A stretch of 64,000 bases of DNA from Melittangium boletus DSM 14713 (GTDB taxonomy: Bacteria > Myxococcota > Myxococcia > Myxococcales > Myxococcaceae). The notes below the pieces were generated by a model. The model was not told where the DNA came from. It searched no databases and saw only the letters and a program-made list of their open reading frames with translations. The position numbers were made by a program, and so were the translations under genes. The stretch is taken from NCBI RefSeq assembly GCF_002305855.1, contig NZ_CP022163.1:7131765-7195764 (forward strand), read 5' to 3'. How positions within the stretch are numbered: position 1 is the stretch's first letter; each line of letters begins with the position of its first letter. Positions 1 through 64,000 of the stretch are shown piece after piece.

Positions 1-81
1 GGCAATTTCTTCTGCTACCAAGCTGATTACTGATTGGCTCCGGTCTCACGCTAATTAGTGTTGATGGATTGCTGAGTTTTG

Positions 82-120
82 AACCCCAATCGGCATTGAG
101 CTGGTTGGGGTTCTTTTGTT
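82..120 (+). terminator. Hairpin (AACCCCAA / TTGGGGTT) followed by a T-rich run (CTTTTGTTG), rho-independent-terminator-like
   Basis: Inverted repeat at 82-89/105-112 with a 15-nt loop and a downstream T-run, in a low-GC leader upstream of the MORN gene. Confidence 0.3.
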
Positions 121-232
121 GATTGAAACATTTTCAATGACTGTGCTCTTGGTTGTGATGAATTTCCTGTGAGCAATGCCGTCATTTGGCGTTGAGCAAT
201 GATGCGGTTGCTCGTCGATCAAGGAAGAGAAT

Positions 233-715
233 ATGTCTATCTCGATGATGGGTCGTGCATTGGTGGTTGGGTTGATTCTGGGCGCGACTGATTCGCTTGC
301 AGCTGATGACGCTTACAAACTTGATTGCCCAGTGGGCACGCGACAGACGGGTGAGCCACAAGAGGGGATCAGCTGCCGCAAGCCTGATACCTCGAACGGG
401 CGAGGTGTCGCGCATGGTCCGTATGTTTCCTTTTATGCTAACGGACAGAAGAGCGCGGAAGGCCAGTTCGTTGATGGCTTCCGCTCTGGCTCATGGACTT
501 TTTATACTCAGGATGGCCAAGTCAGAAGCCGAATCGAGTTCTCGGTGGGGAATTATCATGGCAGGCGCGAGGAGTATTTCCCTAACGGGAGGCTGCGTAC
601 CGTTGAGTCGTATGTGCACGGAAAGCTCGACGGACTGGTCAAGGAGTTCTCTTCTGATGGTCGTTTGGTGAAGCAGAGCGAGTACCGTAATAATCGGCAA
701 GTTGTCGCCGAGTAG
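233..715 (+). CDS. Secreted MORN-repeat (YwqK-like) protein
   Basis: ATG with an AGGAAG Shine-Dalgarno upstream. N-terminal signal peptide (MSISMMGRALVVGLILGATDSLAADD). Repeated 'Y..G...EG.....G..G.W..Y..' MORN-variant motifs. Low GC compared with the rest of the window. Confidence 0.65.
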   Translation: MSISMMGRALVVGLILGATDSLAADDAYKLDCPVGTRQTGEPQEGISCRKPDTSNGRGVAHGPYVSFYANGQKSAEGQFVDGFRSGSWTFYTQDGQVRSRIEFSVGNYHGRREEYFPNGRLRTVESYVHGKLDGLVKEFSSDGRLVKQSEYRNNRQVVAE

Positions 716-890
716 TGTTCTACTCGCTTGTCCGTTGACTCAGTGGGTCGTCACCGATCTCTCGGTGGCGACCCTCCGCTTTTTGAGGCACCCCTTCCTT
801 ATGTGCGAAGGCTCAGCTAGAAACTCGGATGTGAAGTCCGAACTAGGTACCCGACAATTGCCCGATATATCAGTGTGCACTGTAGCGGAC

Positions 891-1931
891 ATGGGTCTTC
901 GCGAACTTGAGCGTATCCGGCTCATTCTCCGCGGGGGCTCAGTCATCGACTGGAGACGGATGCACTTTCAGGTGCGCGATGAGGTAGACCGTTTTCTTCA
1001 TTTATGCCAAATCGATACCAAACGGACTGAGGATGATGCGTGGGTACGTAAAGTGCTCGCGGATGCGGTTGAATATTTAAGGAAAACATTCAATTACCGT
1101 GTAGCGGACGTTGTGGCAAATCCAGATGAGATCCACGATCTGTTCCTGTTTGCATCTGGAGTGAAAGGACTCCCAAGGCATCGACGTATTGCTTGTATTG
1201 TGCTGAAGGTGATGCACGTTATTCAGCATATTGAAGGGCGAGACCTACTTCATCGATTAGCCTTTTCGGAGATGGAACTATCCAAGTTGGTTTTGGATAA
1301 GGTGCTTGGCGTCGCGCAAAAACTCCAAGCCAAAGGTCTGCCTGTGAGTGAGTTTGCTCACTCTATCAAGACGCAAGACTCGCTTATTACAAAGCTCCTT
1401 GCGAAAAAAGAAACTGTTGCGGCTCAGATTTATGATCGAACTCGCTTTCGTATTATTACGCGTAAGCAGGATGATGTTCTTCCTGTTTTGTATTTTTTGA
1501 CGCAGCATCTTTTCCCTTTTAATTTTGTTGTTCCTGGGCAGACCGAGAATACGCTGATTCAGTTTAGGACTGTTCTGGATGGCAATCCGCAGTTGCAGCA
1601 GTATGTACAGCAGTTGCAGTTGGATCTTGATTACGAGGATCGTGAGGAGCGTGCACGCAACTTGTATTCTGGGAACACTTATCGTGCTCTAAATTTTATT
1701 GTGGACTTACCATTGCGGATGGATTCTTACCTGCCTTGTCCAGAGCAAGATTTGCGTGAGCGAAAGAATCGGATAGTTTTTACTCTCGTAGAGTTCCAGA
1801 TTATGGATGAGGAAACTGCTCGGCAGAATGAGCAGGGTGCGAATGCTCACAGGTTGTATAAACATCGACAGAGAAGGCGTGTGCTGCGTCGTCTTTCGAG
1901 AGGACTCGTGGTTCCCAGGCGACAAGGTTGA
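891..1931 (+). CDS. Conserved hypothetical protein (possible nucleotidyltransferase-fold protein; start uncertain, alternatives at 702 or 801)
   Basis: Long ORF in the track (702-1931) that begins with a TTG. The first internal ATG candidates are 801 and 891. Contains a 'DRTRFRIITRK' motif reminiscent of RelA/SpoT-like NTase cores. I do not recognise a definite family. Confidence 0.5.
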   Translation: MGLRELERIRLILRGGSVIDWRRMHFQVRDEVDRFLHLCQIDTKRTEDDAWVRKVLADAVEYLRKTFNYRVADVVANPDEIHDLFLFASGVKGLPRHRRIACIVLKVMHVIQHIEGRDLLHRLAFSEMELSKLVLDKVLGVAQKLQAKGLPVSEFAHSIKTQDSLITKLLAKKETVAAQIYDRTRFRIITRKQDDVLPVLYFLTQHLFPFNFVVPGQTENTLIQFRTVLDGNPQLQQYVQQLQLDLDYEDREERARNLYSGNTYRALNFIVDLPLRMDSYLPCPEQDLRERKNRIVFTLVEFQIMDEETARQNEQGANAHRLYKHRQRRRVLRRLSRGLVVPRRQG

Positions 1932-2280
1932 TTGTGGCCATGGTCCACCAAATTTGAATTGTAACCGTTCGCCGCATTGGCTTGGTTGAAGAGGAGCCGG
2001 GCCAGGCTTGATTCAAAGTCCCACGGGAGAAGTTATCCCACCTGGACCTACGGACGAGGTAAGGTGCTCGCGGACGGGACAAGGTGGCGCGAGCAGCGCG
2101 GGGCTGATCGCGTGGCACGAGCCCGAAACAGGCAGGACGCGGGCCAGTTGAGGCCGGTGGAGAGTGAAAGTGGGTAGGGAGAAAAACCGGGGCGGGAGAG
2201 CTGGCGGGCCCTCCACACCCCCTGAGAAGCAAGGAGAAGCGAGGAGACACAAGAGAGAAGACGCCTCGCCCGTGCAGGAG

Positions 2281-3483
2281 ATGTTGACGCGGTTGGGAGT
2301 AACGTTCAAGCAGATAGTGGACCCAAGGGCCAGCCGCGGCAAGAGGCACGAGTTGGGGGCGATGCTGTCGCTGCTGGTGCAAGGGCTGGCGACCGGGAGA
2401 AGAGTGCTGAGACAGGTAGAGGCGTTGGGTGCGGACCTGGTGCGCGAGGGGACAGGGCCAGTGGGATTGCGCGGACCGGTGTCGGACACGACCTTGGATA
2501 GACTGCTCAGTGAGCTCAAGCCCGAGGGGTTGGACAAGGTGCTGCGGCAGTTGGTGCGGACGGCGCTCGAGCGGGGAGTGCTGCGTCAGGACAGGATGGC
2601 GGCGGGAGTGGTGTCGATTGACGGCAAGGCGGGGGAGAGCACGCGAGGACAAGCGCCCTGTGAGCCATGTCACACACTGAGAGACGAGCAGGGGCAAGAG
2701 TATTGGTACCCCTTCGCGCTGCGAGCGGCGCTCACCAGCAGCGGAGCGTGCCCGGTGCTCGACCAGATGATGCTGGAGGGCAAGCAAGGAGAGGCGACGG
2801 CCTTCCCCAAGCTGCTGAAGCGGGTGGTGGAGAAGTATGGAGAGCACTTCAAGTACGTGACGGGGGACGCGGGGCTGACGAGCGCGGCGAACGCGAGAGC
2901 GGTGAGAGAGGCAGGCAAACATTATGTGTTCGCCGTGAAGGAGAACTTCCAGCGCTTGCATGACGTGATGTGGGTGGCGCTGGGGACAGCACCCGTACAG
3001 GTGACGGTGAGAGAGCGGGCGCGGGGCGAGTGGGTGGAGCGGCAGCTGAGAGCGACACGAGTGCCCGAGACAGAAGAGTTTCCAGAAGCGAGGCAATGGG
3101 TGTGGGTGCGCAGCACGCGGGAGCGGGAGGGGAAGTTGCCCGAGGTGGAGACACGGCTGTTTATAACGTCCGTACCTGGCGGGGAGTTGTCGGGAGAGCA
3201 GATGCTCACGCTGGTGAGAGGGCATTGGGGAATAGAGAATGGGCCCAACTGGACGGCGGACGTCGTGCTGGAGGAAGACACGGGCTCGGCCAGCTTGCGT
3301 GGGCAGGCGCCCGTGGTGCTCAGTTGGCTGAGGCTGCTGGCCTACAATCTGCTGGCGCTGGTGCGCACGCACCTGCCCCCAAAAGACGGCAGGCTCGTTT
3401 CTTATGCTCGCACCCAGGAAGTGCTCTACCAGGGCTTGCTGGGCCTGGCGGTGCTGCCGGAGAGTCTGGCCGTACTTGCCTGA
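2281..3483 (+). CDS. ISAs1-family (H-repeat-associated) transposase
   Basis: N-terminal 'DPRxxRGKRHxL...' motif and C-terminal 'HWGIEN' DDE-domain signature typical of ISAs1 transposases. The ATG at 2281 is preferred over the GTG at 2164 reported in the ORF track. Confidence 0.8.
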   Translation: MLTRLGVTFKQIVDPRASRGKRHELGAMLSLLVQGLATGRRVLRQVEALGADLVREGTGPVGLRGPVSDTTLDRLLSELKPEGLDKVLRQLVRTALERGVLRQDRMAAGVVSIDGKAGESTRGQAPCEPCHTLRDEQGQEYWYPFALRAALTSSGACPVLDQMMLEGKQGEATAFPKLLKRVVEKYGEHFKYVTGDAGLTSAANARAVREAGKHYVFAVKENFQRLHDVMWVALGTAPVQVTVRERARGEWVERQLRATRVPETEEFPEARQWVWVRSTREREGKLPEVETRLFITSVPGGELSGEQMLTLVRGHWGIENGPNWTADVVLEEDTGSASLRGQAPVVLSWLRLLAYNLLALVRTHLPPKDGRLVSYARTQEVLYQGLLGLAVLPESLAVLA

Positions 3484-3709
3484 GCGCCCGCCAGCGCCCG
3501 GCTCCGGCCTCCTCTGCCTCCACCTCCTCGGCTTCGTGGGTCCGTCATCAGTCAGTTCCCCTCCCCGGGGCGCTCCTCGCGCGAGCGCCCTCTGGAAGAA
3601 CGCTCCCCTTTTGCCTGAAACAGATTGTTCTCCCTTCACCCCTCTTCAAATCTTCCCTCTCGGACTTTGGATCAAGCCTGGGAGCCGGGCTAGGCGCAAT
3701 GCCGTTCAG

Positions 3710-4435
3710 TTAAGAAGGGGTGGGGGATGCCGGCCGAGGTCTTTTTCTCGGGTAGGGACTCATTTTGAGCTTTACGGCACGCGGGTAGTTTCGCTCGCTG
3801 CGCCTGGGCGGAAGGACGAAATGTTTCACCTCTTCGCGCAGGCGCCGAAGGTGCGCTGGAATGGCGCCGGGGCTCGCGCCCGCCAGCCATATCCACTCAT
3901 CGCGGATGAGACGTAGCGCCATGACAAAGCTGATGCGGTTGGGTGGGACACCCTCCTCCTCCGCGATTCGCTCCATCTCCAGCCGTACCAGGTTGTAGGC
4001 CAGCCCCACGCCCCACATTTCCTGGGCCACGCCTTCGGGTCGCTGGCTACGGATGGCCTCTTGCCTCTGCAGCATGTCCGTCTTCACCTCGTCGTATCCA
4101 AGCTCCATTTCCCAGCGCTCATGGTAGAGGGCGACAATTTCGTCTGCGGGATATGTCTTCGCATCCAACAGCGAGGTGAGCAGCACTTGTGGGCGAATGC
4201 CCCTGCGTTGGTAGCGGATAACTCGCGCCTGGTAGCGCATGGGCAGCGTGTCGTCTTTCTGTCGCGCATACCAGCTGACTTCCAGCTCGACGAGTTCCTC
4301 CCCGGGTTTCAACTGTGCCAACACTTTCCACACCGTGTTCTTCTTGGTTCTCACCAACGAGTGCCTGTTGCGCCCGTCCCGGGCGAAAGGCACGAGGATG
4401 CCCGCGTTGAGGAAATTGCGGTCGGTGATGCACAA
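3710..4435 (-). pseudogene. IS4-family transposase, C-terminal (DDE) fragment; gene disrupted by the IS21 insertion and probably also a frameshift
   Basis: 241-aa ORF with the IS4-type DDE C-terminal region ('YHERWEMELGYDEVKT'). The N-terminal part of the same gene lies at 6975-7433, on the other side of the inserted IS21 element. Confidence 0.65.
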
Positions 4436-4728
4436 GCGCGTCGTCGGGAACCATCGGCCACAGCTGTAGCGCCAGCAGGTGCTCGGTGGCGGTGGTATAG
4501 GGCCCCATGCGCGCTGCGCATAGCAGGTGACTGCGCAGGGCTGTCAGCGTCACCATCCGCAACTGTGGATAGCCACTTTGCCCACCACCCCGGCTCGTGC
4601 AGCCCCCGAGAAATGCTTCCGGTTTTCCTTTGAGTCCGGGACACGTGTAGAGCGACAGCAAAATTGACCCCCGCGCGACACTAAAACTGACCCCCTTCCA
4701 GAGCCCCTGGACTTGGGAGGTCAGTGCG

Positions 4729-6024
4729 ATGGAAGAGACGGCGGAAGTTGTGGCACCCCGCGCGGCGGAGGTGCCGATGGTGGAGCAGGAAGTGGTGCGG
4801 CGCATCCGCGTGCTGGCGGAGGCGGGCTGGGGCCACAAGCGGATAGCGCGAGAGGTGGGAGTGGCGCGCAACACGGTGCGGCGCTACGTGCGCGCGGGCC
4901 GAGCGGCCGAGAAGCAGGTGAGGCCCAAGGCGAGGCGGCTCACCGAGGCCGAGCAGCAGCGAGCGGTGGAGTTGTGGACGGGAGCGGCGGAGGGCAACGC
5001 CGTGGTGGTCAAGGCGCTGCTGGCGCAGGAGGGCGTGGAGGCAGGCGTGCGCACCGTGCAGCGAGCGGTGGAGGAGAAGCGACGACAGGAGCACGCGGCA
5101 CAGGTGGCCACGGTGCGCTTCGAGACGAAGCCAGGGCAGCAGATGCAGGTGGACTTCGGCGAGAAGAAGGTGCGGCTGGGAGGGCAGTGGGTGAAGGTGT
5201 TCCTGCTGGTGGCGGTGCTGAGCTTCTCGCGGCGGCTGTTCGTGCGCGCCTTCCTCAATCAGCGCGGAGACGACTGGAGAGAGGGAGTGGCGGCGGCGTT
5301 CGTGCACTTCGGAGGCGTGGTGCTGGAGGTGCTGGGGGACAACGCGCGGCCCCTGGTGGAGGAGCACGACAGACGGGCCGGCACGGTGCGCTTCCACCCG
5401 GGCTGGGTGGAGTTCTGCCGGGACTGGGACGTGACGCCCAAGGCGTGCGGGCCGTACCGCGCGCGCACCAAGGGCAAGACGGAGTCGGGCGTCAAGTACG
5501 TCAAGCGCAACGCGCTGGCGGGCCGGGAGTTCGACTCCTTCGGCGAGCTGGAGAGGCACCTGGCCGAGTGGATGGCGCAAGCGGACATGCGCGTGCACGG
5601 CACCACGCACGAGCGGCCCCTGGACAGGTTCGAGCGAGAGGAGAAGGCGGCGCTGCGAGCGCTGCCCGCGCGTGCGCTGCCGCGTCGTCAGCAGCGGCTC
5701 AAGCGCAAGGTGGCCAACGACGCGCTGGTGGACGTGGACACGGTGCGCTACAGCGTGCCGCACCGGCTGGTGCGCGAGAGCGTCGAGGTGCAGGTGGGAG
5801 ACAGCGAGGTGCGCATCTTCTACGCCGGAGTGCTGGTGGCCACCCACGCGCGGGGCAAGGAGCCGCATGGCAGAGTCGTCGACGAGGCGCACTGGGAGGG
5901 CCTGTGGCGAGCGCGCGCCGTGCAGCCCGTGGAGGGCAGCGGCGGCAAGCTGAGCGCGCTCGGGCGCTCGCTGGAGGACTACGCGGCGGTGGTGGAGCAG
6001 GGCGCGCGGCGAGGTGCGGCATGA
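4729..6024 (+). CDS. istA: IS21-family transposase IstA
   Basis: 431 aa with an N-terminal HTH and a DDE integrase core (e.g. 'QMQVDFGE', 'HGTTHERP'). Its stop overlaps the istB start. Confidence 0.85.
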   Translation: MEETAEVVAPRAAEVPMVEQEVVRRIRVLAEAGWGHKRIAREVGVARNTVRRYVRAGRAAEKQVRPKARRLTEAEQQRAVELWTGAAEGNAVVVKALLAQEGVEAGVRTVQRAVEEKRRQEHAAQVATVRFETKPGQQMQVDFGEKKVRLGGQWVKVFLLVAVLSFSRRLFVRAFLNQRGDDWREGVAAAFVHFGGVVLEVLGDNARPLVEEHDRRAGTVRFHPGWVEFCRDWDVTPKACGPYRARTKGKTESGVKYVKRNALAGREFDSFGELERHLAEWMAQADMRVHGTTHERPLDRFEREEKAALRALPARALPRRQQRLKRKVANDALVDVDTVRYSVPHRLVRESVEVQVGDSEVRIFYAGVLVATHARGKEPHGRVVDEAHWEGLWRARAVQPVEGSGGKLSALGRSLEDYAAVVEQGARRGAA

Positions 6025-6827
6025 GCCACGAGCTGGTCCACGCGCGCGTGCGCGAGCACCTGGAGCGGCTGAGGCTGGGACACCTGGCCGAGAGGCTGGA
6101 CGCGCTGCTGGCGGAGGCGGCACGCGGCGAGCCCACGTACCTGGACTTCCTCGACGCGCTGCTGAGCGAGGAGATGGAGGCCAAGCAGCGCAAGCGCGTG
6201 AGCATGGGGATAACAATCGCGCACTTCCCCGCGGTGAAAACGCTGGAGGACTTCGACTTCAAGGCGCAGCCCTCGGTGGACGCGAAGCTGGTGCGGGAGT
6301 TGGCCACGGGACGCTTCATCGCCCAGGCGCAGAATGTGCTGCTCTTCGGCCCACCGGGCGTGGGCAAGACGCACCTGGCGATTGGACTGGGCCGTGCGGC
6401 GGTGGAGAGCGGACACTCGGTGCTCTTCACCAGCGCCACGGCACTGCTGGCGGCGCTGGCCAAGGCCGAGAGCGAGGGCGTGCTCAAGGACAAGCTCAAC
6501 TACTTCGCCAAGCCCAAGCTGCTGGTGGTGGACGAGCTGGGCTACCTGCCCTTCGAGAAGCGCAGTGCCCACCTCTTTTTCCAGCTGGTGGCGCGTCGCT
6601 ACGAGAAGGGCAGCCTGCTGCTCACCACCAACCAGATGGTGGGCCAGTGGGGCGGCGTCTTCGGCGATGACGTGCTGGCCGCGGCCATCCTCGACCGACT
6701 GTTGCACCACAGCCACACGCTGCTGATTCATGGCGACAGCTACCGGCTGCGGCAGAAGCGCAAGGCCGGGCTGCTGGGCCGTGGCTCGCCGCAGACCCCT
6801 GACGCCGGAGCAGAACCCGGGCGCTGA
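6021..6827 (+). CDS. istB: IS21-family helper ATPase IstB
   Basis: Walker A 'GPPGVGKTHLA' and Walker B 'LLVVDELGY'. The ATG at 6021 overlaps the istA stop. The 704-aa ORF at 4713-6827 in the track is a GC-rich frame artefact that runs into this frame. Confidence 0.85.
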   Translation: MSHELVHARVREHLERLRLGHLAERLDALLAEAARGEPTYLDFLDALLSEEMEAKQRKRVSMGITIAHFPAVKTLEDFDFKAQPSVDAKLVRELATGRFIAQAQNVLLFGPPGVGKTHLAIGLGRAAVESGHSVLFTSATALLAALAKAESEGVLKDKLNYFAKPKLLVVDELGYLPFEKRSAHLFFQLVARRYEKGSLLLTTNQMVGQWGGVFGDDVLAAAILDRLLHHSHTLLIHGDSYRLRQKRKAGLLGRGSPQTPDAGAEPGR

Positions 6828-6974
6828 GCCTCGGAAGCCGCCTCCGCGCGCCCTCGCTCGAGAAGCAGCGAGGGCGCGCTCCGGCGGACATCCGCAGTAG
6901 AACGACGGAGCATCTCGACGTAGAACAACGAGCCCGGGAGGGGGTCAGTTTTAGTGACGTAAGGGGGTCAAAAA

Positions 6975-7433
6975 TTCCTGTCGCCTGACAACACGTACCG
7001 TCGTGCCATCTACCCCGTACACGGCCAACCCACGCCACATGTGACGACGCGCACTCTCCTGGCCCCATTTGCGCGCTGTCTTCTCGAACAGCCACTGCAT
7101 GGGCTGACTGCCCAGTCGGCAGCGGGCCTGGGCGACGGCGCTTGGTGCGACGGGACCTGCCCCAGGCAGCACCAGGTCCAACCTCTCCACCCACTCCGCG
7201 ATGGAGCGATGTCGATAGAGCGCCATGCCCAGCACCAGCCACACCACCTGCTCGGCTGGCAGTCGGCGTCGACGCACCGTGGCCGTCCCCGTCGCCTCCA
7301 GCGCCGCCTCCACCCCCGCGGGCTCCAGTTGCTCGCACAACCTTTCAAAGGCTCCCTCATCCGCCGAGGGCAACAGCCCCATCCTCCTGGCCACGACTGT
7401 CTCCTTTCCAAGGACGATCGTGCCACTATGCAC
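6975..7433 (-). pseudogene. IS4-family transposase, N-terminal fragment (same gene as 3710-4435, split by IS21)
   Basis: N-terminal IS4-type domain ('[16 protein letters not shown]'). The reading frame runs into the IS21 right end. Confidence 0.65.
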
Positions 7434-7552
7434 TATTCGGACGAGCTAAACTGATCGGCATTGGGGCAAGTCCACTGACATTCTTGGTCCAGGGGCTTCG
7501 GGAGGGGGGCGTCATAAAGGGGCGATTTTGTTGCCGCTCTACATTTGTCTTA

Positions 7553-8608
7553 GAGGGTGTTGAACTGGAGCAGAGGGATTCCCTCGCTCCAAGATGGGCG
7601 CTCAAGGCCAAAGCAGTGCGTTCCTGCCCCTTGTGGCGGTGTGTTCGTGGAATTCTTGTGACTCCGTAGCCGCTGCGGCCGTTGCCTTCGTCCGTTTTGT
7701 CCTCCTGCCAATGGATGACCGCGAAGGTAGTGGCGACCAAGTGACCGCGCAAGTTGCGCATGGCACGAGAGTCCTTATCTCCCAAGGTCATGAGCGATCT
7801 ACCCATGCCCGATAGGCAGCGCTATCCCACGGACCTGACGGACAAACAATGGGCGCTGGTAGAACCCTTCGTCCGGGCCAGCCACTGTGGGCCTCAAGAG
7901 GTGCTACATCCACGGCGAGAAGTGGTCAACGCCATCCTGTACATCAAGCGCACGGGAGCGCAGTGGCGCTACATGCCGCACGACTTGCCGGACTGGCGGA
8001 TTGTCTATCACTACTTCGCGCGCTGGAAGAAGGATGGGACGTGGAAGAAACTCAACGATGAGTTGAGGCGAGAGGTGCGCACGAGGGAGGGACACGAGGA
8101 GGAGCCAACGGCGGGAATCTTGGACAGCCAGAGCGTCAAGACGATGCAAGAGGCGGAGACGAAGGGATATGACGCGGGAAAGAAAATCAAAGGCAGGAAG
8201 AGGCACCTGCTGGTGGATGTCCTGGGGCTGTTGCTCGTCTCATGGGTAAGCACGGCGGATGTTCAGGACAGGGATGGCGCGCGGAAGGTGTTACCAGTGG
8301 CTGCACAGCAGTATCCCACGCTCAAGAAGACTTGGATGGATGGCGGATATTCTGGGGAGCGTGTGCAGGCCGTGGCCACGAAGACAGGTATCAACGTCGA
8401 AGTGGTGAAGCGCTCAGACCAGGCGAAGGGCTTTGTTCTATTGCCCAAGCGATGGATAGTCGAGAGGACTTTCGGGTGGTTGAATCGTCAACGGCGCTTG
8501 TCCAAGGACTACGAGCGTAAGGAGTCTTCATCCGAAGCGTTTATTCACATCAGCATGATTGACCTCATGCTGCGGAGGCTTGCCTGATCGCTCCAGTTCA
8601 ACACCCTC
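7553..8608 (+). mobile_element. IS5-family insertion sequence with 19-bp perfect terminal inverted repeats
   Basis: GAGGGTGTTGAACTGGAGC at 7553-7571 and its exact reverse complement at 8590-8608. Flanking TTA at 7550-7552 and 8609-8611 is a possible 3-bp TSD. Single transposase ORF inside. Confidence 0.75.
7760..8587 (+). CDS. IS5-family DDE transposase
   Basis: N-terminal 'RYPTDLTDKQWALVEPF' and C-terminal DDE region typical of the IS5/IS427-like group. First ATG at 7760; the ORF track starts at TTG 7754. Alternative ATGs at 7790 and 7805. Confidence 0.8.
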   Translation: MARESLSPKVMSDLPMPDRQRYPTDLTDKQWALVEPFVRASHCGPQEVLHPRREVVNAILYIKRTGAQWRYMPHDLPDWRIVYHYFARWKKDGTWKKLNDELRREVRTREGHEEEPTAGILDSQSVKTMQEAETKGYDAGKKIKGRKRHLLVDVLGLLLVSWVSTADVQDRDGARKVLPVAAQQYPTLKKTWMDGGYSGERVQAVATKTGINVEVVKRSDQAKGFVLLPKRWIVERTFGWLNRQRRLSKDYERKESSSEAFIHISMIDLMLRRLA

Positions 8609-8619
8609 TTATATTTGTC

Positions 8620-10560
8620 TTATTCGTTGTGCTTGCGCACGTATAGTCGTCTGCCCGAGTATGGGTCTCTGCTACTGTTATCTTCGAGCCAGATGACGAT
8701 AGGTTGCTCGTGGGAGTTGGTTTTGATTCTTGAGATCAAGACGGTGTCTTGTGTCTTGTTTAATCCATCGGTAGCGGTGAGGCTTGTCCAATTGCTCCCA
8801 TCCCAGGAACTGGAGAGTAGGTGTTCAAAGCCATCTTTGTACCAGGAAAATTCTCGCCAAGTGGTGAAGATTCTTCCCGATTCTGTTGCATGTATGCTTG
8901 GGAATCTCGCGAATGTCGCTAGCCCTGAAAATGAACTCAAGGGGTGGCCTGTTCGAGTCCAGGTTTGTGCGCCTGATGATCGGAAAACATGTATATCGGA
9001 GGGCGCATCGTGTTGCGAAGTTTCTTCCCATGCTAGGTGTAGGTTGTTCTGGAGGTCGATGGTGAGTGAGCAGTTCTTTGCTGCCGGGAAGTCTGTGGAT
9101 GAGCTGAGTCCTCCCGAGTTGTTGGGAGTGGAACTGTCTTGAAACGGTGGTACTGCATAGTGCCAAGTGCCATTTTTGTAGTTCAGTACGTATATTTTTT
9201 GTGATGGGTCCTGTTCTTTGGTTTCTTCTTGGAATGCGACGATTGGTTGTCCGTCTCGGTTCAGTACGAGTGATGGGTTTGTTCCGCTGGTTCTTCCGGG
9301 CACTGCGTTGACCGACCCATTTGAAGGACCTACGCTGGAGAAATTTTCTCCGTTGAAGGATTTCCAGACGTATATTGTGGAGTGCCCCTCGATAGTTTGT
9401 TCCTCCCATGCAACGTAGATGTTTCTGTCGTTTGTTGCTATCGAAGGATTGCGTGCTGGTGTTGGGAGGGGACTTGGGCGAATGTCGTTTTCAGCGGATA
9501 GGGGGCCGGTTCCCACCGTTTGCCAGTTGGCACCCGTCCAGCGCTTTACGTAGATATTCTCGTTGAATCCGTCTGATTCGTGCCATGCCACGACAGGGTT
9601 CCCATCATTCGCAAGGGCTATTGACGGGTGATATGCTGAGCCCGTAGCGGTCCCGTTAAGGGCTGGACCTATCGGGGCGAATGCTTTTCCATCCCATTTG
9701 TAGACGAAGATGGAGGCTCTCCCTCCATATGTCATTGCTTCGGTCCAAGCCACGATGGGGTTGTCCTGAGCGTCGATGACCATGCTAGGATCCTTCAACC
9801 AGGAATTGTCCCCACCAGTGGCCTGGATGGCTCCTCCGAAGGAATACCAGTCTGGAACTTCGAAAGCCCATGATGTGCTTGGGACAACGAGTGCGTTACC
9901 GGCTATGTCGGTAATACCTCGGCTCAGCCCAATCGAGAACTTCGCGGGCAGTGCGGGCCTTTCCTTGGGCTTGATCGTGAGGGTCTTTCCGTCACTCGAC
10001 AAGGTGAGCGTTTTGTCCGTCAATACTCCCGCCACGGCGAAGCTCACCGTGGTGTCACTCACCGTGGTCTCCTTCACGGGCTTCGTGAAGACCACCTGGA
10101 TGGGCTGGCTGTAATCCACATTGGTCGCGTCGTTGGCGGGCGAGCGCGATGCCACCTGGAGGTTGGTTCGATCCACGACCACCGTCACCGGCGCACTCGT
10201 GAAAACCTTGCCCGATCGGATCGCCCTCGCCGTGAGGGCATAATCACGTTCCTCCTCGCGCGTCGTGTCCCATGTGTACCGGAAGGGCGAGGAGAGCGTC
10301 GCCAGCAGCTCCCCCTCCTTGTGCAGTTGCACCGTGTCCGCGACTCCCCCACGCACCTCCACCGTGAGCGTGATCGACGTGCTCGTGTAGGCCTTCTCCA
10401 CTGGGTCCGTGATGCTGATGGTCAAGTCACCCAGCGGCGTCCCCGAGTCCGGTGAGTCGCTTTCCTCCGGCGGTGTGGGCACGGGTCGGGGCTCGATCTC
10501 CGGGACATTGATGCAGGCGAATACCCACCCCGTGAAGAGCAGGGGAATGATGCGTTTCAT
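8620..10560 (-). CDS. Secreted lipoprotein with an Ig-like (SbsA/Big_5-type) domain and a seven-repeat probable beta-propeller
   Basis: Start at MKRIIPLLFTGWVFAC (signal peptide with a lipobox-like FAC). Ig-like segment 'SRSPANDATNVDYSQPIQVVF'. Seven spaced repeats of the form '(N/Q)P(I/V)VAW.E'. GC clearly lower than the neighbouring genes. Confidence 0.7.
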   Translation of the reverse strand: MKRIIPLLFTGWVFACINVPEIEPRPVPTPPEESDSPDSGTPLGDLTISITDPVEKAYTSTSITLTVEVRGGVADTVQLHKEGELLATLSSPFRYTWDTTREEERDYALTARAIRSGKVFTSAPVTVVVDRTNLQVASRSPANDATNVDYSQPIQVVFTKPVKETTVSDTTVSFAVAGVLTDKTLTLSSDGKTLTIKPKERPALPAKFSIGLSRGITDIAGNALVVPSTSWAFEVPDWYSFGGAIQATGGDNSWLKDPSMVIDAQDNPIVAWTEAMTYGGRASIFVYKWDGKAFAPIGPALNGTATGSAYHPSIALANDGNPVVAWHESDGFNENIYVKRWTGANWQTVGTGPLSAENDIRPSPLPTPARNPSIATNDRNIYVAWEEQTIEGHSTIYVWKSFNGENFSSVGPSNGSVNAVPGRTSGTNPSLVLNRDGQPIVAFQEETKEQDPSQKIYVLNYKNGTWHYAVPPFQDSSTPNNSGGLSSSTDFPAAKNCSLTIDLQNNLHLAWEETSQHDAPSDIHVFRSSGAQTWTRTGHPLSSFSGLATFARFPSIHATESGRIFTTWREFSWYKDGFEHLLSSSWDGSNWTSLTATDGLNKTQDTVLISRIKTNSHEQPIVIWLEDNSSRDPYSGRRLYVRKHNE

Positions 10561-10829
10561 GGTTGGCATGCGTCTCCGTGAATGCAGGGCCCATTCCAGG
10601 TGCCCCACGCTGGGTTCCGAGAACTTACGCTCGCAAGTGCCCGTGACGACTCGCGGAGTGGGCCTCCCATGTCTCCAGGCCCGCCACGAATGGCTCCCGC
10701 ATCGTCTCGGTCCAGATATCCCGTCTCGTTCACCGGATCTTCCCTCGAAACGACTCGCGCCGCTCCAAGAAGCCCCTCATGGGGCTTCCGAGCGGCGCGG
10801 TGTGCTGCCCTGATGCGCGCGCGAGCCGG

Positions 10830-12473
10830 CTACTTCTTCTTCCGGTTCTTCTTCTTGTTTTCCTTCTCGCGCTTGCGGCGCTCCTTGATGGCGTCCTTGT
10901 TCTCCGGCTTCGCGGCCGAGGGCGGGGCGTAGCCCATCATGCGCGCCTTCGCCATGGCCGCCTGCCCCATGGGGGGGGTGTAGCCCGGCGCGATCTGCGG
11001 CAACTGCATGGGCATGCCTCCCATGCCTCCCATCCCCGCCATGGCCCTCTCCATCATCTTCGGGTCCTTTCCGAAGACACTCGACAGGTCCATGTTCTTC
11101 AGCTGCGCGAGCTGTCCCATCTGCTTGAAGCCCGGAATCCGTCCCAGCAGGCCAGGGTTCTGCCCGATCGTCCCCATCACCTGCTGCATCATCCCGAACT
11201 TCTGCAGCAGCTCCCGCACCTCCTCGGGCTTGCGGCCACTTCCCCTCGCGATGCGCTTCACCCGGCTGTCGTTGATGAGCTGCGGCCGCAGCCGCTCCTG
11301 CTCCGTCATCGAGTCGTACATGGACTCGATCTTCGTCAGCTCCTGCTCGTCCGGATTGAGCTGCTCCGTCATCTCCCCGAAGAGCGGGAACTTCTCCAGC
11401 AGATCCTTCAGCGGGCCCATGCGCCGCACCATCCGGATCTGCTCCACGAAGTCCTTCATCGTGAAGTTGCCCGACAGCAGCTTCTGCGCGTCCTCCGCCG
11501 CCTTCTTCTCGTCGACGACCTGCTCGAAGTCCTTCATCAGGCCGACGATGTCGCCAAAGCCGAGAATCCGGCTCGCCAGGCCGTCCGGACGGAACTCCTC
11601 GAGCTTGTCCATCGACTCGCCCATGCCCAGGAACTTGATGGGCTTGCCCGTCACTTCCTTGATCGACAGCGCCGCGCCGCCTCGCGCATCACCGTCCAGC
11701 TTCGTGAGGATGAAGCCGTCCAGGCTCAGGCGCCGGTCGAACTCGGCCGCCGTGCGCACCGCGTCCTGGCCAATCATCGCGTCGCAGACCAGCAAGATGT
11801 TGTCCGGCCGGACGTTGCTCTTGATGGACTCCAACTCCGTCATCAACGCCTCGTCGATGGCCAGCCGGCCCGCGGTGTCGATGAGCACCACGTCGCACTT
11901 CTGCTCGCGCGCCGCCGCGTACCCGCGCTTCGCCAGTTCCGGCGGTGCCACGTTGGGCTCGAAGTAGACCGGGACCTTCAACCGTTCGCCCAGCACCTTG
12001 AGCTGATCCACCGCCGCAGGCCGGTAGATGTCCGCCGCCACCAGGAGGGGCTTGCGGCCCTCCTTGAGCAGCTTGCTGGCGAGCTTTCCCGTGGTCGTCG
12101 TCTTGCCCGAGCCCTGCAAGCCCACCATCATGATGCCGCTGAGCTGATCCCTCGGCTTGAGCTGCAGGCTCGTGTCCACCGGGCCCATCAGCGCCTCGAG
12201 TTCGTCGTGGCAGATCTTGACGAAGTGGTCGCCCGCCGAGACCCGGCGCTTGTTGCCCGCCTTGTCCGTGATGGTCGTCTGAACCACCTCGCCCACGGCC
12301 TTCTCGCGCACCCGCGCGACGAACTTCTTCACCACGTCGAAGGCCACGTCGGCCTCGAGCAGGGAGACGCGGATGTCGCGAAGCGACTCGTCCACCATCT
12401 CGGGGGTGATTTCACTCTTGCCCGCGAGGCGATTCTTCGCGGCTCGGAAGCCCTTGGTGACGGTTTCAAGCAT
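10830..12473 (-). CDS. ffh: Signal recognition particle protein Ffh (SRP54)
   Basis: N and G domains (GxxGxGKTTT 'GLQGSGKTTTTGKLA', 'DTAGR', 'TKLDGDARGG'), a Met-rich M domain and a Lys-rich C-terminal tail. Start at MLETVTKG (ATG 12473), not the upstream in-frame extension listed in the track. Confidence 0.9.
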   Translation of the reverse strand: MLETVTKGFRAAKNRLAGKSEITPEMVDESLRDIRVSLLEADVAFDVVKKFVARVREKAVGEVVQTTITDKAGNKRRVSAGDHFVKICHDELEALMGPVDTSLQLKPRDQLSGIMMVGLQGSGKTTTTGKLASKLLKEGRKPLLVAADIYRPAAVDQLKVLGERLKVPVYFEPNVAPPELAKRGYAAAREQKCDVVLIDTAGRLAIDEALMTELESIKSNVRPDNILLVCDAMIGQDAVRTAAEFDRRLSLDGFILTKLDGDARGGAALSIKEVTGKPIKFLGMGESMDKLEEFRPDGLASRILGFGDIVGLMKDFEQVVDEKKAAEDAQKLLSGNFTMKDFVEQIRMVRRMGPLKDLLEKFPLFGEMTEQLNPDEQELTKIESMYDSMTEQERLRPQLINDSRVKRIARGSGRKPEEVRELLQKFGMMQQVMGTIGQNPGLLGRIPGFKQMGQLAQLKNMDLSSVFGKDPKMMERAMAGMGGMGGMPMQLPQIAPGYTPPMGQAAMAKARMMGYAPPSAAKPENKDAIKERRKREKENKKKNRKKK

Positions 12474-12798
12474 GGCGGTCGCTATATAACAGCGGCGCTC
12501 GGGACGGGATGCCCATGTGCGCCCGGGTCGTCCACTGGTGGAATCCACGGGGCGGGCCTTCGTCGGTAGACGCAGCGGATTTGAAATCCTCAAAGGTCCC
12601 AGGGGTTTAGCGGCTTCCCTCCGCGGAGGCCCCGCGGGAGCCCACCCGAGTCCAGGTGAGTCCACCTGGGGGAGGTCCTGGGGACAGGGGGGCGAGCCGC
12701 TCCCCTCCAGGGCGGGGTCTCGGTGGAGAGACCCTCCCGCCCTTCATGCGGTACCTCGGCGGCGGGCTGACGAAGCGCGGGGGGGCCCGTCGTGACCG

Positions 12799-15700
12799 TC
12801 AGGACAGCCCGAGTTCGCGGAGGAGTTCCTCCGCGAGCTGTTCGGCTTGAGCGAGGTCATCCATCTCCATGGTGCCAGCCAGCTCCTTGGGCGGCACGGG
12901 GACGGCGGTGGCCAACGCCGGTTTGTCGATGGGCCTCGGTTCCTCACCACCGACGGCCGCGACCGGAGCCGCCTTCGCGAGGGATTGCTCGGTGATGTGC
13001 TCGGCCAGCATTCGGGATGTCGGATAGCTGTAGAGGGTCGCCGTGGTGAGCCTCGCTCCCAGCCGGGTGTTGAGCTGTTCGCGAAGGCGGATGAGCATGA
13101 GGCTATCGAGGCCGAGGTCCTCGAACGTGGTGGCGGGATCGATGGCGTCGGCCGCGCGTTCTCCCAGGAGCTCGGCCACGGCTTGCTGGACCCGGACGAG
13201 GGCGCCAGTGCCCGAGGGCTCACTCTCCACGGTGCGGCGCTCGCCCCGCGCGGCCGTGGACTGCGCGACTGCATGGGCCTCGGGGGATGGCGCGGGCTTC
13301 CCGAGGAAGATCTGCCGGCCGAGGTCCCCGGGTGCGAGGGTCTCGAGGTCGCGCGCCGTGATCCCGGCCTGGTCGAGCGCTCCGGCCGCCAGCTCCGTGA
13401 GCCCGGTGGCCATGGCGCGGGCCATGAGCTCCCAGGCCGTGGCCAGCGCCATCATGGGCATGCGCTCGACATTTCCGCCGCGCCGCGTGACTGCCGCCAT
13501 CCCCGCGTCGAGTGCTGCCCAGGAGATGGCGAGCGTGGGAATTCCCGCCGCCACGAAATGGTCCGCGGCCACCGCGAGCGCCGCATTGGCGGCCGCATAC
13601 GCGAACTGTCCGGGCGCTCCGAGCGCACCCGCGAGCGACCCGAAGAGCACGATTCGCCGTGGCGCGAGCGCGGCGACCGCGCCCAGCAGTGCATTCGCGG
13701 CGTCGACCTTGGGGCGCAGCACGCGCAGGAGATCGGCCTCGGTGACGTTCGCCACCGTGGCATCCTTGAGCACACCGGCGAGGTGATAGAGGGTGCCAAG
13801 ACGGTGCCCCCGCGCCGCGACCCCTCGCTGGATGGCTTCCCATGTCGCGGGCTCGGCGGTATCGCCGGTGAGCACCGTGACCGAGATACCGGTACGCCGC
13901 CACGCGGCAAGCGTCGCTTCCGTGGCCGCGCCGGGCGAGGTCCTGCCGACCAGCACCAGCTCACGCACGCCGCGCTGAACCAGATGGACAGCGAGTTGCC
14001 AGCCAATGCCGCCGAAGCCACCGGTGATGACCGCGGCGTGGCCGGGCTCCTCTGGAGTCTCCGCACGCACGGGAGGGAGGGGGAGCGGTGCGAGACGCTG
14101 TCGCATCAATCCTTCCGCGCCGAGGCGCAGCTCATCGCCCGTCGCCGCGGCGGCCAGCGCCGCTGGAAGCCCGCCCTGGTATGCGGCCGTGCCGATATCG
14201 AGAAGACCCAGCGTGGCGCCTTGGGCGAACTCGAGGCGGGCGGCGCGGGCGGCTCCCCACAGCGCGCGAGCCGTGAGCGCCGAGGCGGGCTCCACGCCCG
14301 CACCGGTGCCATACGCACCCCGGGTCACCAGCACGATCGGCCGCCCGGCCGTCATCATCTCCTCGAGCCCGAGGATCCAACGGCGGAGCTCGCTCAACGC
14401 GGTGACCACGGGCAGCTCTTCCTGGACCAGGACGAGGCCCGCCACATCCGCGGGCAGCTGCGCCGCGCCTTCTGGAGTGGTGATCAACTCGGGCGCGGCG
14501 GCTCCGTTCCGCGACAGCGTCGCGCGGAGATCGGTGAGGCGAGGGCCCGCGGCGCCCAGGGCCGCCAGGGCCCAGCGCCGTGGAGGCGCTTCGCTACCCT
14601 CCACTCGCACCCAGAGCGGGGCATAGGAGAGCCCCTCGAGCGAGACCTGGTTCGCGACGACCGCGGGGGGAGGGGCGAGGCTGTCGGTCTCGGTCCGCCG
14701 GGGTCGCGCGGGAAGCCAGTAAGCCTGGCGTTGGAACGCATAGGTGGGAATGCTGATGCGCCGAGGCGATGGGTCCCCGAACAGGCCCTTCCAGTCGAGC
14801 TCGACGCCGAGGGAGTGAAGGCTGGCGGCGGCGGAGGAGAAGGCGCGCTCGGGGTCGGAGGAATCCAGGGAGGAGAGGGCGGAGACGCCGGAGCGGGAGG
14901 AGCGGATGAGGCCGGACAAAACGGGGCGGGGGCCAATCTCCAGGAAGTGGGTGACTTTCTTGGAGACGAGGGCATCGACGCCCTCGCGGAAGCGCACGGT
15001 GTGGCGCAGGTGCTGGGCCCAGTAGTCGGGGCCGAGCAGGCCCTCGGAGGCGAGGGAGCCGGTGAGGTTGGAGGCGAGGGGAAGGGAGGGAGGGAGGTGA
15101 GGGAGGAGGGAGGCGGCGGAGGAGAGGGCGGCCATGGCGGGTTGCATGGCGGCGGAGTGGAAGGCGTGGGAGACGTGGAGGCGGCGGGTGTTGTGGCCGG
15201 AGGACTCGAGGGAGAGGGAGAGCCTGTCGATGTCGGAGGAGGGGCCGGAGAGGACGCAGGACTGGGAGGAGTTGTCGGCGGCCAGCTCGAGGGAGGGGAA
15301 GGAGGAGAGGAGGGGAGAGAGGTCCGCGGCGCAGGAGAGGACGGAGAGCATGGAGCCGCCGGGAGGGAGGGCGGCCATGGCGCGGGAGCGAGCGAGGACG
15401 AGGGAGTAGGAGTCGTGGAGGGAGAGGACGCCGGCGAAGTGGGCGGCGACGTACTCGCCGATGGAGTGGCCGATGAGGGCGGAGGGGGTGACGCCGAGGC
15501 TGCGCCAGAGGGAGCAGAGGGCGTACTCGAAGGCGAAGAGGGCGGGCTGGGCGAGGCCGGTGTCGGAGAGGGCGGCGTCGGAGGAGGAGAAGACGAGGGA
15601 GGAGAGGGACTGGCCGCCGGAGGCGTCGAGGTGAAGGGCGGCCACCTCGTCGAAGGCGGAGCGGAAGGAGGAGAAGCGCTTGTAGAGGGAGGCGCCCATG

Positions 15701-17373
15701 CCGGCGTACTGGGCGCCCTGTCCGCTGAAGGCGAAGCCCAGCCGGATGCGACCACTTCGCGGGGCCGTCCCACGCACCACGGTGGCCGAGACGCGGCCGG
15801 CGGCGAGGGCTTCCAGGCCGCGGGCCAGCTCCTCGTGGGTGCGGCCCACCACGGCGCCACGCTCGCGGAAGGGGGAGCGGCCAGTGGCGGCGCTGAAGGC
15901 CCAGTCGCGGGGAGGGTGAGGACTTGTCGCCAGCGCCGTGGAATACCGCCGTGCCAACTCCTGCAATGCCGTCTCGTCCTTGGCGGACAGCGGAATGCAC
16001 ACGGGCTCGTCCGTGCTCACTTCTGGCTCTTGGGTCTCGGCGGGCCAGTCGGCGAGCACCACGTGTGCGTTGGTTCCGCCCGCCCCCAACGAGCCGATCA
16101 GCGCATGGCGGCGGCCATTTCGCGGCTCCCAGCTGAGGGGCTGGGTGTTGACAAAGAATGGAGTGCGGTCGAATGCGATGTGCGAATTGGGCCGCTCGTA
16201 TCCCGCGGTGGGGGGCACCTGTCCATGTCCCAGTGCCATCACGGTCTTGATCAGCGAGGCCATGCCGGCCGCGGTGTCGAGGTGCCCGATGTTCGATTTG
16301 ACCGAGCCGATGGCAACGCTTCCCGGCGCGATCGCTTGATCCACCGAGAACGCCTGGGTGAGCGCCGCCACTTCGATCGGATCTCCCATGGCGGTGCCGG
16401 TGCCGTGAGCCTCGACGAAGCCGATCTCCCGGGCGGAGATGCCCGCATCGGAGAGCGCGGCGCGAATGGTCTCCTTTTGGCCGTCGATGCTGGGAGCCGT
16501 GTAGCTCACCTTGCGCGCACCGTCGTTGTTGATCGCCGTGCCGCGGATGACCGCGAGGATGCGATCGCGATCGGCTTGTGCATCGCCCAACCGACGCAGC
16601 ATCAGGACCCCGACGCCGTTGCCGCCGACGATTCCAGAGGCCTGGTGATCAAAGGGCCGGCAGATGCCATCGGCGGCGAAGATGCTGCCGGTGGTGTGCA
16701 CGTAGCCGGCCTTGCGCGGCGCGTGCAGTGCGGCGGCGCCGACCAGGGCGGCATCGCATTCGCGCTTGCGCAGACTCTCGACCGCGAAGTGGAGGGCGAC
16801 CAGCGCCGAGGAGCAAGCGGTGTGGACGGTGAGGCTGGGTCCGGTGAGGTTCAGGCGATAGGATAGCTGGGTCGGCAGGTAGTCGCGTTCGTTGAGCACC
16901 TTGATCTGGATCTGGTCCAGGTGTTCCAGCGCCTCGGCATGGTGCTGAACGTTGGTCCGGAAGTAGGTGTTCATCGTCTTGCCGGAATACAGACTCATGC
17001 CCGACGTGGCGAACACGCCGACCCGCGTTCCCGCGGCCCGCCCCGCGTGGCCCGCATCCTCCAGCGCCTCCCAGGCACACTCGAAGAACAGCCGGAACTG
17101 CGGATCCATGACCTCGGCTTCGCGCCTGCTGAAGCCGAAGAAGGACGCATCGAAGAGATCCGTGCCTTCGACAAACGCGGAACGGGGCACGTAGTCATCG
17201 CGGGAGGCCAATTCCTCGGGAACACCGTCGGCGAGGAGTTCGTCGCGGGCGAAGTCCCTGATCGCATGGCTTCCAGCCATCAGGTTCCGCCAGAACGTAT
17301 GGTGATCGGGTCCGCCGGGCAGGCGGGTGGCCAGTCCGATGATGGCGATGTCGCGCGTGCTATCGAAGGTCAT
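12799..17373 (-). CDS. Type I polyketide synthase module KS-AT-KR-ACP with a C-terminal docking helix
   Basis: KS motifs (TACSS, EAHGTGT, NIGHLDTAAG). AT motifs (GHSIGEY, HAFH, suggesting malonyl). KR Rossmann fold (GGFGGIG) and YAAAN. ACP (LGLDSLM). C-terminal 'LAQAEQLAEELLRELGLS' docking-like tail. Confidence 0.9.
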   Translation of the reverse strand: MTFDSTRDIAIIGLATRLPGGPDHHTFWRNLMAGSHAIRDFARDELLADGVPEELASRDDYVPRSAFVEGTDLFDASFFGFSRREAEVMDPQFRLFFECAWEALEDAGHAGRAAGTRVGVFATSGMSLYSGKTMNTYFRTNVQHHAEALEHLDQIQIKVLNERDYLPTQLSYRLNLTGPSLTVHTACSSALVALHFAVESLRKRECDAALVGAAALHAPRKAGYVHTTGSIFAADGICRPFDHQASGIVGGNGVGVLMLRRLGDAQADRDRILAVIRGTAINNDGARKVSYTAPSIDGQKETIRAALSDAGISAREIGFVEAHGTGTAMGDPIEVAALTQAFSVDQAIAPGSVAIGSVKSNIGHLDTAAGMASLIKTVMALGHGQVPPTAGYERPNSHIAFDRTPFFVNTQPLSWEPRNGRRHALIGSLGAGGTNAHVVLADWPAETQEPEVSTDEPVCIPLSAKDETALQELARRYSTALATSPHPPRDWAFSAATGRSPFRERGAVVGRTHEELARGLEALAAGRVSATVVRGTAPRSGRIRLGFAFSGQGAQYAGMGASLYKRFSSFRSAFDEVAALHLDASGGQSLSSLVFSSSDAALSDTGLAQPALFAFEYALCSLWRSLGVTPSALIGHSIGEYVAAHFAGVLSLHDSYSLVLARSRAMAALPPGGSMLSVLSCAADLSPLLSSFPSLELAADNSSQSCVLSGPSSDIDRLSLSLESSGHNTRRLHVSHAFHSAAMQPAMAALSSAASLLPHLPPSLPLASNLTGSLASEGLLGPDYWAQHLRHTVRFREGVDALVSKKVTHFLEIGPRPVLSGLIRSSRSGVSALSSLDSSDPERAFSSAAASLHSLGVELDWKGLFGDPSPRRISIPTYAFQRQAYWLPARPRRTETDSLAPPPAVVANQVSLEGLSYAPLWVRVEGSEAPPRRWALAALGAAGPRLTDLRATLSRNGAAAPELITTPEGAAQLPADVAGLVLVQEELPVVTALSELRRWILGLEEMMTAGRPIVLVTRGAYGTGAGVEPASALTARALWGAARAARLEFAQGATLGLLDIGTAAYQGGLPAALAAAATGDELRLGAEGLMRQRLAPLPLPPVRAETPEEPGHAAVITGGFGGIGWQLAVHLVQRGVRELVLVGRTSPGAATEATLAAWRRTGISVTVLTGDTAEPATWEAIQRGVAARGHRLGTLYHLAGVLKDATVANVTEADLLRVLRPKVDAANALLGAVAALAPRRIVLFGSLAGALGAPGQFAYAAANAALAVAADHFVAAGIPTLAISWAALDAGMAAVTRRGGNVERMPMMALATAWELMARAMATGLTELAAGALDQAGITARDLETLAPGDLGRQIFLGKPAPSPEAHAVAQSTAARGERRTVESEPSGTGALVRVQQAVAELLGERAADAIDPATTFEDLGLDSLMLIRLREQLNTRLGARLTTATLYSYPTSRMLAEHITEQSLAKAAPVAAVGGEEPRPIDKPALATAVPVPPKELAGTMEMDDLAQAEQLAEELLRELGLS
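14710..16002. repeat. Roughly 1.3-kb near-identical dispersed repeat (AT domain plus flanking linkers), copy A in the KS-AT-KR-ACP gene
   Basis: About 430 aa are identical or near-identical between the two PKS proteins ('CIPLSAKDETAL...LDWKGLF'). Off-frame ORFs 14594-16000 and 36080-37372 have matching sequences. Partner copy at about 36090-37374. Confidence 0.85.
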
Positions 17374-17396
17374 GTCTCGCCTCGCGTGGAGGTTGA

Positions 17397-18200
17397 TCAG
17401 AGCGTGGGGTTGCTCACGCTGGCCAGGGCTTCCCCCGTCAACGACGCCGCATGCGCGAACAGGGCATCCACGGCGCGTTTCACGTTGAGGGGATCCCGGA
17501 TGAAGAAATGGTGGCCGGGCAGCATCTGCAGCCGAAATGGCCCACGAGTAAAGGCCTGCCAGGACTTGAGGTGGGCGGCCATGACCGTCGGATCGTCGAC
17601 GCCTCCAAGCGCCAGTACGGGCACGGCGAGCCGTTGTCGGACCACGGGAGGAACTGGCCAGCGGCAGCCCTGGGCGATGCAGAAGTCAGCCCGGGTTCGC
17701 TGAACGAGGGCGTCGGCCAGATGGGGCTCGGCCAGGACATCGGCGGGCAGCTCGCCAAAGACGCGGAGTTCGTTCAGGACACCCGCGTCATCCAGGGTGC
17801 GGAGATCCCGCTCATAGGGCGGGACATGGGGCGCGCGCCGCGCCGAGACCGCGAGCGCGGCGAGGGTGAAGGCACGGCGTTCGACTCCCTCCCGGGCGAT
17901 GTGATGGGCGAGCGCGGCGCCCATGCTGTGGCCGAAGAGGAGCACTGGGCGTCCGCGCGCGGCCTCGGCGATGGCTGTCACGAGGGGGGACGTCACCGCG
18001 GCGAGATCCTCGAGGGGCGTCTCGCCGCGCCGACTCTCGCGGCCGGGCAACTGCACGGCCATGGTCTCGGCCCGCGCACCGACGTGCGTGGGCCAGTCGC
18101 GAAACGCGGACGCCGCGCCGCCCGCGTAGTGAAACAACACCAATAGCCTGGGGCCCCCCATCGGGGCTCTGTAATGATGCAGGAGCCACTTCCCAGCCAT
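17397..18200 (-). CDS. Type II thioesterase (alpha/beta hydrolase)
   Basis: 267 aa with the GHSMGA nucleophile elbow, typical of editing TEII proteins in PKS/NRPS clusters. Confidence 0.8.
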   Translation of the reverse strand: MAGKWLLHHYRAPMGGPRLLVLFHYAGGAASAFRDWPTHVGARAETMAVQLPGRESRRGETPLEDLAAVTSPLVTAIAEAARGRPVLLFGHSMGAALAHHIAREGVERRAFTLAALAVSARRAPHVPPYERDLRTLDDAGVLNELRVFGELPADVLAEPHLADALVQRTRADFCIAQGCRWPVPPVVRQRLAVPVLALGGVDDPTVMAAHLKSWQAFTRGPFRLQMLPGHHFFIRDPLNVKRAVDALFAHAASLTGEALASVSNPTL

Positions 18201-18203
18201 GTC

Positions 18204-21200
18204 TCAGCTCTCGGTCGCGGTGAGCCGGCTCGCCAGGTGAGCCGTCAGCTTGGTCACGGTCGGGTACTGGAAGAGGTCCACCATGGTCGGCTCGATGCCG
18301 AAGGCGTCGAGGATGCGCCCCTGCATGTTGGGCAGCAGCAGGGAGTGGGCACCCAGGTCGAAGACATTGGCGTCGTGCGCCAGCTCGTCCTCGTCCAGCT
18401 TGAGCACGTCGCACCAGAGCGCGGCGAGCTGGTCGGCGATGGCCGTCTGGTCCAGGGCGGCACGTGCGGCGGGCGGCGCGGGCTCGGCCGCCTTGGCCGT
18501 GGTCGCGGCGACGGGAAGCTGACTGGCCAGGAAAGCCGTCAGCTTGGTCACGGTCGGGTACTGGAAGAGGTCCACCATGGTCGGCTCGATGCCGAAGGCG
18601 TCGAGGATGCGCCCCTGCATGTTGGGCAGCAGCAGGGAGTGGGCACCCAGGTCGAAGACGTTGGCGTCGTGCGCCAGCTCGTCCTCGTCCAGCTTGAGCA
18701 CATCGCACCAGAGCGCGGCGAGCTGGTCGGCGATGGCCGTCTGGTCCAGGGCGGCACGTGCGGCGGGCGGCGCGGGCTCGGCCGCCTTGGCCGTGGTCGC
18801 GGCGACGGGAAGCTGACTGGCCAGGAAAGCCGTCAGCTTGGTCACGGTCGGGTACTGGAAGAGGTCCACCATGGTCGGCTCGATGCCGAAGGCGTCGAGG
18901 ATGCGCCCCTGCATGTTGGGCAGCAGCAGGGAGTGGGCACCCAGGTCGAAGACGTTGGCGTCGTGCGCCAGCTCGTCCTCGTCCAGCTTGAGCACGTCGC
19001 ACCAGAGCGCGGCGAGCTGGTCGGCGATGGCCGTCTGGTCCAGGGCGGCACGTGCGGCGGGCGGCGCGGGCTCGGCCGCCTTGGCCGTGGTCGCGGCCGT
19101 GGTGTGGGCGCGCTGGCGCACGGTGAGTTTGATGCCGAAGGCGTCACCCAGCGTCTGGATTGCGTGCGGCTCCGCGCTGGTGTGCGCGGTCAGGCTGGTG
19201 AGTGGTTCCGGCGACATGTCGAGTTCCACCCGCATGCGCGGCCGGGTGGCATCGAGGCCGATGAACAAGGTGTCCTCGGCCTGGGCCAGGGCGCTGTCCA
19301 ACAATTCGAGCGCGGCGTCGGGATTGAACACCATGAAGCCGCGCTCGCGGGTGAGCTCCTTGAGCGCGTAGCCGCGGCTGAGGCCGGTCTCGTCCCACAT
19401 GGACCAGGCGAGCGTACACACCCGCGTGCCCTTGCCATTCCAAGATCCGGCGAGCGCTTCCTGGAAGCGATTGGCCGCCGCGTAGGTGGCGAGTCCCGGT
19501 CCGCCGAAATACCCGTTGACCGACGAGAACAGGGCAACCCAGGAGATGCCCAGCGCCTGGGCCGTCTCGACGACCGTGTGGCTGCCGGCGACCTTGGCGA
19601 CCAGTCCTCCCAGGGCCTTGTTCCGGTCGAGCTGCGCGAGGGGCTGCTCGATGAAGCTGCCCGCGAGGTGGATGATGCCATCGGGCTTGCCGCCCAGCGA
19701 CTCACCGGCGCGCACGAGTGCTCCGCGCAGCCCCTGGCTGTCGGTGACATCTCCGGCGACGTAACCGACCTCACCGAGCTGGCGCAGCCCGGCCAGAGCG
19801 GCCGCGCTGGCCGCGTCCAGTGCGCTCTCGGCGCGGCGGCCGAGGATGGCGACGCGGGCTCCGAACGCCGTCACGAGGTAGCGCACCAGCGCACGGCCAA
19901 TGCCACCAAGCCCGCCGATCACGACATACCGTCCATCGCGGCGAAGCACGCTGCTCTGGCCCTGGAGGCTGGCCGGCGCCAACCGGCTCACCAGCCGGCG
20001 CCCACGGCGGTACGCGCTCTCAACCTCGCTGCCCGGGTCGCTGAGCTCACCGGTGACCACCTCGGCGAACGCCTCGAGCGAGTCGATGTCGACGCCGCGG
20101 GCTTGGGCCCGTGTCTCCTCGCGCAAGACGCGCATGAGCGCACCGATCATCGCGGCCTTGGGATCGGCGAGGAGTTCGCCCGTGCCGACGCGCACGGCCC
20201 CCTGGGTCACGGCCAGGAAGCGCGGATGATTCTTGCCGAAGCGCCGGGCCAGCGGCGGCAGCAGGGCGAGGAGGGCGTCGGTGGCGTCGAAGGGCGCCTC
20301 GGCCCCGGGCTTGTCGGCGAGGGGCCAGGCGTAGATGAGCGGCGCGGTGGCCGCCGTATGGGCAAGGTGCTCGACCAGCCGCGCGGCATCCTCGGTGCTG
20401 CCAGGCGCGAGGGTGATCCGATCGTCGCCGTTCAACGCGAAGCCAGCACCTGGCTCGACCACGAGGACACGGCGCTTCCCCGTGGCCAGCGCCGCGATCA
20501 GCTGCTTGCCTGGCTCGCCCGCGGGTGCGAACAACACCACCGTGTCCGGCAGGGGGCGTACGGGGGTGAGCCCGTGCGGTACCCAGCGGCGGCGATACAC
20601 GCTACCCCTCAGCCCGTCGTTCCGGCTGACGGCGATCGGGTTGTTGGCCGCCGCCGCGTTCTTGCGGGGCCGCCGCCAAGCGGGCGCCAGGAGGCCCTTC
20701 TCGAGCCTGGCCTTGAGCACCTCTTTCTGGATCTTGCCGATGGAGGTGCGCGGCATTTCCTCGGGCGCCACCACCACCATCACCGAGGGGGAGATGCCGA
20801 AGGTGCGGGTGAGCTGGATGCGCAGGTCCGCGAGCAATGCCTCGCGCGCCTCACCCGTCTTCTCCGTGTGGAGGAACAGGGCGAGCTGGTCGGTGACATC
20901 TCCCGCCTCGCGCACGGCCATCGCCGCCGTGTGGGCGGGCACGACGCCGGGGATCGTCTCCACCATGCGCTCGATCTCGGTGGGGGCGATGTTGAGCCCG
21001 TTGACGATGAGGACGTCCTTGCGCCGGCCCACGATGTGGAGGCCCTGGTCGATGACGACGCCGAGGTCGCCCGTGTCGAACCATCCCTCGACGGGGAAGG
21101 ACTCCCGGTTGGCCTCCGGGTTGTTCAAGTAGCCGTCGAAGATGCTGACGCCGCGGATCTGCAGCCGGCCGCGCTCGCCCTCGTTCATCACACGGCCGTC

Positions 21201-22769
21201 GTCGTCGGCGATGCGGATGGTGATACCGTGGATGGGCTGGCCGACCGACACCGACGCGGTCTTGGCCGAGGCCCTCCTGAAGTCCCGCTCGAAGGTCACT
21301 CCCGAGCACGTCTCGGACATGCCCCAGGCTGGACGCATGGCATCCGCGCGAAGGCCGTGCGGGGCCAGGAGTTCCATGAACTGCAGCGCCTGCTCGGCGA
21401 CGATCGCCTCGCCGCCGTTGAGGATGAACCAGAGCGGTGACAGGTCCCAACGCTTCGCCCGCACCTCCTTGGCGCGCGTGTTGACCAGGCTGTACCCGAA
21501 GTTCGGTGCCCACGTCACGGTGACCCGGTACTGACTGCACCAGTCAATCCAGGTGAGCGGGTACTTGAGCACCAGGTTGGTTTCCGCCTGGATCTGCGAG
21601 CAGCCGCACACCACGTCGCGCAGATGGAACATGACCAGGCCGCCCACGTGATCCAGCGGCAGCCAGTTGAGGGACACCTCCTCGCGGCGGAAGCCATTGG
21701 TGAGGATCGTGGCGCGCGAGCGGCTGATCAGCCGGCGATGCGTCTGGGGCACGATCTTGGGCTCGGCCGTGCTGCCGGAGGTGAGCAGCAGCAGCGCCGG
21801 AGCATCCGAGGAGCGGGCCACTGGCGCGGCGAGGGGCGCGGCACCGCGGAGATTCTCCAGCGAGACCACGCTCCGTCCGGTAAGCCCACCGGCGCGCAGC
21901 AGCTCGGCGCTCTGCTCGGCGCGGTCCGCCCGGGTGATGAGCGCCGCGGACGGGAGCCGCGCCATGGTCGAGCGCACCTTCTCGCTTGCCGGCTCCCCCG
22001 CGGCCAGCAGCACGGGCACGGCGAGCGGCACTGGCACCAGCCCGGCCAGCACCGCGCCCCAGAACGCGGGCACGAAGTCACCGGGATCGGCCAGTTGCAT
22101 GATGAGCTCGCTCCCGGGGGCGAGGTTCGCGCTCACCAGCCCGCCCGCGATCCGCCGGGCCTCGGCGAGGAGCTCGGGATAGGAGGAGAAGCGCTCGCCC
22201 GCCGCGGTGAGGAAGCGGACTCCATATTCAGGAGAGATGCGTGCCGCCCGCTCCAGCACCTCGGCCAGGTTCGCGGGCGTGTCGGGCGAGGCGGGCAGCT
22301 CGGGCCCCTGGAGATAGGCCGGCCGGGGGCTGGCGTGCTTCGGGCTGTCGGCGAGGGTCGTCGGCGACTCGAGCGGAGCTGACTCGACCGCCAGCGAAGC
22401 CGCTGGATCCAGGGCGCGCAACCGCTCGCCCAGGCTCGCGAGCGCGTTCTCGTCGAGCACCGGAAGGAGCTGGAGTTGAGCGCGATCGAGCTGGCCGCCG
22501 CCATCACGCGGCAGGCTGGTGAGCGCGACGACGGCCGCGAGTTCCTGGGGGGGCACGCCCTGTTCGGCCGCGAGGGCGCGTGCGCCCTCCAGCGTCACCG
22601 GCTCGGACGCGGCCACGTACGCGACGAGGCGTTGTCCGCCATCACTTCCCTGGCGAGACAGGACGGCACAATCGCGCACCTGGGGGGCCGCGAGCAGCGC
22701 CGCGGACAACCTGGCGGCGAGTTCCTCACCACCCATGGAATGCTTGTTCGCAACGACAGGCTGATTCAT
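18204..22769 (-). CDS. Loading protein: A-domain C-terminal remnant, fatty acyl-AMP ligase (FAAL), KR, and three tandem ACPs
   Basis: FAAL motifs (LTSGSTAEPK, WAPNFGY, WFDTGDLG, GRRKDVLIVNGLNIAPTEIE). KR motifs (GGLGGIG, YAAAN). Three 98-aa ACP copies, each with LGAHSL. The first roughly 100 aa resemble an adenylation-domain A9/A10 region (RLVAYV...LPRDGGGQLDR). Confidence 0.85.
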   Translation of the reverse strand: MNQPVVANKHSMGGEELAARLSAALLAAPQVRDCAVLSRQGSDGGQRLVAYVAASEPVTLEGARALAAEQGVPPQELAAVVALTSLPRDGGGQLDRAQLQLLPVLDENALASLGERLRALDPAASLAVESAPLESPTTLADSPKHASPRPAYLQGPELPASPDTPANLAEVLERAARISPEYGVRFLTAAGERFSSYPELLAEARRIAGGLVSANLAPGSELIMQLADPGDFVPAFWGAVLAGLVPVPLAVPVLLAAGEPASEKVRSTMARLPSAALITRADRAEQSAELLRAGGLTGRSVVSLENLRGAAPLAAPVARSSDAPALLLLTSGSTAEPKIVPQTHRRLISRSRATILTNGFRREEVSLNWLPLDHVGGLVMFHLRDVVCGCSQIQAETNLVLKYPLTWIDWCSQYRVTVTWAPNFGYSLVNTRAKEVRAKRWDLSPLWFILNGGEAIVAEQALQFMELLAPHGLRADAMRPAWGMSETCSGVTFERDFRRASAKTASVSVGQPIHGITIRIADDDGRVMNEGERGRLQIRGVSIFDGYLNNPEANRESFPVEGWFDTGDLGVVIDQGLHIVGRRKDVLIVNGLNIAPTEIERMVETIPGVVPAHTAAMAVREAGDVTDQLALFLHTEKTGEAREALLADLRIQLTRTFGISPSVMVVVAPEEMPRTSIGKIQKEVLKARLEKGLLAPAWRRPRKNAAAANNPIAVSRNDGLRGSVYRRRWVPHGLTPVRPLPDTVVLFAPAGEPGKQLIAALATGKRRVLVVEPGAGFALNGDDRITLAPGSTEDAARLVEHLAHTAATAPLIYAWPLADKPGAEAPFDATDALLALLPPLARRFGKNHPRFLAVTQGAVRVGTGELLADPKAAMIGALMRVLREETRAQARGVDIDSLEAFAEVVTGELSDPGSEVESAYRRGRRLVSRLAPASLQGQSSVLRRDGRYVVIGGLGGIGRALVRYLVTAFGARVAILGRRAESALDAASAAALAGLRQLGEVGYVAGDVTDSQGLRGALVRAGESLGGKPDGIIHLAGSFIEQPLAQLDRNKALGGLVAKVAGSHTVVETAQALGISWVALFSSVNGYFGGPGLATYAAANRFQEALAGSWNGKGTRVCTLAWSMWDETGLSRGYALKELTRERGFMVFNPDAALELLDSALAQAEDTLFIGLDATRPRMRVELDMSPEPLTSLTAHTSAEPHAIQTLGDAFGIKLTVRQRAHTTAATTAKAAEPAPPAARAALDQTAIADQLAALWCDVLKLDEDELAHDANVFDLGAHSLLLPNMQGRILDAFGIEPTMVDLFQYPTVTKLTAFLASQLPVAATTAKAAEPAPPAARAALDQTAIADQLAALWCDVLKLDEDELAHDANVFDLGAHSLLLPNMQGRILDAFGIEPTMVDLFQYPTVTKLTAFLASQLPVAATTAKAAEPAPPAARAALDQTAIADQLAALWCDVLKLDEDELAHDANVFDLGAHSLLLPNMQGRILDAFGIEPTMVDLFQYPTVTKLTAHLASRLTATES
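18207..19091. repeat. Three near-identical 294-bp tandem repeats, each encoding one ACP of the loading protein
   Basis: The ORF track shows identical 90-aa off-frame ORFs at 18250, 18544 and 18838 (period 294 bp). In-frame, the ACP sequence 'AATTAKAAEPAPPAARAALDQTAIADQLAALWCDVLKLDEDELAHDANVFDLGAHSLLLPNMQGRILDAFGIEPTMVDLFQYPTVTKLTA' occurs three times. Confidence 0.9.
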
Positions 22770-22787
22770 TGGCAGCAGTCTCCTGAT

Positions 22788-23564
22788 TCAACGAGACGCA
22801 ACGGACATGGCCGCTGGCGATTTCAAGACATCGAGGATGGCCGCTACCTTGGCTTCGATGTTGTCTCGTATGAAGAAATGACTTCCTGGAAATGTCTTCA
22901 GATCAAAGCTGATGCTGCTCTGACGCGACCAGGCGCCCACCTGGGCAGGAGGGGCGACATAGTCATCCACTCCGGCCAGGCCGGTCATGGGCACTGGGAG
23001 CGGTGGCTCCTCGGCCATGCAATAGGAGTGGTCGAGCGCGAGATCGGCGCGAACGATGGGCAGAACGATGTCGAGCAACTGGCGATGCGCGAGGATCTCT
23101 TCGACCAGGCCATTGAAGCGCCTGAGCTCGGCGATGAATTCCTCTCGGGGCAGCTCGTGAACGGGGCCGATGTTGCTGGCGAGCTCCGGGCCGATGTGGC
23201 CCGAGGCGAAGAAGTGGCGGGGCAGGGGTCGCCCCAGGCGGCGCATCCGGCGCATCACCTCGAATGAGAGGATGGCGCCGAAGCTATGGCCAAACAGCCC
23301 GTCGATGGGGACCTTGAGCGTGGCCAGCGCGGCCGTGATGCCCTCGACGGCCGCGTCGAAACTGGTCAGCAACGGCTCGCCGATGCGGTTCTCGCGGCCA
23401 GGAAGCTGGATGGCGATCAAGGCCACGTCATCCGGCAGGTGTGTCCGCCAGGGCGCGTACAGCGACGCCCCACTGCCGGCCGAGGGAATGGCGACCAGCG
23501 TGAGATTCGGATGCGCCGGCATGCGAATGGGGCGCAACCAGGGACTCTGGGGCACTTCGACCAT
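22788..23564 (-). CDS. Type II thioesterase
   Basis: Start at MVEVPQSP (ATG 23564; the track ORF extends further upstream). GHSFGA motif. Second TEII-like gene in the operon. Confidence 0.75.
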   Translation of the reverse strand: MVEVPQSPWLRPIRMPAHPNLTLVAIPSAGSGASLYAPWRTHLPDDVALIAIQLPGRENRIGEPLLTSFDAAVEGITAALATLKVPIDGLFGHSFGAILSFEVMRRMRRLGRPLPRHFFASGHIGPELASNIGPVHELPREEFIAELRRFNGLVEEILAHRQLLDIVLPIVRADLALDHSYCMAEEPPLPVPMTGLAGVDDYVAPPAQVGAWSRQSSISFDLKTFPGSHFFIRDNIEAKVAAILDVLKSPAAMSVASR

Positions 23565-23599
23565 GGCGGACCTTCTGTGCGCGGATGAGGCGGTCCGCC

Positions 23600-24514
23600 T
23601 CAGGCCAGATGCGGAAAGGGTTGTCCCAGGTTGTTCTCGCGGCGGATGCGATTGTGCCCGTAGCGATCCTCTCCGCTCACCAGCACGCAGCCGTAGTTCG
23701 CCGCGTCCAGATCGAAGTCCCCACCATGGGCGCGGAACTTGCGCTCGTACGGGTAGACGCGCACGTCCGTGGACGTGTACCGGCTGGTGATGGCGAAGCG
23801 GGTCTTGCGCTGGGTCGTGTTGGGATACGACGCATGCACGCACTTGGCCGTGAAGATGACGCACTCACCCGGTTGCATCTCCATGGCGAGCGCCTGGCTC
23901 TCGTCGGGCATCCACTTGGGGTCGACCTTGAACTCCTGGAAGTCGTAGCCGAAGAAATCGCTCTTCGCCTCGATCGAGCGGTACGCGTCGGAGCGCCCTT
24001 GGGTCACGGCCTTGGACTCGTCGTAGTAAACCTTCTTGTGGCTGCCGGGCAGGAACTTCATGCACCCGTTCTCGCGGGTGGCCTCGGTGAACACCGTCCA
24101 GACGGTGATATCGAGGTGGTCGCTGTTGCGGCCGTCCACCGGCTCCAGCATGGGCACACCGGTCGCGTAGCGGTAGTTCGCGACCTGGTGCCACTCGGTC
24201 CCGGCGGCGCCGGGAAACTTCGGGAAGAACTCGGTGCGCCAGCCCAGGAGATCCATGCCCAGGATGCCGCGCACGCGACGAACGATGCCCGGGTGGCCAA
24301 CGTGCTGCGACAACTCGGGGATGTCGAAGTGCCGGTCGTAGTTGACGTCGTTCTTGTGCAGCGCGTGGCTCCGGTCGGCGTTGCGCATGCGAATGGTTTG
24401 TAGAAGCTCTCGCGCCACCTCGGGCTCGTAGAGCTTGAACGGACCAATCACACCGTCTTGCTTGAAGCGGGTGATTTCCTCGGGGGTCAGCAGGGTGTCA
24501 GGAGCAGTGTTCAT
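23600..24514 (-). CDS. Phytanoyl-CoA dioxygenase (PhyH) family Fe(II)/2-oxoglutarate-dependent oxygenase
   Basis: 304 aa with PhyH-like conserved regions ('WHQ', 'HxD...H' metal ligands). Its start overlaps the stop of the preceding gene in the operon. Confidence 0.8.
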   Translation of the reverse strand: MNTAPDTLLTPEEITRFKQDGVIGPFKLYEPEVARELLQTIRMRNADRSHALHKNDVNYDRHFDIPELSQHVGHPGIVRRVRGILGMDLLGWRTEFFPKFPGAAGTEWHQVANYRYATGVPMLEPVDGRNSDHLDITVWTVFTEATRENGCMKFLPGSHKKVYYDESKAVTQGRSDAYRSIEAKSDFFGYDFQEFKVDPKWMPDESQALAMEMQPGECVIFTAKCVHASYPNTTQRKTRFAITSRYTSTDVRVYPYERKFRAHGGDFDLDAANYGCVLVSGEDRYGHNRIRRENNLGQPFPHLA

Positions 24515-25626
24515 GGGATGGCCGCTGAATGCGCGACCTTGTTGGGGGCGCGCGTGGACAAGTACGACGCAATCTCTTGGTCGATGAAGGCAGCATCACG
24601 GCCGACACCTCCGAGCAGGGAGGAGTCGAAGTAGTACAGCCACTTGAGGCCGAGGAAATAGAGTCCGGGAGAAGACGTCACGCCCCGCTGGTGCTGGGGC
24701 GCGCCTTCCTCGGTGAAGACCGGCACATGGACCCAGGGGTAGCTGGGCCGGTAGCCCGTGGCCCACACGATCGCACCGAAGCGGTGCTGGGTGCCGTCGG
24801 CGAAGCGGACCTCGTTGCCATCGACGGCCACCACCCGCGATTGCAGCTTGATGCCGTGCTCGGCGGCGAGCCGCTCCGGCGTGGTCCCGATGACCTCGTC
24901 CGGCTGATGCTTCATGCGGCTGCCCAGGCGCGAGTCGGCGGTGACGCGAGGAAGGCCGAGGAGGTGGGCCCACCAGAAGAGATCCCGTCCCAGGATGCGG
25001 CGCCGGAGCCACGCCGTGCGACCCAGGGCCAGATGGACCTTGTGGGTGCGCGCCAGATCCTGGGCGATGCCCGCTCCGGAGTTACCGCAGCCGACCACCA
25101 GGACGTCCTCGCCAGCGGGCATCTGCTTGGAGCTCCGGTAGTCCTTGCTGTGCATCTGCACCACCCGCTCGTCCGCGCCGCGCGCCGCGTCGGGAATACG
25201 GGGCTCGTGGTACGGACCGGTGGCGAGCACGACCACGGGGGCTTCGAAAACACCCTGGTTGGTCTCGGCCTGGTAGTTCTCGCCCACCCGGCGCAGGCTG
25301 CTCACCTTGTGGTTGGTCTGGACGGGAATGGAGAACTTTTTCGCGTACCGGACCAGGTAGTCGGCCACCTGGTCCTTGTGGGGGAAGGACCACGCGGGCC
25401 CTTCGAAGTCCATACCGGGCAGATTGTTGTACGGGCACGGGGTGATGAGCTGCAGAGACTCCCAGCGATTGCGCCACATGTGGCCGATTTCCGAGCCACC
25501 GTCGAGGATGGTGAATTGCTGGCCACGCCGCGCCAGGTAATAGCCCAGGGCCAGGCCGCTCTGGCCTCCGCCGATGATCAGGACATTGGAGCGATGCGTG
25601 GAATGTGCTTGGGTAGTGGAAGTCAT
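24511..25626 (-). CDS. Class B flavin-dependent monooxygenase (FMO / N-hydroxylase-like)
   Basis: Two dinucleotide-binding motifs, GGGQSG (FAD) and GCGNSG (NADPH). ATGA overlap with the PhyH gene. Confidence 0.8.
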   Translation of the reverse strand: MTSTTQAHSTHRSNVLIIGGGQSGLALGYYLARRGQQFTILDGGSEIGHMWRNRWESLQLITPCPYNNLPGMDFEGPAWSFPHKDQVADYLVRYAKKFSIPVQTNHKVSSLRRVGENYQAETNQGVFEAPVVVLATGPYHEPRIPDAARGADERVVQMHSKDYRSSKQMPAGEDVLVVGCGNSGAGIAQDLARTHKVHLALGRTAWLRRRILGRDLFWWAHLLGLPRVTADSRLGSRMKHQPDEVIGTTPERLAAEHGIKLQSRVVAVDGNEVRFADGTQHRFGAIVWATGYRPSYPWVHVPVFTEEGAPQHQRGVTSSPGLYFLGLKWLYYFDSSLLGGVGRDAAFIDQEIASYLSTRAPNKVAHSAAIP

Positions 25627-25650
25627 CTCGGTGTTTCTATCTGCCAGGGG

Positions 25651-28600
25651 TTAGTGGTTTTTAGGAACTGCCCGGTCGTTGAGAGCCATGCCGAGCCGCT
25701 CGGCCAACGTGGCGACATGGGGCTCGGTCATCATCGAGTAATGATCACCGGCGATGTGATGATGCTTGATGCTGGAGGCCAGACGCCGCCACGGGGCGAC
25801 CCGCTCGCGCTCGTCGGACTCGGCCGCATCGAGCAGGACCACGGGCGCGCGCACCGGCGTCGGGGCGTAGCCATCCATGGCCGCGCTGTGGTGCAGGAAC
25901 ACGCGATACAGGCGCTCGAGCTGTTCCGTGGTGACGTCCTGGGCAATGGCGCCAGCGGCCTTGGCCTGTGCCAGCACCGCGGCCAGCCGGGCGCCATCGT
26001 CCAGGGTTTCGAGCCCACTCATGTCGAGGTTGCATGGACGGCCACTCGTCGCCAGGAGATCCCTCATGAACCAGGCCAGAAGCGCGAGGTCGCTTAGCAT
26101 GGATTTACGTCCGGGCACAGCGCTGTCGATGAGCGCGAGCAGATTGACCTCGTCACCCCGCGCCTCGAGCACGCGCGCCATCTCGAGAGCGACCAATCCA
26201 CCCATGGACCAGCCGCCCAGGAGATAGGGCCCCTGGGGCTGAATCTCGCGCACCGCGTCGACATAGATGTTGGCCATCTCCTGCAAGGTATTCAGTGGCT
26301 TCTGGTCGCCGACGAAGCCGCGTGCTTGCAGCCCGTACACCGGACGCTCCGGGGCGATGGACGCGACCAGCGCACGGTAGCAGAAGACATTACCACCCAC
26401 GGGGTGGACCAGGAAGAGCGGGGTTTCGGAGCCGCTCTTGCGCAACGGCACCACGGGCGACCAGTCCAGGGACGCGTGCGTTGCTCGCGTGGCCTCCTGG
26501 GCCGCTTGCTCGACCCGGTCCGCCTGGTGGGCGATGGTCGGCCCTTCGAGCATGCTGGACAAGGGCAGCTCACGGCCCAGTTGCGCATGCACCCGCGCCA
26601 GCAGGCGGACGGCCGCGAAGGAGTGGCCTCCCAGCTCGGCGAAGAAGTCATCGTGAATGCCGACCTCGTCGAGGGCGAGGACCTCGCGCCAGATCTCCGC
26701 GAGGGTGTTCTGGAGGGGGGTCTGTGGCGCTACCCGCTTGGCGCGTCGAGCGCCGGCGAGCACGGCGTCGGGCGCGGGCAGGGATTTGCGATCGACCTTG
26801 CCATTGGACGTCAGGGGCAGCTCGGACAGGAGGACGAACTGACCGGGTACCATGTAGGCGGGCAAGCTGGCCGAGAGGTGTTTGCGCAGTGCCTCGATGT
26901 CCACGGGCGCGGGCGCGTCTCCGGGCCCCGGCTCCTGACCCACGACATAGGCGACCAGGCGCCGCTCACCGCGGCTGGGGCCGTGGGCGGTGACCACACA
27001 GGCTTTCACCCGCGGGTGCTTTTCCAGGGTGGCTTCGATCTCGCCCAGCTCGATGCGATACCCCTGAATCTTGACCTGGTGGTCCGCGCGGCCGAGGAAT
27101 TCGATGTTGCCGTCAGGCAAATAACGGCCGAGATCTCCGGTGCGATACAGCCGCTCTCCGGTCACGGGGTGGGTGATGAAACGCTCGCGGGTCTTGTCCG
27201 GGTCGGACAAGTAGCCTTTGGCCAGACCGATCCCCGCGATGTAGAGCTCGCCCTGGACCCACGTGGGCCGCGGCCTCAAGGACTCGTCGAGCACGTGGAA
27301 GCGCTGATTGTCCAGCGGACGGCCATAGGGAATGCTCTGCCAGGTGGGATCCACGCGATCGATCGGATGGATGATCGACCAGATCGACGCCTCGGTCGCG
27401 CCGCCCAGGCTGACCACCTGGCATTGAACCGCGCGGGACTGGATGCGCTCGGGCAGCGCCACGGGAATCCAGTCGCCACTGAGCATGGCGACTCGCAGGC
27501 TCTCGATGGGGGCGGCATGATCCTGCTCCTCCCGATCCACCAGGAGTTGCATGAGCTGGGGAACCGAGTTCCACAGCGTCACCCGGTGCTCGCGGACGAG
27601 CTTTGCCCAGTGGGCGGGATCGCGAGCATGCTCGGCATCCGGGATCACCACGGTGCCGCCAGCGGCCAGTAGACCGAAGACATCGTAGACCGAGAGATCG
27701 AAGCTCAGCGACGACACCGCCAGCACCCGATCCTCGGGCCCGACGGCGAAACGCCGATTGATGGCGAGGACCGTGTTGACCGCGCCGCGATGGTCGATCA
27801 TCACCCCCTTGGGCAGACCGGTCGAGCCCGAGGTGAAGATGACGTAGGCGAGATCGGTCGCGGTCTGGATGAAGGGCAGCGGCGTGGCGTCGCCCGTCTC
27901 GGATTCGTGACCGACCACGAGGCGTGGCAGGGCCTCGGGCCAATCGACCGTGTTGTCGAGCGCTTGCTGCGTGAGGACCAGGGCCGCGCGGCCATGGTGC
28001 ATGAGCGCGTGCAAGCGCTCTCGCGGCAGGGACGGGTCGATGGGCAGGTACGCGGCACCCGCGTTGAGAATACCCAGCGCCGCCACGAGCTGCTCCCAGC
28101 CCTTTTCCATGCTGATGGCCACGAGCTGGTTCGGGCCAATGCCCAGGGCGCGGATGCGGTGCGCCAGCCGGTTGGCGCGATCCCTGAGTTCTCCATAGGA
28201 GATCACGCGATCGCCCGCGATGATCGCCGGGTGCTCGGGGCGCTGGGCCACCTGCGCGGCGAAGAGCTCGTGAAGCATCTCGCCGGGGATGGGCTTGTCC
28301 GAGGCGTTGGCCTGGGCGCGAGCGCCGAGTTCGGCGGGACGAAGCTCGACGGGCCTGGTCTCGTCCCAGCCGCGGCCCTTGGCGAGCTTGGCCAGGAGAT
28401 CATTGAAGATCGCGAACATGGACGCGGTCAGGCCAGGCGGGAAGATGCCCTTGCGCACATCCCAGTGGAAGCGCAGGCCCGCGCGGGACTCCATCACCTG
28501 ATGGTCAATCCACACATGGGGGGTCTGCAGCCGGTTGCTGACCACCGTGAAGAAGAGTGCATCCGACTCGACCTCCTCGGCGGACATGTGCAGGCTGCTG

Positions 28601-31600
28601 GCCAGGACCACGGGCATGGACGAGGCCACGCTCGAGCCCCGCTGCCGCGCCAGCTCGCGCACGACCTGGATGCCGCTCACCTGCGCGTGCTCCATGTCGT
28701 TCCACAGCTGGGTTTGCAGCGCGCGCACCCGCTTCTCGAACGCGATGGGCTCGCGATTGTCGACCTCGAGGAGGATGGTGGTGCTGAAGTTGCCGACCAC
28801 TTCCTGGATCTGTGGATGCCAGGAGGGGCGGTTCTGATAGAGCAGATTCAAGGTGAAGTGAGGGCTCTCGCTGAACTCCGCGATGGCCTCGGCATAGACC
28901 GCCGCGACCAGCGCGGCCGGGGTCAAGCCCGCGGCGCGGGCCCGCCGCTTGAGGGCATCCCATGAGGCCCGGGGCAGCAGGCCCTCATGTCGCTCGAAGG
29001 CCGAGCCTCCGTCACTCGAACCCTTGCCCTGGGCGTTGCTGGCCCGGGGCAGGTTCGGCGCCAGCGGCAGCGTGGCCAGGCGATTGCGCCAGTAGGTCTC
29101 GGCACGCTCGAACGCCGGCGTCACGCGGGCAGCGCGCAACGTGTTGACGTAGTCGCGGTAGTCGACGGTGACAGCCGGGAGTTCGGCGTTCGCATCGCGG
29201 TATAGCAGGTCGAGATCGCGGATGAAGATCCGGCCGCTCTGGAGATCGCCGAGCAAGAGCGGAAAGCCCAGGTGGATGCGGTAGCGCCGGGCGTCAAGTC
29301 GATGCACGCGCAAGGCCAGCGTGGGCCAGGTATCGGCCGACAGACCCCGGGATGCGTGCTCGAGCTCGGTCCGCAGCAACGTGGCCGAGCGCTCCTCCTC
29401 CGTGAGGCCGCTCAGGTCCACGAGGTCGACGCGGAAGCGCGGCGTCTGGGGCAGGACTTGCTGGAGGCCGTCCTTGCGGATGACCGCGCGCAACATGGGG
29501 TGCCGCTCGATGACCTTCTGAAAGGCGCGCTCGAACCGCTCGACGTCGAGATCCAGGATCTCATGCTCGAGATAGGCCACGCCCGGCAGGCCGCCACCGG
29601 ACAGCGAATCGGACTGACCCAGCCAGTAGGCCTGTTGCAGGTCGGTGAGCTCGAAGGGCTCGTGGCGATGGGTGGGCTCGGACTTGACGATGATCGCACC
29701 CGCCTCGCTTGGCGCCGAGGCCGATGTGCTCCTGGCCTGCTTGTCGGCGATCACCCGCGCCAGCTGCCTGATGGTCGGGGCCTCGAAGAGCACGCCCAGG
29801 GTCAGCTCCACGCCAAAGTGTTCGCGGATGCGAGCGACCATCCGAACCGCCGAGAGCGAGTGACCCCCCAGCGAGAAGAAGTCCTGATCGAGGCCGATGT
29901 TGGGCACGCCCAGGAACTCCCGCCAGATGTCGATCAGGGTCGCCGTCGGCCCCTGGGCCGTCGTCTGGCCCGAGGTGGGCGCGCTGGTACGCCCAGGCTC
30001 CTGGGCGTTGGCCGCGGGGCCCGAGGTCTTGTGGTTGCCCACCTGAAGCTCGGTGCGCTCCACGAGCTCAAGCGCTCCGCCAGCGCGATACCGGCCGAGA
30101 GCGCCAGTGCGATAGACGACACCCGGCCCGAAGGGGTTGGGCTGGAATCGCGAGCCCACCGCCACGCCCTCCCCGCCAACGAGGATCTCACCCACGTGCC
30201 CTTCGGGCGCCAGACGACCGCGGGCATCGACGACATAGACCGCGGCGTTGCTCAGCGCGGGGCCCACGGGAACGGTGAGACGGGCGAGGTGCGTCCTGTC
30301 CACGCGTTGCAGGTTGGACCAGACCGTGGTCTCGGTTGAACCGTAGCCGCTCCACACCGAGTGGCCGCGCTCGAGCAGCTCGGTCGCGAGCGAGCTCGGG
30401 AACATCTCGCCACTGGCGCAGAGCCGCATGCCCGGCTTGCCGCCCCAGCCCGCGTCGACCAGCGTCCTCCACAGGGAGGGGGTGGCCTGCATGAAATCGA
30501 TGGGATGGCGCTCGATGAGCGAGATGAGCCGCGCCGGGGTGAGCCGCTCCTCGGTGCTCGCCAGGAGCACCTTGCCTCCCCCGAGGAGCGGCAGGAGGAA
30601 GTCGGGAACCGACGTGTCGACGGAGGCCGGCGAGACGTTGAGAAGGGTCTCCGAGCCGTCCATGGCCAGCCGCTCGCTCGCCGCGGCGAGGAAGCGGGTG
30701 ACGTTGCGATGGCGCACCGGTACGCCCTGGGGCTTGCCGGTCGTGTCCGAGCCATACATCACGTACGCGATGTCGTCCGGTGCCGGGAGATTCGCCAGGG
30801 CCGTGTCCGGGTTGTCGTCACCGGTGAGAGAGTCGAGGGGAAGGTCGCGCACCGAGCCGCTCGCGACCACGTCCTCGTTGTTCTGGGCTACCCGGATGAC
30901 CGCGACGGCACCGGCCTCCGCGATGAGCTCGCGCAGTCGCGGGGCAGGGGACCGCGTATCGAGTGGGACATACGCCGCTCCGGCCGCCAGCACCCCGTGG
31001 ATGGCGGTCAGGAGCTCGAGCGAGGGCTCGAGGAGGAGCGCGACCCGGTCGCCGCGCTGGATGCCCTGCCGGGTCAGGGAACGGGCGATGGCGTGCGCGC
31101 GGCGGCCAAGCTCGGCGTAGGTGAGCCGTGCATCGCCCGCGATCGCCGCGATCCGCTCGCCGTGGGCGGCCGCCGCGTTGTTCAGGAGCGCGGAGAGGGT
31201 GTCGCCGGTGCCCGGAGGGGCGAGGCGGGGGGTGGCATGGGCCTCGAGGAAGGCCGCATCCGCGGCCTCGTCGCGCAGCGGCAGGTCGTAGACCTTGGCC
31301 TTGGCGTCGCGCACGAGCGCGCGGATCATGATCACGAACTGGTTCGCCAACGTCTCGATCGTGTTCCGGTCGAACAGCTGGCTGTTGTAGTCCCAGGAGA
31401 TGACGACCTCGCCGTTCACCTCCATGATGTTCGGCATCAAATCGTAGTCGACATAGCGCGGGCGGAACTCGAGCTGCTCGACGGTGAGCCCGTTGAGCCG
31501 CGGAAGATCGACCCGGTCCCAGTTGAAGGCCACCGAGAAGAAGGGCGCGCGGCTGGGATCGGCGCTCGACATCGCCTTGACCACGAGATCGCTGAAGGGG

Positions 31601-34600
31601 TAGCTCTGGTGATCGTAGGCATCCAGGAGCGTGGCGCGCAGGCGATCGAGATACGTGGCCACGCTGTCACCGAGCTCGAGCCGGCTCACGATCGGATAGA
31701 CGTTGGACAGGTATCCGACCATGGTCTCGCTCCCCTCGCGGCCACGGCCACCAAACGGCACACCCACCACCACCTGGTCCTGCCGGGCGACGCGATGAAA
31801 GAGCGCGGCGAACGCGCCGAGGACAACCATGAAATAGGTGCTGCGAATCTCCTGCGAGAAGCCCTTCAGGCGGGTGAAGAACGCGGCATCCAGCGTGAGC
31901 GTCACCCGATCGCCGTCATATGTCTTGGCCGGCGGTCGACAGCGGTCCGTGGGGAGTTCCAGCGCGGGAAGTCCCGCGCCTATCACTCGGAGCCAATATG
32001 CCTCCTCGCGGGCATATTCAGCCTCCTGATGCTGGGCGAGCCTCCAGCGGACGTGCTCGGGGAAGCTCGGGGCCGGAGGCAGCTCGGCGGCCTTGCGCGC
32101 ATCCGCGTAGAGCGCGGCGAGCTCCGTCAGGAGGATGCCGACCGAGACTCCGTCGCAGATGAGGTGATGGCTGGTGAGGATGAGCACATGCTCGGTCTCG
32201 GTATGCTTGACCACCGCCAGCCGGACGAGCGCCTCGGTGAGCTCGAAGGGCCGCTCGGCCTCGTCGGCCAGGAGTCCCTCCAATTGCCGTGCTCGCGGCT
32301 CCGGGTCCAGGGCCGACAAGTCGATCACCGGCACTTCGCTCAAACCCTTGACGAGCACGGACTGGCTCTCGCCATCGGCGGCGAACACGGTGCGCAGCGC
32401 CTCGTGGCGGGCGATGACGGCCGTGTAGGCACGTTGCATCGCCGCGATATCGAACGGACCGGTCAGGCGCAGCACGATGGTCTGCGCATAGGCCATCTGA
32501 CCATCGGCGCCCATGCGCGCGAGGAACCAGAGCATGCGCTGGTCCCCGGTGAGGGGCAGGCGAAGCGCGACCCGTTCACTGTCATCGTCGTCCGCGCTGC
32601 TCGCGAGGGCGGGCGTCGCCTTGGTCGAGGTCGCGCGCGGGCGGGCCGCGGAGTTGCCGACGCTGGGCATGACGATGGGCGCCGTCGACGTGTACGTGAG
32701 GGCGGTCCCCTGCGTCTTCTTGGCGGACTTGCGATAGCGCTCCTTGAGCTCCACGAGAGAGCGCAGGTGGTGGCGCACGTAGTCGTGCTCGACACCGAAG
32801 TCGATGAAGCAGGCGAGTTCGTCGACACCCGCGGCGACGAGCTGATCGACCACCGCGGCCGTGCTCTCCACGGTGCCGATGAGGGCGCTGCCCCCGACAT
32901 AGCGGTTGTAGGCCGCGTTCAGCAGGAACGCGCGATCCTCGGGAGTCAGGGTGTCGAAGTCGGCGGTGAGACCCTGGTCCCGGACCATCTGCTGGAACAG
33001 GCCCAGGGACGAGGCGAGGTAGCGGCCAAACGGCCCGCGGGCCTTCTCGCGCACCTCGTTCAGGTCCGTGCCCACCAGCGTATGCAGCAGCACGGTGACG
33101 TGGCCCCGGTCGGGGTCGAGGCCGGCCTCCTGGCGGGCCTGGCGGTAGACCCGGATGTTGTCCGCGATGTCGGAGATCTTCTGGCCAATCAGGTTGGTGA
33201 GGACACCCAGGCCGAGGCGGCCGGCCAGGGCCCACGTCTCGCGGTTGCCGAGCGTGGTGAGCCACACGGGCAGCGAGGCGCGGGTGGGACGGGGGAAGAT
33301 GCGGACATCGACGTCCTGCCCATTGGGTCCGGAAAACGGCACCGTGTTGGCGCGCCAGAGGTGTTGGAGCGCACCGAGGCGCTCGATCATCACCTCGCGC
33401 TTGCGCTCCCAGCTTTCCGGATCGAGGACGAAGTCATTGGCGTGCCAGCCCGAGGCCAGGGCGAGGCCCACGCGGCCATGGCTGAGGTTGTCGAGAACCG
33501 CCCACTCCTCGGCGACGCGGATCGGATGCTGGAGGGGGATGAGCACACTCGCGCGGAGATCCACCCGTTGCGTCTCTTGCGCGAGCGCCGCCGTGACCAC
33601 GGAGGGATTGGGCGAGAAGCCACCGAACGAGTGGAAATGCCGCTCGGGCAGCCATACCGCCTGGAAGCCATTCTCATCGGCGAACCGGGCCCCATCGAGG
33701 AGGAGGCTGTACTTGTCCGCCTGGGCGTCCTCGGCGAGGTCGCCGAAATAATAGAGGGAGAAGTCGATGGTGGACTCGCCGGAGCGGCGAGCGATGAAGC
33801 TGTCGTCGACGATGGGCGGAGGCATCGCGCGCGTCGGGGGCTTCGACCGCGCCGGTTCGGGCGCCCGTGCTCCCGGGCTGTCCGCGTCCTGGCGCATGGC
33901 ACGGCCGAGGAGCGAGCTACGGCCCGCATCGACTCCGCGGTGGCCGCTCGTCATGGGCGCCGAGGCCTTGGACTCGGCCACGGCTCGCGGTGCCGAGGTC
34001 ACGGGGCTGGCCGCCGCGGGCTTCGCGCCAGGGGAGGGACGCCCCGTCGCGCCGGAGCCCGGACCCCCCGACGCTCCACCTCCGGGGCCTTCCCGGCCGG
34101 GCCAGAACCCGCCGGCCTTCATCTCGGCCACGCTCTCATGCACGGCCCGGATGATGACATCCATGTCGGTGTCATCATGAGCCGTCGAGATGAAGCAGGT
34201 ACGTCCCTCCCACACGTACACGCCCTTCTCGATGAGGTGGTAGAAGAACAGGTCAATCTCGATCGGCTGGTAGACGAAGCTCAGGTTGCCCGATTGAGCG
34301 AAGCGGAAGAATGAACCGAAGTTGACCGCCATGAGCGGCACCTGGTTGTTCGTGAAGACCTCGTTCAGGATCTCCATCAACCGGTCGGCGCGCTGGTTGA
34401 GGTCGCGTTGCAGCTCGCCGCCCCTGTTCAGCATCTCCGTCAACGTGGCGTGGCAGGCCGTCATGGCCAACGGGTGTTTGCTGAACGTGCCCGCGGTGTA
34501 CGTGGTGTTCTCGTTGGGGGTGCTGTCATCCCCGTAGTTCCACATCCCCCCGTCGACCCGGTCCATGATGTCGCGTCGGCCCGCGATGACGCCGAGTGGC

Positions 34601-37600
34601 AGACCACCTCCGATGATCTTTCCGTAGGTCACCATGTCGGCCTGCACGCCGAACCACTCCTGCGAGCCGCCGAGGGCGATGCGGAAGCCGACCAGGATCT
34701 CGTCGAACACGAGGATGCTGCCGGTCTCGCGGGTGACCTCGCGCAGCGCCTGCAAGAACTCGGTCGGATGCAGGTCGGGACGGCGGTTCTGTACCGGCTC
34801 GACAATGACCGCGGCGAGCTCATGGCCGTGGGCGCGGATGGTGTCGATCGACCGCATGTTCGCGTAGGGCAGCACGATGATGTCATCGATCATCCGCTGG
34901 GGGGTGCCGATCGCCATCGGACGCGCCGTGACGCCTCCGCCCTCGACGTCGGGGGTCACCATCGTCCCGTCGAAGTGGCCGTGATAGGAGTTCTGGAAGA
35001 GCACCACCTTGGACCGGCCCGTGGCGGCTCGCGCGATGCGCATCGCGGTCATCACCGCTTCGGTGCCAGAGTTCAGGAACAGCACCCGGTCCATGCCCGT
35101 CGCGGTCGAGATCAAGCGGGCGCACTCCCCCGCGAGCTCGCTCGCGGGGCCGATCTGGTAGCCCTTGTCGATTTGCCCGGCGAGGGCCTCGCGCACGAAA
35201 TCAGGGTTGTGGCCGAACAAGGTGGCGCCAAAACCCATGGCGATGTCCACGTACTCGTTACCGTCCAGGTCCCAGATCCTCGAGCCCTTGGAGGCCGTGG
35301 CGACGATGGGGTACGTGAGCTCCTTGGTCTGCAGCCGGAATCCCGACGAGGACCTTCGGGTATTGACCAGCTTGTCGCGAGTCTCGGCCGCCATCTCCTT
35401 CGAGCGTCCGGTCTTCTGCGTGTAGCGCGCGGTGAAGCGCGCCAGGTACTCCTCCTGCTGGGGCGTGAGGCGGTTCGCCGGCCCGCGCGGAGCCGCTGCC
35501 GGACTGGCCGCGGGCTTCGTCCCGCCAAAGCGAGGCGGCTGATAAGAGGTGGTCGCGGCCGGCGCGGGCACACGCGCCGGTGCGGGGGCGGGTGCCGGTG
35601 CCGGTGCGAACGTCGCGGTGGGCCTTGGCGTTTCGGGCACGGGGGCGCGCCGGGGCGCGCTGGGCGTTGGTGGTGCCACCACCGGGGCCACGGGGGCCGG
35701 AGCGCGGGCCGTGTTCCCCGCGGGGCTGGCCGTATCGCCGTGTTTGGCGGCGACACTGGACGCCACGGGCGAGGCCTCGACCAGGTGGGCCGCGATCTGG
35801 TTCACCGTGAGATAGACTTCAAACAAGTCACGGACGGACATCCGGACCTGCCAGATTTCGGCCAGCTTCTTGATCGCCGACACCATGACGAACGAGTCGG
35901 CGCCCAGCTCAAGGAGCGGCGTATCCTGATCGAGGCGATCGGCATCCGTGGACAGCTGCTCGGCGAACAGCGCGCGGACAGCTCGGGCGGTTGCGGCAAC
36001 GGCTGTGTTGCCGCCAGGTGAAGCTTGATGGGTCGGAGCGTCGACTTGCATGGCTTCTTTCTTGCTCTCTACGGTTGTCTTACTGGCCCAGAAGCGAGTG
36101 CGTCTGAACGGGTAGGTGGGCAGGCTTACCCAACTCGGCGTCTTTCCAGGAAACAGGCCCTTCCAATCGAGCTCGACGCCGAGAGCGTGAAGGCTGGCGG
36201 CGGCGGAGGAGAAGGCGCGCTCGGGGTCGGAGGAATCCAGGGAGGAGAGGGCGGAGACGCCGGAGCGGGAGGAGCGGATGAGGCCGGACAAAACGGGGCG
36301 GGGGCCAATCTCCAGGAAGTGGGTGACTTTCTTGGAGACGAGGGCGTCGACGCCCTCGCGGAAGCGCACGGTGTGGCGCAGGTGCTGGGCCCAGTAGTCG
36401 GGGCCGAGCAGGCCCTCGGAGGCGAGGGAGCCGGTGAGGTTGGAGGCGAGGGGAAGGGAGGGAGGGAGGTGAGGGAGGAGGGAGGCGGCGGAGGAGAGGG
36501 CGGCCATGGCGGGTTGCATGGCGGCGGAGTGGAAGGCGTGGGAGACGTGGAGGCGGCGGGTGTTGTGGCCGGAGGACTCGAGGGAGAGGGAGAGCCTGTC
36601 GATGTCGGAGGAGGGGCCGGAGAGGACGCAGGACTGGGAGGAGTTGTCGGCGGCCAGCTCGAGGGAGGGGAAGGAGGAGAGGAGGGGAGAGAGGTCCGAG
36701 GCGCAGGAGAGGACGGAGAGCATGGAGCCGCCGGGAGGGAGGGCGGCCATGGCGCGGGAGCGGGCGAGGACGAGGGAGTAGGAGTCGTGGAGGGAGAGGA
36801 CGCCGGCGAAGTGGGCGGCGACGTACTCGCCGATGGAGTGGCCGATGAGGGCGGAGGGGGTGACGCCGAGGCTGCGCCAGAGGGAGCAGAGGGCGTACTC
36901 GAAGGCGAAGAGGGCGGGCTGGGCGAGGCCGGTGTCGGAGAGGGCGGCGTCGGAGGAGGAGAAGACGAGGGAGGAGAGGGACTGGCCGCCGGAGGCGTCG
37001 AGGTGAAGGGCGGCCACCTCGTCGAAGGCGGAGCGGAAGGAGGAGAAGCGCTTGTAGAGGGAGGCGCCCATGCCGGCGTACTGGGCGCCCTGGCCGCTGA
37101 AGGCGAAGCCCAACTGGACGCGGCCATTCTGCGGGGCCGTCCCACGCACCACGGTGGCCGAGACGCGGCCGGCGGCGAGGGCTTCCAGGCCGCGGGCCAG
37201 CTCCTCGTGGGTGCGGCCCACCACGGCGCCGCGCTCGCGGAAGGGGGAGCGGCCGGTGGCGGCGCTGAAGGCCCAGTCGCGGGGAGGGTGAGGACTTGTC
37301 GCCAGCGCCGTGGAATACCGCCGTGCCAACTCCCGCAGCGCCGTCTCGTCCTTGGCGGACAGCGGAATGCACACGGCGGGCATCTCGTCTCCCGCGATGG
37401 CCTCGTTCTTCCCCGCCGGTGCGGGTGCCTCCTCGAGGATGCAGTGGGCGTTGCTGCCGCTGATACCGAAAGAGCTCACCGCGGCACGCCGTGGCCGTCC
37501 CGTGCTCGGCCAGGACGCGAGACGCGCCGCGACTTGTACGGGAATGTTGTCCCAGTCGATTTCCCGGTTCGGCGTGGCGAAGTTGAGCTGAGGGGCTATC

Positions 37601-38841
37601 TCGCCATGCTCCACGGCCAGTGCCGCCTTGATGAAGGCGAGGAGGCCCGCGGCTGCCTCCAGGTGGCCAAAATTGGTCTTCACCGAGCCGACGAACAGCG
37701 GGGTGGTGCGGCCGGCATAGGCGGCGGCGATGGCCTCGACCTCGATCGGATCACCCAGGCGCGTGCCGGTGCCGTGTGCCTCCAGGTAATCGATATCGTC
37801 CGGGCCGAGCAGCGCTGCCTTCAGGGTGTGGGAGAGGAGATGGCGCTGGGCCTTGCCGTTGGGGGCCGTGAGGCCATTGCCGCCACCGTTGTGATTGCTC
37901 GCCGAGGCGCGCAGCACGGCGCGGATGCGGCCATGCTCGGCCGTGGCATCCGGCAGCCGGCGGAGCACGACCGCGGTGACGCCTTCCCCTTGGACGAAGC
38001 CATCGGCGGAGTCATCGAAGGCTCGGCATACACCGGTGGGCGACAACGCGCTGATGCGGCTGCGGAGGATGGGGTTGAGGGGGGAGAGGATGAGATTGAC
38101 GCCCGCCACGATGGCGGCATCACACTCTCCCGTCCTCAGACTCTGCGCGGCCAGATGGAGCGCCACCAGGGAGGACGAACAGGATGTATCCACTTGTAGC
38201 GCCGGACCATTGAAGCCCAGGAGATAGGAAATCCTACCGGCGCTGACGCTGCGGCTGGTCCCCAGGCTCGTGTAGGCGGTCAGCAACTCGAGCCGCCTGT
38301 CGTCCACGGTGAGTTGGTGGTAGTCGTCCGTGCTCATCCCGATGAAAACACCGGTCTTGAGCTGCCTCAGCCGTTCAATGGGAAGGCCCGCATCCTCGAT
38401 TGCCTCCCAGACGACCTCCAGCAGCAGCCGATGCTGCGGGTCCATGTCGGCCGCCTCACGGGCCGAAATGCTGAAGAAGGCAGGGTCGAACTCGTCGATG
38501 CTGTTGAGGTATCCGCCGTGCTTCGTATACGTCTTGGCCGGCATTTCAGGACGGGGATCATAATAGGCATCCACGTCCCAGCGGGTTCGAGGCGTCTCGC
38601 GAATCCCACTGTGACCCGTGCGCAGCGCCTCCCAAAGCCGAGCGGGTGTATCAATATCGGCTGGCAGCCGACAGCCAATCCCCGCTACCGCGATTCCATG
38701 GGGAATGGGGAGCTGCTGAGCCCGCTCTCGCCCGCTGCGTAACCCACCGAGAAGGGCACGCAAAACCTCCGGCGAGATCTTCCGCTCCCGCACCAAGGCC
38801 TTGAGCGTGTGTTCGAAGGAGTGGCCGTTTGGACTCACCAA
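25651..38841 (-). CDS. Hybrid PKS-NRPS megasynthase: N-dock, KS-AT-ACP-AMT, Ox (luciferase-like monooxygenase), C-A(degenerate)-PCP, Cy-A-PCP, TE
   Basis: KS (DTSCSSS active site, aa 221). AT (GHSIGEY, HAFH). ACP (LGADSF). Class III aminotransferase domain (PLP lysine in 'TYGKIIGGG'). LLM-type monooxygenase domain ('IDFSLYYFGD...'). C domain (HHLICDG). A domain with degenerate A3/A7/A8 and no A10. PCP (GGHSLS). Cy domain ('FELTDLQQAYWLG', DxxxxD). Intact A domain (SGSTGLPKG, YRTGDLGRY, GRADHQVKIQGYRIELGEIE, NGKVDRK). PCP (GGHSF). TE (GWSMGG). Confidence 0.9.
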   Translation of the reverse strand: MVSPNGHSFEHTLKALVRERKISPEVLRALLGGLRSGRERAQQLPIPHGIAVAGIGCRLPADIDTPARLWEALRTGHSGIRETPRTRWDVDAYYDPRPEMPAKTYTKHGGYLNSIDEFDPAFFSISAREAADMDPQHRLLLEVVWEAIEDAGLPIERLRQLKTGVFIGMSTDDYHQLTVDDRRLELLTAYTSLGTSRSVSAGRISYLLGFNGPALQVDTSCSSSLVALHLAAQSLRTGECDAAIVAGVNLILSPLNPILRSRISALSPTGVCRAFDDSADGFVQGEGVTAVVLRRLPDATAEHGRIRAVLRASASNHNGGGNGLTAPNGKAQRHLLSHTLKAALLGPDDIDYLEAHGTGTRLGDPIEVEAIAAAYAGRTTPLFVGSVKTNFGHLEAAAGLLAFIKAALAVEHGEIAPQLNFATPNREIDWDNIPVQVAARLASWPSTGRPRRAAVSSFGISGSNAHCILEEAPAPAGKNEAIAGDEMPAVCIPLSAKDETALRELARRYSTALATSPHPPRDWAFSAATGRSPFRERGAVVGRTHEELARGLEALAAGRVSATVVRGTAPQNGRVQLGFAFSGQGAQYAGMGASLYKRFSSFRSAFDEVAALHLDASGGQSLSSLVFSSSDAALSDTGLAQPALFAFEYALCSLWRSLGVTPSALIGHSIGEYVAAHFAGVLSLHDSYSLVLARSRAMAALPPGGSMLSVLSCASDLSPLLSSFPSLELAADNSSQSCVLSGPSSDIDRLSLSLESSGHNTRRLHVSHAFHSAAMQPAMAALSSAASLLPHLPPSLPLASNLTGSLASEGLLGPDYWAQHLRHTVRFREGVDALVSKKVTHFLEIGPRPVLSGLIRSSRSGVSALSSLDSSDPERAFSSAAASLHALGVELDWKGLFPGKTPSWVSLPTYPFRRTRFWASKTTVESKKEAMQVDAPTHQASPGGNTAVAATARAVRALFAEQLSTDADRLDQDTPLLELGADSFVMVSAIKKLAEIWQVRMSVRDLFEVYLTVNQIAAHLVEASPVASSVAAKHGDTASPAGNTARAPAPVAPVVAPPTPSAPRRAPVPETPRPTATFAPAPAPAPAPARVPAPAATTSYQPPRFGGTKPAASPAAAPRGPANRLTPQQEEYLARFTARYTQKTGRSKEMAAETRDKLVNTRRSSSGFRLQTKELTYPIVATASKGSRIWDLDGNEYVDIAMGFGATLFGHNPDFVREALAGQIDKGYQIGPASELAGECARLISTATGMDRVLFLNSGTEAVMTAMRIARAATGRSKVVLFQNSYHGHFDGTMVTPDVEGGGVTARPMAIGTPQRMIDDIIVLPYANMRSIDTIRAHGHELAAVIVEPVQNRRPDLHPTEFLQALREVTRETGSILVFDEILVGFRIALGGSQEWFGVQADMVTYGKIIGGGLPLGVIAGRRDIMDRVDGGMWNYGDDSTPNENTTYTAGTFSKHPLAMTACHATLTEMLNRGGELQRDLNQRADRLMEILNEVFTNNQVPLMAVNFGSFFRFAQSGNLSFVYQPIEIDLFFYHLIEKGVYVWEGRTCFISTAHDDTDMDVIIRAVHESVAEMKAGGFWPGREGPGGGASGGPGSGATGRPSPGAKPAAASPVTSAPRAVAESKASAPMTSGHRGVDAGRSSLLGRAMRQDADSPGARAPEPARSKPPTRAMPPPIVDDSFIARRSGESTIDFSLYYFGDLAEDAQADKYSLLLDGARFADENGFQAVWLPERHFHSFGGFSPNPSVVTAALAQETQRVDLRASVLIPLQHPIRVAEEWAVLDNLSHGRVGLALASGWHANDFVLDPESWERKREVMIERLGALQHLWRANTVPFSGPNGQDVDVRIFPRPTRASLPVWLTTLGNRETWALAGRLGLGVLTNLIGQKISDIADNIRVYRQARQEAGLDPDRGHVTVLLHTLVGTDLNEVREKARGPFGRYLASSLGLFQQMVRDQGLTADFDTLTPEDRAFLLNAAYNRYVGGSALIGTVESTAAVVDQLVAAGVDELACFIDFGVEHDYVRHHLRSLVELKERYRKSAKKTQGTALTYTSTAPIVMPSVGNSAARPRATSTKATPALASSADDDDSERVALRLPLTGDQRMLWFLARMGADGQMAYAQTIVLRLTGPFDIAAMQRAYTAVIARHEALRTVFAADGESQSVLVKGLSEVPVIDLSALDPEPRARQLEGLLADEAERPFELTEALVRLAVVKHTETEHVLILTSHHLICDGVSVGILLTELAALYADARKAAELPPAPSFPEHVRWRLAQHQEAEYAREEAYWLRVIGAGLPALELPTDRCRPPAKTYDGDRVTLTLDAAFFTRLKGFSQEIRSTYFMVVLGAFAALFHRVARQDQVVVGVPFGGRGREGSETMVGYLSNVYPIVSRLELGDSVATYLDRLRATLLDAYDHQSYPFSDLVVKAMSSADPSRAPFFSVAFNWDRVDLPRLNGLTVEQLEFRPRYVDYDLMPNIMEVNGEVVISWDYNSQLFDRNTIETLANQFVIMIRALVRDAKAKVYDLPLRDEAADAAFLEAHATPRLAPPGTGDTLSALLNNAAAAHGERIAAIAGDARLTYAELGRRAHAIARSLTRQGIQRGDRVALLLEPSLELLTAIHGVLAAGAAYVPLDTRSPAPRLRELIAEAGAVAVIRVAQNNEDVVASGSVRDLPLDSLTGDDNPDTALANLPAPDDIAYVMYGSDTTGKPQGVPVRHRNVTRFLAAASERLAMDGSETLLNVSPASVDTSVPDFLLPLLGGGKVLLASTEERLTPARLISLIERHPIDFMQATPSLWRTLVDAGWGGKPGMRLCASGEMFPSSLATELLERGHSVWSGYGSTETTVWSNLQRVDRTHLARLTVPVGPALSNAAVYVVDARGRLAPEGHVGEILVGGEGVAVGSRFQPNPFGPGVVYRTGALGRYRAGGALELVERTELQVGNHKTSGPAANAQEPGRTSAPTSGQTTAQGPTATLIDIWREFLGVPNIGLDQDFFSLGGHSLSAVRMVARIREHFGVELTLGVLFEAPTIRQLARVIADKQARSTSASAPSEAGAIIVKSEPTHRHEPFELTDLQQAYWLGQSDSLSGGGLPGVAYLEHEILDLDVERFERAFQKVIERHPMLRAVIRKDGLQQVLPQTPRFRVDLVDLSGLTEEERSATLLRTELEHASRGLSADTWPTLALRVHRLDARRYRIHLGFPLLLGDLQSGRIFIRDLDLLYRDANAELPAVTVDYRDYVNTLRAARVTPAFERAETYWRNRLATLPLAPNLPRASNAQGKGSSDGGSAFERHEGLLPRASWDALKRRARAAGLTPAALVAAVYAEAIAEFSESPHFTLNLLYQNRPSWHPQIQEVVGNFSTTILLEVDNREPIAFEKRVRALQTQLWNDMEHAQVSGIQVVRELARQRGSSVASSMPVVLASSLHMSAEEVESDALFFTVVSNRLQTPHVWIDHQVMESRAGLRFHWDVRKGIFPPGLTASMFAIFNDLLAKLAKGRGWDETRPVELRPAELGARAQANASDKPIPGEMLHELFAAQVAQRPEHPAIIAGDRVISYGELRDRANRLAHRIRALGIGPNQLVAISMEKGWEQLVAALGILNAGAAYLPIDPSLPRERLHALMHHGRAALVLTQQALDNTVDWPEALPRLVVGHESETGDATPLPFIQTATDLAYVIFTSGSTGLPKGVMIDHRGAVNTVLAINRRFAVGPEDRVLAVSSLSFDLSVYDVFGLLAAGGTVVIPDAEHARDPAHWAKLVREHRVTLWNSVPQLMQLLVDREEQDHAAPIESLRVAMLSGDWIPVALPERIQSRAVQCQVVSLGGATEASIWSIIHPIDRVDPTWQSIPYGRPLDNQRFHVLDESLRPRPTWVQGELYIAGIGLAKGYLSDPDKTRERFITHPVTGERLYRTGDLGRYLPDGNIEFLGRADHQVKIQGYRIELGEIEATLEKHPRVKACVVTAHGPSRGERRLVAYVVGQEPGPGDAPAPVDIEALRKHLSASLPAYMVPGQFVLLSELPLTSNGKVDRKSLPAPDAVLAGARRAKRVAPQTPLQNTLAEIWREVLALDEVGIHDDFFAELGGHSFAAVRLLARVHAQLGRELPLSSMLEGPTIAHQADRVEQAAQEATRATHASLDWSPVVPLRKSGSETPLFLVHPVGGNVFCYRALVASIAPERPVYGLQARGFVGDQKPLNTLQEMANIYVDAVREIQPQGPYLLGGWSMGGLVALEMARVLEARGDEVNLLALIDSAVPGRKSMLSDLALLAWFMRDLLATSGRPCNLDMSGLETLDDGARLAAVLAQAKAAGAIAQDVTTEQLERLYRVFLHHSAAMDGYAPTPVRAPVVLLDAAESDERERVAPWRRLASSIKHHHIAGDHYSMMTEPHVATLAERLGMALNDRAVPKNH
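36090..37374. repeat. Copy B of the roughly 1.3-kb AT-domain repeat, in the megasynthase gene
   Basis: See copy A (14710-16002). The amino-acid sequence differs at only a few positions (e.g. RSGRIRLG versus QNGRVQLG; SLHSLG versus SLHALG). Confidence 0.85.
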
Positions 38842-39177
38842 TTCTCCCTAGCTCTTCCATTCTTTCATAGTTTGCGGATGCGTCGCCTTTTGAACATGAG
38901 CTGAGAGGCGTGTCAATAACTCATGTCTCGGCTCCTGCTGAATACCCACGCATTCTTGGTGGATCGTGTCAGTCTGGTGATTCCGTGCTCTGTGCTTATT
39001 TCCTGCCATGGTGAAACGGAATGGTGCCGCCATTCAAAAGACAGCCTGGGCGGGAGGGTCACGCCGCGCCGCGCAGTCATCCTTAGCCAGTATTGCGGAC
39101 GTCACTCCGTTTTATTGGAGGAATGTGCCGCTTTCGTCGCCTGCTTGTTCGTTGGGAAGTTAGGTTAACGTGGCGCA
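38842..39177. promoter_or_regulatory. Divergent intergenic region, lower GC: presumed promoters for the BGC operon (minus) and the cytochrome c gene (plus)
   Basis: A 336-bp non-coding gap between the divergent start codons at 38841 (minus) and 39178 (plus). Noticeably AT-richer than the flanking coding DNA. No specific promoter motif is asserted. Confidence 0.3.
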
Positions 39178-42045
39178 ATGATGATCAGCTTCCGGACGTT
39201 CGTTCCCCTGGCCTTGCTCCTCATCGCCTGCCGCGGTTCGAGCAAATCTCCCGAGCCCGAGCCCGCCGAATACAAGCCCTCTGACTACGAGCCTGGCTAC
39301 ACCCCCGGTACCGTCGAGGAGTGCGCCAGTCTGCGCGCCGCGCTGTTCGAGGACTCCGCCACCATCATCGCGTCGCAACCCCCTGCCACCTTCGCGGACC
39401 CACGCCTGCCGCTCGAGGCCGGGCTCAACAACCGCCTCAGGGTCTTCCTGGATCGCCAATGTTACAAGCTGCCGGGTTGGAGCGGCGAGGATGGTATCCA
39501 CCTCACGGGCACGCCCACCCAGGGCGCCACGCACGGCTGGGTGCGTGTCTGGTACTCACCCGAGGTGAGCGCCTGGCTCCAGCGCGGCCGCCCCGAGGGC
39601 GAGGTCCCCGCGCAGGCGATCATCATCAAGGAGACCTTCAGGCCGATCGGCGAGGCCAAGGAGGAAGGCGGCGTCTTCAAGCTGGTGGCCTGGCAGCCGA
39701 TGATTCGCCGTCCCCTGGATTCGCGCGACGGCTGGTTCTGGAGCGATATCGCCCAGGACGAGGTGCGCCACGGGGTGGTCTCGTGCAGCAGGCCCCCGCT
39801 GGCGTGGAACTCGGCGGACACGCTGCGCCTCGACAATTGCCGCCCGTTCAACGGCTTCGGCTACCAGGTATGCCTGCGTTGCCACGCCTCTCAGCGCGAC
39901 TTCACGTTCGCGCAGACCACGCACCTGCCCGCGAGCACCGGCGGCGGGCGCGCGCTCACCCAAACCATCTATGACTATCGCCGCGTCTGGCGCGACGCCG
40001 ACGCCCAGAACCCCGACAACCACTACGACGATTACAAGAACGCGCCCGCCAGCACGTACATCGCACCGCACCCCGACCGCGACGCGATCCACCCCGCGCT
40101 CGGCAGTGCCAATCCGGACTTCGTCGCGCAGTACGGCCTGCCCGCCGACGAGAGCGCGCCCTTCGAGGACATCCCGCGCTTCTTCGACCATGTCTACCCC
40201 AAGGCCGGTCATGGCAAGCCCGACACCTTCCTCACCTCGGACCAGTGCTGGGGTTGCCACTCGGGAGTCGCCCACGTCGCGCAGGGTCTCGACGGTGCCG
40301 GCTCGATGCTCGCGCGCGATGGCGAGTTGGCCCCCGGCAAGCCGCGCTACGCGGACGTCTCGCCCTATGGTGAGTGGTCGGTCTCGATGATGGGCCTGGC
40401 TGGGCGCGATCCGATCTTCCGCGCCCAGCGCGAGTGGGAGGCCGATCACCGTAGCGCCTGCGCCGATGAAACCACCGACCTCTGTTACAGCTGCCACGGC
40501 GCCGCCGGTCAACGGCAACTCCACATGGACGCGCCGTCACGCAAGTTCGATCATGCCATGATCTCCGCGCTCTCCGACTCTCCCGACGCGAAGTACGGCG
40601 AGCTCGCGCGCGATGGAATCACCTGCTCGGTCTGCCACCAGATGAGCGGCGAGAATCTGGGGACGCCCGCCAGCTATACCGGCAACTGGATTCCGACGGC
40701 GGCCGACGACGTGATCGGGCCGTTCTCCACCGACGTGCGTGCCGATCCGATGAAGCGCGCGCTCGGCAAGACGCCCTCGGGCGAGGGCGGCCGAGACCAG
40801 GTCGTGAAGAGCTCCGCGCTCTGTGGCTCCTGCCATGTGGTGCGGCTGCCCGTGCGCAAGGTCGGCTCGTGCATCAACGAGCGCTTCGTCTACGAGCAGG
40901 CGACCTTCCTCGAGTGGCGCAACAGCAGCTACCGGAAGAACGACGCGTTCATCTCGGATGAAGGGCACGACGGCGCGACGCCCCAGAGTTGCCAGGACTG
41001 CCACATGCCGCGGAGCTTCGCCGGCAGCCCGCTCAAGAAGAAGATCGCGAGCATCGAGGATGCCGACTACCCGACGGCGAGCATCGAGGGCGTCCCCGAC
41101 GTGCACGCCAACGTGGACCTCGTCGAGCGCGAGCCCTTCTCGCGGCACCAGCTCAATGGCATCAACCTGTTCGGGCTCAGCATGTTCGCGCAGGCCCCGC
41201 GCGTGTTCGGCCTCGCCGACTATGACTACATTTCCAACCAGCACGGCGAGCCGACTCGCCTGCAGATGATGACCGCGCTCCTCGGCGGACGTGCCCTCGC
41301 CGACGCCTCGGCCGCCGTCGAACTCGGCGAGCCGACGGTGATCGGCGACCATCTCGAGTTCACCGTGAAGGTCACCAACAAGGCCGGCCACAAGCTGCCC
41401 TCGGGTGTCGCCTTCCGCCGCGCCTTCCTCGAGGTCTCCGTCGAGGATGCCGCCGGCAAGACGCTGTGGGCCTCGGGCCGCACCAATGGCGCGGGTGCCA
41501 TCGTCGGCGGCGATGGCCAGGTGCTCGCGAGCGAGATGGACCTCCTCACGCCCGAGCCCCACCACCAGGTCATCACCCGTGAGAACGAGGTGCAGATCTA
41601 CGAGGAGCGCATCGCCGATTCCGACGGCAAGCTGACCACGAGCTTCCTCGGCCTCTACCAGCCGGTCAAAGACAACCGCCTGCTGCCCACCGGCTGGAAG
41701 TCCAACTTCGCGCCCCTCCTGGAGGGCGGCAAGCTGCCCGATGGCCTCGCGCCGCACGGCGTCGACGGCGATTCCGAGTACCCCGACGATGGTTCCGCCG
41801 CGTGCGGTTGTGACGTCGTGACCTACAAGGTGCCGCTCTCCGTCATCACCAGCCACGCGCGGCTGCGCGCACGGCTCCACTACCAGGCCATCCCTCCGTA
41901 TTACCTGCGCGACCGCTTCAGCGTTCCCCTGCCTGATGCCCAGCGCCTCTACCAGATCACCAGCCACCTCGACACCACGAGCCCGTCCAGCTTCATCCCC
42001 GGTTGGAATTTGCCGCTCACAGAGGCCGTGCGCGCGTCGCGTTAG
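39178..42045 (+). CDS. Multiheme (6x CxxCH) c-type cytochrome lipoprotein
   Basis: Signal peptide plus lipobox (LLIACRGS). Heme-binding motifs CLRCH, CWGCH, CYSCH, CSVCH, CGSCH and CQDCH. Confidence 0.8.
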   Translation: MMISFRTFVPLALLLIACRGSSKSPEPEPAEYKPSDYEPGYTPGTVEECASLRAALFEDSATIIASQPPATFADPRLPLEAGLNNRLRVFLDRQCYKLPGWSGEDGIHLTGTPTQGATHGWVRVWYSPEVSAWLQRGRPEGEVPAQAIIIKETFRPIGEAKEEGGVFKLVAWQPMIRRPLDSRDGWFWSDIAQDEVRHGVVSCSRPPLAWNSADTLRLDNCRPFNGFGYQVCLRCHASQRDFTFAQTTHLPASTGGGRALTQTIYDYRRVWRDADAQNPDNHYDDYKNAPASTYIAPHPDRDAIHPALGSANPDFVAQYGLPADESAPFEDIPRFFDHVYPKAGHGKPDTFLTSDQCWGCHSGVAHVAQGLDGAGSMLARDGELAPGKPRYADVSPYGEWSVSMMGLAGRDPIFRAQREWEADHRSACADETTDLCYSCHGAAGQRQLHMDAPSRKFDHAMISALSDSPDAKYGELARDGITCSVCHQMSGENLGTPASYTGNWIPTAADDVIGPFSTDVRADPMKRALGKTPSGEGGRDQVVKSSALCGSCHVVRLPVRKVGSCINERFVYEQATFLEWRNSSYRKNDAFISDEGHDGATPQSCQDCHMPRSFAGSPLKKKIASIEDADYPTASIEGVPDVHANVDLVEREPFSRHQLNGINLFGLSMFAQAPRVFGLADYDYISNQHGEPTRLQMMTALLGGRALADASAAVELGEPTVIGDHLEFTVKVTNKAGHKLPSGVAFRRAFLEVSVEDAAGKTLWASGRTNGAGAIVGGDGQVLASEMDLLTPEPHHQVITRENEVQIYEERIADSDGKLTTSFLGLYQPVKDNRLLPTGWKSNFAPLLEGGKLPDGLAPHGVDGDSEYPDDGSAACGCDVVTYKVPLSVITSHARLRARLHYQAIPPYYLRDRFSVPLPDAQRLYQITSHLDTTSPSSFIPGWNLPLTEAVRASR

Positions 42046-42058
42046 GGCGGGCAAGACA

Positions 42059-42087
42059 CCCCGGAGCGGCCCTCTTCCGCTCCGGGG
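42059..42087 (+). terminator. GC-rich hairpin (11-bp stem, 7-nt loop) just after the cytochrome stop codon
   Basis: CCCCGGAGCGG / CCGCTCCGGGG perfect inverted repeat with no T-run, as is common for high-GC intrinsic terminators. Confidence 0.35.
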
Positions 42088-42156
42088 CGCGGCCGCGACC
42101 CTGGGGCCCGCAGCCTGGCGTCGACATATCAAGTTTGAGCGCTTAATAATGCGCGG

Positions 42157-42636
42157 ATGAGCTTGACCCATGAAGACAAGGCCCGAATCCACGGCATGCG
42201 GAGCGAACAGTTCCAGCTTTACCTCGAGCGGCTCGAGGCGGAGCGGACCAGCCTGTTGCCCCAGATGAGTGAGAACAACCGTCCCTTCCTGGAGAAGGGC
42301 TTCGAGGCTCGGCGCAAGACATTCCTCCAGGGCCTGGAGGCCTTGAAGAACTCCAGCCTGCGCAACTTCCAGCCGGATGAGCCCATCGATGTGGGCGCAT
42401 TGGTCCAGGTGCGTTTCATCGACGCGGGAAAGGATGACGTGGAGTGGCGGTGGGTCACGGCCCCCACGGAAACGGACAAGCCTTTCTCCTACGAGGGCAC
42501 CGAGATTGTCTTCAACCGGGGCGGGCTGGGCTCGGGGGCCATGCTCATCGGACGCAAGGCGGGCACCCCCATGGTGGTGCCGGGCGACAGCTGCTCCGAC
42601 GCCGATGTCAAGATCGAGATTCTCGCGGTCCTCTGA
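42157..42636 (+). CDS. GreA/GreB-family transcription elongation factor-like protein
   Basis: 159 aa with an N-terminal coiled-coil-like region and a C-terminal FKBP-like segment ('GGLGSGAMLIGRKAGTPMVV') resembling the Gre C-terminal domain. Confidence 0.55.
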   Translation: MSLTHEDKARIHGMRSEQFQLYLERLEAERTSLLPQMSENNRPFLEKGFEARRKTFLQGLEALKNSSLRNFQPDEPIDVGALVQVRFIDAGKDDVEWRWVTAPTETDKPFSYEGTEIVFNRGGLGSGAMLIGRKAGTPMVVPGDSCSDADVKIEILAVL

Positions 42637-42692
42637 AGGACCGGCACTCGGCGCTACCCATCTCCGCCATTTGCACGTAGAGGAAGCGCCCC

Positions 42693-43943
42693 ATGCCTGA
42701 CTGCGGACTTGACTTCGGAACCAGCAACACGGCCCTCGCCCTGCCGGACGGGACGGTGCTCCCCGTCTCCCCCGGCTACAGTGACCCGCGTCTCTATCGC
42801 TCCGTCATCTTCTTCCCCGAGGACGAGCGCGAAGCGTACACGGGCGCCCCCGCCATCTCCCGCTACCTGGAGGACCCCTCGGGCCGTTTCGTCCAGTCCG
42901 TGAAGTCCTTCCTCCACAGCGCTTCCTTCCGCGCCACGCAGATTCGCGAGCGCACCTGGCTCATCGAGGAGCTGGTGGCGCTGCTGCTGCGCCGGGTGCG
43001 CGAGGCCGCCGCGCCCCACATGGGCGGAGCCCCCGATCGCGTGGTGCTCGGCCGCCCCGCCCTCTTCACCCCGGACCCCGAGGCGGACGCGCTCGCCGAG
43101 CAGCGCCTGCGCCGGGCCGCGGAACTCGCCGGCTTCACCCACATCCAGTTCCTCATCGAGCCCATCGCCGCCGCGCTCTCCTACGAGGCCCAGCTCACCC
43201 GGGACGAGCTGGTGCTGGTGGCCGACTTCGGCGCCGGCACCACGGACCTCACCCTCATGCGGCTGGGGCCCTCGCGTCGGGGCAATCCGGACCGCAAGCC
43301 GGACGTGGTGGGCTCCACCGGCGTGCGCATCGGCGGTGACCGCTTCGACGCGGAGATCATGCGCCACGCGCTGCTGCCCCGCTTTGGCGCGGGCTCCACC
43401 TACCGGGTGCGGGGCCTGAGCGACAAGCGGCTGCCCGTGCCCCAGCACCTGATGGCCAAGCTGCTGTCCTGGCACGAGATGTCCTTCATCCGCAAGAAGG
43501 CCTCCCAGGAGGTGCTGGAGCTGATGCTCACCTCCAGCGACAAGCCCGCCGAGGCCGAGGCCCTGTATGACCTCGTCATGGACAACCTGGGCTACCGGCT
43601 CTTCCGTGCCATCGAGGCGGCCAAGGTGCGGCTGTCCTCCGAGGATGAGACGGTGCTGGAGTTCGACGAGGCGCGCATCCACCTGCGCGAGCGCATCACC
43701 CGCGCCAGCTTCGAGGCCGCCAGCGAGCCGCTCCTCCAGGAGCTGCGCCAGGTGACCGAGGGACTGCTGGAGCGCTGCGCGGGCGCCGGAGAGGTGGACG
43801 CGGTGTTCCTCACGGGCGGCTCCTCGCAGATTCCCGCCGTGCGCCGACTCTACGTCGAGCGCTTCGGCGAGCACCGGGTGCGCACCCGCGATGCCTTCAC
43901 CTCCGTGGCCGAGGGCCTGGGACGGGCCGCCGCCACGCTGTAG
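42693..43943 (+). CDS. Hsp70-family (YegD-like) actin-fold ATPase
   Basis: Phosphate-1/2 and adenosine motifs of the sugar kinase/Hsp70/actin fold (DFGTSNTA, DFGAGTTD, LTGGSSQIP). Only a nucleotide-binding domain, no substrate-binding domain. Confidence 0.75.
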   Translation: MPDCGLDFGTSNTALALPDGTVLPVSPGYSDPRLYRSVIFFPEDEREAYTGAPAISRYLEDPSGRFVQSVKSFLHSASFRATQIRERTWLIEELVALLLRRVREAAAPHMGGAPDRVVLGRPALFTPDPEADALAEQRLRRAAELAGFTHIQFLIEPIAAALSYEAQLTRDELVLVADFGAGTTDLTLMRLGPSRRGNPDRKPDVVGSTGVRIGGDRFDAEIMRHALLPRFGAGSTYRVRGLSDKRLPVPQHLMAKLLSWHEMSFIRKKASQEVLELMLTSSDKPAEAEALYDLVMDNLGYRLFRAIEAAKVRLSSEDETVLEFDEARIHLRERITRASFEAASEPLLQELRQVTEGLLERCAGAGEVDAVFLTGGSSQIPAVRRLYVERFGEHRVRTRDAFTSVAEGLGRAAATL

Positions 43944-44134
43944 CCAGTTCGCCGCGGCCATGCCTCCGACTCGGAGTCGTCCGCGGTGAACGGGTCCTGG
44001 TGGCCTGGGTCCAGCGCGGATCGAGCGGTCGGAGGAACTATTTTCCGGATCACCCATACTGTGGGTTGATCGTGGGTCGAGTAAGATCGAGCATTGGCCC
44101 AGTGGCGTGTCCAACTGGGCATGCTCTGGCTGCC

Positions 44135-44220
44135 GCACGAGTGGCGAAACTGGCAGACGCAGCGGACTTAAAATCCGCTGGCCCGAAGGGGCCGTCCGGG
44201 TTCGATCCCCGGCTCGTGCA
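44135..44220 (+). tRNA. tRNA-Leu (anticodon TAA)
   Basis: Acceptor stem GCACGAG/CTCGTGC plus discriminator A. Anticodon arm GCGGA-CTTAAAA-TCCGC. Long variable arm. T-arm CCGGG-TTCGATC-CCCGG. No encoded CCA. Confidence 0.8.
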
Positions 44221-45008
44221 TTCCTATGTGATTGGAAGCAGTGTGCTCGAACAGTTCCTGGACGCTCTTGAGTGGGACCCCGCGCGCCACGAGGTGGGTG
44301 AAGCATCTCATGGCGGGCCGAAGCCCTCCATTTTGGGAATGGGACAAGCAACTACGGCGGGGGATGGGGACGAGTCAGCTTGCTAGCATCGCATCAATCG
44401 TGCTCAGGAGTTCGTCCAATAAAGGCGTCCATGTTTGAGGCTCGTAGCGCGGCCAGGTGCCGGGCTGTGGCGAGTCCTCAAGTACAGGGCCCATTGCTCG
44501 CATCATGGTGTGCGGCGTGCGAGCACCTCCGGGTTATCGATGCGCCAGCCGTAATTGATGGTCAGGACACTATCTGTCCCGAGTGTGACGACGGAGTGTT
44601 CGCCGAAGCCCTTCAGCCGCGGATTGGAGGACCCGCTGAGGCCTGTGCCGTAGCTGATGCGCTCCGCATGCGCCTTCAGGAAACCCACCAAGGGCTTATA
44701 CCCGGAACGGAGGGCCGGATTGTGGGAGGGCAGGGGGCGGCCGATTATGGCACCATCAGATACGCCAGCACCCGCTTGCTGCCTCTACACTCGGGGCAGG
44801 CGAACGCGTCCAGCGCGAAGCTCCTGCGCAGGCGCTCGGTTCAATCCAGCCGAGGTGTGCGCTTCTTCTTCGACTCCTGCCTCGCCGTTGCATCAGGTGC
44901 CACACTCGCCTCCTCCGCTCTCTATTGGGGGACACGGACCCTCCTCGGTGTGACTCCGGGGAACATGAGACGTCGACCTGCATTTCGGGTCATGATCGGC
45001 GTGCGCAC

Positions 45009-48000
45009 ATGAGGCAAACAGGCGATCACGTCGGTCCATACAGGTTGGTGCGGCCGCTGGGCAGAGGCGGCATGGGCGAGGTCTTCACCGCGCTCCACGA
45101 GCGCATGAACCAGGTGGTTGCCCTCAAGCTCCTGTCTCCGACTGCGGCCGTTGATCCGCAACTCGTGGCTCGATTCGTCCAGGAGGCGCGGGCCCTCGCG
45201 CAATTTCAGCACCCGGGCGTGGTTCGCATCCTCCATTGCGACCGCACGGAGGATGGCACGGCCTTCCTGGCAATGGAGCACCTTGAGGGGCTGTCGCTAC
45301 GCGAGTGGATGCGGCACCAGCAGGGTCCAGCGCCGAGTGAAGCCGCGCTTTCTCTGTGCCAACAGATCGCCGCGGTGATGGCCGACATCCACGCCAAGGG
45401 CATTGTTCACCGGGACCTGAAGCCGGAGAACGTGTTCCTGTGCCCCGATGCCGAGGTCACACCGGGGTACCGCGTCAAACTGCTGGATTTCGGCATCGCG
45501 AAGGTTCCACCGGAGGCGAATGCCTGGGGCGATACGCAGGTGCACACTGCGGCGCCCGTTTTCCTGGGCACGGCTATGTACATGGCTCCTGAGCAGTGCC
45601 GGAACGCGGCGGAGGTGGATGGCGGCGCGGACGTCTACGCCCTGGGGGTACTGCTCTTCGAACTCCTCGCCGGTCGGCCGCCGTTCGTCTCAGACGACGT
45701 AGTCGATTTGATTTCGATGCACATACGCGCTGAGCCGCCGCCGTTGCGCGAACTGGCTCCGGCCGTTCCGGGTGCGCTGTCCTCATTGGTCGCCTCCATG
45801 CTGGCCAAGGAATCGGCGTCCCGTCCGACAATGCGCCGCTGCCAGGATATGCTCGGACGGCGACCCTGGCAGAGCGAACGGGATGAGTGTCCAGTGCCAG
45901 GGCTCGCGTCCTTCACCGAAGCGTATGCCGAGCTGTTCTTCGGTCGTAAGACGGAGATTTCCACCGTCCTGCGTCTTCTGGATGAGGTGCGGTCCGGCGA
46001 ACGCCGATGGGTGCAAGTCGAGGGATCGAGCGGGGTAGGGAAATCGTCGTTGGTACAGGCTGGCGTCCTTCCGCGCTTGAAGGAGAGCTCCTCGCAGCTC
46101 GCTCCCTCCTGGAGGGTCGCGGTCCTTCGCCCGTCGTACGATCCGGTGCATCAACTTGCCGTGGCCGTGTGTGATGCGCTCGCCGGAAGCAACTTCACCT
46201 ACTCGGCTCTGGAGTTGGAGCGTGCGCTGCGCGCCGATGTTCGCGCGCTTTCGGAGATAGTGAGCGCGTACACGCCTCCGCAGGGTCGTTTCCTGCTGGT
46301 GATCGAGCAAATGGAGGAACTCGTCACGCTGGGGGGCGCGGATTGTTTGGGGATTGACGGGTGGGTGGAGACAGCACTCGCCGCGCCTGATGCACCCCTG
46401 CGGTTGCTCACGACGATTCGGAGCGACTTCATCCACCGGCTGGAGCAGATGCCGCGGATGGCGGCGCGGCTCAACCAGGCTGCGCGCTATCTCCTCCGAC
46501 CGATGGAAGAGGCGGCGCTGACGCAGGTCATCGAGGGAATGGCCCAGCGCGTCGGGCTGCGGCTCTCCGAGGGGCTGTCGGTGCGGATGGTTCGTGACGC
46601 AAGGAGCGAAGGAAGCCAGCTCCTGCTGCTTGGCCAATCTCTCCGCGCGTTGTGGTCCCTGCGTAGCGGCGCCCAGCTGACCCATGAGCGATACGAGCAG
46701 ATCGGTGGAGTCGGCGGAGCCCTGGCACAGCAGGCGGAACGGTTGCTCGACGGGCTCGGCTCCCAGGGACGTGAACGCGCGAAGTGGATTCTCCTGGACC
46801 TCGTGCAGGTTGGCCGCGGTGTCCCAGACACGCGGCGGCCCCGCACCCGGCGAGAGGTGCTCAAGGCCGGCGGGGGAGACGCGTTGTCGTTAGAGGTCTT
46901 GATGCGGCTCTCCGGCATGCGGACAGGGACTCGGGACGACGCGGAGGAGGGGCTCCGGCTCATCGTGCTCTCTGCCGGAGATGGGCCCGCGGAGCAGCGT
47001 GTGGACTTGATACACGAGTCGCTCCTGCAGCAGGTTCCGTCACTCGCGGATTGGATCGGGAGCGAGCGCGTCTTGCTTGAGCGGCAGGCGGATCTGGAGA
47101 TCGCCGCGCAATCGTGGGAGCACGCCGGGTGCCCGACGGAAGGGTTGCCTTCCGGCTCGTTGCTCGCGCACTACGGGGATGCGGCCGGTCCATCCTCCCG
47201 ACGCGGTCCTCCCCCATGCCGCGGGGTGAGCGAGCGTGCCTCCTGCTTCCTCACCGCCGCGCGAGGACTTGAGCACCGTCGTGTCCGGCTCAAGCGGGGA
47301 CTGGCGCTCGCGGCGATGGCCGCGGTGCTGGCCATCTCCTTCAGCGCGCTCAGCGCCTACCGCGAGTGGCGGCGAGCTCAAGAAAATCTCCAGCGCATCG
47401 TTCTCGCCACGCACCAGTTCGTCTCCGACGCCGACTGGAAGCTTGGCAGGGTCGCTCATACGCTCGAGGTGCGGCGGGCCATGCTGCACAAGATAGACGA
47501 GAATCTGGCGTCTCTCCCGCACGCGGACCGTCAACTCCCCGAGGTTCGCGAGGCAATCATCGCAACGAAGCATCGACTCGGGGATTTTGCCTTTCAGAAC
47601 GAATCGCTCGCTCGGGCCGAAGGCTTCCTGGATGCCGCAGCCGTGGAGATCCAGAAGGGGCTGGACGCTCGACCGGAGGATGAGGAACTCAAGCTGCTCC
47701 GGGCGCTGAACCACTCCAAGCTCGGGAAGATCGTGCTGGCCCGGGGCAAGCTCGACAAGGCTCGCGGCCATTTCGCTGATGCGCTCGCATTCCTGAATCG
47801 GTCGCCGGACCACGTCGATGATGACTATCGGCGGACCCTGGCGACGAGCTATTCGGAGCAAGGCGAGCTCGACCTGGCGTCCGGAGCTGCCGAAGCTGTC
47901 GAGCGGTACGACCGAGCCGTCGCTCTGTTCGAAGAAAATGCCCGGAGTGGTAATGCGTACGAGCAAGCACTCCTCGCCGATGCGCTGTGCTGGCGCGCGG

Positions 48001-48443
48001 AGGCACTCCATCATGCGGGAAGACTCCCGGAGGCCGCGGCTGATCTCGAGCGTGCGCTCGGTCTTGCTCGCAGGCTGAATGAAGTGGAGGCGGGAAACGA
48101 GTTCATCCGGTGGATCCTCGCTCGAGCTTACCTCGGGTCGGCCTCGGTGGAGGCGGCCCGTGGTGGGCCTCAGGCGGACGACCGATATCGTGCGGCGGAG
48201 GAGCTGGGGCGGGGTCTTGTCCGCGGCGAGCGAACCAACAAGCGCTATGGCCTCGTCCTGACCCAGAGTCTGTTGGAGCACGAGGCGTTGCTGAGTGGTC
48301 GGGGAGCGGCCGCTCAGGCCCGTTCACTGCACGACGAACGCTGTGGGTTGGTCAGCGCATTCGTGGGGATGGATGGCGAGGACCACCGGTTTGACCGGTT
48401 CGTCTGCCCTGGGCCCCCTCTCCCCCAAGAAACCGGACAGTGA
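45009..48443 (+). CDS. Serine/threonine protein kinase fused to a P-loop NTPase and a TPR-like region (STAND-type)
   Basis: Hanks kinase motifs (GRGGMGEV, VALK, HRDLKPEN, DFG, APE). Walker A 'GSSGVGKSSL'. Long helical/TPR-like C-terminus. Confidence 0.85.
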   Translation: MRQTGDHVGPYRLVRPLGRGGMGEVFTALHERMNQVVALKLLSPTAAVDPQLVARFVQEARALAQFQHPGVVRILHCDRTEDGTAFLAMEHLEGLSLREWMRHQQGPAPSEAALSLCQQIAAVMADIHAKGIVHRDLKPENVFLCPDAEVTPGYRVKLLDFGIAKVPPEANAWGDTQVHTAAPVFLGTAMYMAPEQCRNAAEVDGGADVYALGVLLFELLAGRPPFVSDDVVDLISMHIRAEPPPLRELAPAVPGALSSLVASMLAKESASRPTMRRCQDMLGRRPWQSERDECPVPGLASFTEAYAELFFGRKTEISTVLRLLDEVRSGERRWVQVEGSSGVGKSSLVQAGVLPRLKESSSQLAPSWRVAVLRPSYDPVHQLAVAVCDALAGSNFTYSALELERALRADVRALSEIVSAYTPPQGRFLLVIEQMEELVTLGGADCLGIDGWVETALAAPDAPLRLLTTIRSDFIHRLEQMPRMAARLNQAARYLLRPMEEAALTQVIEGMAQRVGLRLSEGLSVRMVRDARSEGSQLLLLGQSLRALWSLRSGAQLTHERYEQIGGVGGALAQQAERLLDGLGSQGRERAKWILLDLVQVGRGVPDTRRPRTRREVLKAGGGDALSLEVLMRLSGMRTGTRDDAEEGLRLIVLSAGDGPAEQRVDLIHESLLQQVPSLADWIGSERVLLERQADLEIAAQSWEHAGCPTEGLPSGSLLAHYGDAAGPSSRRGPPPCRGVSERASCFLTAARGLEHRRVRLKRGLALAAMAAVLAISFSALSAYREWRRAQENLQRIVLATHQFVSDADWKLGRVAHTLEVRRAMLHKIDENLASLPHADRQLPEVREAIIATKHRLGDFAFQNESLARAEGFLDAAAVEIQKGLDARPEDEELKLLRALNHSKLGKIVLARGKLDKARGHFADALAFLNRSPDHVDDDYRRTLATSYSEQGELDLASGAAEAVERYDRAVALFEENARSGNAYEQALLADALCWRAEALHHAGRLPEAAADLERALGLARRLNEVEAGNEFIRWILARAYLGSASVEAARGGPQADDRYRAAEELGRGLVRGERTNKRYGLVLTQSLLEHEALLSGRGAAAQARSLHDERCGLVSAFVGMDGEDHRFDRFVCPGPPLPQETGQ

Positions 48444-48579
48444 TGTGAGTCCATGGGGGGCTTTGTGCGCTGGAACCCTGGGGATACCCCGTACAAGCCC
48501 CTGGCGTGTCGTTGAGCTGGCGCTCGCGAAAAAAAGTCTGACCCCGCGCGCGATCCGTCCGCGAATGGCGTCCTAGGGA

Positions 48580-49515
48580 ATGGAGCCGGAATCCCAACGG
48601 ATGAACACGGACATGATCGACGCCTACCTGATTGCTCGCGAGGAGACACCGCGTGCACGGCGGTTGCCCGCGCGAAGGGCGCTGTGGAAGGGTCGCCTGG
48701 GGATGAGCCGCAATGTGTGGTCGAAGGTTGCTGTAGAGGAGTTGATCCGCCGGGCCCGTGGGGGGGACAAGGCCGCGCTGGAGGAACTCTTCCGGCGCTA
48801 CCAACGCAAGTTGGTGAATTGGGCCTCGCGGAGCGCTCCTCAGCCGCCACCGGGTGGGGCGCGCGCCTCGGACATCGCGCAGGACACGGCGCTGCGCGCG
48901 TTCGACAAGTTCTCCACGTTTAGTGGGACGACGGAGGCCGAGCTGCTGACGTGGCTCAAGCGCATCCTCGCAAACCAAGCCGTGCAGTTGGCCCGGGGAG
49001 CGCGGCGGAAGAAGCGCTCCGCTGAGAGCACCGTGCCGCTGGACAGCGCCGAGGCCGAGGCAACCCCTTCCCGCGGGAAGAGTCCAAGTCAGGTTGTTTT
49101 CGAGCGGGAAGCGTGGCACCAGCTCCTCATCTACCTCTATGAGCTCCCCGAGGAGCAGCAGGAGGCCATCAAGCTCTGTCACCTGGACGAGCTCCCGGTC
49201 GTAGAGGTGGCGCGCCGGATGGGGAAGACGCAAGCATCGGTGGCGGGGTTGCTCCTGCGGGGCCTGCGGTCCTTGAGGGCTCGAATGCAGGAGGGTGCTG
49301 CCGGCACCAGCTCGGACGCGACGCGAGCCGCGCTGCTGACGTACCTGCAGAAGCGCGATGCCGGGGAGAAGGTGGACCCGGAGGCCTTCATTGCAGCCTA
49401 CCCAGACTGCGCCGACGAGTTGAGGGCGAAGTTGGCGTTGCTGGGTCGCATCCGCGATCTGCGTCCGAAGCCGCCCCCGGGGGCGCGGGCGGGTCAACGG
49501 ACGAAAAAGACATGA
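48580..49515 (+). CDS. ECF-type sigma-70 family factor with a C-terminal extension
   Basis: Sigma region 2 ('ELFRRYQRKLVNWA') and region 4 ('LPEEQQEAIKLCHLDELPVVEVARRMGKTQASVAGLLLRGLRSLR') plus about a 90-aa tail. Its stop overlaps the start of the downstream kinase (ATGA). Confidence 0.7.
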   Translation: MEPESQRMNTDMIDAYLIAREETPRARRLPARRALWKGRLGMSRNVWSKVAVEELIRRARGGDKAALEELFRRYQRKLVNWASRSAPQPPPGGARASDIAQDTALRAFDKFSTFSGTTEAELLTWLKRILANQAVQLARGARRKKRSAESTVPLDSAEAEATPSRGKSPSQVVFEREAWHQLLIYLYELPEEQQEAIKLCHLDELPVVEVARRMGKTQASVAGLLLRGLRSLRARMQEGAAGTSSDATRAALLTYLQKRDAGEKVDPEAFIAAYPDCADELRAKLALLGRIRDLRPKPPPGARAGQRTKKT

Positions 49516-50384
49516 TGGGGAGCGCGGCGATGCGTGTCGGAGAATATGTCCTTGCCCGCCGGGTGGCGTCCGGAGCCACGTGCGATGTGTATCAGGGGTA
49601 CCACGCGGTCACCGGGCAAGCCGTGGCGGTGAAGATGCTCTCCCCCAGCCTCTGCTCGGACGAGGAGGTGGGAGGGCGCTTCCTCAATGAAGCGCAGGCG
49701 CTCCAGCAGCTGCGTCATGAGCACTTGGTCCAGGCCGTCACCTCGGGAGTTCTACCTACGGGACAGCCCTTCCTCGTCTTGGAATGGCTTCCCGGAGATC
49801 TGCATCGACTGCTCAAGCGCGCCGGAGGTCAGCTCCCGGTTCAGGCCGCCACCCGTGTCGCCGCGCAGCTCGGCGCCGCGCTCGCGTTCCTGCATGGCTC
49901 CCGGATCTTTCACCGCGACCTGAAGCCTGCCAACGTCTTGGTGGCCACCGATAACCTTGCGATCATCGAGATCAAGCTCGCGGATCTCGGACTGGCCAAG
50001 ATCCCGCGAGAGGAGGGGCATGAAGGGGGGGAGGGGCTCGCTGCCTCTGCCATCTCGACGGCCAAGCGCGCCCTCCTGGGAACTTGGGACTACATGGCCC
50101 CGGAGCAGTGGGTGCAATCCAAGACCGCGGGTGGACCCGCGGATGTGTACGCGCTCGGCATTCTCCTGTTCCAGATGTTGGCGGGCAGGCTGCCATTCGT
50201 CGCCGAGCAGCAGAAGGATCTGATGTATCTGCACCTCCTGGAGAAGCCCCCACTCGAGCTGCTGGAGGGCTTGGCTCCACAGGCTACCCGCGACCTGATT
50301 GCAGGAATGCTGCACAAGAAACCGCTGGAGCGACCGGCGATGCGCGAGGTCGCTCGGCAGCTGGCGGACACACCTCTCATGTAG
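49512..50384 (+). CDS. Stand-alone serine/threonine protein kinase (kinase domain only)
   Basis: VAVK, HRDLKPAN, DLG and MAPE motifs. Translationally coupled to the ECF sigma gene. Confidence 0.85.
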   Translation: MMGSAAMRVGEYVLARRVASGATCDVYQGYHAVTGQAVAVKMLSPSLCSDEEVGGRFLNEAQALQQLRHEHLVQAVTSGVLPTGQPFLVLEWLPGDLHRLLKRAGGQLPVQAATRVAAQLGAALAFLHGSRIFHRDLKPANVLVATDNLAIIEIKLADLGLAKIPREEGHEGGEGLAASAISTAKRALLGTWDYMAPEQWVQSKTAGGPADVYALGILLFQMLAGRLPFVAEQQKDLMYLHLLEKPPLELLEGLAPQATRDLIAGMLHKKPLERPAMREVARQLADTPLM

Positions 50385-50423
50385 CCCGGACTCCTCGGGT
50401 CTCCACACTTCAGCCTGGATGAC

Positions 50424-52154
50424 ATGAACACGATACATGCCGTGCTTTGCCTCGATGTGGATGCTTCTGTCGCGGACGACGACATCCTGCCCCTTCTTCC
50501 TCCGGCACGGAGGGAGCTGAAATTCCTGCGCCTGAGCACCTTCACTACCCAGGGGCCGAAAGGAAAGCGACCAACGTCCAGCCCTGTGGACTGGATCGCG
50601 CTCGCGAACGCCGTCTCTCAGCTGGCGAGCGAGGCGCGCTCACTCAGGGACTCCTCCTCCTCGCCCGTGGAGTTCTTCATCGTGGGCTTGGCTCCGTTGC
50701 CGCTCTTCGTTCTCCTGGGGGCCGAGCTCTCTGCGTGGGCGAAACCTCAGACGTTCCTCAACGTTCGAAAGGATACCACGTGGGATGTCCTGAGGTTGGA
50801 TGACAAGCTCCCGGATGGGGTTCGCTACTTTGACACGGTGAGCGGGCTGAGTGATGTGCCTTCGGAGGCGAATGGCCTGGTGGGGATCTTCATCTCAACT
50901 CAAGCCATGCTGCCGCGCGACGCCGTACGTGATTTCTTGAGGGCGCAGGGAAATGGGATCGCCGGCGTGGTCGAATGCCGGAACAGCACCAGCACGCCCG
51001 TGGACGCCGCTCATGCACCCGCGATCGCGGAGGAGTTGGTGCGGGTGCTGGCCGCCACCCGGCGTGCGTATCCCAATCATTCGGGCCTGGCGCTCTTCGT
51101 CTCGGGACCGGCGTCGCTCGCGTTCATGGCGGGTCGGGCCTTCAACCCAAGGGCGATGGGAAGCGCGTGGGTGGCCAGCTATGCACCGCCCGGATACGAG
51201 CTGGCGTTCACCTTGCCATGGAAGCCCGCTTTGCGGGTGGTGGAGTTGCGCCGTGGACCGAAGCAGGAGCAGGCGCGTCAGAAGGTCCTGCTGGCGGTGT
51301 TGGCAGGCGCCCGGAAATTGAAGGACACCCTCCAACTCGGGGATCTCCCGCCGTTCCTCGCGCCGTCCGCGGGGGAAATGCTCCTGACACGTCTCCACCA
51401 GTTGACGATCGCCGATGAACCGGAGGGGGATGAGACGCGCCTGAGCGTCGGGCAGCGGCGGCTGACTTTCGGGCGCGGGCTGCTCGAAGGCATGCGCCAG
51501 CTGGACGAGCGCTACCGGGAGCCCTTGGCCCTGCAGTATCTGCTGCATGAGCTCTTCCACTTCGATCAGGAGCTGACCTCCCAGAACTACCGTGGCGTCG
51601 GACGTGGGGGCTTCGCCTTGGAGGAGGTGGATTACTGGGCGGACATCCTGGCTATTGGCACGCTGACGAGCTGGCGGATGAGAGAGGGTGGCCCACAACT
51701 CCAGCGCGAGCCTGGAAGGGTTCTCGCCGAAGAGCTCGACGTGAGCCTTCGGGGCATCGAGACCTTCGATCGCATGGAGCACGGCGAGCGCATTGGGGAT
51801 TTGTTGGAGCGGCGTTTGCGGCGCTACCTCATCTGGGCGCTCCATCATGCACGTGCCAAGACGCTTCGCCACGATACGGGCATCTGGAAGGTGCTTGGCG
51901 AGCGGTTGATTGTCGAACTGGCCCCTCTCCGCGGAAGGTTCGACACCGTCCACGACAAGGTCATCATCGAGGCGCTTCCCGATACCGAGCTGTTTGTCGT
52001 CTGGGGGAGACGCCTGATGAGACTGCACCGACGACCCGGGTTCGAGCCTGCGGCCCTCGTGGACATCGTGCGGACGTTCGATCAGAGCTTGCTTCTCAAG
52101 ATGATGGAATACGTGGCGGAGAAGGAGCACGCGGTGCTGACCCCGTGGGTTTGA
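50424..52154 (+). CDS. SAVED-domain protein (two CARF-like subdomains at the N-terminus) with an uncharacterised C-terminal helical domain carrying HExxH; putative CBASS effector
   Basis: Two Rossmann-like 'hhhhGhAPhPhhhhLG' and 'hhhFhSGPxSLAFxxGRxxNP' segments about 150 aa apart (aa ~95-115 and ~245-270), the pattern of SAVED/CARF sensors. C-terminal region has 'LLHELFHFDQE...EEVDY' (HExxH plus a downstream Glu). No HMM search was possible. Confidence 0.5.
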   Translation: MNTIHAVLCLDVDASVADDDILPLLPPARRELKFLRLSTFTTQGPKGKRPTSSPVDWIALANAVSQLASEARSLRDSSSSPVEFFIVGLAPLPLFVLLGAELSAWAKPQTFLNVRKDTTWDVLRLDDKLPDGVRYFDTVSGLSDVPSEANGLVGIFISTQAMLPRDAVRDFLRAQGNGIAGVVECRNSTSTPVDAAHAPAIAEELVRVLAATRRAYPNHSGLALFVSGPASLAFMAGRAFNPRAMGSAWVASYAPPGYELAFTLPWKPALRVVELRRGPKQEQARQKVLLAVLAGARKLKDTLQLGDLPPFLAPSAGEMLLTRLHQLTIADEPEGDETRLSVGQRRLTFGRGLLEGMRQLDERYREPLALQYLLHELFHFDQELTSQNYRGVGRGGFALEEVDYWADILAIGTLTSWRMREGGPQLQREPGRVLAEELDVSLRGIETFDRMEHGERIGDLLERRLRRYLIWALHHARAKTLRHDTGIWKVLGERLIVELAPLRGRFDTVHDKVIIEALPDTELFVVWGRRLMRLHRRPGFEPAALVDIVRTFDQSLLLKMMEYVAEKEHAVLTPWV

Positions 52155-52170
52155 CGGAGAGGCGAGGATC

Positions 52171-53133
52171 GTGCGGAATGGTGAAACCCACATGCGGGAT
52201 CTGACCGATTTACTGAACAGGATACTTCGCAGCGTCGAGCCCTCGGCGGAGGAGAAGGAGGGCGCGCAGCGCAGCCATCACTACCTCCGAGAGATCTTGC
52301 TGACCGGAAAGATGGAGTCCATCATCCGGTACCATTTCCTGAGCGGTAGCTACCCACGGGCAACCGCCATTCGTCCGCTTGATGATGTAGATATCATTTT
52401 CGTCGTGGATCCCAGCCATTGGAAGACTCCGAACTTCAGCGATCTCCCAGCTCCAAGCGCTGTGCTCCAGACCTTCGAACGGGCATTGGCGCGGCGGTAC
52501 CTGGAGACAAAGCTTCGGGTTCAACGTCGATCCATTCGGCTCCAGATGCAGCACCTGAATGTGGACGTGGTCCCTGCGGTCAGCGCGGACGGAGAAGGCA
52601 GCGAGCGGCTCCTCATCCCAGACGCGGAAAATGATACGTGGATCCGCTCCGCGCCCAAAATACACGGTGCGTTGGCGACGGAGATCAACCAGAGGCACGG
52701 AGAATTATTCAAGCCATTGGTGAAGCTGCTCAAGACCTGGAATCTGGGCGTGCCCGAGGCGCTACGCTTCAAGTCGTTTTGTGTCGAGACGATTGCCACG
52801 AGGCTATTCGCGTCAGCCAAGCTGAACTCCCTTCAGACCGGCCTCGTTCAGTTCTTCGATTTCGTCTGCTACATCGGTGGTGACCCATGTGAATTCCCAT
52901 GGAATGATGATCGCGGTATGTCACTCCGCCTCGGGAATTGCGTGGTGCCAGATACGGCCGAGGGCATGAACGTGGCGGCCAGCGTCACGAGGCAAGGTCG
53001 CGAGTGTTTCATGCGCCGGGCCGCGACCAGCCGGGACTGGATCCTGCAAGCGGAACGGGCCAGAACGTGGAATAGCGCCGAGAGCAAGATCGAGAAGGCG
53101 TTTGGAAGCCATCTGCGAGAGCTGGATTGGTGA
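52171..53133 (+). CDS. CD-NTase-like (SMODS/Pol-beta superfamily) nucleotidyltransferase, paralogue 1
   Basis: 'GSYPRATAIRPLDDVDIIFVVD' (GS, then DxD) and a third acidic residue in 'LNVDVVPAV'. About 320 aa with a helical C-terminal half. Candidate starts at GTG 52171 or ATG 52192. Confidence 0.6.
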   Translation: MRNGETHMRDLTDLLNRILRSVEPSAEEKEGAQRSHHYLREILLTGKMESIIRYHFLSGSYPRATAIRPLDDVDIIFVVDPSHWKTPNFSDLPAPSAVLQTFERALARRYLETKLRVQRRSIRLQMQHLNVDVVPAVSADGEGSERLLIPDAENDTWIRSAPKIHGALATEINQRHGELFKPLVKLLKTWNLGVPEALRFKSFCVETIATRLFASAKLNSLQTGLVQFFDFVCYIGGDPCEFPWNDDRGMSLRLGNCVVPDTAEGMNVAASVTRQGRECFMRRAATSRDWILQAERARTWNSAESKIEKAFGSHLRELDW

Positions 53134-53198
53134 CCCACGGGGCACTCTCATGCGCGCGATCTTCGCGCCAACGGCATCTACTCTCTCAGGAGGACACC

Positions 53199-54158
53199 AT
53201 GCAGGTTCGACAAGCAGTTCATGACTTCATTTCCGCACTCGAACTCACCACCGCCGAGAGGACGACCGCCAGCGACCAGCACAAGTTCCTACGCGATGGA
53301 CTCGCCAGCCGGCTGGAGATCGAGCCCGACCATTACCCATTCCTCACCGGCTCCTACGCGCGGAGCACGGCCATCCGTCCGCTCAAGGACATCGATCTGT
53401 TTTGCGTGTTGAAGCGCACGCCCTCGCTCGCCCCGCATATTAGCAGCCCGATGGACGCACTGAAGACGGTGCGACGCGCGCTCGAGGATCAGTACCCGGG
53501 CAAGACCGCCGATCCCCAGAACCGCTCGGTGAACATCTCATTCTCCACCACGGGAATCGCCTACGATGTCGTCCCCGCGTTCCTCGACGAGGGCGACAAC
53601 GAGATCTTCTGGATCCCGGACCTTCAAGCGAAGACCTGGATCCGTTCCAACCCACGTATCCACGAACGCATGTCAGTGGACGCGAACGAGGCCGCGGGCA
53701 AGGAACTCAAGCCCCTCACCAAGGCGGTGAAGCACTGGAACCGGCGACAGATGGACGGGAAGCGACTGAGGTCGTTCCACATCGAGGTGATGATCTGGGA
53801 CGTGCTCGTGGCGAAGCCGGAGAACCGGCTCGATGGCCTCATCCAGATCTTCGAGGGTCTGGCTTCTCGCGTGTACCTCGACACGTTGGATCCGGCGGCG
53901 CTGGGGCCACCCATCAACCAGGGAATGAGCGACGCGGAGAAAACCGCCGCGAAGACACAGTTGCAACAAGCGGCCGCGACGCTGAAGGAGGCGAGGGAAC
54001 TCGCGCAAACTGGCTATACGGAGCGGGCCCATTACCTCCTGTACGGGATTTTTGGGGATCCCTATCCCGAGAAGGGAAAGGAGGGGCGCTCGGTCGTCAC
54101 CGGCGTTTCGGCATCCCTGCCGTCCGCTCCGGATGGTCACGGCTCCAGGTTCGGGTAG
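53199..54158 (+). CDS. CD-NTase-like nucleotidyltransferase, paralogue 2 (C-terminus ends in Gly)
   Basis: 'GSYARSTAIRPLKDIDLFCVL' and 'YDVVPAF'. Strong Shine-Dalgarno (AGGAGGA) before the ATG at 53199. C-terminal tail '...SAPDGHGSRFG'. Confidence 0.6.
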   Translation: MQVRQAVHDFISALELTTAERTTASDQHKFLRDGLASRLEIEPDHYPFLTGSYARSTAIRPLKDIDLFCVLKRTPSLAPHISSPMDALKTVRRALEDQYPGKTADPQNRSVNISFSTTGIAYDVVPAFLDEGDNEIFWIPDLQAKTWIRSNPRIHERMSVDANEAAGKELKPLTKAVKHWNRRQMDGKRLRSFHIEVMIWDVLVAKPENRLDGLIQIFEGLASRVYLDTLDPAALGPPINQGMSDAEKTAAKTQLQQAAATLKEARELAQTGYTERAHYLLYGIFGDPYPEKGKEGRSVVTGVSASLPSAPDGHGSRFG

Positions 54159-54164
54159 ACATCC

Positions 54165-55934
54165 GTGCCATTCCCTGACAGTGACCGACGGCGGTGGTTG
54201 GAGGAACTGCGTGTCCTCCACCAACGACACCCCAACATCCTGCGAATTGAGGAGCGTCCGGTGACCTTCGCCGAAGGCACGGTCGATACTGCGGTTGGAT
54301 CCCGGCGATACCGGCTGGTATGGCCGCCGGAGTTTCCCTTGCGCCCGCCCGTTACCTGGGAGTTGTCGGCCGATGGCGCAGACGTCATCGACCATCGCGC
54401 CCATGGGTACACGTTCCGGGATCTGAGTCTGTGCTTGTTCGCGCATGACCCTCGACAGGGATGGCGACCAGAGTACACGGCGGGAGAGGCACTCGATCGG
54501 CTCGTGGCGTATCTGGAGCAGGAGGCTCACGGCGAGTTCCCTCGAATCGAGGACATCCCCCTGACGACGGACTTCATCAGGGTCTCCGTGCCGCTGAGCA
54601 TCGCGGCGGCGCTGCGTCAGGGGGGCGGATGGGGAATATTGACGGTGCGTGGTCGGAAGGACGGGAGACTCCTACGCGTGATGAGCGTGGATGGAACCTC
54701 GCCCTCGCCGATCATCACCAGGCCTCTTGAGGCCGACCTGGAAGCGCCGTGGGTCGCCGCGCTGGGGTTGGACCATCCGCGGCAGGGCTTGTGGTGCAGG
54801 ATCAATAAGACTGTGGAGCAGGTCCCTTCGTCGCGGCACAGGCTCGAAGGTTGGATTAGACAGCAGCTCCCGAACGAGCATGCACGGCAGTTGTTCATGG
54901 CGCAGGCGTTGATCCTGCTGGTGTTGAACGACGGGTTGAGATTCGTCCTCATAAAGGCCGGAACCACTCCGGACACGAACCCCGAAGAGAGGTTGATCTA
55001 CGTAGAGCCCTTCGAAGAAAACCTCGAGGAGCGCATCTTCCGGCGCGTTGACGATCGACTCGGGGGCGTCGGGGGGCTCCAGCGCGCGCAGGTCGCGATC
55101 GTCGGGGTAGGCAGCCTTGGCAGCAGTGTCGCGGTCGTGCTTGCGAAGGCCGGCGTGAGTAAGTTCGTGCTCCTCGACCCGGAATTGCTCGACCCAGAGA
55201 ACGTGGCGCGGCACGTGGGTGGCGTGGACGAGATCTGTTTGCCCAAGGTGGAGGTTGTGAGCAGGGCGATCCATCGGATCAATCCCGCTGCGGAAGTGGT
55301 CCAGGTGCAAGCTGCGCTCTCGTTGGATCCGGTTGGCTGGGGAAAGGATCCGACGCAGCACCTCATCGAGGTGACACGTCATCCGCTGGGCATCATCGTC
55401 TGTGCCACCGCCACGACCGAGGCGGAGAGCGTGGTCAACCATCTGTGTGTGATCCACGCATGCCCCGGGATCTTCACCGCCGTATTAGGACGCGCGGAGC
55501 ACGGGCGGGTATTCAGGGTCCTGCCGGGGGTAACACCTTGCTATCAGTGTGTGCTGAACGCTCAATACGCGGAGCCCGGTCGATTTCCGCGCTTCGACCG
55601 CGTTGACATGGGCGTCCCTGCCTATCAGCAACAAGGACTCCCCGGGCTCGGGATGGACGTTGAGCAAGTCGCGCTGATCACCGCGCGGATGACGTTGCAG
55701 ACTCTCGGAGAGCGGAGCGAGGGTGAGCTCGATTACCCGAAGGCTCACGGGGATCACCTGATCTGGTCCAATCACGGAGGATGGGCAGTCGATGGTCCGC
55801 TTCAGACGAGGGTGGAACTCATCCCACGAGATCGCGCATGCCCCGTATGTGGGATTGGGAATGAACTCCCGCTATCCTTGGAAGAGGAGAAAGAATTGGC
55901 TGCCCTGCAAGTGGACCGTTTGAAGAGGTCTTGA
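54165..55934 (+). CDS. Cap2-like E1/E2 fusion protein (ThiF/MoeB-type E1 adenylation domain with an N-terminal E2-like region)
   Basis: E1 Rossmann fold 'VAIVGVGSLGSSVAVVLAKAGVSKFVLLDPELLDPENVARH'. Two CxxC pairs (CYQC, CPVC). N-terminal about 270 aa with 'HPNI' and a downstream Cys ('LSLCLF'), possibly E2-like. Confidence 0.6.
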   Translation: MPFPDSDRRRWLEELRVLHQRHPNILRIEERPVTFAEGTVDTAVGSRRYRLVWPPEFPLRPPVTWELSADGADVIDHRAHGYTFRDLSLCLFAHDPRQGWRPEYTAGEALDRLVAYLEQEAHGEFPRIEDIPLTTDFIRVSVPLSIAAALRQGGGWGILTVRGRKDGRLLRVMSVDGTSPSPIITRPLEADLEAPWVAALGLDHPRQGLWCRINKTVEQVPSSRHRLEGWIRQQLPNEHARQLFMAQALILLVLNDGLRFVLIKAGTTPDTNPEERLIYVEPFEENLEERIFRRVDDRLGGVGGLQRAQVAIVGVGSLGSSVAVVLAKAGVSKFVLLDPELLDPENVARHVGGVDEICLPKVEVVSRAIHRINPAAEVVQVQAALSLDPVGWGKDPTQHLIEVTRHPLGIIVCATATTEAESVVNHLCVIHACPGIFTAVLGRAEHGRVFRVLPGVTPCYQCVLNAQYAEPGRFPRFDRVDMGVPAYQQQGLPGLGMDVEQVALITARMTLQTLGERSEGELDYPKAHGDHLIWSNHGGWAVDGPLQTRVELIPRDRACPVCGIGNELPLSLEEEKELAALQVDRLKRS

Positions 55935-56187
55935 GCAGTCAGAATGGACGGGAGAGCGCGGATCATTTTCTTTGGTCGGCGCATAGATAGATGGCGCCCC
56001 ACCCCTCGAATCCCCCAAGGCGCTGACGGCCGAGGCAGGCTGCGGCCGGGTGACACACGCAGGCTGGTCGCTGGGCCGGTGGAGAGGCCGTGCAGCCGCT
56101 TCAAAAAAGCACTGGCTTGCGATGGCTTTCACCCGCTTGGGGCGTCTTCCCTTTTGAGTGCGAAAGGCGGATGAGACGGAGGTGCTA

Positions 56188-57123
56188 ATGAGGATCGCGG
56201 AGTTCTTGGAAGAGCTGTTCCTGGACCTGATTCAGGATGTCGAACCCACCCCCAGCCAGAAAGAGGATGCCCAGCGGACACACCACACCCTGCGGTACCG
56301 GTTGGACTCCGGGAACATCGGGCTTCGCATCATCGACTCGTATCTGAGCGGCAGCTACGTGCGGCATACAGCGATTGCTCCGCTCGATGACGTCGACATT
56401 ATCTTCCTCATCGATCCGTCCAAGTGGCCGCGCGGCTTTCTTGCGGATAAGCCCTCCCCCAGCGTAGTCCTCACCACGTTCGAGCGCGCCATTCGCTACC
56501 GGTATCCCGACAGCGTAGTCCAGAGGCAGCGCCGCTCGGTGGGGCTGGCGCTCCACAAGATGCATATCGATGTGGTGCCCGCCATTCTCGAGTCCTCCGA
56601 GAGCGGCCGAATCTATGTCTTGGACTCAGAGACGGAAGAGTGGATTCTTTCCGCTCCGAGGGTTCATGCTGAGCACACGACACGCGTCAATAAACAGCGG
56701 GAGGGACGCTTTGTCCCCCTGGTCAAGGTGCTGAAGTTCTGGAACAAGCGCCTCCCCTCCACCGCGTGTTTGAAGTCCTTCACCATTGAGACGACTGCGG
56801 TGCGGCTCTTCTCCGAGGTTGGTTTCAGCTCGTTTACGGAAGGTGCGCTCCTGTTCTTCGACTTTCTGGCCCAGTTTGCGGGAGAAGCCCGGCAGAACTG
56901 GAGGAGTGACTTCGGTATCAAGCTGAGCCGCTGGGCGTGGACTCCCACGGTCCTCGATGTCGCTGGCACGGGAAGCAACCTCGTGGCGGGGCTGGAGGAA
57001 CAGCGCCGCGTCAAATTCCTTCAGCACGCGGTGTCCAGCCGCAACCGCCTATTCGAAGCGCTCGATGCGCGGACTCCGGAGCGTTGCGAGAACCGGTTCC
57101 AAGCAGCCTTCCGCATCTATTAG
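56188..57123 (+). CDS. CD-NTase-like nucleotidyltransferase, paralogue 3 (closest to paralogue 1)
   Basis: 'GSYVRHTAIAPLDDVDIIFLID' and 'IDVVPAI'. Colinear similarity to paralogue 1 through the helical domain ('LVKVLKFWN...LKSFTIETTAVRLF'). The ORF track start is 56158; the ATG at 56188 (MRIAEF) is preferred. Confidence 0.6.
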   Translation: MRIAEFLEELFLDLIQDVEPTPSQKEDAQRTHHTLRYRLDSGNIGLRIIDSYLSGSYVRHTAIAPLDDVDIIFLIDPSKWPRGFLADKPSPSVVLTTFERAIRYRYPDSVVQRQRRSVGLALHKMHIDVVPAILESSESGRIYVLDSETEEWILSAPRVHAEHTTRVNKQREGRFVPLVKVLKFWNKRLPSTACLKSFTIETTAVRLFSEVGFSSFTEGALLFFDFLAQFAGEARQNWRSDFGIKLSRWAWTPTVLDVAGTGSNLVAGLEEQRRVKFLQHAVSSRNRLFEALDARTPERCENRFQAAFRIY

Positions 57124-57663
57124 CTCGCCAGCTCACGGCCGAAACGCATAGATGGGATGAGATGCCGTGATGTCCAGTCATGAGGTCGTTAAACGCCTGC
57201 GCCTCCCGCAGGGAGGGGGAGCGGGGGATGAACGAAGGTGAAGGGCTTGTCGCTGTTGGTGATGGCGCAGAGGGCGTGCATGAGTTCGCGCATGCACCAT
57301 CTGCCTGTTCGAAGGCGTGGTGGAGTGGGGGAGCCGCGGGTATTTCTTCCCCACCTTTTCCCCACGGGGGACACGCCAGAGCCTGCCAGGACAGGCCATC
57401 TTCAGAGGGAAAAGCCAGAGTTTGCCCCTGCCCAGCCCTGATTCGTAATCAGGGGGCGCTGGCTTGTGCGCGGGGGCGAGCCGAGGAGCAGTGGCCTCTG
57501 TGCCATGGGGCCTCTCCATGTGCCGCGTATGTCCCCCTCCAGCGCGGATTCAGGGGGGACCAGGGGGGACGACACAGCACGAGACGGGATGATGTCCCTA
57601 GTAAAATCAAGGCGATAGCGGGTAACTGCGCGTCCTGCTTGGGGTTTTCTACCGCCCTGCCCA

Positions 57664-57693
57664 GGGTTCGAGCCCCGGCTCGTGCATTTCCCA
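57664..57693 (+). repeat. Direct repeat of the 3' end of tRNA-Leu (about 30 bp; putative att site of an integrated island)
   Basis: GGGTTCGAGCCCCGGCTCGTGCATTTCC matches the T-arm and acceptor 3' end of the tRNA-Leu at 44190-44222 (GGGTTCGATCCCCGGCTCGTGCATTCC) with one or two mismatches. Confidence 0.5.
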
Positions 57694-57875
57694 ACCTGCC
57701 ATCGACGCGGGGGTGAAGAGGGGCCGGTCCCCCTCGACAGGGGCCATTCCGGTCACCATCGGACAGTGCCACCCGTTTTCTACCCAGGGAGGCTCGTTCC
57801 AGGCTTCGTTGCCCGAATGCGTGCTTGCGTCTGTAGAGGAAGTCGGTTACTTACCCGCCCACGTCGGAGGAAGTC

Positions 57876-57949
57876 GCGCGATTAGCTCAGCTGGATAGAG
57901 CGTTGGCCTCCGAAGCCAAAGGCCGCAGGTTCGACTCCTGCATCGCGCA
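57876..57949 (+). tRNA. tRNA-Arg (anticodon CCG)
   Basis: Acceptor GCGCGAT/ATCGCGC plus A. D-arm TAGCTCAGCTGGATAGAGC. Anticodon arm TTGGC-CTCCGAA-GCCAA. T-arm GCAGG-TTCGACT-CCTGC. Confidence 0.8.
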
Positions 57950-57958
57950 CTGAGGCAA

Positions 57959-58010
57959 GGGCCCGGAATCGTTGGGGAGCTCCCCCACTGGTTCCGGGCC
58001 CTTCGCTTTT
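57959..58010 (+). terminator. Rho-independent terminator after tRNA-Arg
   Basis: 10-bp perfect stem GGGCCCGGAA / TTCCGGGCCC around an internally palindromic loop, followed by TTCGCTTTT. Confidence 0.5.
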
Positions 58011-58287
58011 CCCGGCTCCACCTTGCCGCAAGGATGCGGCAAGGCCGTTCCCGGCCATGCCTCAGCGTGGGGCCTGCCCCACCGCGACCGTTCAGGCTGC
58101 CTCCTCCTCCTGGACGCTGGGCGGGCTAGGCAACTGGGGGCGTAGCCCGAACTGGAGGCTGTCCACCTCCGCGCGGAGGTAGTCCGGGGTTGGGGCCGCT
58201 GTATCGTCCGACGGCTCGCGCCTCGTTGAATGCGCGGCTGACGAATCCCCGCAGGGGGGGTTGAGCGTCTGGGGGACAGTTGGCGCG

Positions 58288-58617
58288 CTATCGTGCTCCG
58301 ATAAACCACACGATGTCACCCAGGTCAGGGCGGCGCCCGAGTGCGGCCCACTCCGCGTCCATTCGCGCGAGTTGCTCCTCCGCTGTTCCCTCCCAAGGCG
58401 CAAAAGCCCCGCCCGGCAAGAGGTGGACGGCCCGGAGCGCCCCGCTGGTCAGCAAGGGACGTAGGGCGCTCAGTGTTTCCAGGCGCACCTCGTCCTCTGT
58501 TGCGCCGGGCCGCCATTCGCGGATGTCCGCCGCCAGCCACCACAGGCCCAAGTCGCTGCTCATCGCGTCTCGGGCCCAGCCTCGCTGGATGTCCTCCACC
58601 GTCTGCTGATCGCTCAT
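58288..58617 (-). CDS. Hypothetical small cytoplasmic protein, translationally coupled to the upstream secreted protein (possible immunity-like partner)
   Basis: 109-aa ORF with no signal peptide and an ATGA overlap with the preceding gene. No recognisable family. Confidence 0.35.
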   Translation of the reverse strand: MSDQQTVEDIQRGWARDAMSSDLGLWWLAADIREWRPGATEDEVRLETLSALRPLLTSGALRAVHLLPGGAFAPWEGTAEEQLARMDAEWAALGRRPDLGDIVWFIGAR

Positions 58618-59141
58618 GGAAGAAACTTGATCTCTCGAATACCGAGCCCTTGAACGGTGACGTCGATGGTCGGTGGGCCCGACGTCGAAGAGGGACGCAG
58701 GCCGACCGTGCCTCCATTCGGGAGGCGCACCAACTGGCCCGGATAGGAGGTACCCGTTACGCGCGTCCCGCTGCCTGAGAGTTGCGCGAACAGCTTCTCT
58801 GCATCGCGGAGGCCACCCTTGATGACTCTGATCTTGGGGCTGGAGCCCTCGGAGCCGATGAGCCGCCCTCCGGGTCGCAGCAAGTCCTCGATGACCTGGG
58901 GTGGGGAAGGGGCTCCTGGTTGCGCCGCCTGGCCTTGCCGCGCTTGAGGCTGGGTCGGCGAGGGCTTGGCCTTCGCAACGGCCTGCTCAATCTCCGCTGC
59001 CTTCTCCGGGTCGGCCACGCGGAGGGCCTCGCAGGCTGTTGGAGATCCCTGCTTGCACCCGCACACCGCAGTTCCATCCGTCGGTGAGCAGGGCGCATGC
59101 GCGAGCATCAAGGCTAGGAAGTAGAGGAGCACGAGCCCCAA
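58614..59141 (-). CDS. Hypothetical secreted protein (signal peptide, Cys-rich N-terminus, Pro/Ala/Gln linker, compact C-terminal domain); possible toxin-like
   Basis: Signal peptide MGLVLLYFLALMLAHAPCS. Its stop overlaps the start of the downstream 109-aa ORF (ATGA). Confidence 0.4.
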   Translation of the reverse strand: MGLVLLYFLALMLAHAPCSPTDGTAVCGCKQGSPTACEALRVADPEKAAEIEQAVAKAKPSPTQPQARQGQAAQPGAPSPPQVIEDLLRPGGRLIGSEGSSPKIRVIKGGLRDAEKLFAQLSGSGTRVTGTSYPGQLVRLPNGGTVGLRPSSTSGPPTIDVTVQGLGIREIKFLP

Positions 59142-59353
59142 GCTACTCGGGGTCTACCTGGTGAGGAACGCCTCCAAGGCAGCGAGCCGGACGCGGATGG
59201 CGTTATCGTGAAACCCCGCGACCGGATGGACCGGTTGGACAGCCCGATCCCAACCCCCTGTCAGCCCCTTGCAAGTGCCGTGTTGGGACTATGGCGGCGA
59301 GTTCTTCGCAGCCTCCCCCAGGGATGCAGGGGAGGCTCCTCTCCAGCGCTGGT

Positions 59354-62300
59354 TCAGGGCTCTGGTTTGGAGGTCTCCGCGCGGCGCAGGTCTCCCACCA
59401 ACCGGGCCAGTTCCGCGATGGTCGGCGCCTCGAAGAGCACTCGGATGGGCAGCTCCATCCCGAGCGCGGAGACCAGCCGCGGGCGCAGCTGACTGGCGAT
59501 CATCGAGTTGCCGCCCAACTCGAAGAAGTTGTCGCGGATGCCCACCTGCTCGATGCCAAAGGTCTGCTGCCAGAGCGCCGCGATGGTTCGCTCCGTCTCG
59601 TCTCGAGGTGCCTCGTAGCCACTCGGAAGGCTCGGTCGGGCGTGGAGCCGCCGCGGCGCGGAGGCCTCGGGTTCGTGCCGTCCCGACAGCGTCTCGGTGA
59701 GGGCTCGCCGGTCCGCCAGCCGCAGTGTCACCGGAGAGACCTGGACGCAGCCCGGTGCCTCCGTGCCCAGTACCCTCGAGATGGCTCGCACGGCCTCGTC
59801 CGGGGTGAGGGTGAGCGCTTCCAGCACCGAACCCTTCCGGGCCTGCACCGCCTGGGCTCCTCCCTCCAGCGGCCCCCTCCAGTCGATGCCGATCCACGCC
59901 CAGGTGCTCTCCTGCGCCCGCTGTTGCACCAGTGCCGCGATCAATTCACGGGAGGCGAGGCCGGACGCGCCCTCCATTCCTCGCGCGGGCGCCGTGGGCG
60001 AAGACTGCAACACACAGAAGTCCAGCGCTTGTCCTTCCAGCGCTCCCGCCAGCACCAGCAGCTCCCATCCTCCCGCCTCCTCTCCCTCCTCTGGCGCGTG
60101 CAGGACGCCATGCAGCGCTCCGAAGCGGGTCTTCGTCTGCTCCAGCACCGATTGGTACTGCTCCAGGTTTCCTGGCTCGGCCCGTAGCGTCAGCACCTCG
60201 GCTCCCTGGGTCTGGAGCGCCTGCACCTCGCTCATGGGCAGCTCCGTGCGGCCCACCACCACCAATCGGGCCTGGACGGTACGCGCCAGGTGCTCGGCCA
60301 GTGCGCGCGTCAGTCCACTCGCGCCTCCCGTGAGCAGGTAGGTGCCTCGCTGCCTCAATCGCGGCTCCGAGGTGGCGGGCGCGAGCTTCAGGGGCTCTTG
60401 CGACCGCACCCAACGGCGTGGACCACGCAGCGCCACCGGGTTCGTCTCGTGCCCGGAGGTGACTTCCGCGAAGAGCTGTCGCACCAGGCGCGCCGCCTGG
60501 GGCGTGCCTTTCGCCGGTGTCACCACGTCGATGGGGTGGGCCCTCAGGTGTGGGTACTCCCGGCTCAGTGCCTCGCAGGCTCCCAGCACCAGGGCCTTCT
60601 CGGGGTGCAGGGACTCCTCGCCCGTCACCGCTTGCAGATGGCTGGTGAGCACGTGAACGGGCAGCACTTCTCCGGCGTTGGCCGGCCGCGCTCCGAGCGC
60701 CTGGGCGAGGTGTCGCAGGCTTTGAAAGCCCTGGCGCCAGGCCGTCTCGTAGCGCTTGCGCGGCGTGGAGGCGTTGTCCTCCCCCGTGACATTCCACAGG
60801 TGGACGATGGCCGTGGGCCGCTGGTCGCGCTCGTGCAGATGGCGCAGCAGGGCCTCGTGGTCCGTGGGGCTCACCGGGTCGATGGTGAAGGTCGTGGGGC
60901 TCGGGTGGGTGAAGCCCTCGCCTGGCTTCACCGTGAGCACCTGGTGGCCCGCCTTCTCCAACTCGAGCGCCAGCGCCTCGCCCACTCCCTGCTCGTCCTG
61001 GAAGAACAGCCATCGTCCAGGGGATGCGCTCTCCTGGACTCGTTCGTCTCCTCGGACGGGAGTGCTCGTGTTCGACTGTTTCCAGCTCGGCGCGTGGAAC
61101 CAGTCCGCGAGGTCCGTTTCCCGGTTCGCCATGCGCTCCCGTTTCCCCTGCGTCGCTTCCTTCGCGTCCGGCGGATCCATCCAGTAGCGCTGCCGCTCGA
61201 AGGGGTAGGAGGGAAGGGGAACGCGGCGGCGGCGCTCGTGGGCGTAAAAGCCCATCCAGTCGACGGGGACGCCCTCCATCCACAGACGGCCGAGGGTGGA
61301 CAGGAGGAAGGCGGAGTCGGACTGTTTCTCCTGGGGGTGGCGAGTGGAGGAGAAGACGGGAGTGGAGCGCGAGTGCTGCTTGGCCAGGGAAGAGAGGACC
61401 TGGCCGGGGCCCACCTCCAGCAGCACGCGCGAAGAGTCGGAGAGGAGCGTGCGCAGGCCCTCGGAGAAGCGCACGGTGTGGCGCAGGTGTCGGGCCCAGT
61501 AGGCGGGGGTGGCGACTTCGTCGGTGGCCCAGGTGCCAGTGACGTTGGAGACGAAGGGGAGGGAGGGGGAGTGGAAGCGGAGGGAGGAGAGGACGCGGGA
61601 GAATTCGGGGAGGATGGGCTCCACCATCTCCGAGTGGCTGGAGACGGAGATGCGCACGCGGTGACACTCGGTGCCCTCGGAGGAGAGTTGGCGCTGGAGG
61701 GAGTCGATGGCGTCGGAAGGGCCGGAGACAACGCAGAGGGAGGGGGCGTTGATGGCGGCGAGGGAGAGGCCCGGAGCGAGGCGGGAGCGGACGTGGGCCT
61801 CGGGGAGGGAGACGGAGAGCATGGCGCCCGAGGGGAGGGACTCGAAGAGGCGGGCGCGGGTGAGGACGAGGGTGAGGGCGTCCTCGAGGGAGAAGACGCC
61901 GGCGAGACAGGCGGCGGCGTACTCACCCAGGGAGTGGCCGATGAGGGCCTGGGGCCGAATGCCGAAGGAGAGCCAGAGGCGGGCCAGGGCGTATTCGGTG
62001 GTGAAGAGGGCGGGCAGGCCGTAGAGGCCGCGCTGCAGGAGGCGGGAGGCTTCCTCGGCCTTGTCGGGGAAGGGGTAGAGCAGGGAGCGCAAGTCCAGGC
62101 CGAGGTGGGGCTGGAGGAAGCGGGCGCAGCGCTCCACCTCCTGGCGGAAGACGGGCTCGGAGTCGTGGAGCTCGCGAGCCATGTCCGGGTACTGCGCTCC
62201 TCCTCCCGGAAACATGAAGGCCACGGGGCGCTCGCTGGCCTCCATCAGGTTCGACGGCATGCGCGACAGATCCTGAGCGTCGAGCACGGAGAGGGCGTCC

Positions 62301-63835
62301 TCGCGACCGCGGCAGACCAGAATGCGGCGGTGGGAGAAGCCCCTGCGGCCCTGCTGGAGGGTGAAGGCGACGTCGGCCAGGGGCTGCTCCGGGTGCTGGC
62401 GCAGGTGGGTGGCGAACCGCTGGGTGACGCTCTCCAGGGCCGTGGGGGTCCGGGCGGACAGGAGCAGCAACTGCCAGGGTCGCGAGGCGCTGGTGGGAGG
62501 GAGCGCGGGGGCCTCCTCGAGCACCACGTGGGCGTTGGTGCCGCCGATGCCGAAGGAACTCACGCCGGCGCGGCGCGGGGTGGGGCCGGCCTTCCACTCG
62601 CGCAGCGTGTCGTTGACGAAGAAGGGGCTGTTGGCGAAGTCGATGCTGGGATTGGGCACGCGGTAATGCAGGCTCGGGGGCATCTGCCGGTGCCGCAGCG
62701 CCTGCACCGTCTTGATGAGGCTGGACATCCCCGCCACCACGTCCAGGTGGCCGATGTTCGGCTTCACCGAGCCCAGGGCGCAGAACCGCTTCGCCTGCGT
62801 GTCGGTCCGGAAGGCCTGGGTGAGCGCGCTCACCTCGATGGTGTCTCCCATCGCCGTGCCCGTGCCGTGCGCCTCCACGTAGCTGATCGTCTCGGGCGAC
62901 ACGTCCGCGGCGTTGAGTGCCTCGATGATGACTTCCGTCTGGCCCGCCACGCCTGGCGCCATGAAGTCCGCCTTGCGCGAGCCATCGTTGTTGATGGCCG
63001 AGCCCCGGATGACCGCGTACACCTGATCGCCGTCGGCGATGGCGTCCGTCAGCCTCTTGAGCACCACCACCGCCACGCCGCTTCCGAAGACCGTGCCCTT
63101 GGCCTCCGCGTCGAAGGCCTGACACCGGCCGTCGGGTGAGAGCACGCCTCCCTCGTACCAGAAGTAGCCCGTCTTCTGGTTGGGCTGCAGCGTCGCCGCT
63201 CCCACCAGCATCATGTCGCACTCGCGGCTCAGCAGGCTCTGGCACGCCATGTGGGTCGCCACCAGCGAGGTGGAGCACCCCGTCTGCACCGACACCCCCG
63301 GCCCCTTCAGGTTGAACTCGAAGCAGAGCCGGTTCGCCATGAAGTCCTTGGCGTTACCCGCTCCCAACTGGAAATGGCCGAGGCCCATCTTCTCCAGCGC
63401 CACCCGGTTGGGGAAGACGTTGAGCAGCAGGTAGAAGTCCGTGCCCACTCCCGCGTAGACGCCCACCCGGCCCTTGTACCGCTCGGGATCGTACCCGGCG
63501 TGCTCCAGCGCCGACCAGCCCGTCTCCAGCAGGAAGCGCAGTTGCGGCGCCGCGATCTCCGCCTCGCGCGGCGTGTAGCCGAAGAAGGCGGCATCGAACT
63601 GGTCGATGTCCTCCAGGTAGGCCCCCGCCCCGCGGAAGTGCGGATCCTTCAACACCTCGGGCTCCACTCCCTGGGCCAGCAGTTCCTGTTCGCTGAAGCG
63701 GGTGATGGACTCCACGCCGTCGCGCAGGTTCGTCCAGAACTCGTCGATGTCCCGGGCCCCCGGGAAGCGGCCCGACATCCCCACCACCGCGATGTCGAAC
63801 TCGCTCACCTGGCTCTCTTCCTGGGCGTTGCTCAT
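59354..63835 (-). CDS. Type I PKS module KS-AT-KR-ACP with a hybrid-type (post-PCP) KS N-terminus
   Basis: KS with 'DIAVVGMSGRFPGARDIDEFW' (NRPS-PKS hybrid style), GCSTS, EAHGTGT, NIGHLDVVAG. AT 'GHSLGEY'. KR 'TGGASGLTRALAEHLA'. ACP 'LGGNSM'. Confidence 0.9.
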   Translation of the reverse strand: MSNAQEESQVSEFDIAVVGMSGRFPGARDIDEFWTNLRDGVESITRFSEQELLAQGVEPEVLKDPHFRGAGAYLEDIDQFDAAFFGYTPREAEIAAPQLRFLLETGWSALEHAGYDPERYKGRVGVYAGVGTDFYLLLNVFPNRVALEKMGLGHFQLGAGNAKDFMANRLCFEFNLKGPGVSVQTGCSTSLVATHMACQSLLSRECDMMLVGAATLQPNQKTGYFWYEGGVLSPDGRCQAFDAEAKGTVFGSGVAVVVLKRLTDAIADGDQVYAVIRGSAINNDGSRKADFMAPGVAGQTEVIIEALNAADVSPETISYVEAHGTGTAMGDTIEVSALTQAFRTDTQAKRFCALGSVKPNIGHLDVVAGMSSLIKTVQALRHRQMPPSLHYRVPNPSIDFANSPFFVNDTLREWKAGPTPRRAGVSSFGIGGTNAHVVLEEAPALPPTSASRPWQLLLLSARTPTALESVTQRFATHLRQHPEQPLADVAFTLQQGRRGFSHRRILVCRGREDALSVLDAQDLSRMPSNLMEASERPVAFMFPGGGAQYPDMARELHDSEPVFRQEVERCARFLQPHLGLDLRSLLYPFPDKAEEASRLLQRGLYGLPALFTTEYALARLWLSFGIRPQALIGHSLGEYAAACLAGVFSLEDALTLVLTRARLFESLPSGAMLSVSLPEAHVRSRLAPGLSLAAINAPSLCVVSGPSDAIDSLQRQLSSEGTECHRVRISVSSHSEMVEPILPEFSRVLSSLRFHSPSLPFVSNVTGTWATDEVATPAYWARHLRHTVRFSEGLRTLLSDSSRVLLEVGPGQVLSSLAKQHSRSTPVFSSTRHPQEKQSDSAFLLSTLGRLWMEGVPVDWMGFYAHERRRRVPLPSYPFERQRYWMDPPDAKEATQGKRERMANRETDLADWFHAPSWKQSNTSTPVRGDERVQESASPGRWLFFQDEQGVGEALALELEKAGHQVLTVKPGEGFTHPSPTTFTIDPVSPTDHEALLRHLHERDQRPTAIVHLWNVTGEDNASTPRKRYETAWRQGFQSLRHLAQALGARPANAGEVLPVHVLTSHLQAVTGEESLHPEKALVLGACEALSREYPHLRAHPIDVVTPAKGTPQAARLVRQLFAEVTSGHETNPVALRGPRRWVRSQEPLKLAPATSEPRLRQRGTYLLTGGASGLTRALAEHLARTVQARLVVVGRTELPMSEVQALQTQGAEVLTLRAEPGNLEQYQSVLEQTKTRFGALHGVLHAPEEGEEAGGWELLVLAGALEGQALDFCVLQSSPTAPARGMEGASGLASRELIAALVQQRAQESTWAWIGIDWRGPLEGGAQAVQARKGSVLEALTLTPDEAVRAISRVLGTEAPGCVQVSPVTLRLADRRALTETLSGRHEPEASAPRRLHARPSLPSGYEAPRDETERTIAALWQQTFGIEQVGIRDNFFELGGNSMIASQLRPRLVSALGMELPIRVLFEAPTIAELARLVGDLRRAETSKPEP

Positions 63836-64000
63836 GACTTCCTCGTCCTCCGGGCCTCTCGCCGCTGCTTTCCGCGATTCTGGCTTTCTTCATGGCTCGG
63901 GCTCTCCTGCCCGCCCTGCCGCAAGCTCGCCGACAGGTCGCCAATGGTGGGGTTGCCGAAGAGGCTCGCCGCCGACAGCTCCACCTTCAGCGCCGCCCTC
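63832..64000 (-). CDS. 3' end (partial) of an upstream NRPS/PKS gene ending in a carrier-protein domain, translationally coupled to the downstream PKS
   Basis: The reverse-strand frame reads '...LKVELSAASLFGNPTIGDLSASL...', a PCP/ACP helix-3/4 signature. Its TGA stop overlaps the ATG of the PKS at 63833-63835. The gene is truncated by the window edge. Confidence 0.5.
   Translation of the reverse strand, partial: RAALKVELSAASLFGNPTIGDLSASLRQGGQESPSHEESQNRGKQRREARRTRKS

Follow-up and report, generated by a model that had tools for sequence, protein, structure and literature searches.

Downstream of the tRNA-Leu(TAA) gene of Melittangium boletus DSM 14713 lies a block of defence-type genes that is followed by a short copy of the tRNA 3' end. 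Did this DNA enter the chromosome by integration into the tRNA gene, and by what route could it have come when no intact integrase accompanies it? We analyzed a stretch of 64,000 nt of this genome (hereafter the window; coordinates are positions in it), in which a reading of the sequence alone had proposed a tRNA-Leu-associated island. That proposal is supported: the refutation tests that it had itself named, shared gene content with no empty site in related genomes and a repeat belonging to a degraded tRNA, were run and their outcome favors an island. Positions 44223-57688 very probably form a genomic island that arose by site-specific integration into tRNA-Leu(TAA), in the 3' part running from the T-loop to the terminus. 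At 13.5 kb, the island is real yet of an ordinary kind, a textbook case. It is valuable chiefly because it is so well delimited: its att cores are exact, and two independent comparators with an empty site exist. It also points to transfer between genera of Archangiaceae, a group whose mobile elements and defence systems are, to our knowledge, little studied.

The island copies compared were from M. boletus, two Archangium gephyra strains (L080, strain PVMSAZ, and L081), a MAG and Corallococcus; in L082 and L083/L084 the cargo cassette lies away from any tRNA. Island-free loci were L074, a metagenome contig of a very close relative, and L203/L065, an Archangium-like contig with no island at tRNA-Leu. 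L066/L086 and L094 are IMG/VR proviruses with an integrase at tRNA-Leu(TAA). Features are listed in Table 1.

Table 1. Features of the tRNA-Leu island of M. boletus and of its borders (window coordinates)
Feature	Position	Strand	Remarks and evidence
tRNA-Leu(TAA)	44135..44220	+	Intact; proposed integration target and regenerated gene, attL side; ARAGORN
attL core	44198..44222	+	Last 23 nt of tRNA-Leu + 2 nt; direct-repeat family D8, pattern search
M. boletus-specific left end	44231..44768	.	No intact gene; holds integrase relic and 62-aa ORF 44503-44691
Probable tyrosine-integrase relic, box II region THLVARGVPLKSVQELFEHTA	44237..44299	-	~21 codons; tblastn, Pfam, family HMM
Conserved island body (cassette + right arm common to A. 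gephyra)	44769..57700	+	blastn
Ser/Thr kinase - nSTAND1 NTPase - TPR protein	45006..48443	+	Pfam Pkinase 2.6e-44, nSTAND1 3.4e-82, TPR_12; PADLOC candidate 'C3a189 kinase' 3.3e-150; start inferred from homologous gene call in L081
ECF-type sigma factor	48580..49515	+	Pfam Sigma70_r2, Sigma70_r4_2, Sigma70_ECF
Ser/Thr protein kinase	49512..50384	+	Pfam Pkinase 3e-44; start overlaps sigma gene by 4 nt
Predicted CBASS effector: N-terminal SAVED sensor + C-terminal HExxH (M48-like) peptidase	50424..52154	+	Pfam SAVED 2.2e-18; PADLOC SAVED_peptidaseM48 3.2e-190; HELFH at residue 375; 100% identical to an M. boletus protein
CD-NTase/SMODS cyclase 1	52171..53133	+	Pfam SMODS 3.5e-28; PADLOC cyclase 8.5e-41
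CD-NTase/SMODS cyclase 2	53127..54158	+	Pfam SMODS 1.1e-20; PADLOC cyclase 8.2e-69
Cap2-like E2/E1 protein	54165..55934	+	Pfam ThiF 1.3e-27; PADLOC E1-E2 7.1e-25; E2 part weak (Prok-E2_A 0.0023)
CD-NTase/SMODS cyclase 3	56158..57123	+	Pfam SMODS 3e-25
Non-coding right arm	57124..57663	.	88-91% identical to L081 and L080, up to att core
attR core	57664..57688	+	Displaced tRNA-Leu 3' fragment, 1 mismatch in T-loop; direct-repeat family D8, pattern search
Native tRNA-Leu/tRNA-Arg spacer, right flank of attB	57689..57875	+	80.4% identical to L074 spacer
tRNA-Arg(CCG)	57876..57950	+	Native neighbour of tRNA-Leu; ARAGORN; Rfam 72.8 bits

A 25-nt direct repeat of the tRNA-Leu 3' end delimits the island

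ARAGORN found the intact tRNA-Leu exactly where it had been claimed, and its sequence is identical in L065, L072, L074, L081 and L204. The repeat, previously described as about 30 bp long and ending at 57693, is real; its length is 25 nt and identity ends at 57688. The two copies lie 13,466 nt apart in direct orientation, are identical at 24/25 positions, and run from 3 nt of the T-stem through the T-loop, 3' T-stem and 3' acceptor strand to the discriminator base, with 2 nt past it. A pattern search for this core allowing up to 3 mismatches returned 2 matches in the window and 0 in 100 dinucleotide-preserving shuffles. The attR boundary is the same in A. gephyra, with a perfect copy in L080 and two T-loop mismatches in L081, and left of the copy the window has island DNA that it shares with Archangium. 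Rfam gave no tRNA match at the attR copy even at E<=10, so that the copy is not a tRNA pseudogene, the alternative that the sequence-only reading had raised against itself. Elsewhere in the window, a separate 20/22 copy of the tRNA-Leu anticodon arm lies at 12568-12589; scanning viral contigs with the anticodon-arm pattern for a second att gave 97 matches, all to unrelated tRNAs.

Empty sites are found in two lineages

Island-free alleles, the check proposed for related genomes, were found both close to M. boletus and within Archangium. In L074, whose ffh is 97.6% identical to that of M. boletus at the nucleotide level, the tRNA-Leu 3' end runs straight into the homologue of window 57689-57958, giving tRNA-Leu, a 194-nt spacer and then tRNA-Arg. 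The spacer is 80% identical to window 57689-57875 (control stretches, ~61%), and after manual deletion of the island the window matches L074 at 88.8% identity over 350 nt. The second empty/occupied pair consists of L203/L065 against L081 and L080: the empty contig aligns to L081 at 1723-3811 and then at 17342-19132, the two segments overlapping only in the core, and it shares 96% identity with L080 along the right flank. Between the window and A. gephyra, homology stops at 57700, just beyond the core, and the native flank motif TCCCAACCYGCC comes after the core in occupied and empty alleles alike. tRNA-Arg also adjoins tRNA-Leu in L072 (146 nt apart), L079 and L065.

The lower GC of the island relative to its PKS and cytochrome surroundings is borne out by both GC (63.6%, against 68.4% at 12570-44134 and 68.8% at 57701-64000) and GC3 (0.71-0.82 in the island genes; the PKS, cytochrome and Hsp70-like genes have 0.85-0.94); the ffh side of the window (1-12569) is also low in GC (0.609). 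Those PKS and cytochrome genes had been taken as the flanks of the island, but they are not native, as ffh directly adjoins tRNA-Leu in relatives. On both sides of the tRNA-Leu/tRNA-Arg pair the DNA consists of lineage-specific insertions. When the Hsp70-like gene (42693-43943) was used as a synteny anchor, none of its 64 loci had tRNA-Leu or any other common neighbour, showing that the gene itself is displaced, not that empty sites are lacking. Judging from these surroundings, the ffh / tRNA-Leu / tRNA-Arg stretch appears to be a hotspot that exchanges whole biosynthetic gene clusters and defence genes.

The integrase gene has probably been lost, save for a putative relic beside the tRNA

Integration that regenerates the tRNA is the standard mechanism for islands in tRNA genes. 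Applied here, a circular element whose attP held a copy of the last ~25 nt of tRNA-Leu would have been recombined with the chromosomal tRNA-Leu gene by a tyrosine integrase; the element's copy would have regenerated tRNA-Leu (attL), and the displaced native 3' fragment would have been left at the far end (attR), before the original tRNA-Leu/tRNA-Arg spacer. The integrase gene would once have lain directly downstream of tRNA-Leu, convergent with it, and would later have been lost except for a relic of box II. With this gene lost, the island would no longer be able to excise on its own.

No intact integrase was detected in the island by Pfam and PADLOC on its eight genes and the right-end ORFs, or by a six-frame family-HMM search of the whole window. 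The earlier statement that no integrase is recognizable thus holds for an intact gene; it may not hold for traces, of which there are two short candidates. The box-II relic lies 16 nt from the tRNA-Leu 3' end, convergent with the tRNA, inside a stop-to-stop frame at 44171-44374. It was the best tblastn match in the window to the integrase beside tRNA-Leu in L066 (E 0.005; next 1.8), its frame matched only Phage_integrase in Pfam (positions 136-162 of 172, E 0.016), and an HMM of 17 related prophage integrases gave it E 3.4e-4 among 1270 six-frame fragments, the next fragment reaching 0.67; a PHROGs search with the relic gave no match. Intact integrases of this family share this orientation and end ~20 nt short of a tRNA 3' end; in two cases the tRNA is tRNA-Leu(TAA). 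The segment is probably the relic of a tRNA-targeting tyrosine integrase, its family being assignable solely from ~21 aa (E 3e-4 to 2e-2), and the last ~60 codons that should separate box II from the tRNA are missing.

The relic lies in 540 nt found only in M. boletus, and it could derive from a different element once present at the same site. Among the loci compared, 44231-44768 has no homologue except for a 32-nt overlap with L080, and blastn of 44221-44924 against phage records gave no match; at the left end of the island, L081 carries an unrelated stretch that looks transposase-like by eye. The possible gene remnant suggested at 44503-44691 exists as a minus-strand ORF of 62 aa without detectable homology (Pfam gave no match, none of the loci has a homologue, and the sole PHROG match, at E 0.033, is of unknown function), and was rejected as integrase evidence.

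Other integrase candidates were considered. In Archangium an intact integrase of 388 aa lies 5' of tRNA-Leu; being outside the repeats and present also in the empty L203/L065, it was rejected as the island's own. A scan of viral contigs for its element returned only the same contig. Viral contigs searched with the conserved right arm for an active element gave no match, and no intact integrase lies beside the other cassette copies (L080-L085, L201, L202). Phage Mx8 integrates at tRNA-Asp of Myxococcus xanthus with its attP inside the int gene, and in Mx8 lysogens the intX frame runs into the tRNA. The M. boletus island is likewise a myxobacterial element at a tRNA 3' end, and the frame of its relic also runs into the tRNA; however, the frame crossing the attR core is closed by a stop after 12 codons, and left of attR no C-terminal part of an integrase could be detected. 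An Mx8-like attP inside int was rejected, and a split integrase is not supported.

The relic most resembles a 286-aa integrase of myxobacterial prophages that is convergent with a tRNA and immediately downstream of it, abutting its 3' end, at tRNA-Leu(TAA) in L066/L086 and L094 and at other tRNA-like 3' ends elsewhere. The tRNA-Leu(TAA) proviruses share the target gene and a 23-nt core with the M. boletus island, but they are ~27-77 kb long and have an intact integrase, whereas the M. boletus element is 13.5 kb long with unrelated cargo and no phage genes. Thus tRNA-Leu(TAA) is a live integration site in these bacteria, where one integrase family is intact in other genomes, and such integrases should be useful for integration vectors in genetically difficult myxobacteria.

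In tRNA and tmRNA islands collected by Islander, the regenerated target and the displaced fragment mark the endpoints of an island (PMC4383910). The M. boletus island has the same intact regenerated tRNA at one end and displaced 3' fragment, as a direct repeat, at the other, together with a precise island-free allele, atypical base composition and accessory (defence) cargo. It differs from those islands in lacking genes for excision, replication, transfer and phage structure as well as an intact integrase, and an integrase-anchored finder would miss it.

The cargo is a conserved block of signalling and CBASS-like genes

The signalling and defence-type cargo previously read from the sequence was confirmed by Pfam and PADLOC. 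It is one co-oriented block of eight genes, all covered by kinase, sigma, SAVED, SMODS and ThiF domains; no phage structural or lysis, relaxase/T4SS or replication genes were found among them by Pfam, which also gave no family match for ORFs in the right arm (57124-57663). Three features of a type II CBASS are present: a CD-NTase with its catalytic motif (GS...DxD occurs in all three cyclases by pattern search), a SAVED effector and a Cap2-like E1/E2 protein. The deubiquitinase Cap3 (JAB) had no match in the island ORFs or in the L080-L084 gene calls. Cyclase 3 shares 40% identity with cyclase 1 and 35% with cyclase 2, and is absent from A. gephyra PVMSAZ, as L080 has no equivalent of window 55940-57495. 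The cassette is thus predicted to encode a type II-like CBASS with three cyclases, a Cap2-like E2/E1 protein and a SAVED-metallopeptidase effector. Together with the sigma/kinase pair and the kinase-STAND-TPR protein it most likely forms a regulated anti-phage module, both the anti-phage function and the regulation by sigma factor and kinases being suggested by homology only.

Among known systems, M. xanthus has an ECF-sigma-controlled CBASS in the DdvS/DdvA-regulated CBASS-CRISPR defence island (PMC11506125). The two islands share an ECF sigma factor among CBASS genes and a type II CBASS with E1/E2 and a SAVED effector. Unlike the M. xanthus island, that of M. boletus pairs its sigma factor with a cytoplasmic Ser/Thr kinase and not a transmembrane anti-sigma factor, contains no CRISPR-Cas and no visible deubiquitinase (Cap3/JAB) gene, has three cyclases in one operon, and encodes a SAVED-HExxH peptidase in place of a CHAT-SAVED effector (PMC11506125).

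A bolder reading, which we hold tentatively and think rather unlikely, is that the eight genes are one regulated defence machine of an undescribed kind and that the island is still movable. The ECF sigma factor may be switched by the Ser/Thr kinase next to it, with a possible contribution of the kinase-STAND-TPR sensor, and may control the CBASS operon, in which three divergent, apparently active cyclases may feed one SAVED-metallopeptidase. Since the att cores are near-perfect, the island could still be moved in trans by integrases of resident L066-family prophages. The cargo merits a closer look, its genes being kept together in at least four genomes with differing neighbours.

The island spread after the genera diverged

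By blastn, identity to the window is 93.7% over 11.2 kb from 44769 for L080; for L081 it is 92-94% over 44814-57410, falling to 88% over 57478-57700. Both matches end at 57700. Third-position identity between the island genes and those of A. gephyra is 85-94%, whereas it is 81% for ffh (window against Archangium sp.; ~91% identical overall) and 79% for the Hsp70-like gene. The island is thus more alike between the genera than ffh is, indicating that the element, or the locus carrying it, passed between lineages after Melittangium and Archangium diverged. The description of the island as old therefore needs qualifying, as it is 92-94% identical to the A. gephyra copies and missing from the relative with 97.6% ffh identity. 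The cargo block is kept as a unit in L080, L081, L082 and L083/84, with an identity to the window of 91-94% in L083/L084 and 84.5% in L082. In L082 and L083/84 it is not at any tRNA, so the cassette can move by routes other than this att site.

The island may instead have integrated in another lineage and then reached M. boletus by homologous recombination, an allelic replacement with the conserved tRNA-Leu and tRNA-Arg genes as arms. In that case the att repeat came along already formed, and M. boletus may never have had the integrase. None of the island copies has an intact integrase, the tRNA genes are identical across genera, and the genes are mosaic in the way that recombination would produce, the kinase-STAND protein being nearer L080 (94.5% vs 89.4% aa) and the Cap2-like protein nearer L081 (93.5% vs 88.5%). 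However, the right flank past the core is of the M. boletus/L074 type and not of the Archangium type, which has a FAD oxidase gene there, so the crossover would have had to occur inside the 25-nt core or in the few conserved bases that follow. Moreover, the left 540 nt including the integrase relic are unique to M. boletus, and the same kind of integrative element would still have been needed originally. We regard this route as improbable, and direct integration at tRNA-Leu as the preferred history.

It is very improbable that the 13.5 kb are a hotspot filled stepwise, in which an L066-type prophage or island integrated and was almost entirely lost by deletion, and the defence cassette came in separately, between what was left of it. 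The left boundary of the cassette does vary by genome (window 44769, 44814, 44914, 44983), L082 and L083/84 have the cassette with neither tRNA nor att, the relic-bearing 540 nt are not common to Archangium, and the same tRNA pair is bordered by other lineage-specific DNA on both sides. Nevertheless, the cassette and the 540-nt non-coding right arm run unbroken to the att core with the same junction in three genomes, which is simplest if the cassette was already cargo at integration.

Finally, a tandem duplication, with attR as the remnant of a second, degraded tRNA-Leu and ordinary chromosome in between, has next to no probability despite the conservation of T-arms, the frequent tandem arrangement of tRNA genes and the separate anticodon-arm copy, since no tRNA model matches the copy, its likeness to the tRNA ends abruptly at the same base in three genomes, and the empty-site alignments refute it, those alleles lacking both the copy and the intervening 13.4 kb.

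An island bounded by tRNA-Leu and a copy of its 3' end

The segment 44223-57688 is a tRNA-gene genomic island that carries defence cargo and has lost its integrase. The sequence-only reading, which had proposed a tRNA-Leu island here, was correct, as borne out by the repeat, the empty-site alleles and the base composition. Both tRNA genes that ARAGORN found in the window lie on the plus strand. A repeat finder and a pattern search agreed on a direct repeat at 44198-44222 and 57664-57688, consisting of the last 23 nt of tRNA-Leu and two further bases. Its copies are identical at 24 of the 25 positions, a T-to-G change in the T-loop being the sole mismatch, and no match appeared in 100 dinucleotide-preserving shuffles even with three mismatches allowed. 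The repeat had been described as 30 bp reaching 57693; the repeat itself stands but its length is 25 bp, since identity ends before 57693. That the second copy is a decayed tRNA gene was ruled out with a covariance-model search, which scored tRNA-Arg, 190 nt away, at 72.8 bits and gave no tRNA match at 57664-57688 at E<=10; this makes the copy a 3' fragment standing alone.

Features of the window in and around the island
Feature	Position	Strand	Remark
ffh	10830-12476	-	window
PKS/NRPS genes	12799-38841	-	
Multihaem cytochrome	39178-42045		
Hsp70-like gene	42693-43943		
tRNA-Leu(TAA)	44135-44220	+	ARAGORN
Ser/Thr kinase-nSTAND1-TPR protein	45006-48443		
ECF sigma factor	48580-49515		
Ser/Thr kinase	49512-50384		
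SAVED protein with C-terminal HELFH peptidase motif	50424-52154		PADLOC 'SAVED_peptidaseM48' effector, 3e-190
SMODS cyclase	52171-53133		
SMODS cyclase	53127-54158		
ThiF/E1 protein, weak E2 match	54165-55934		
SMODS cyclase	56158-57123		
tRNA-Arg(CCG)	57876-57950	+	ARAGORN
Small ORF	58288-58617	-	no family match
Small ORF	58614-59141	-	no family match
Further PKS gene	59354-63835		preceded by the two small ORFs

When metagenome contigs were scanned for the 23-nt core, we retrieved loci in which tRNA-Leu(TAA) is directly followed by tRNA-Arg(CCG), with gaps of 194 nt (L074), 146 nt (L072) and 842 nt (L079); these are the island-free alleles for which a search had been proposed. The source of L074 is a very close relative: its ffh is 97.6% identical to that of the window in DNA and 99.3% in protein. 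Its spacer between the two tRNA genes is 80.4% identical to window 57689-57875 (control stretches, ~61%), the window with 44223-57688 cut out matches L074 at 88.8% across 350 nt, and the bases just 3' of the core, TCCCAACCYGCC, are common to the empty and occupied alleles. This is the classical attB/attL/attR relationship (PMC4383910). The lower GC first noticed also held, at 63.6% vs 68.4% and 68.8% on the two sides, and GC3 is 0.71-0.82 in the island genes vs 0.85-0.94 in comparison genes outside. Islands of this type are well known and the M. boletus island adds an example; further study might pay off for the cassette and for the locus as a hotspot.

A probable integrase relic

The island had been described as having no integrase, and indeed no intact gene is present, but a short relic probably remains on the minus strand at 44243-44299. 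A provirus contig (L066/L086) encodes a 286-aa tyrosine integrase that is convergent with tRNA-Leu(TAA) and ends 17-20 nt from the tRNA 3' end. With this integrase as the query, the top match in the window was 44243-44299 (E 0.005; next match, 1.8), which sits 16-22 nt from tRNA-Leu. Phage_integrase was the sole Pfam family found in the ORF (E 0.016, model positions 136-162), and a profile of 17 members of the integrase family gave it E 3.4e-4 vs 0.67 for the next-best among 1270 six-frame fragments. The family members generally adjoin tRNA-like 3' ends, two of them at tRNA-Leu(TAA). From these matches, THLVARGVPLKSVQELFEHTA is probably what is left of the island's integrase, stripped of its catalytic tyrosine region and of all that lay upstream. 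The remnant ORF suggested earlier (44503-44691) showed no detectable homology, and the 540 nt around the relic (44231-44768) had no homologue elsewhere. At this position A. gephyra CP043495 has an unrelated stretch, transposase-like by eye.

On the other side of tRNA-Leu, 13 nt upstream, 44036-44122 (minus strand) encodes the first 29 residues of another, 388-aa tyrosine integrase (62% identical). In Archangium the complete gene stands at the corresponding place, both in CP043495 (L081 2350-3516) and in the empty-site contig L065 (2183-3349), which excludes it as the integrase of the island. It is unusual for an integrase to face the 5' side of a tRNA. In Archangium, an HTH_17 gene lies alongside it and GTGGGTACC repeats occur in the spacer.

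The defence cassette

Between the repeats, eight genes run in one direction, their junctions short or overlapping, and the kinase, sigma, SAVED, SMODS and ThiF genes among them confirm the signalling and defence-type cargo first proposed. The three SMODS cyclases share 32-40% pairwise identity, and the GS...DxD motif is preserved in each. No JAB protein, intact integrase, phage gene or transfer gene was found among the island genes. The SAVED protein, like Ffh, matches a Melittangium boletus protein at 100% identity. The stretch 50424-57123 is a CBASS module with three divergent cyclases, a Cap2-like E2/E1 protein and a SAVED-HExxH peptidase effector, lacking JAB. The ECF sigma factor, Ser/Thr kinase and kinase-STAND-TPR genes travel with this module as a single block, seen in at least four genomes. 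The block comes after PLD and SNF2-helicase genes in a MAG (L083/84) and is truncated by an IS element in Corallococcus (L082), with no tRNA within reach of the cassette in either. Simpler relatives are arranged as sigma-kinase-SAVED-cyclase-E1 (L202) or as SAVED-cyclase-E1 alone (L201 and L085). In M. xanthus, CBASS is under the control of an ECF sigma factor whose partner is a membrane anti-sigma (PMC11506125), whereas the M. boletus island has a kinase instead. Homology would assign the M. boletus cassette both its regulation and an anti-phage function.

The same island in Archangium and its spread

Homologues of the SAVED protein led us to two Archangium gephyra genomes. CP043495 has, in order, tRNA-Leu, the same eight genes, a copy of the 25-nt core with two T-loop changes, a FAD-oxidase gene and tRNA-Arg. 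In PVMSAZ, a perfect core copy stands ahead of the FAD-oxidase gene and tRNA-Arg, and the third cyclase is missing because of a clean 1.5-kb deletion (L080 15513-15536 vs window 55940-57495); the left end is rearranged, with a peptidase S8 gene where tRNA-Leu would be. A. gephyra DNA is 92-94% identical to the window across 12.6 kb, ending at window 57700. The empty counterpart, an Archangium-like contig (L065/L203), aligns to CP043495 until the tRNA, skips 13.5 kb and resumes at the core copy and FAD-oxidase gene, with 96% identity to PVMSAZ on the right flank. Given this empty site and that of L074, the island is therefore polymorphic for presence and absence at the same 25-nt core in both lineages.

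At third codon positions, the island genes of the window and of A. gephyra are 85-94% identical, vs 81% in ffh (window vs Archangium sp. Cb G35) and 79% in the Hsp70-like gene, despite the Ffh and Hsp70-like proteins being more conserved than the island proteins. The nearest A. gephyra strain varies from one island gene to another, giving a mosaic pattern. In L074, which is without the island, ffh departs from that of the window at just 5.5% of third positions. The higher third-position identity of the island and its absence from L074 imply that it spread after Melittangium and Archangium diverged; its earlier description as old holds only in so far as the integrase is lost from all copies seen.

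DNA around the island

The DNA neighbouring the island is likewise not native, including the PKS and cytochrome genes that had been taken as its flanks: ffh adjoins tRNA-Leu in relatives (L074, L075, L078, L067, L068 and L204). The window has 31.5 kb between the two (12570-44134), a segment that is missing in L074, L075, L078 and L204 and looks like a biosynthetic cluster inserted 5' of the same tRNA-Leu; it carries the PKS/NRPS genes, the multihaem cytochrome, a small ORF and the Hsp70-like gene. Orthologues of its Hsp70-like gene in 64 genomes have all different neighbours, and none is beside a tRNA. In the region upstream of ffh, 12568-12589 (AGACGCAGCGGATTTGAAATCC) repeats the tRNA-Leu anticodon arm at 20/22 positions, where chance would give no such copy; in L074 the same place holds a more degenerate version, so the copy predates the 31.5-kb segment. 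In Archangium sp. Cb G35 (L206/L207, 1-9806), the DNA immediately upstream of ffh holds a different NRPS cluster, which encodes an MbtH protein, CmlA-like hydroxylases, an ABC transporter and an 8518-aa NRPS, and tRNA-Leu is absent within 10 kb. Biosynthetic clusters may repeatedly insert in the ffh/tRNA-Leu gap.

Downstream of tRNA-Arg, past ~58000, the sequence varies between genomes, and this tRNA may be a second variable site. Window 57959-59141 is unlike both A. gephyra strains and unlike L074 and L065, which match one another; it is common to L204 only, up to 57999. In L204 (CP185340, labelled Melittangium boletus), which is without the island, tRNA-Leu and tRNA-Arg face each other across 447 nt (9094-9703), implying an inversion between them; with ffh only 93.6% identical in DNA to that of the window, L204 probably represents a different species. 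Directly 3' of tRNA-Arg, a 21-nt inverted repeat (57957-58003; 86% complementary, 5-nt loop) is probably the terminator of this tRNA gene.
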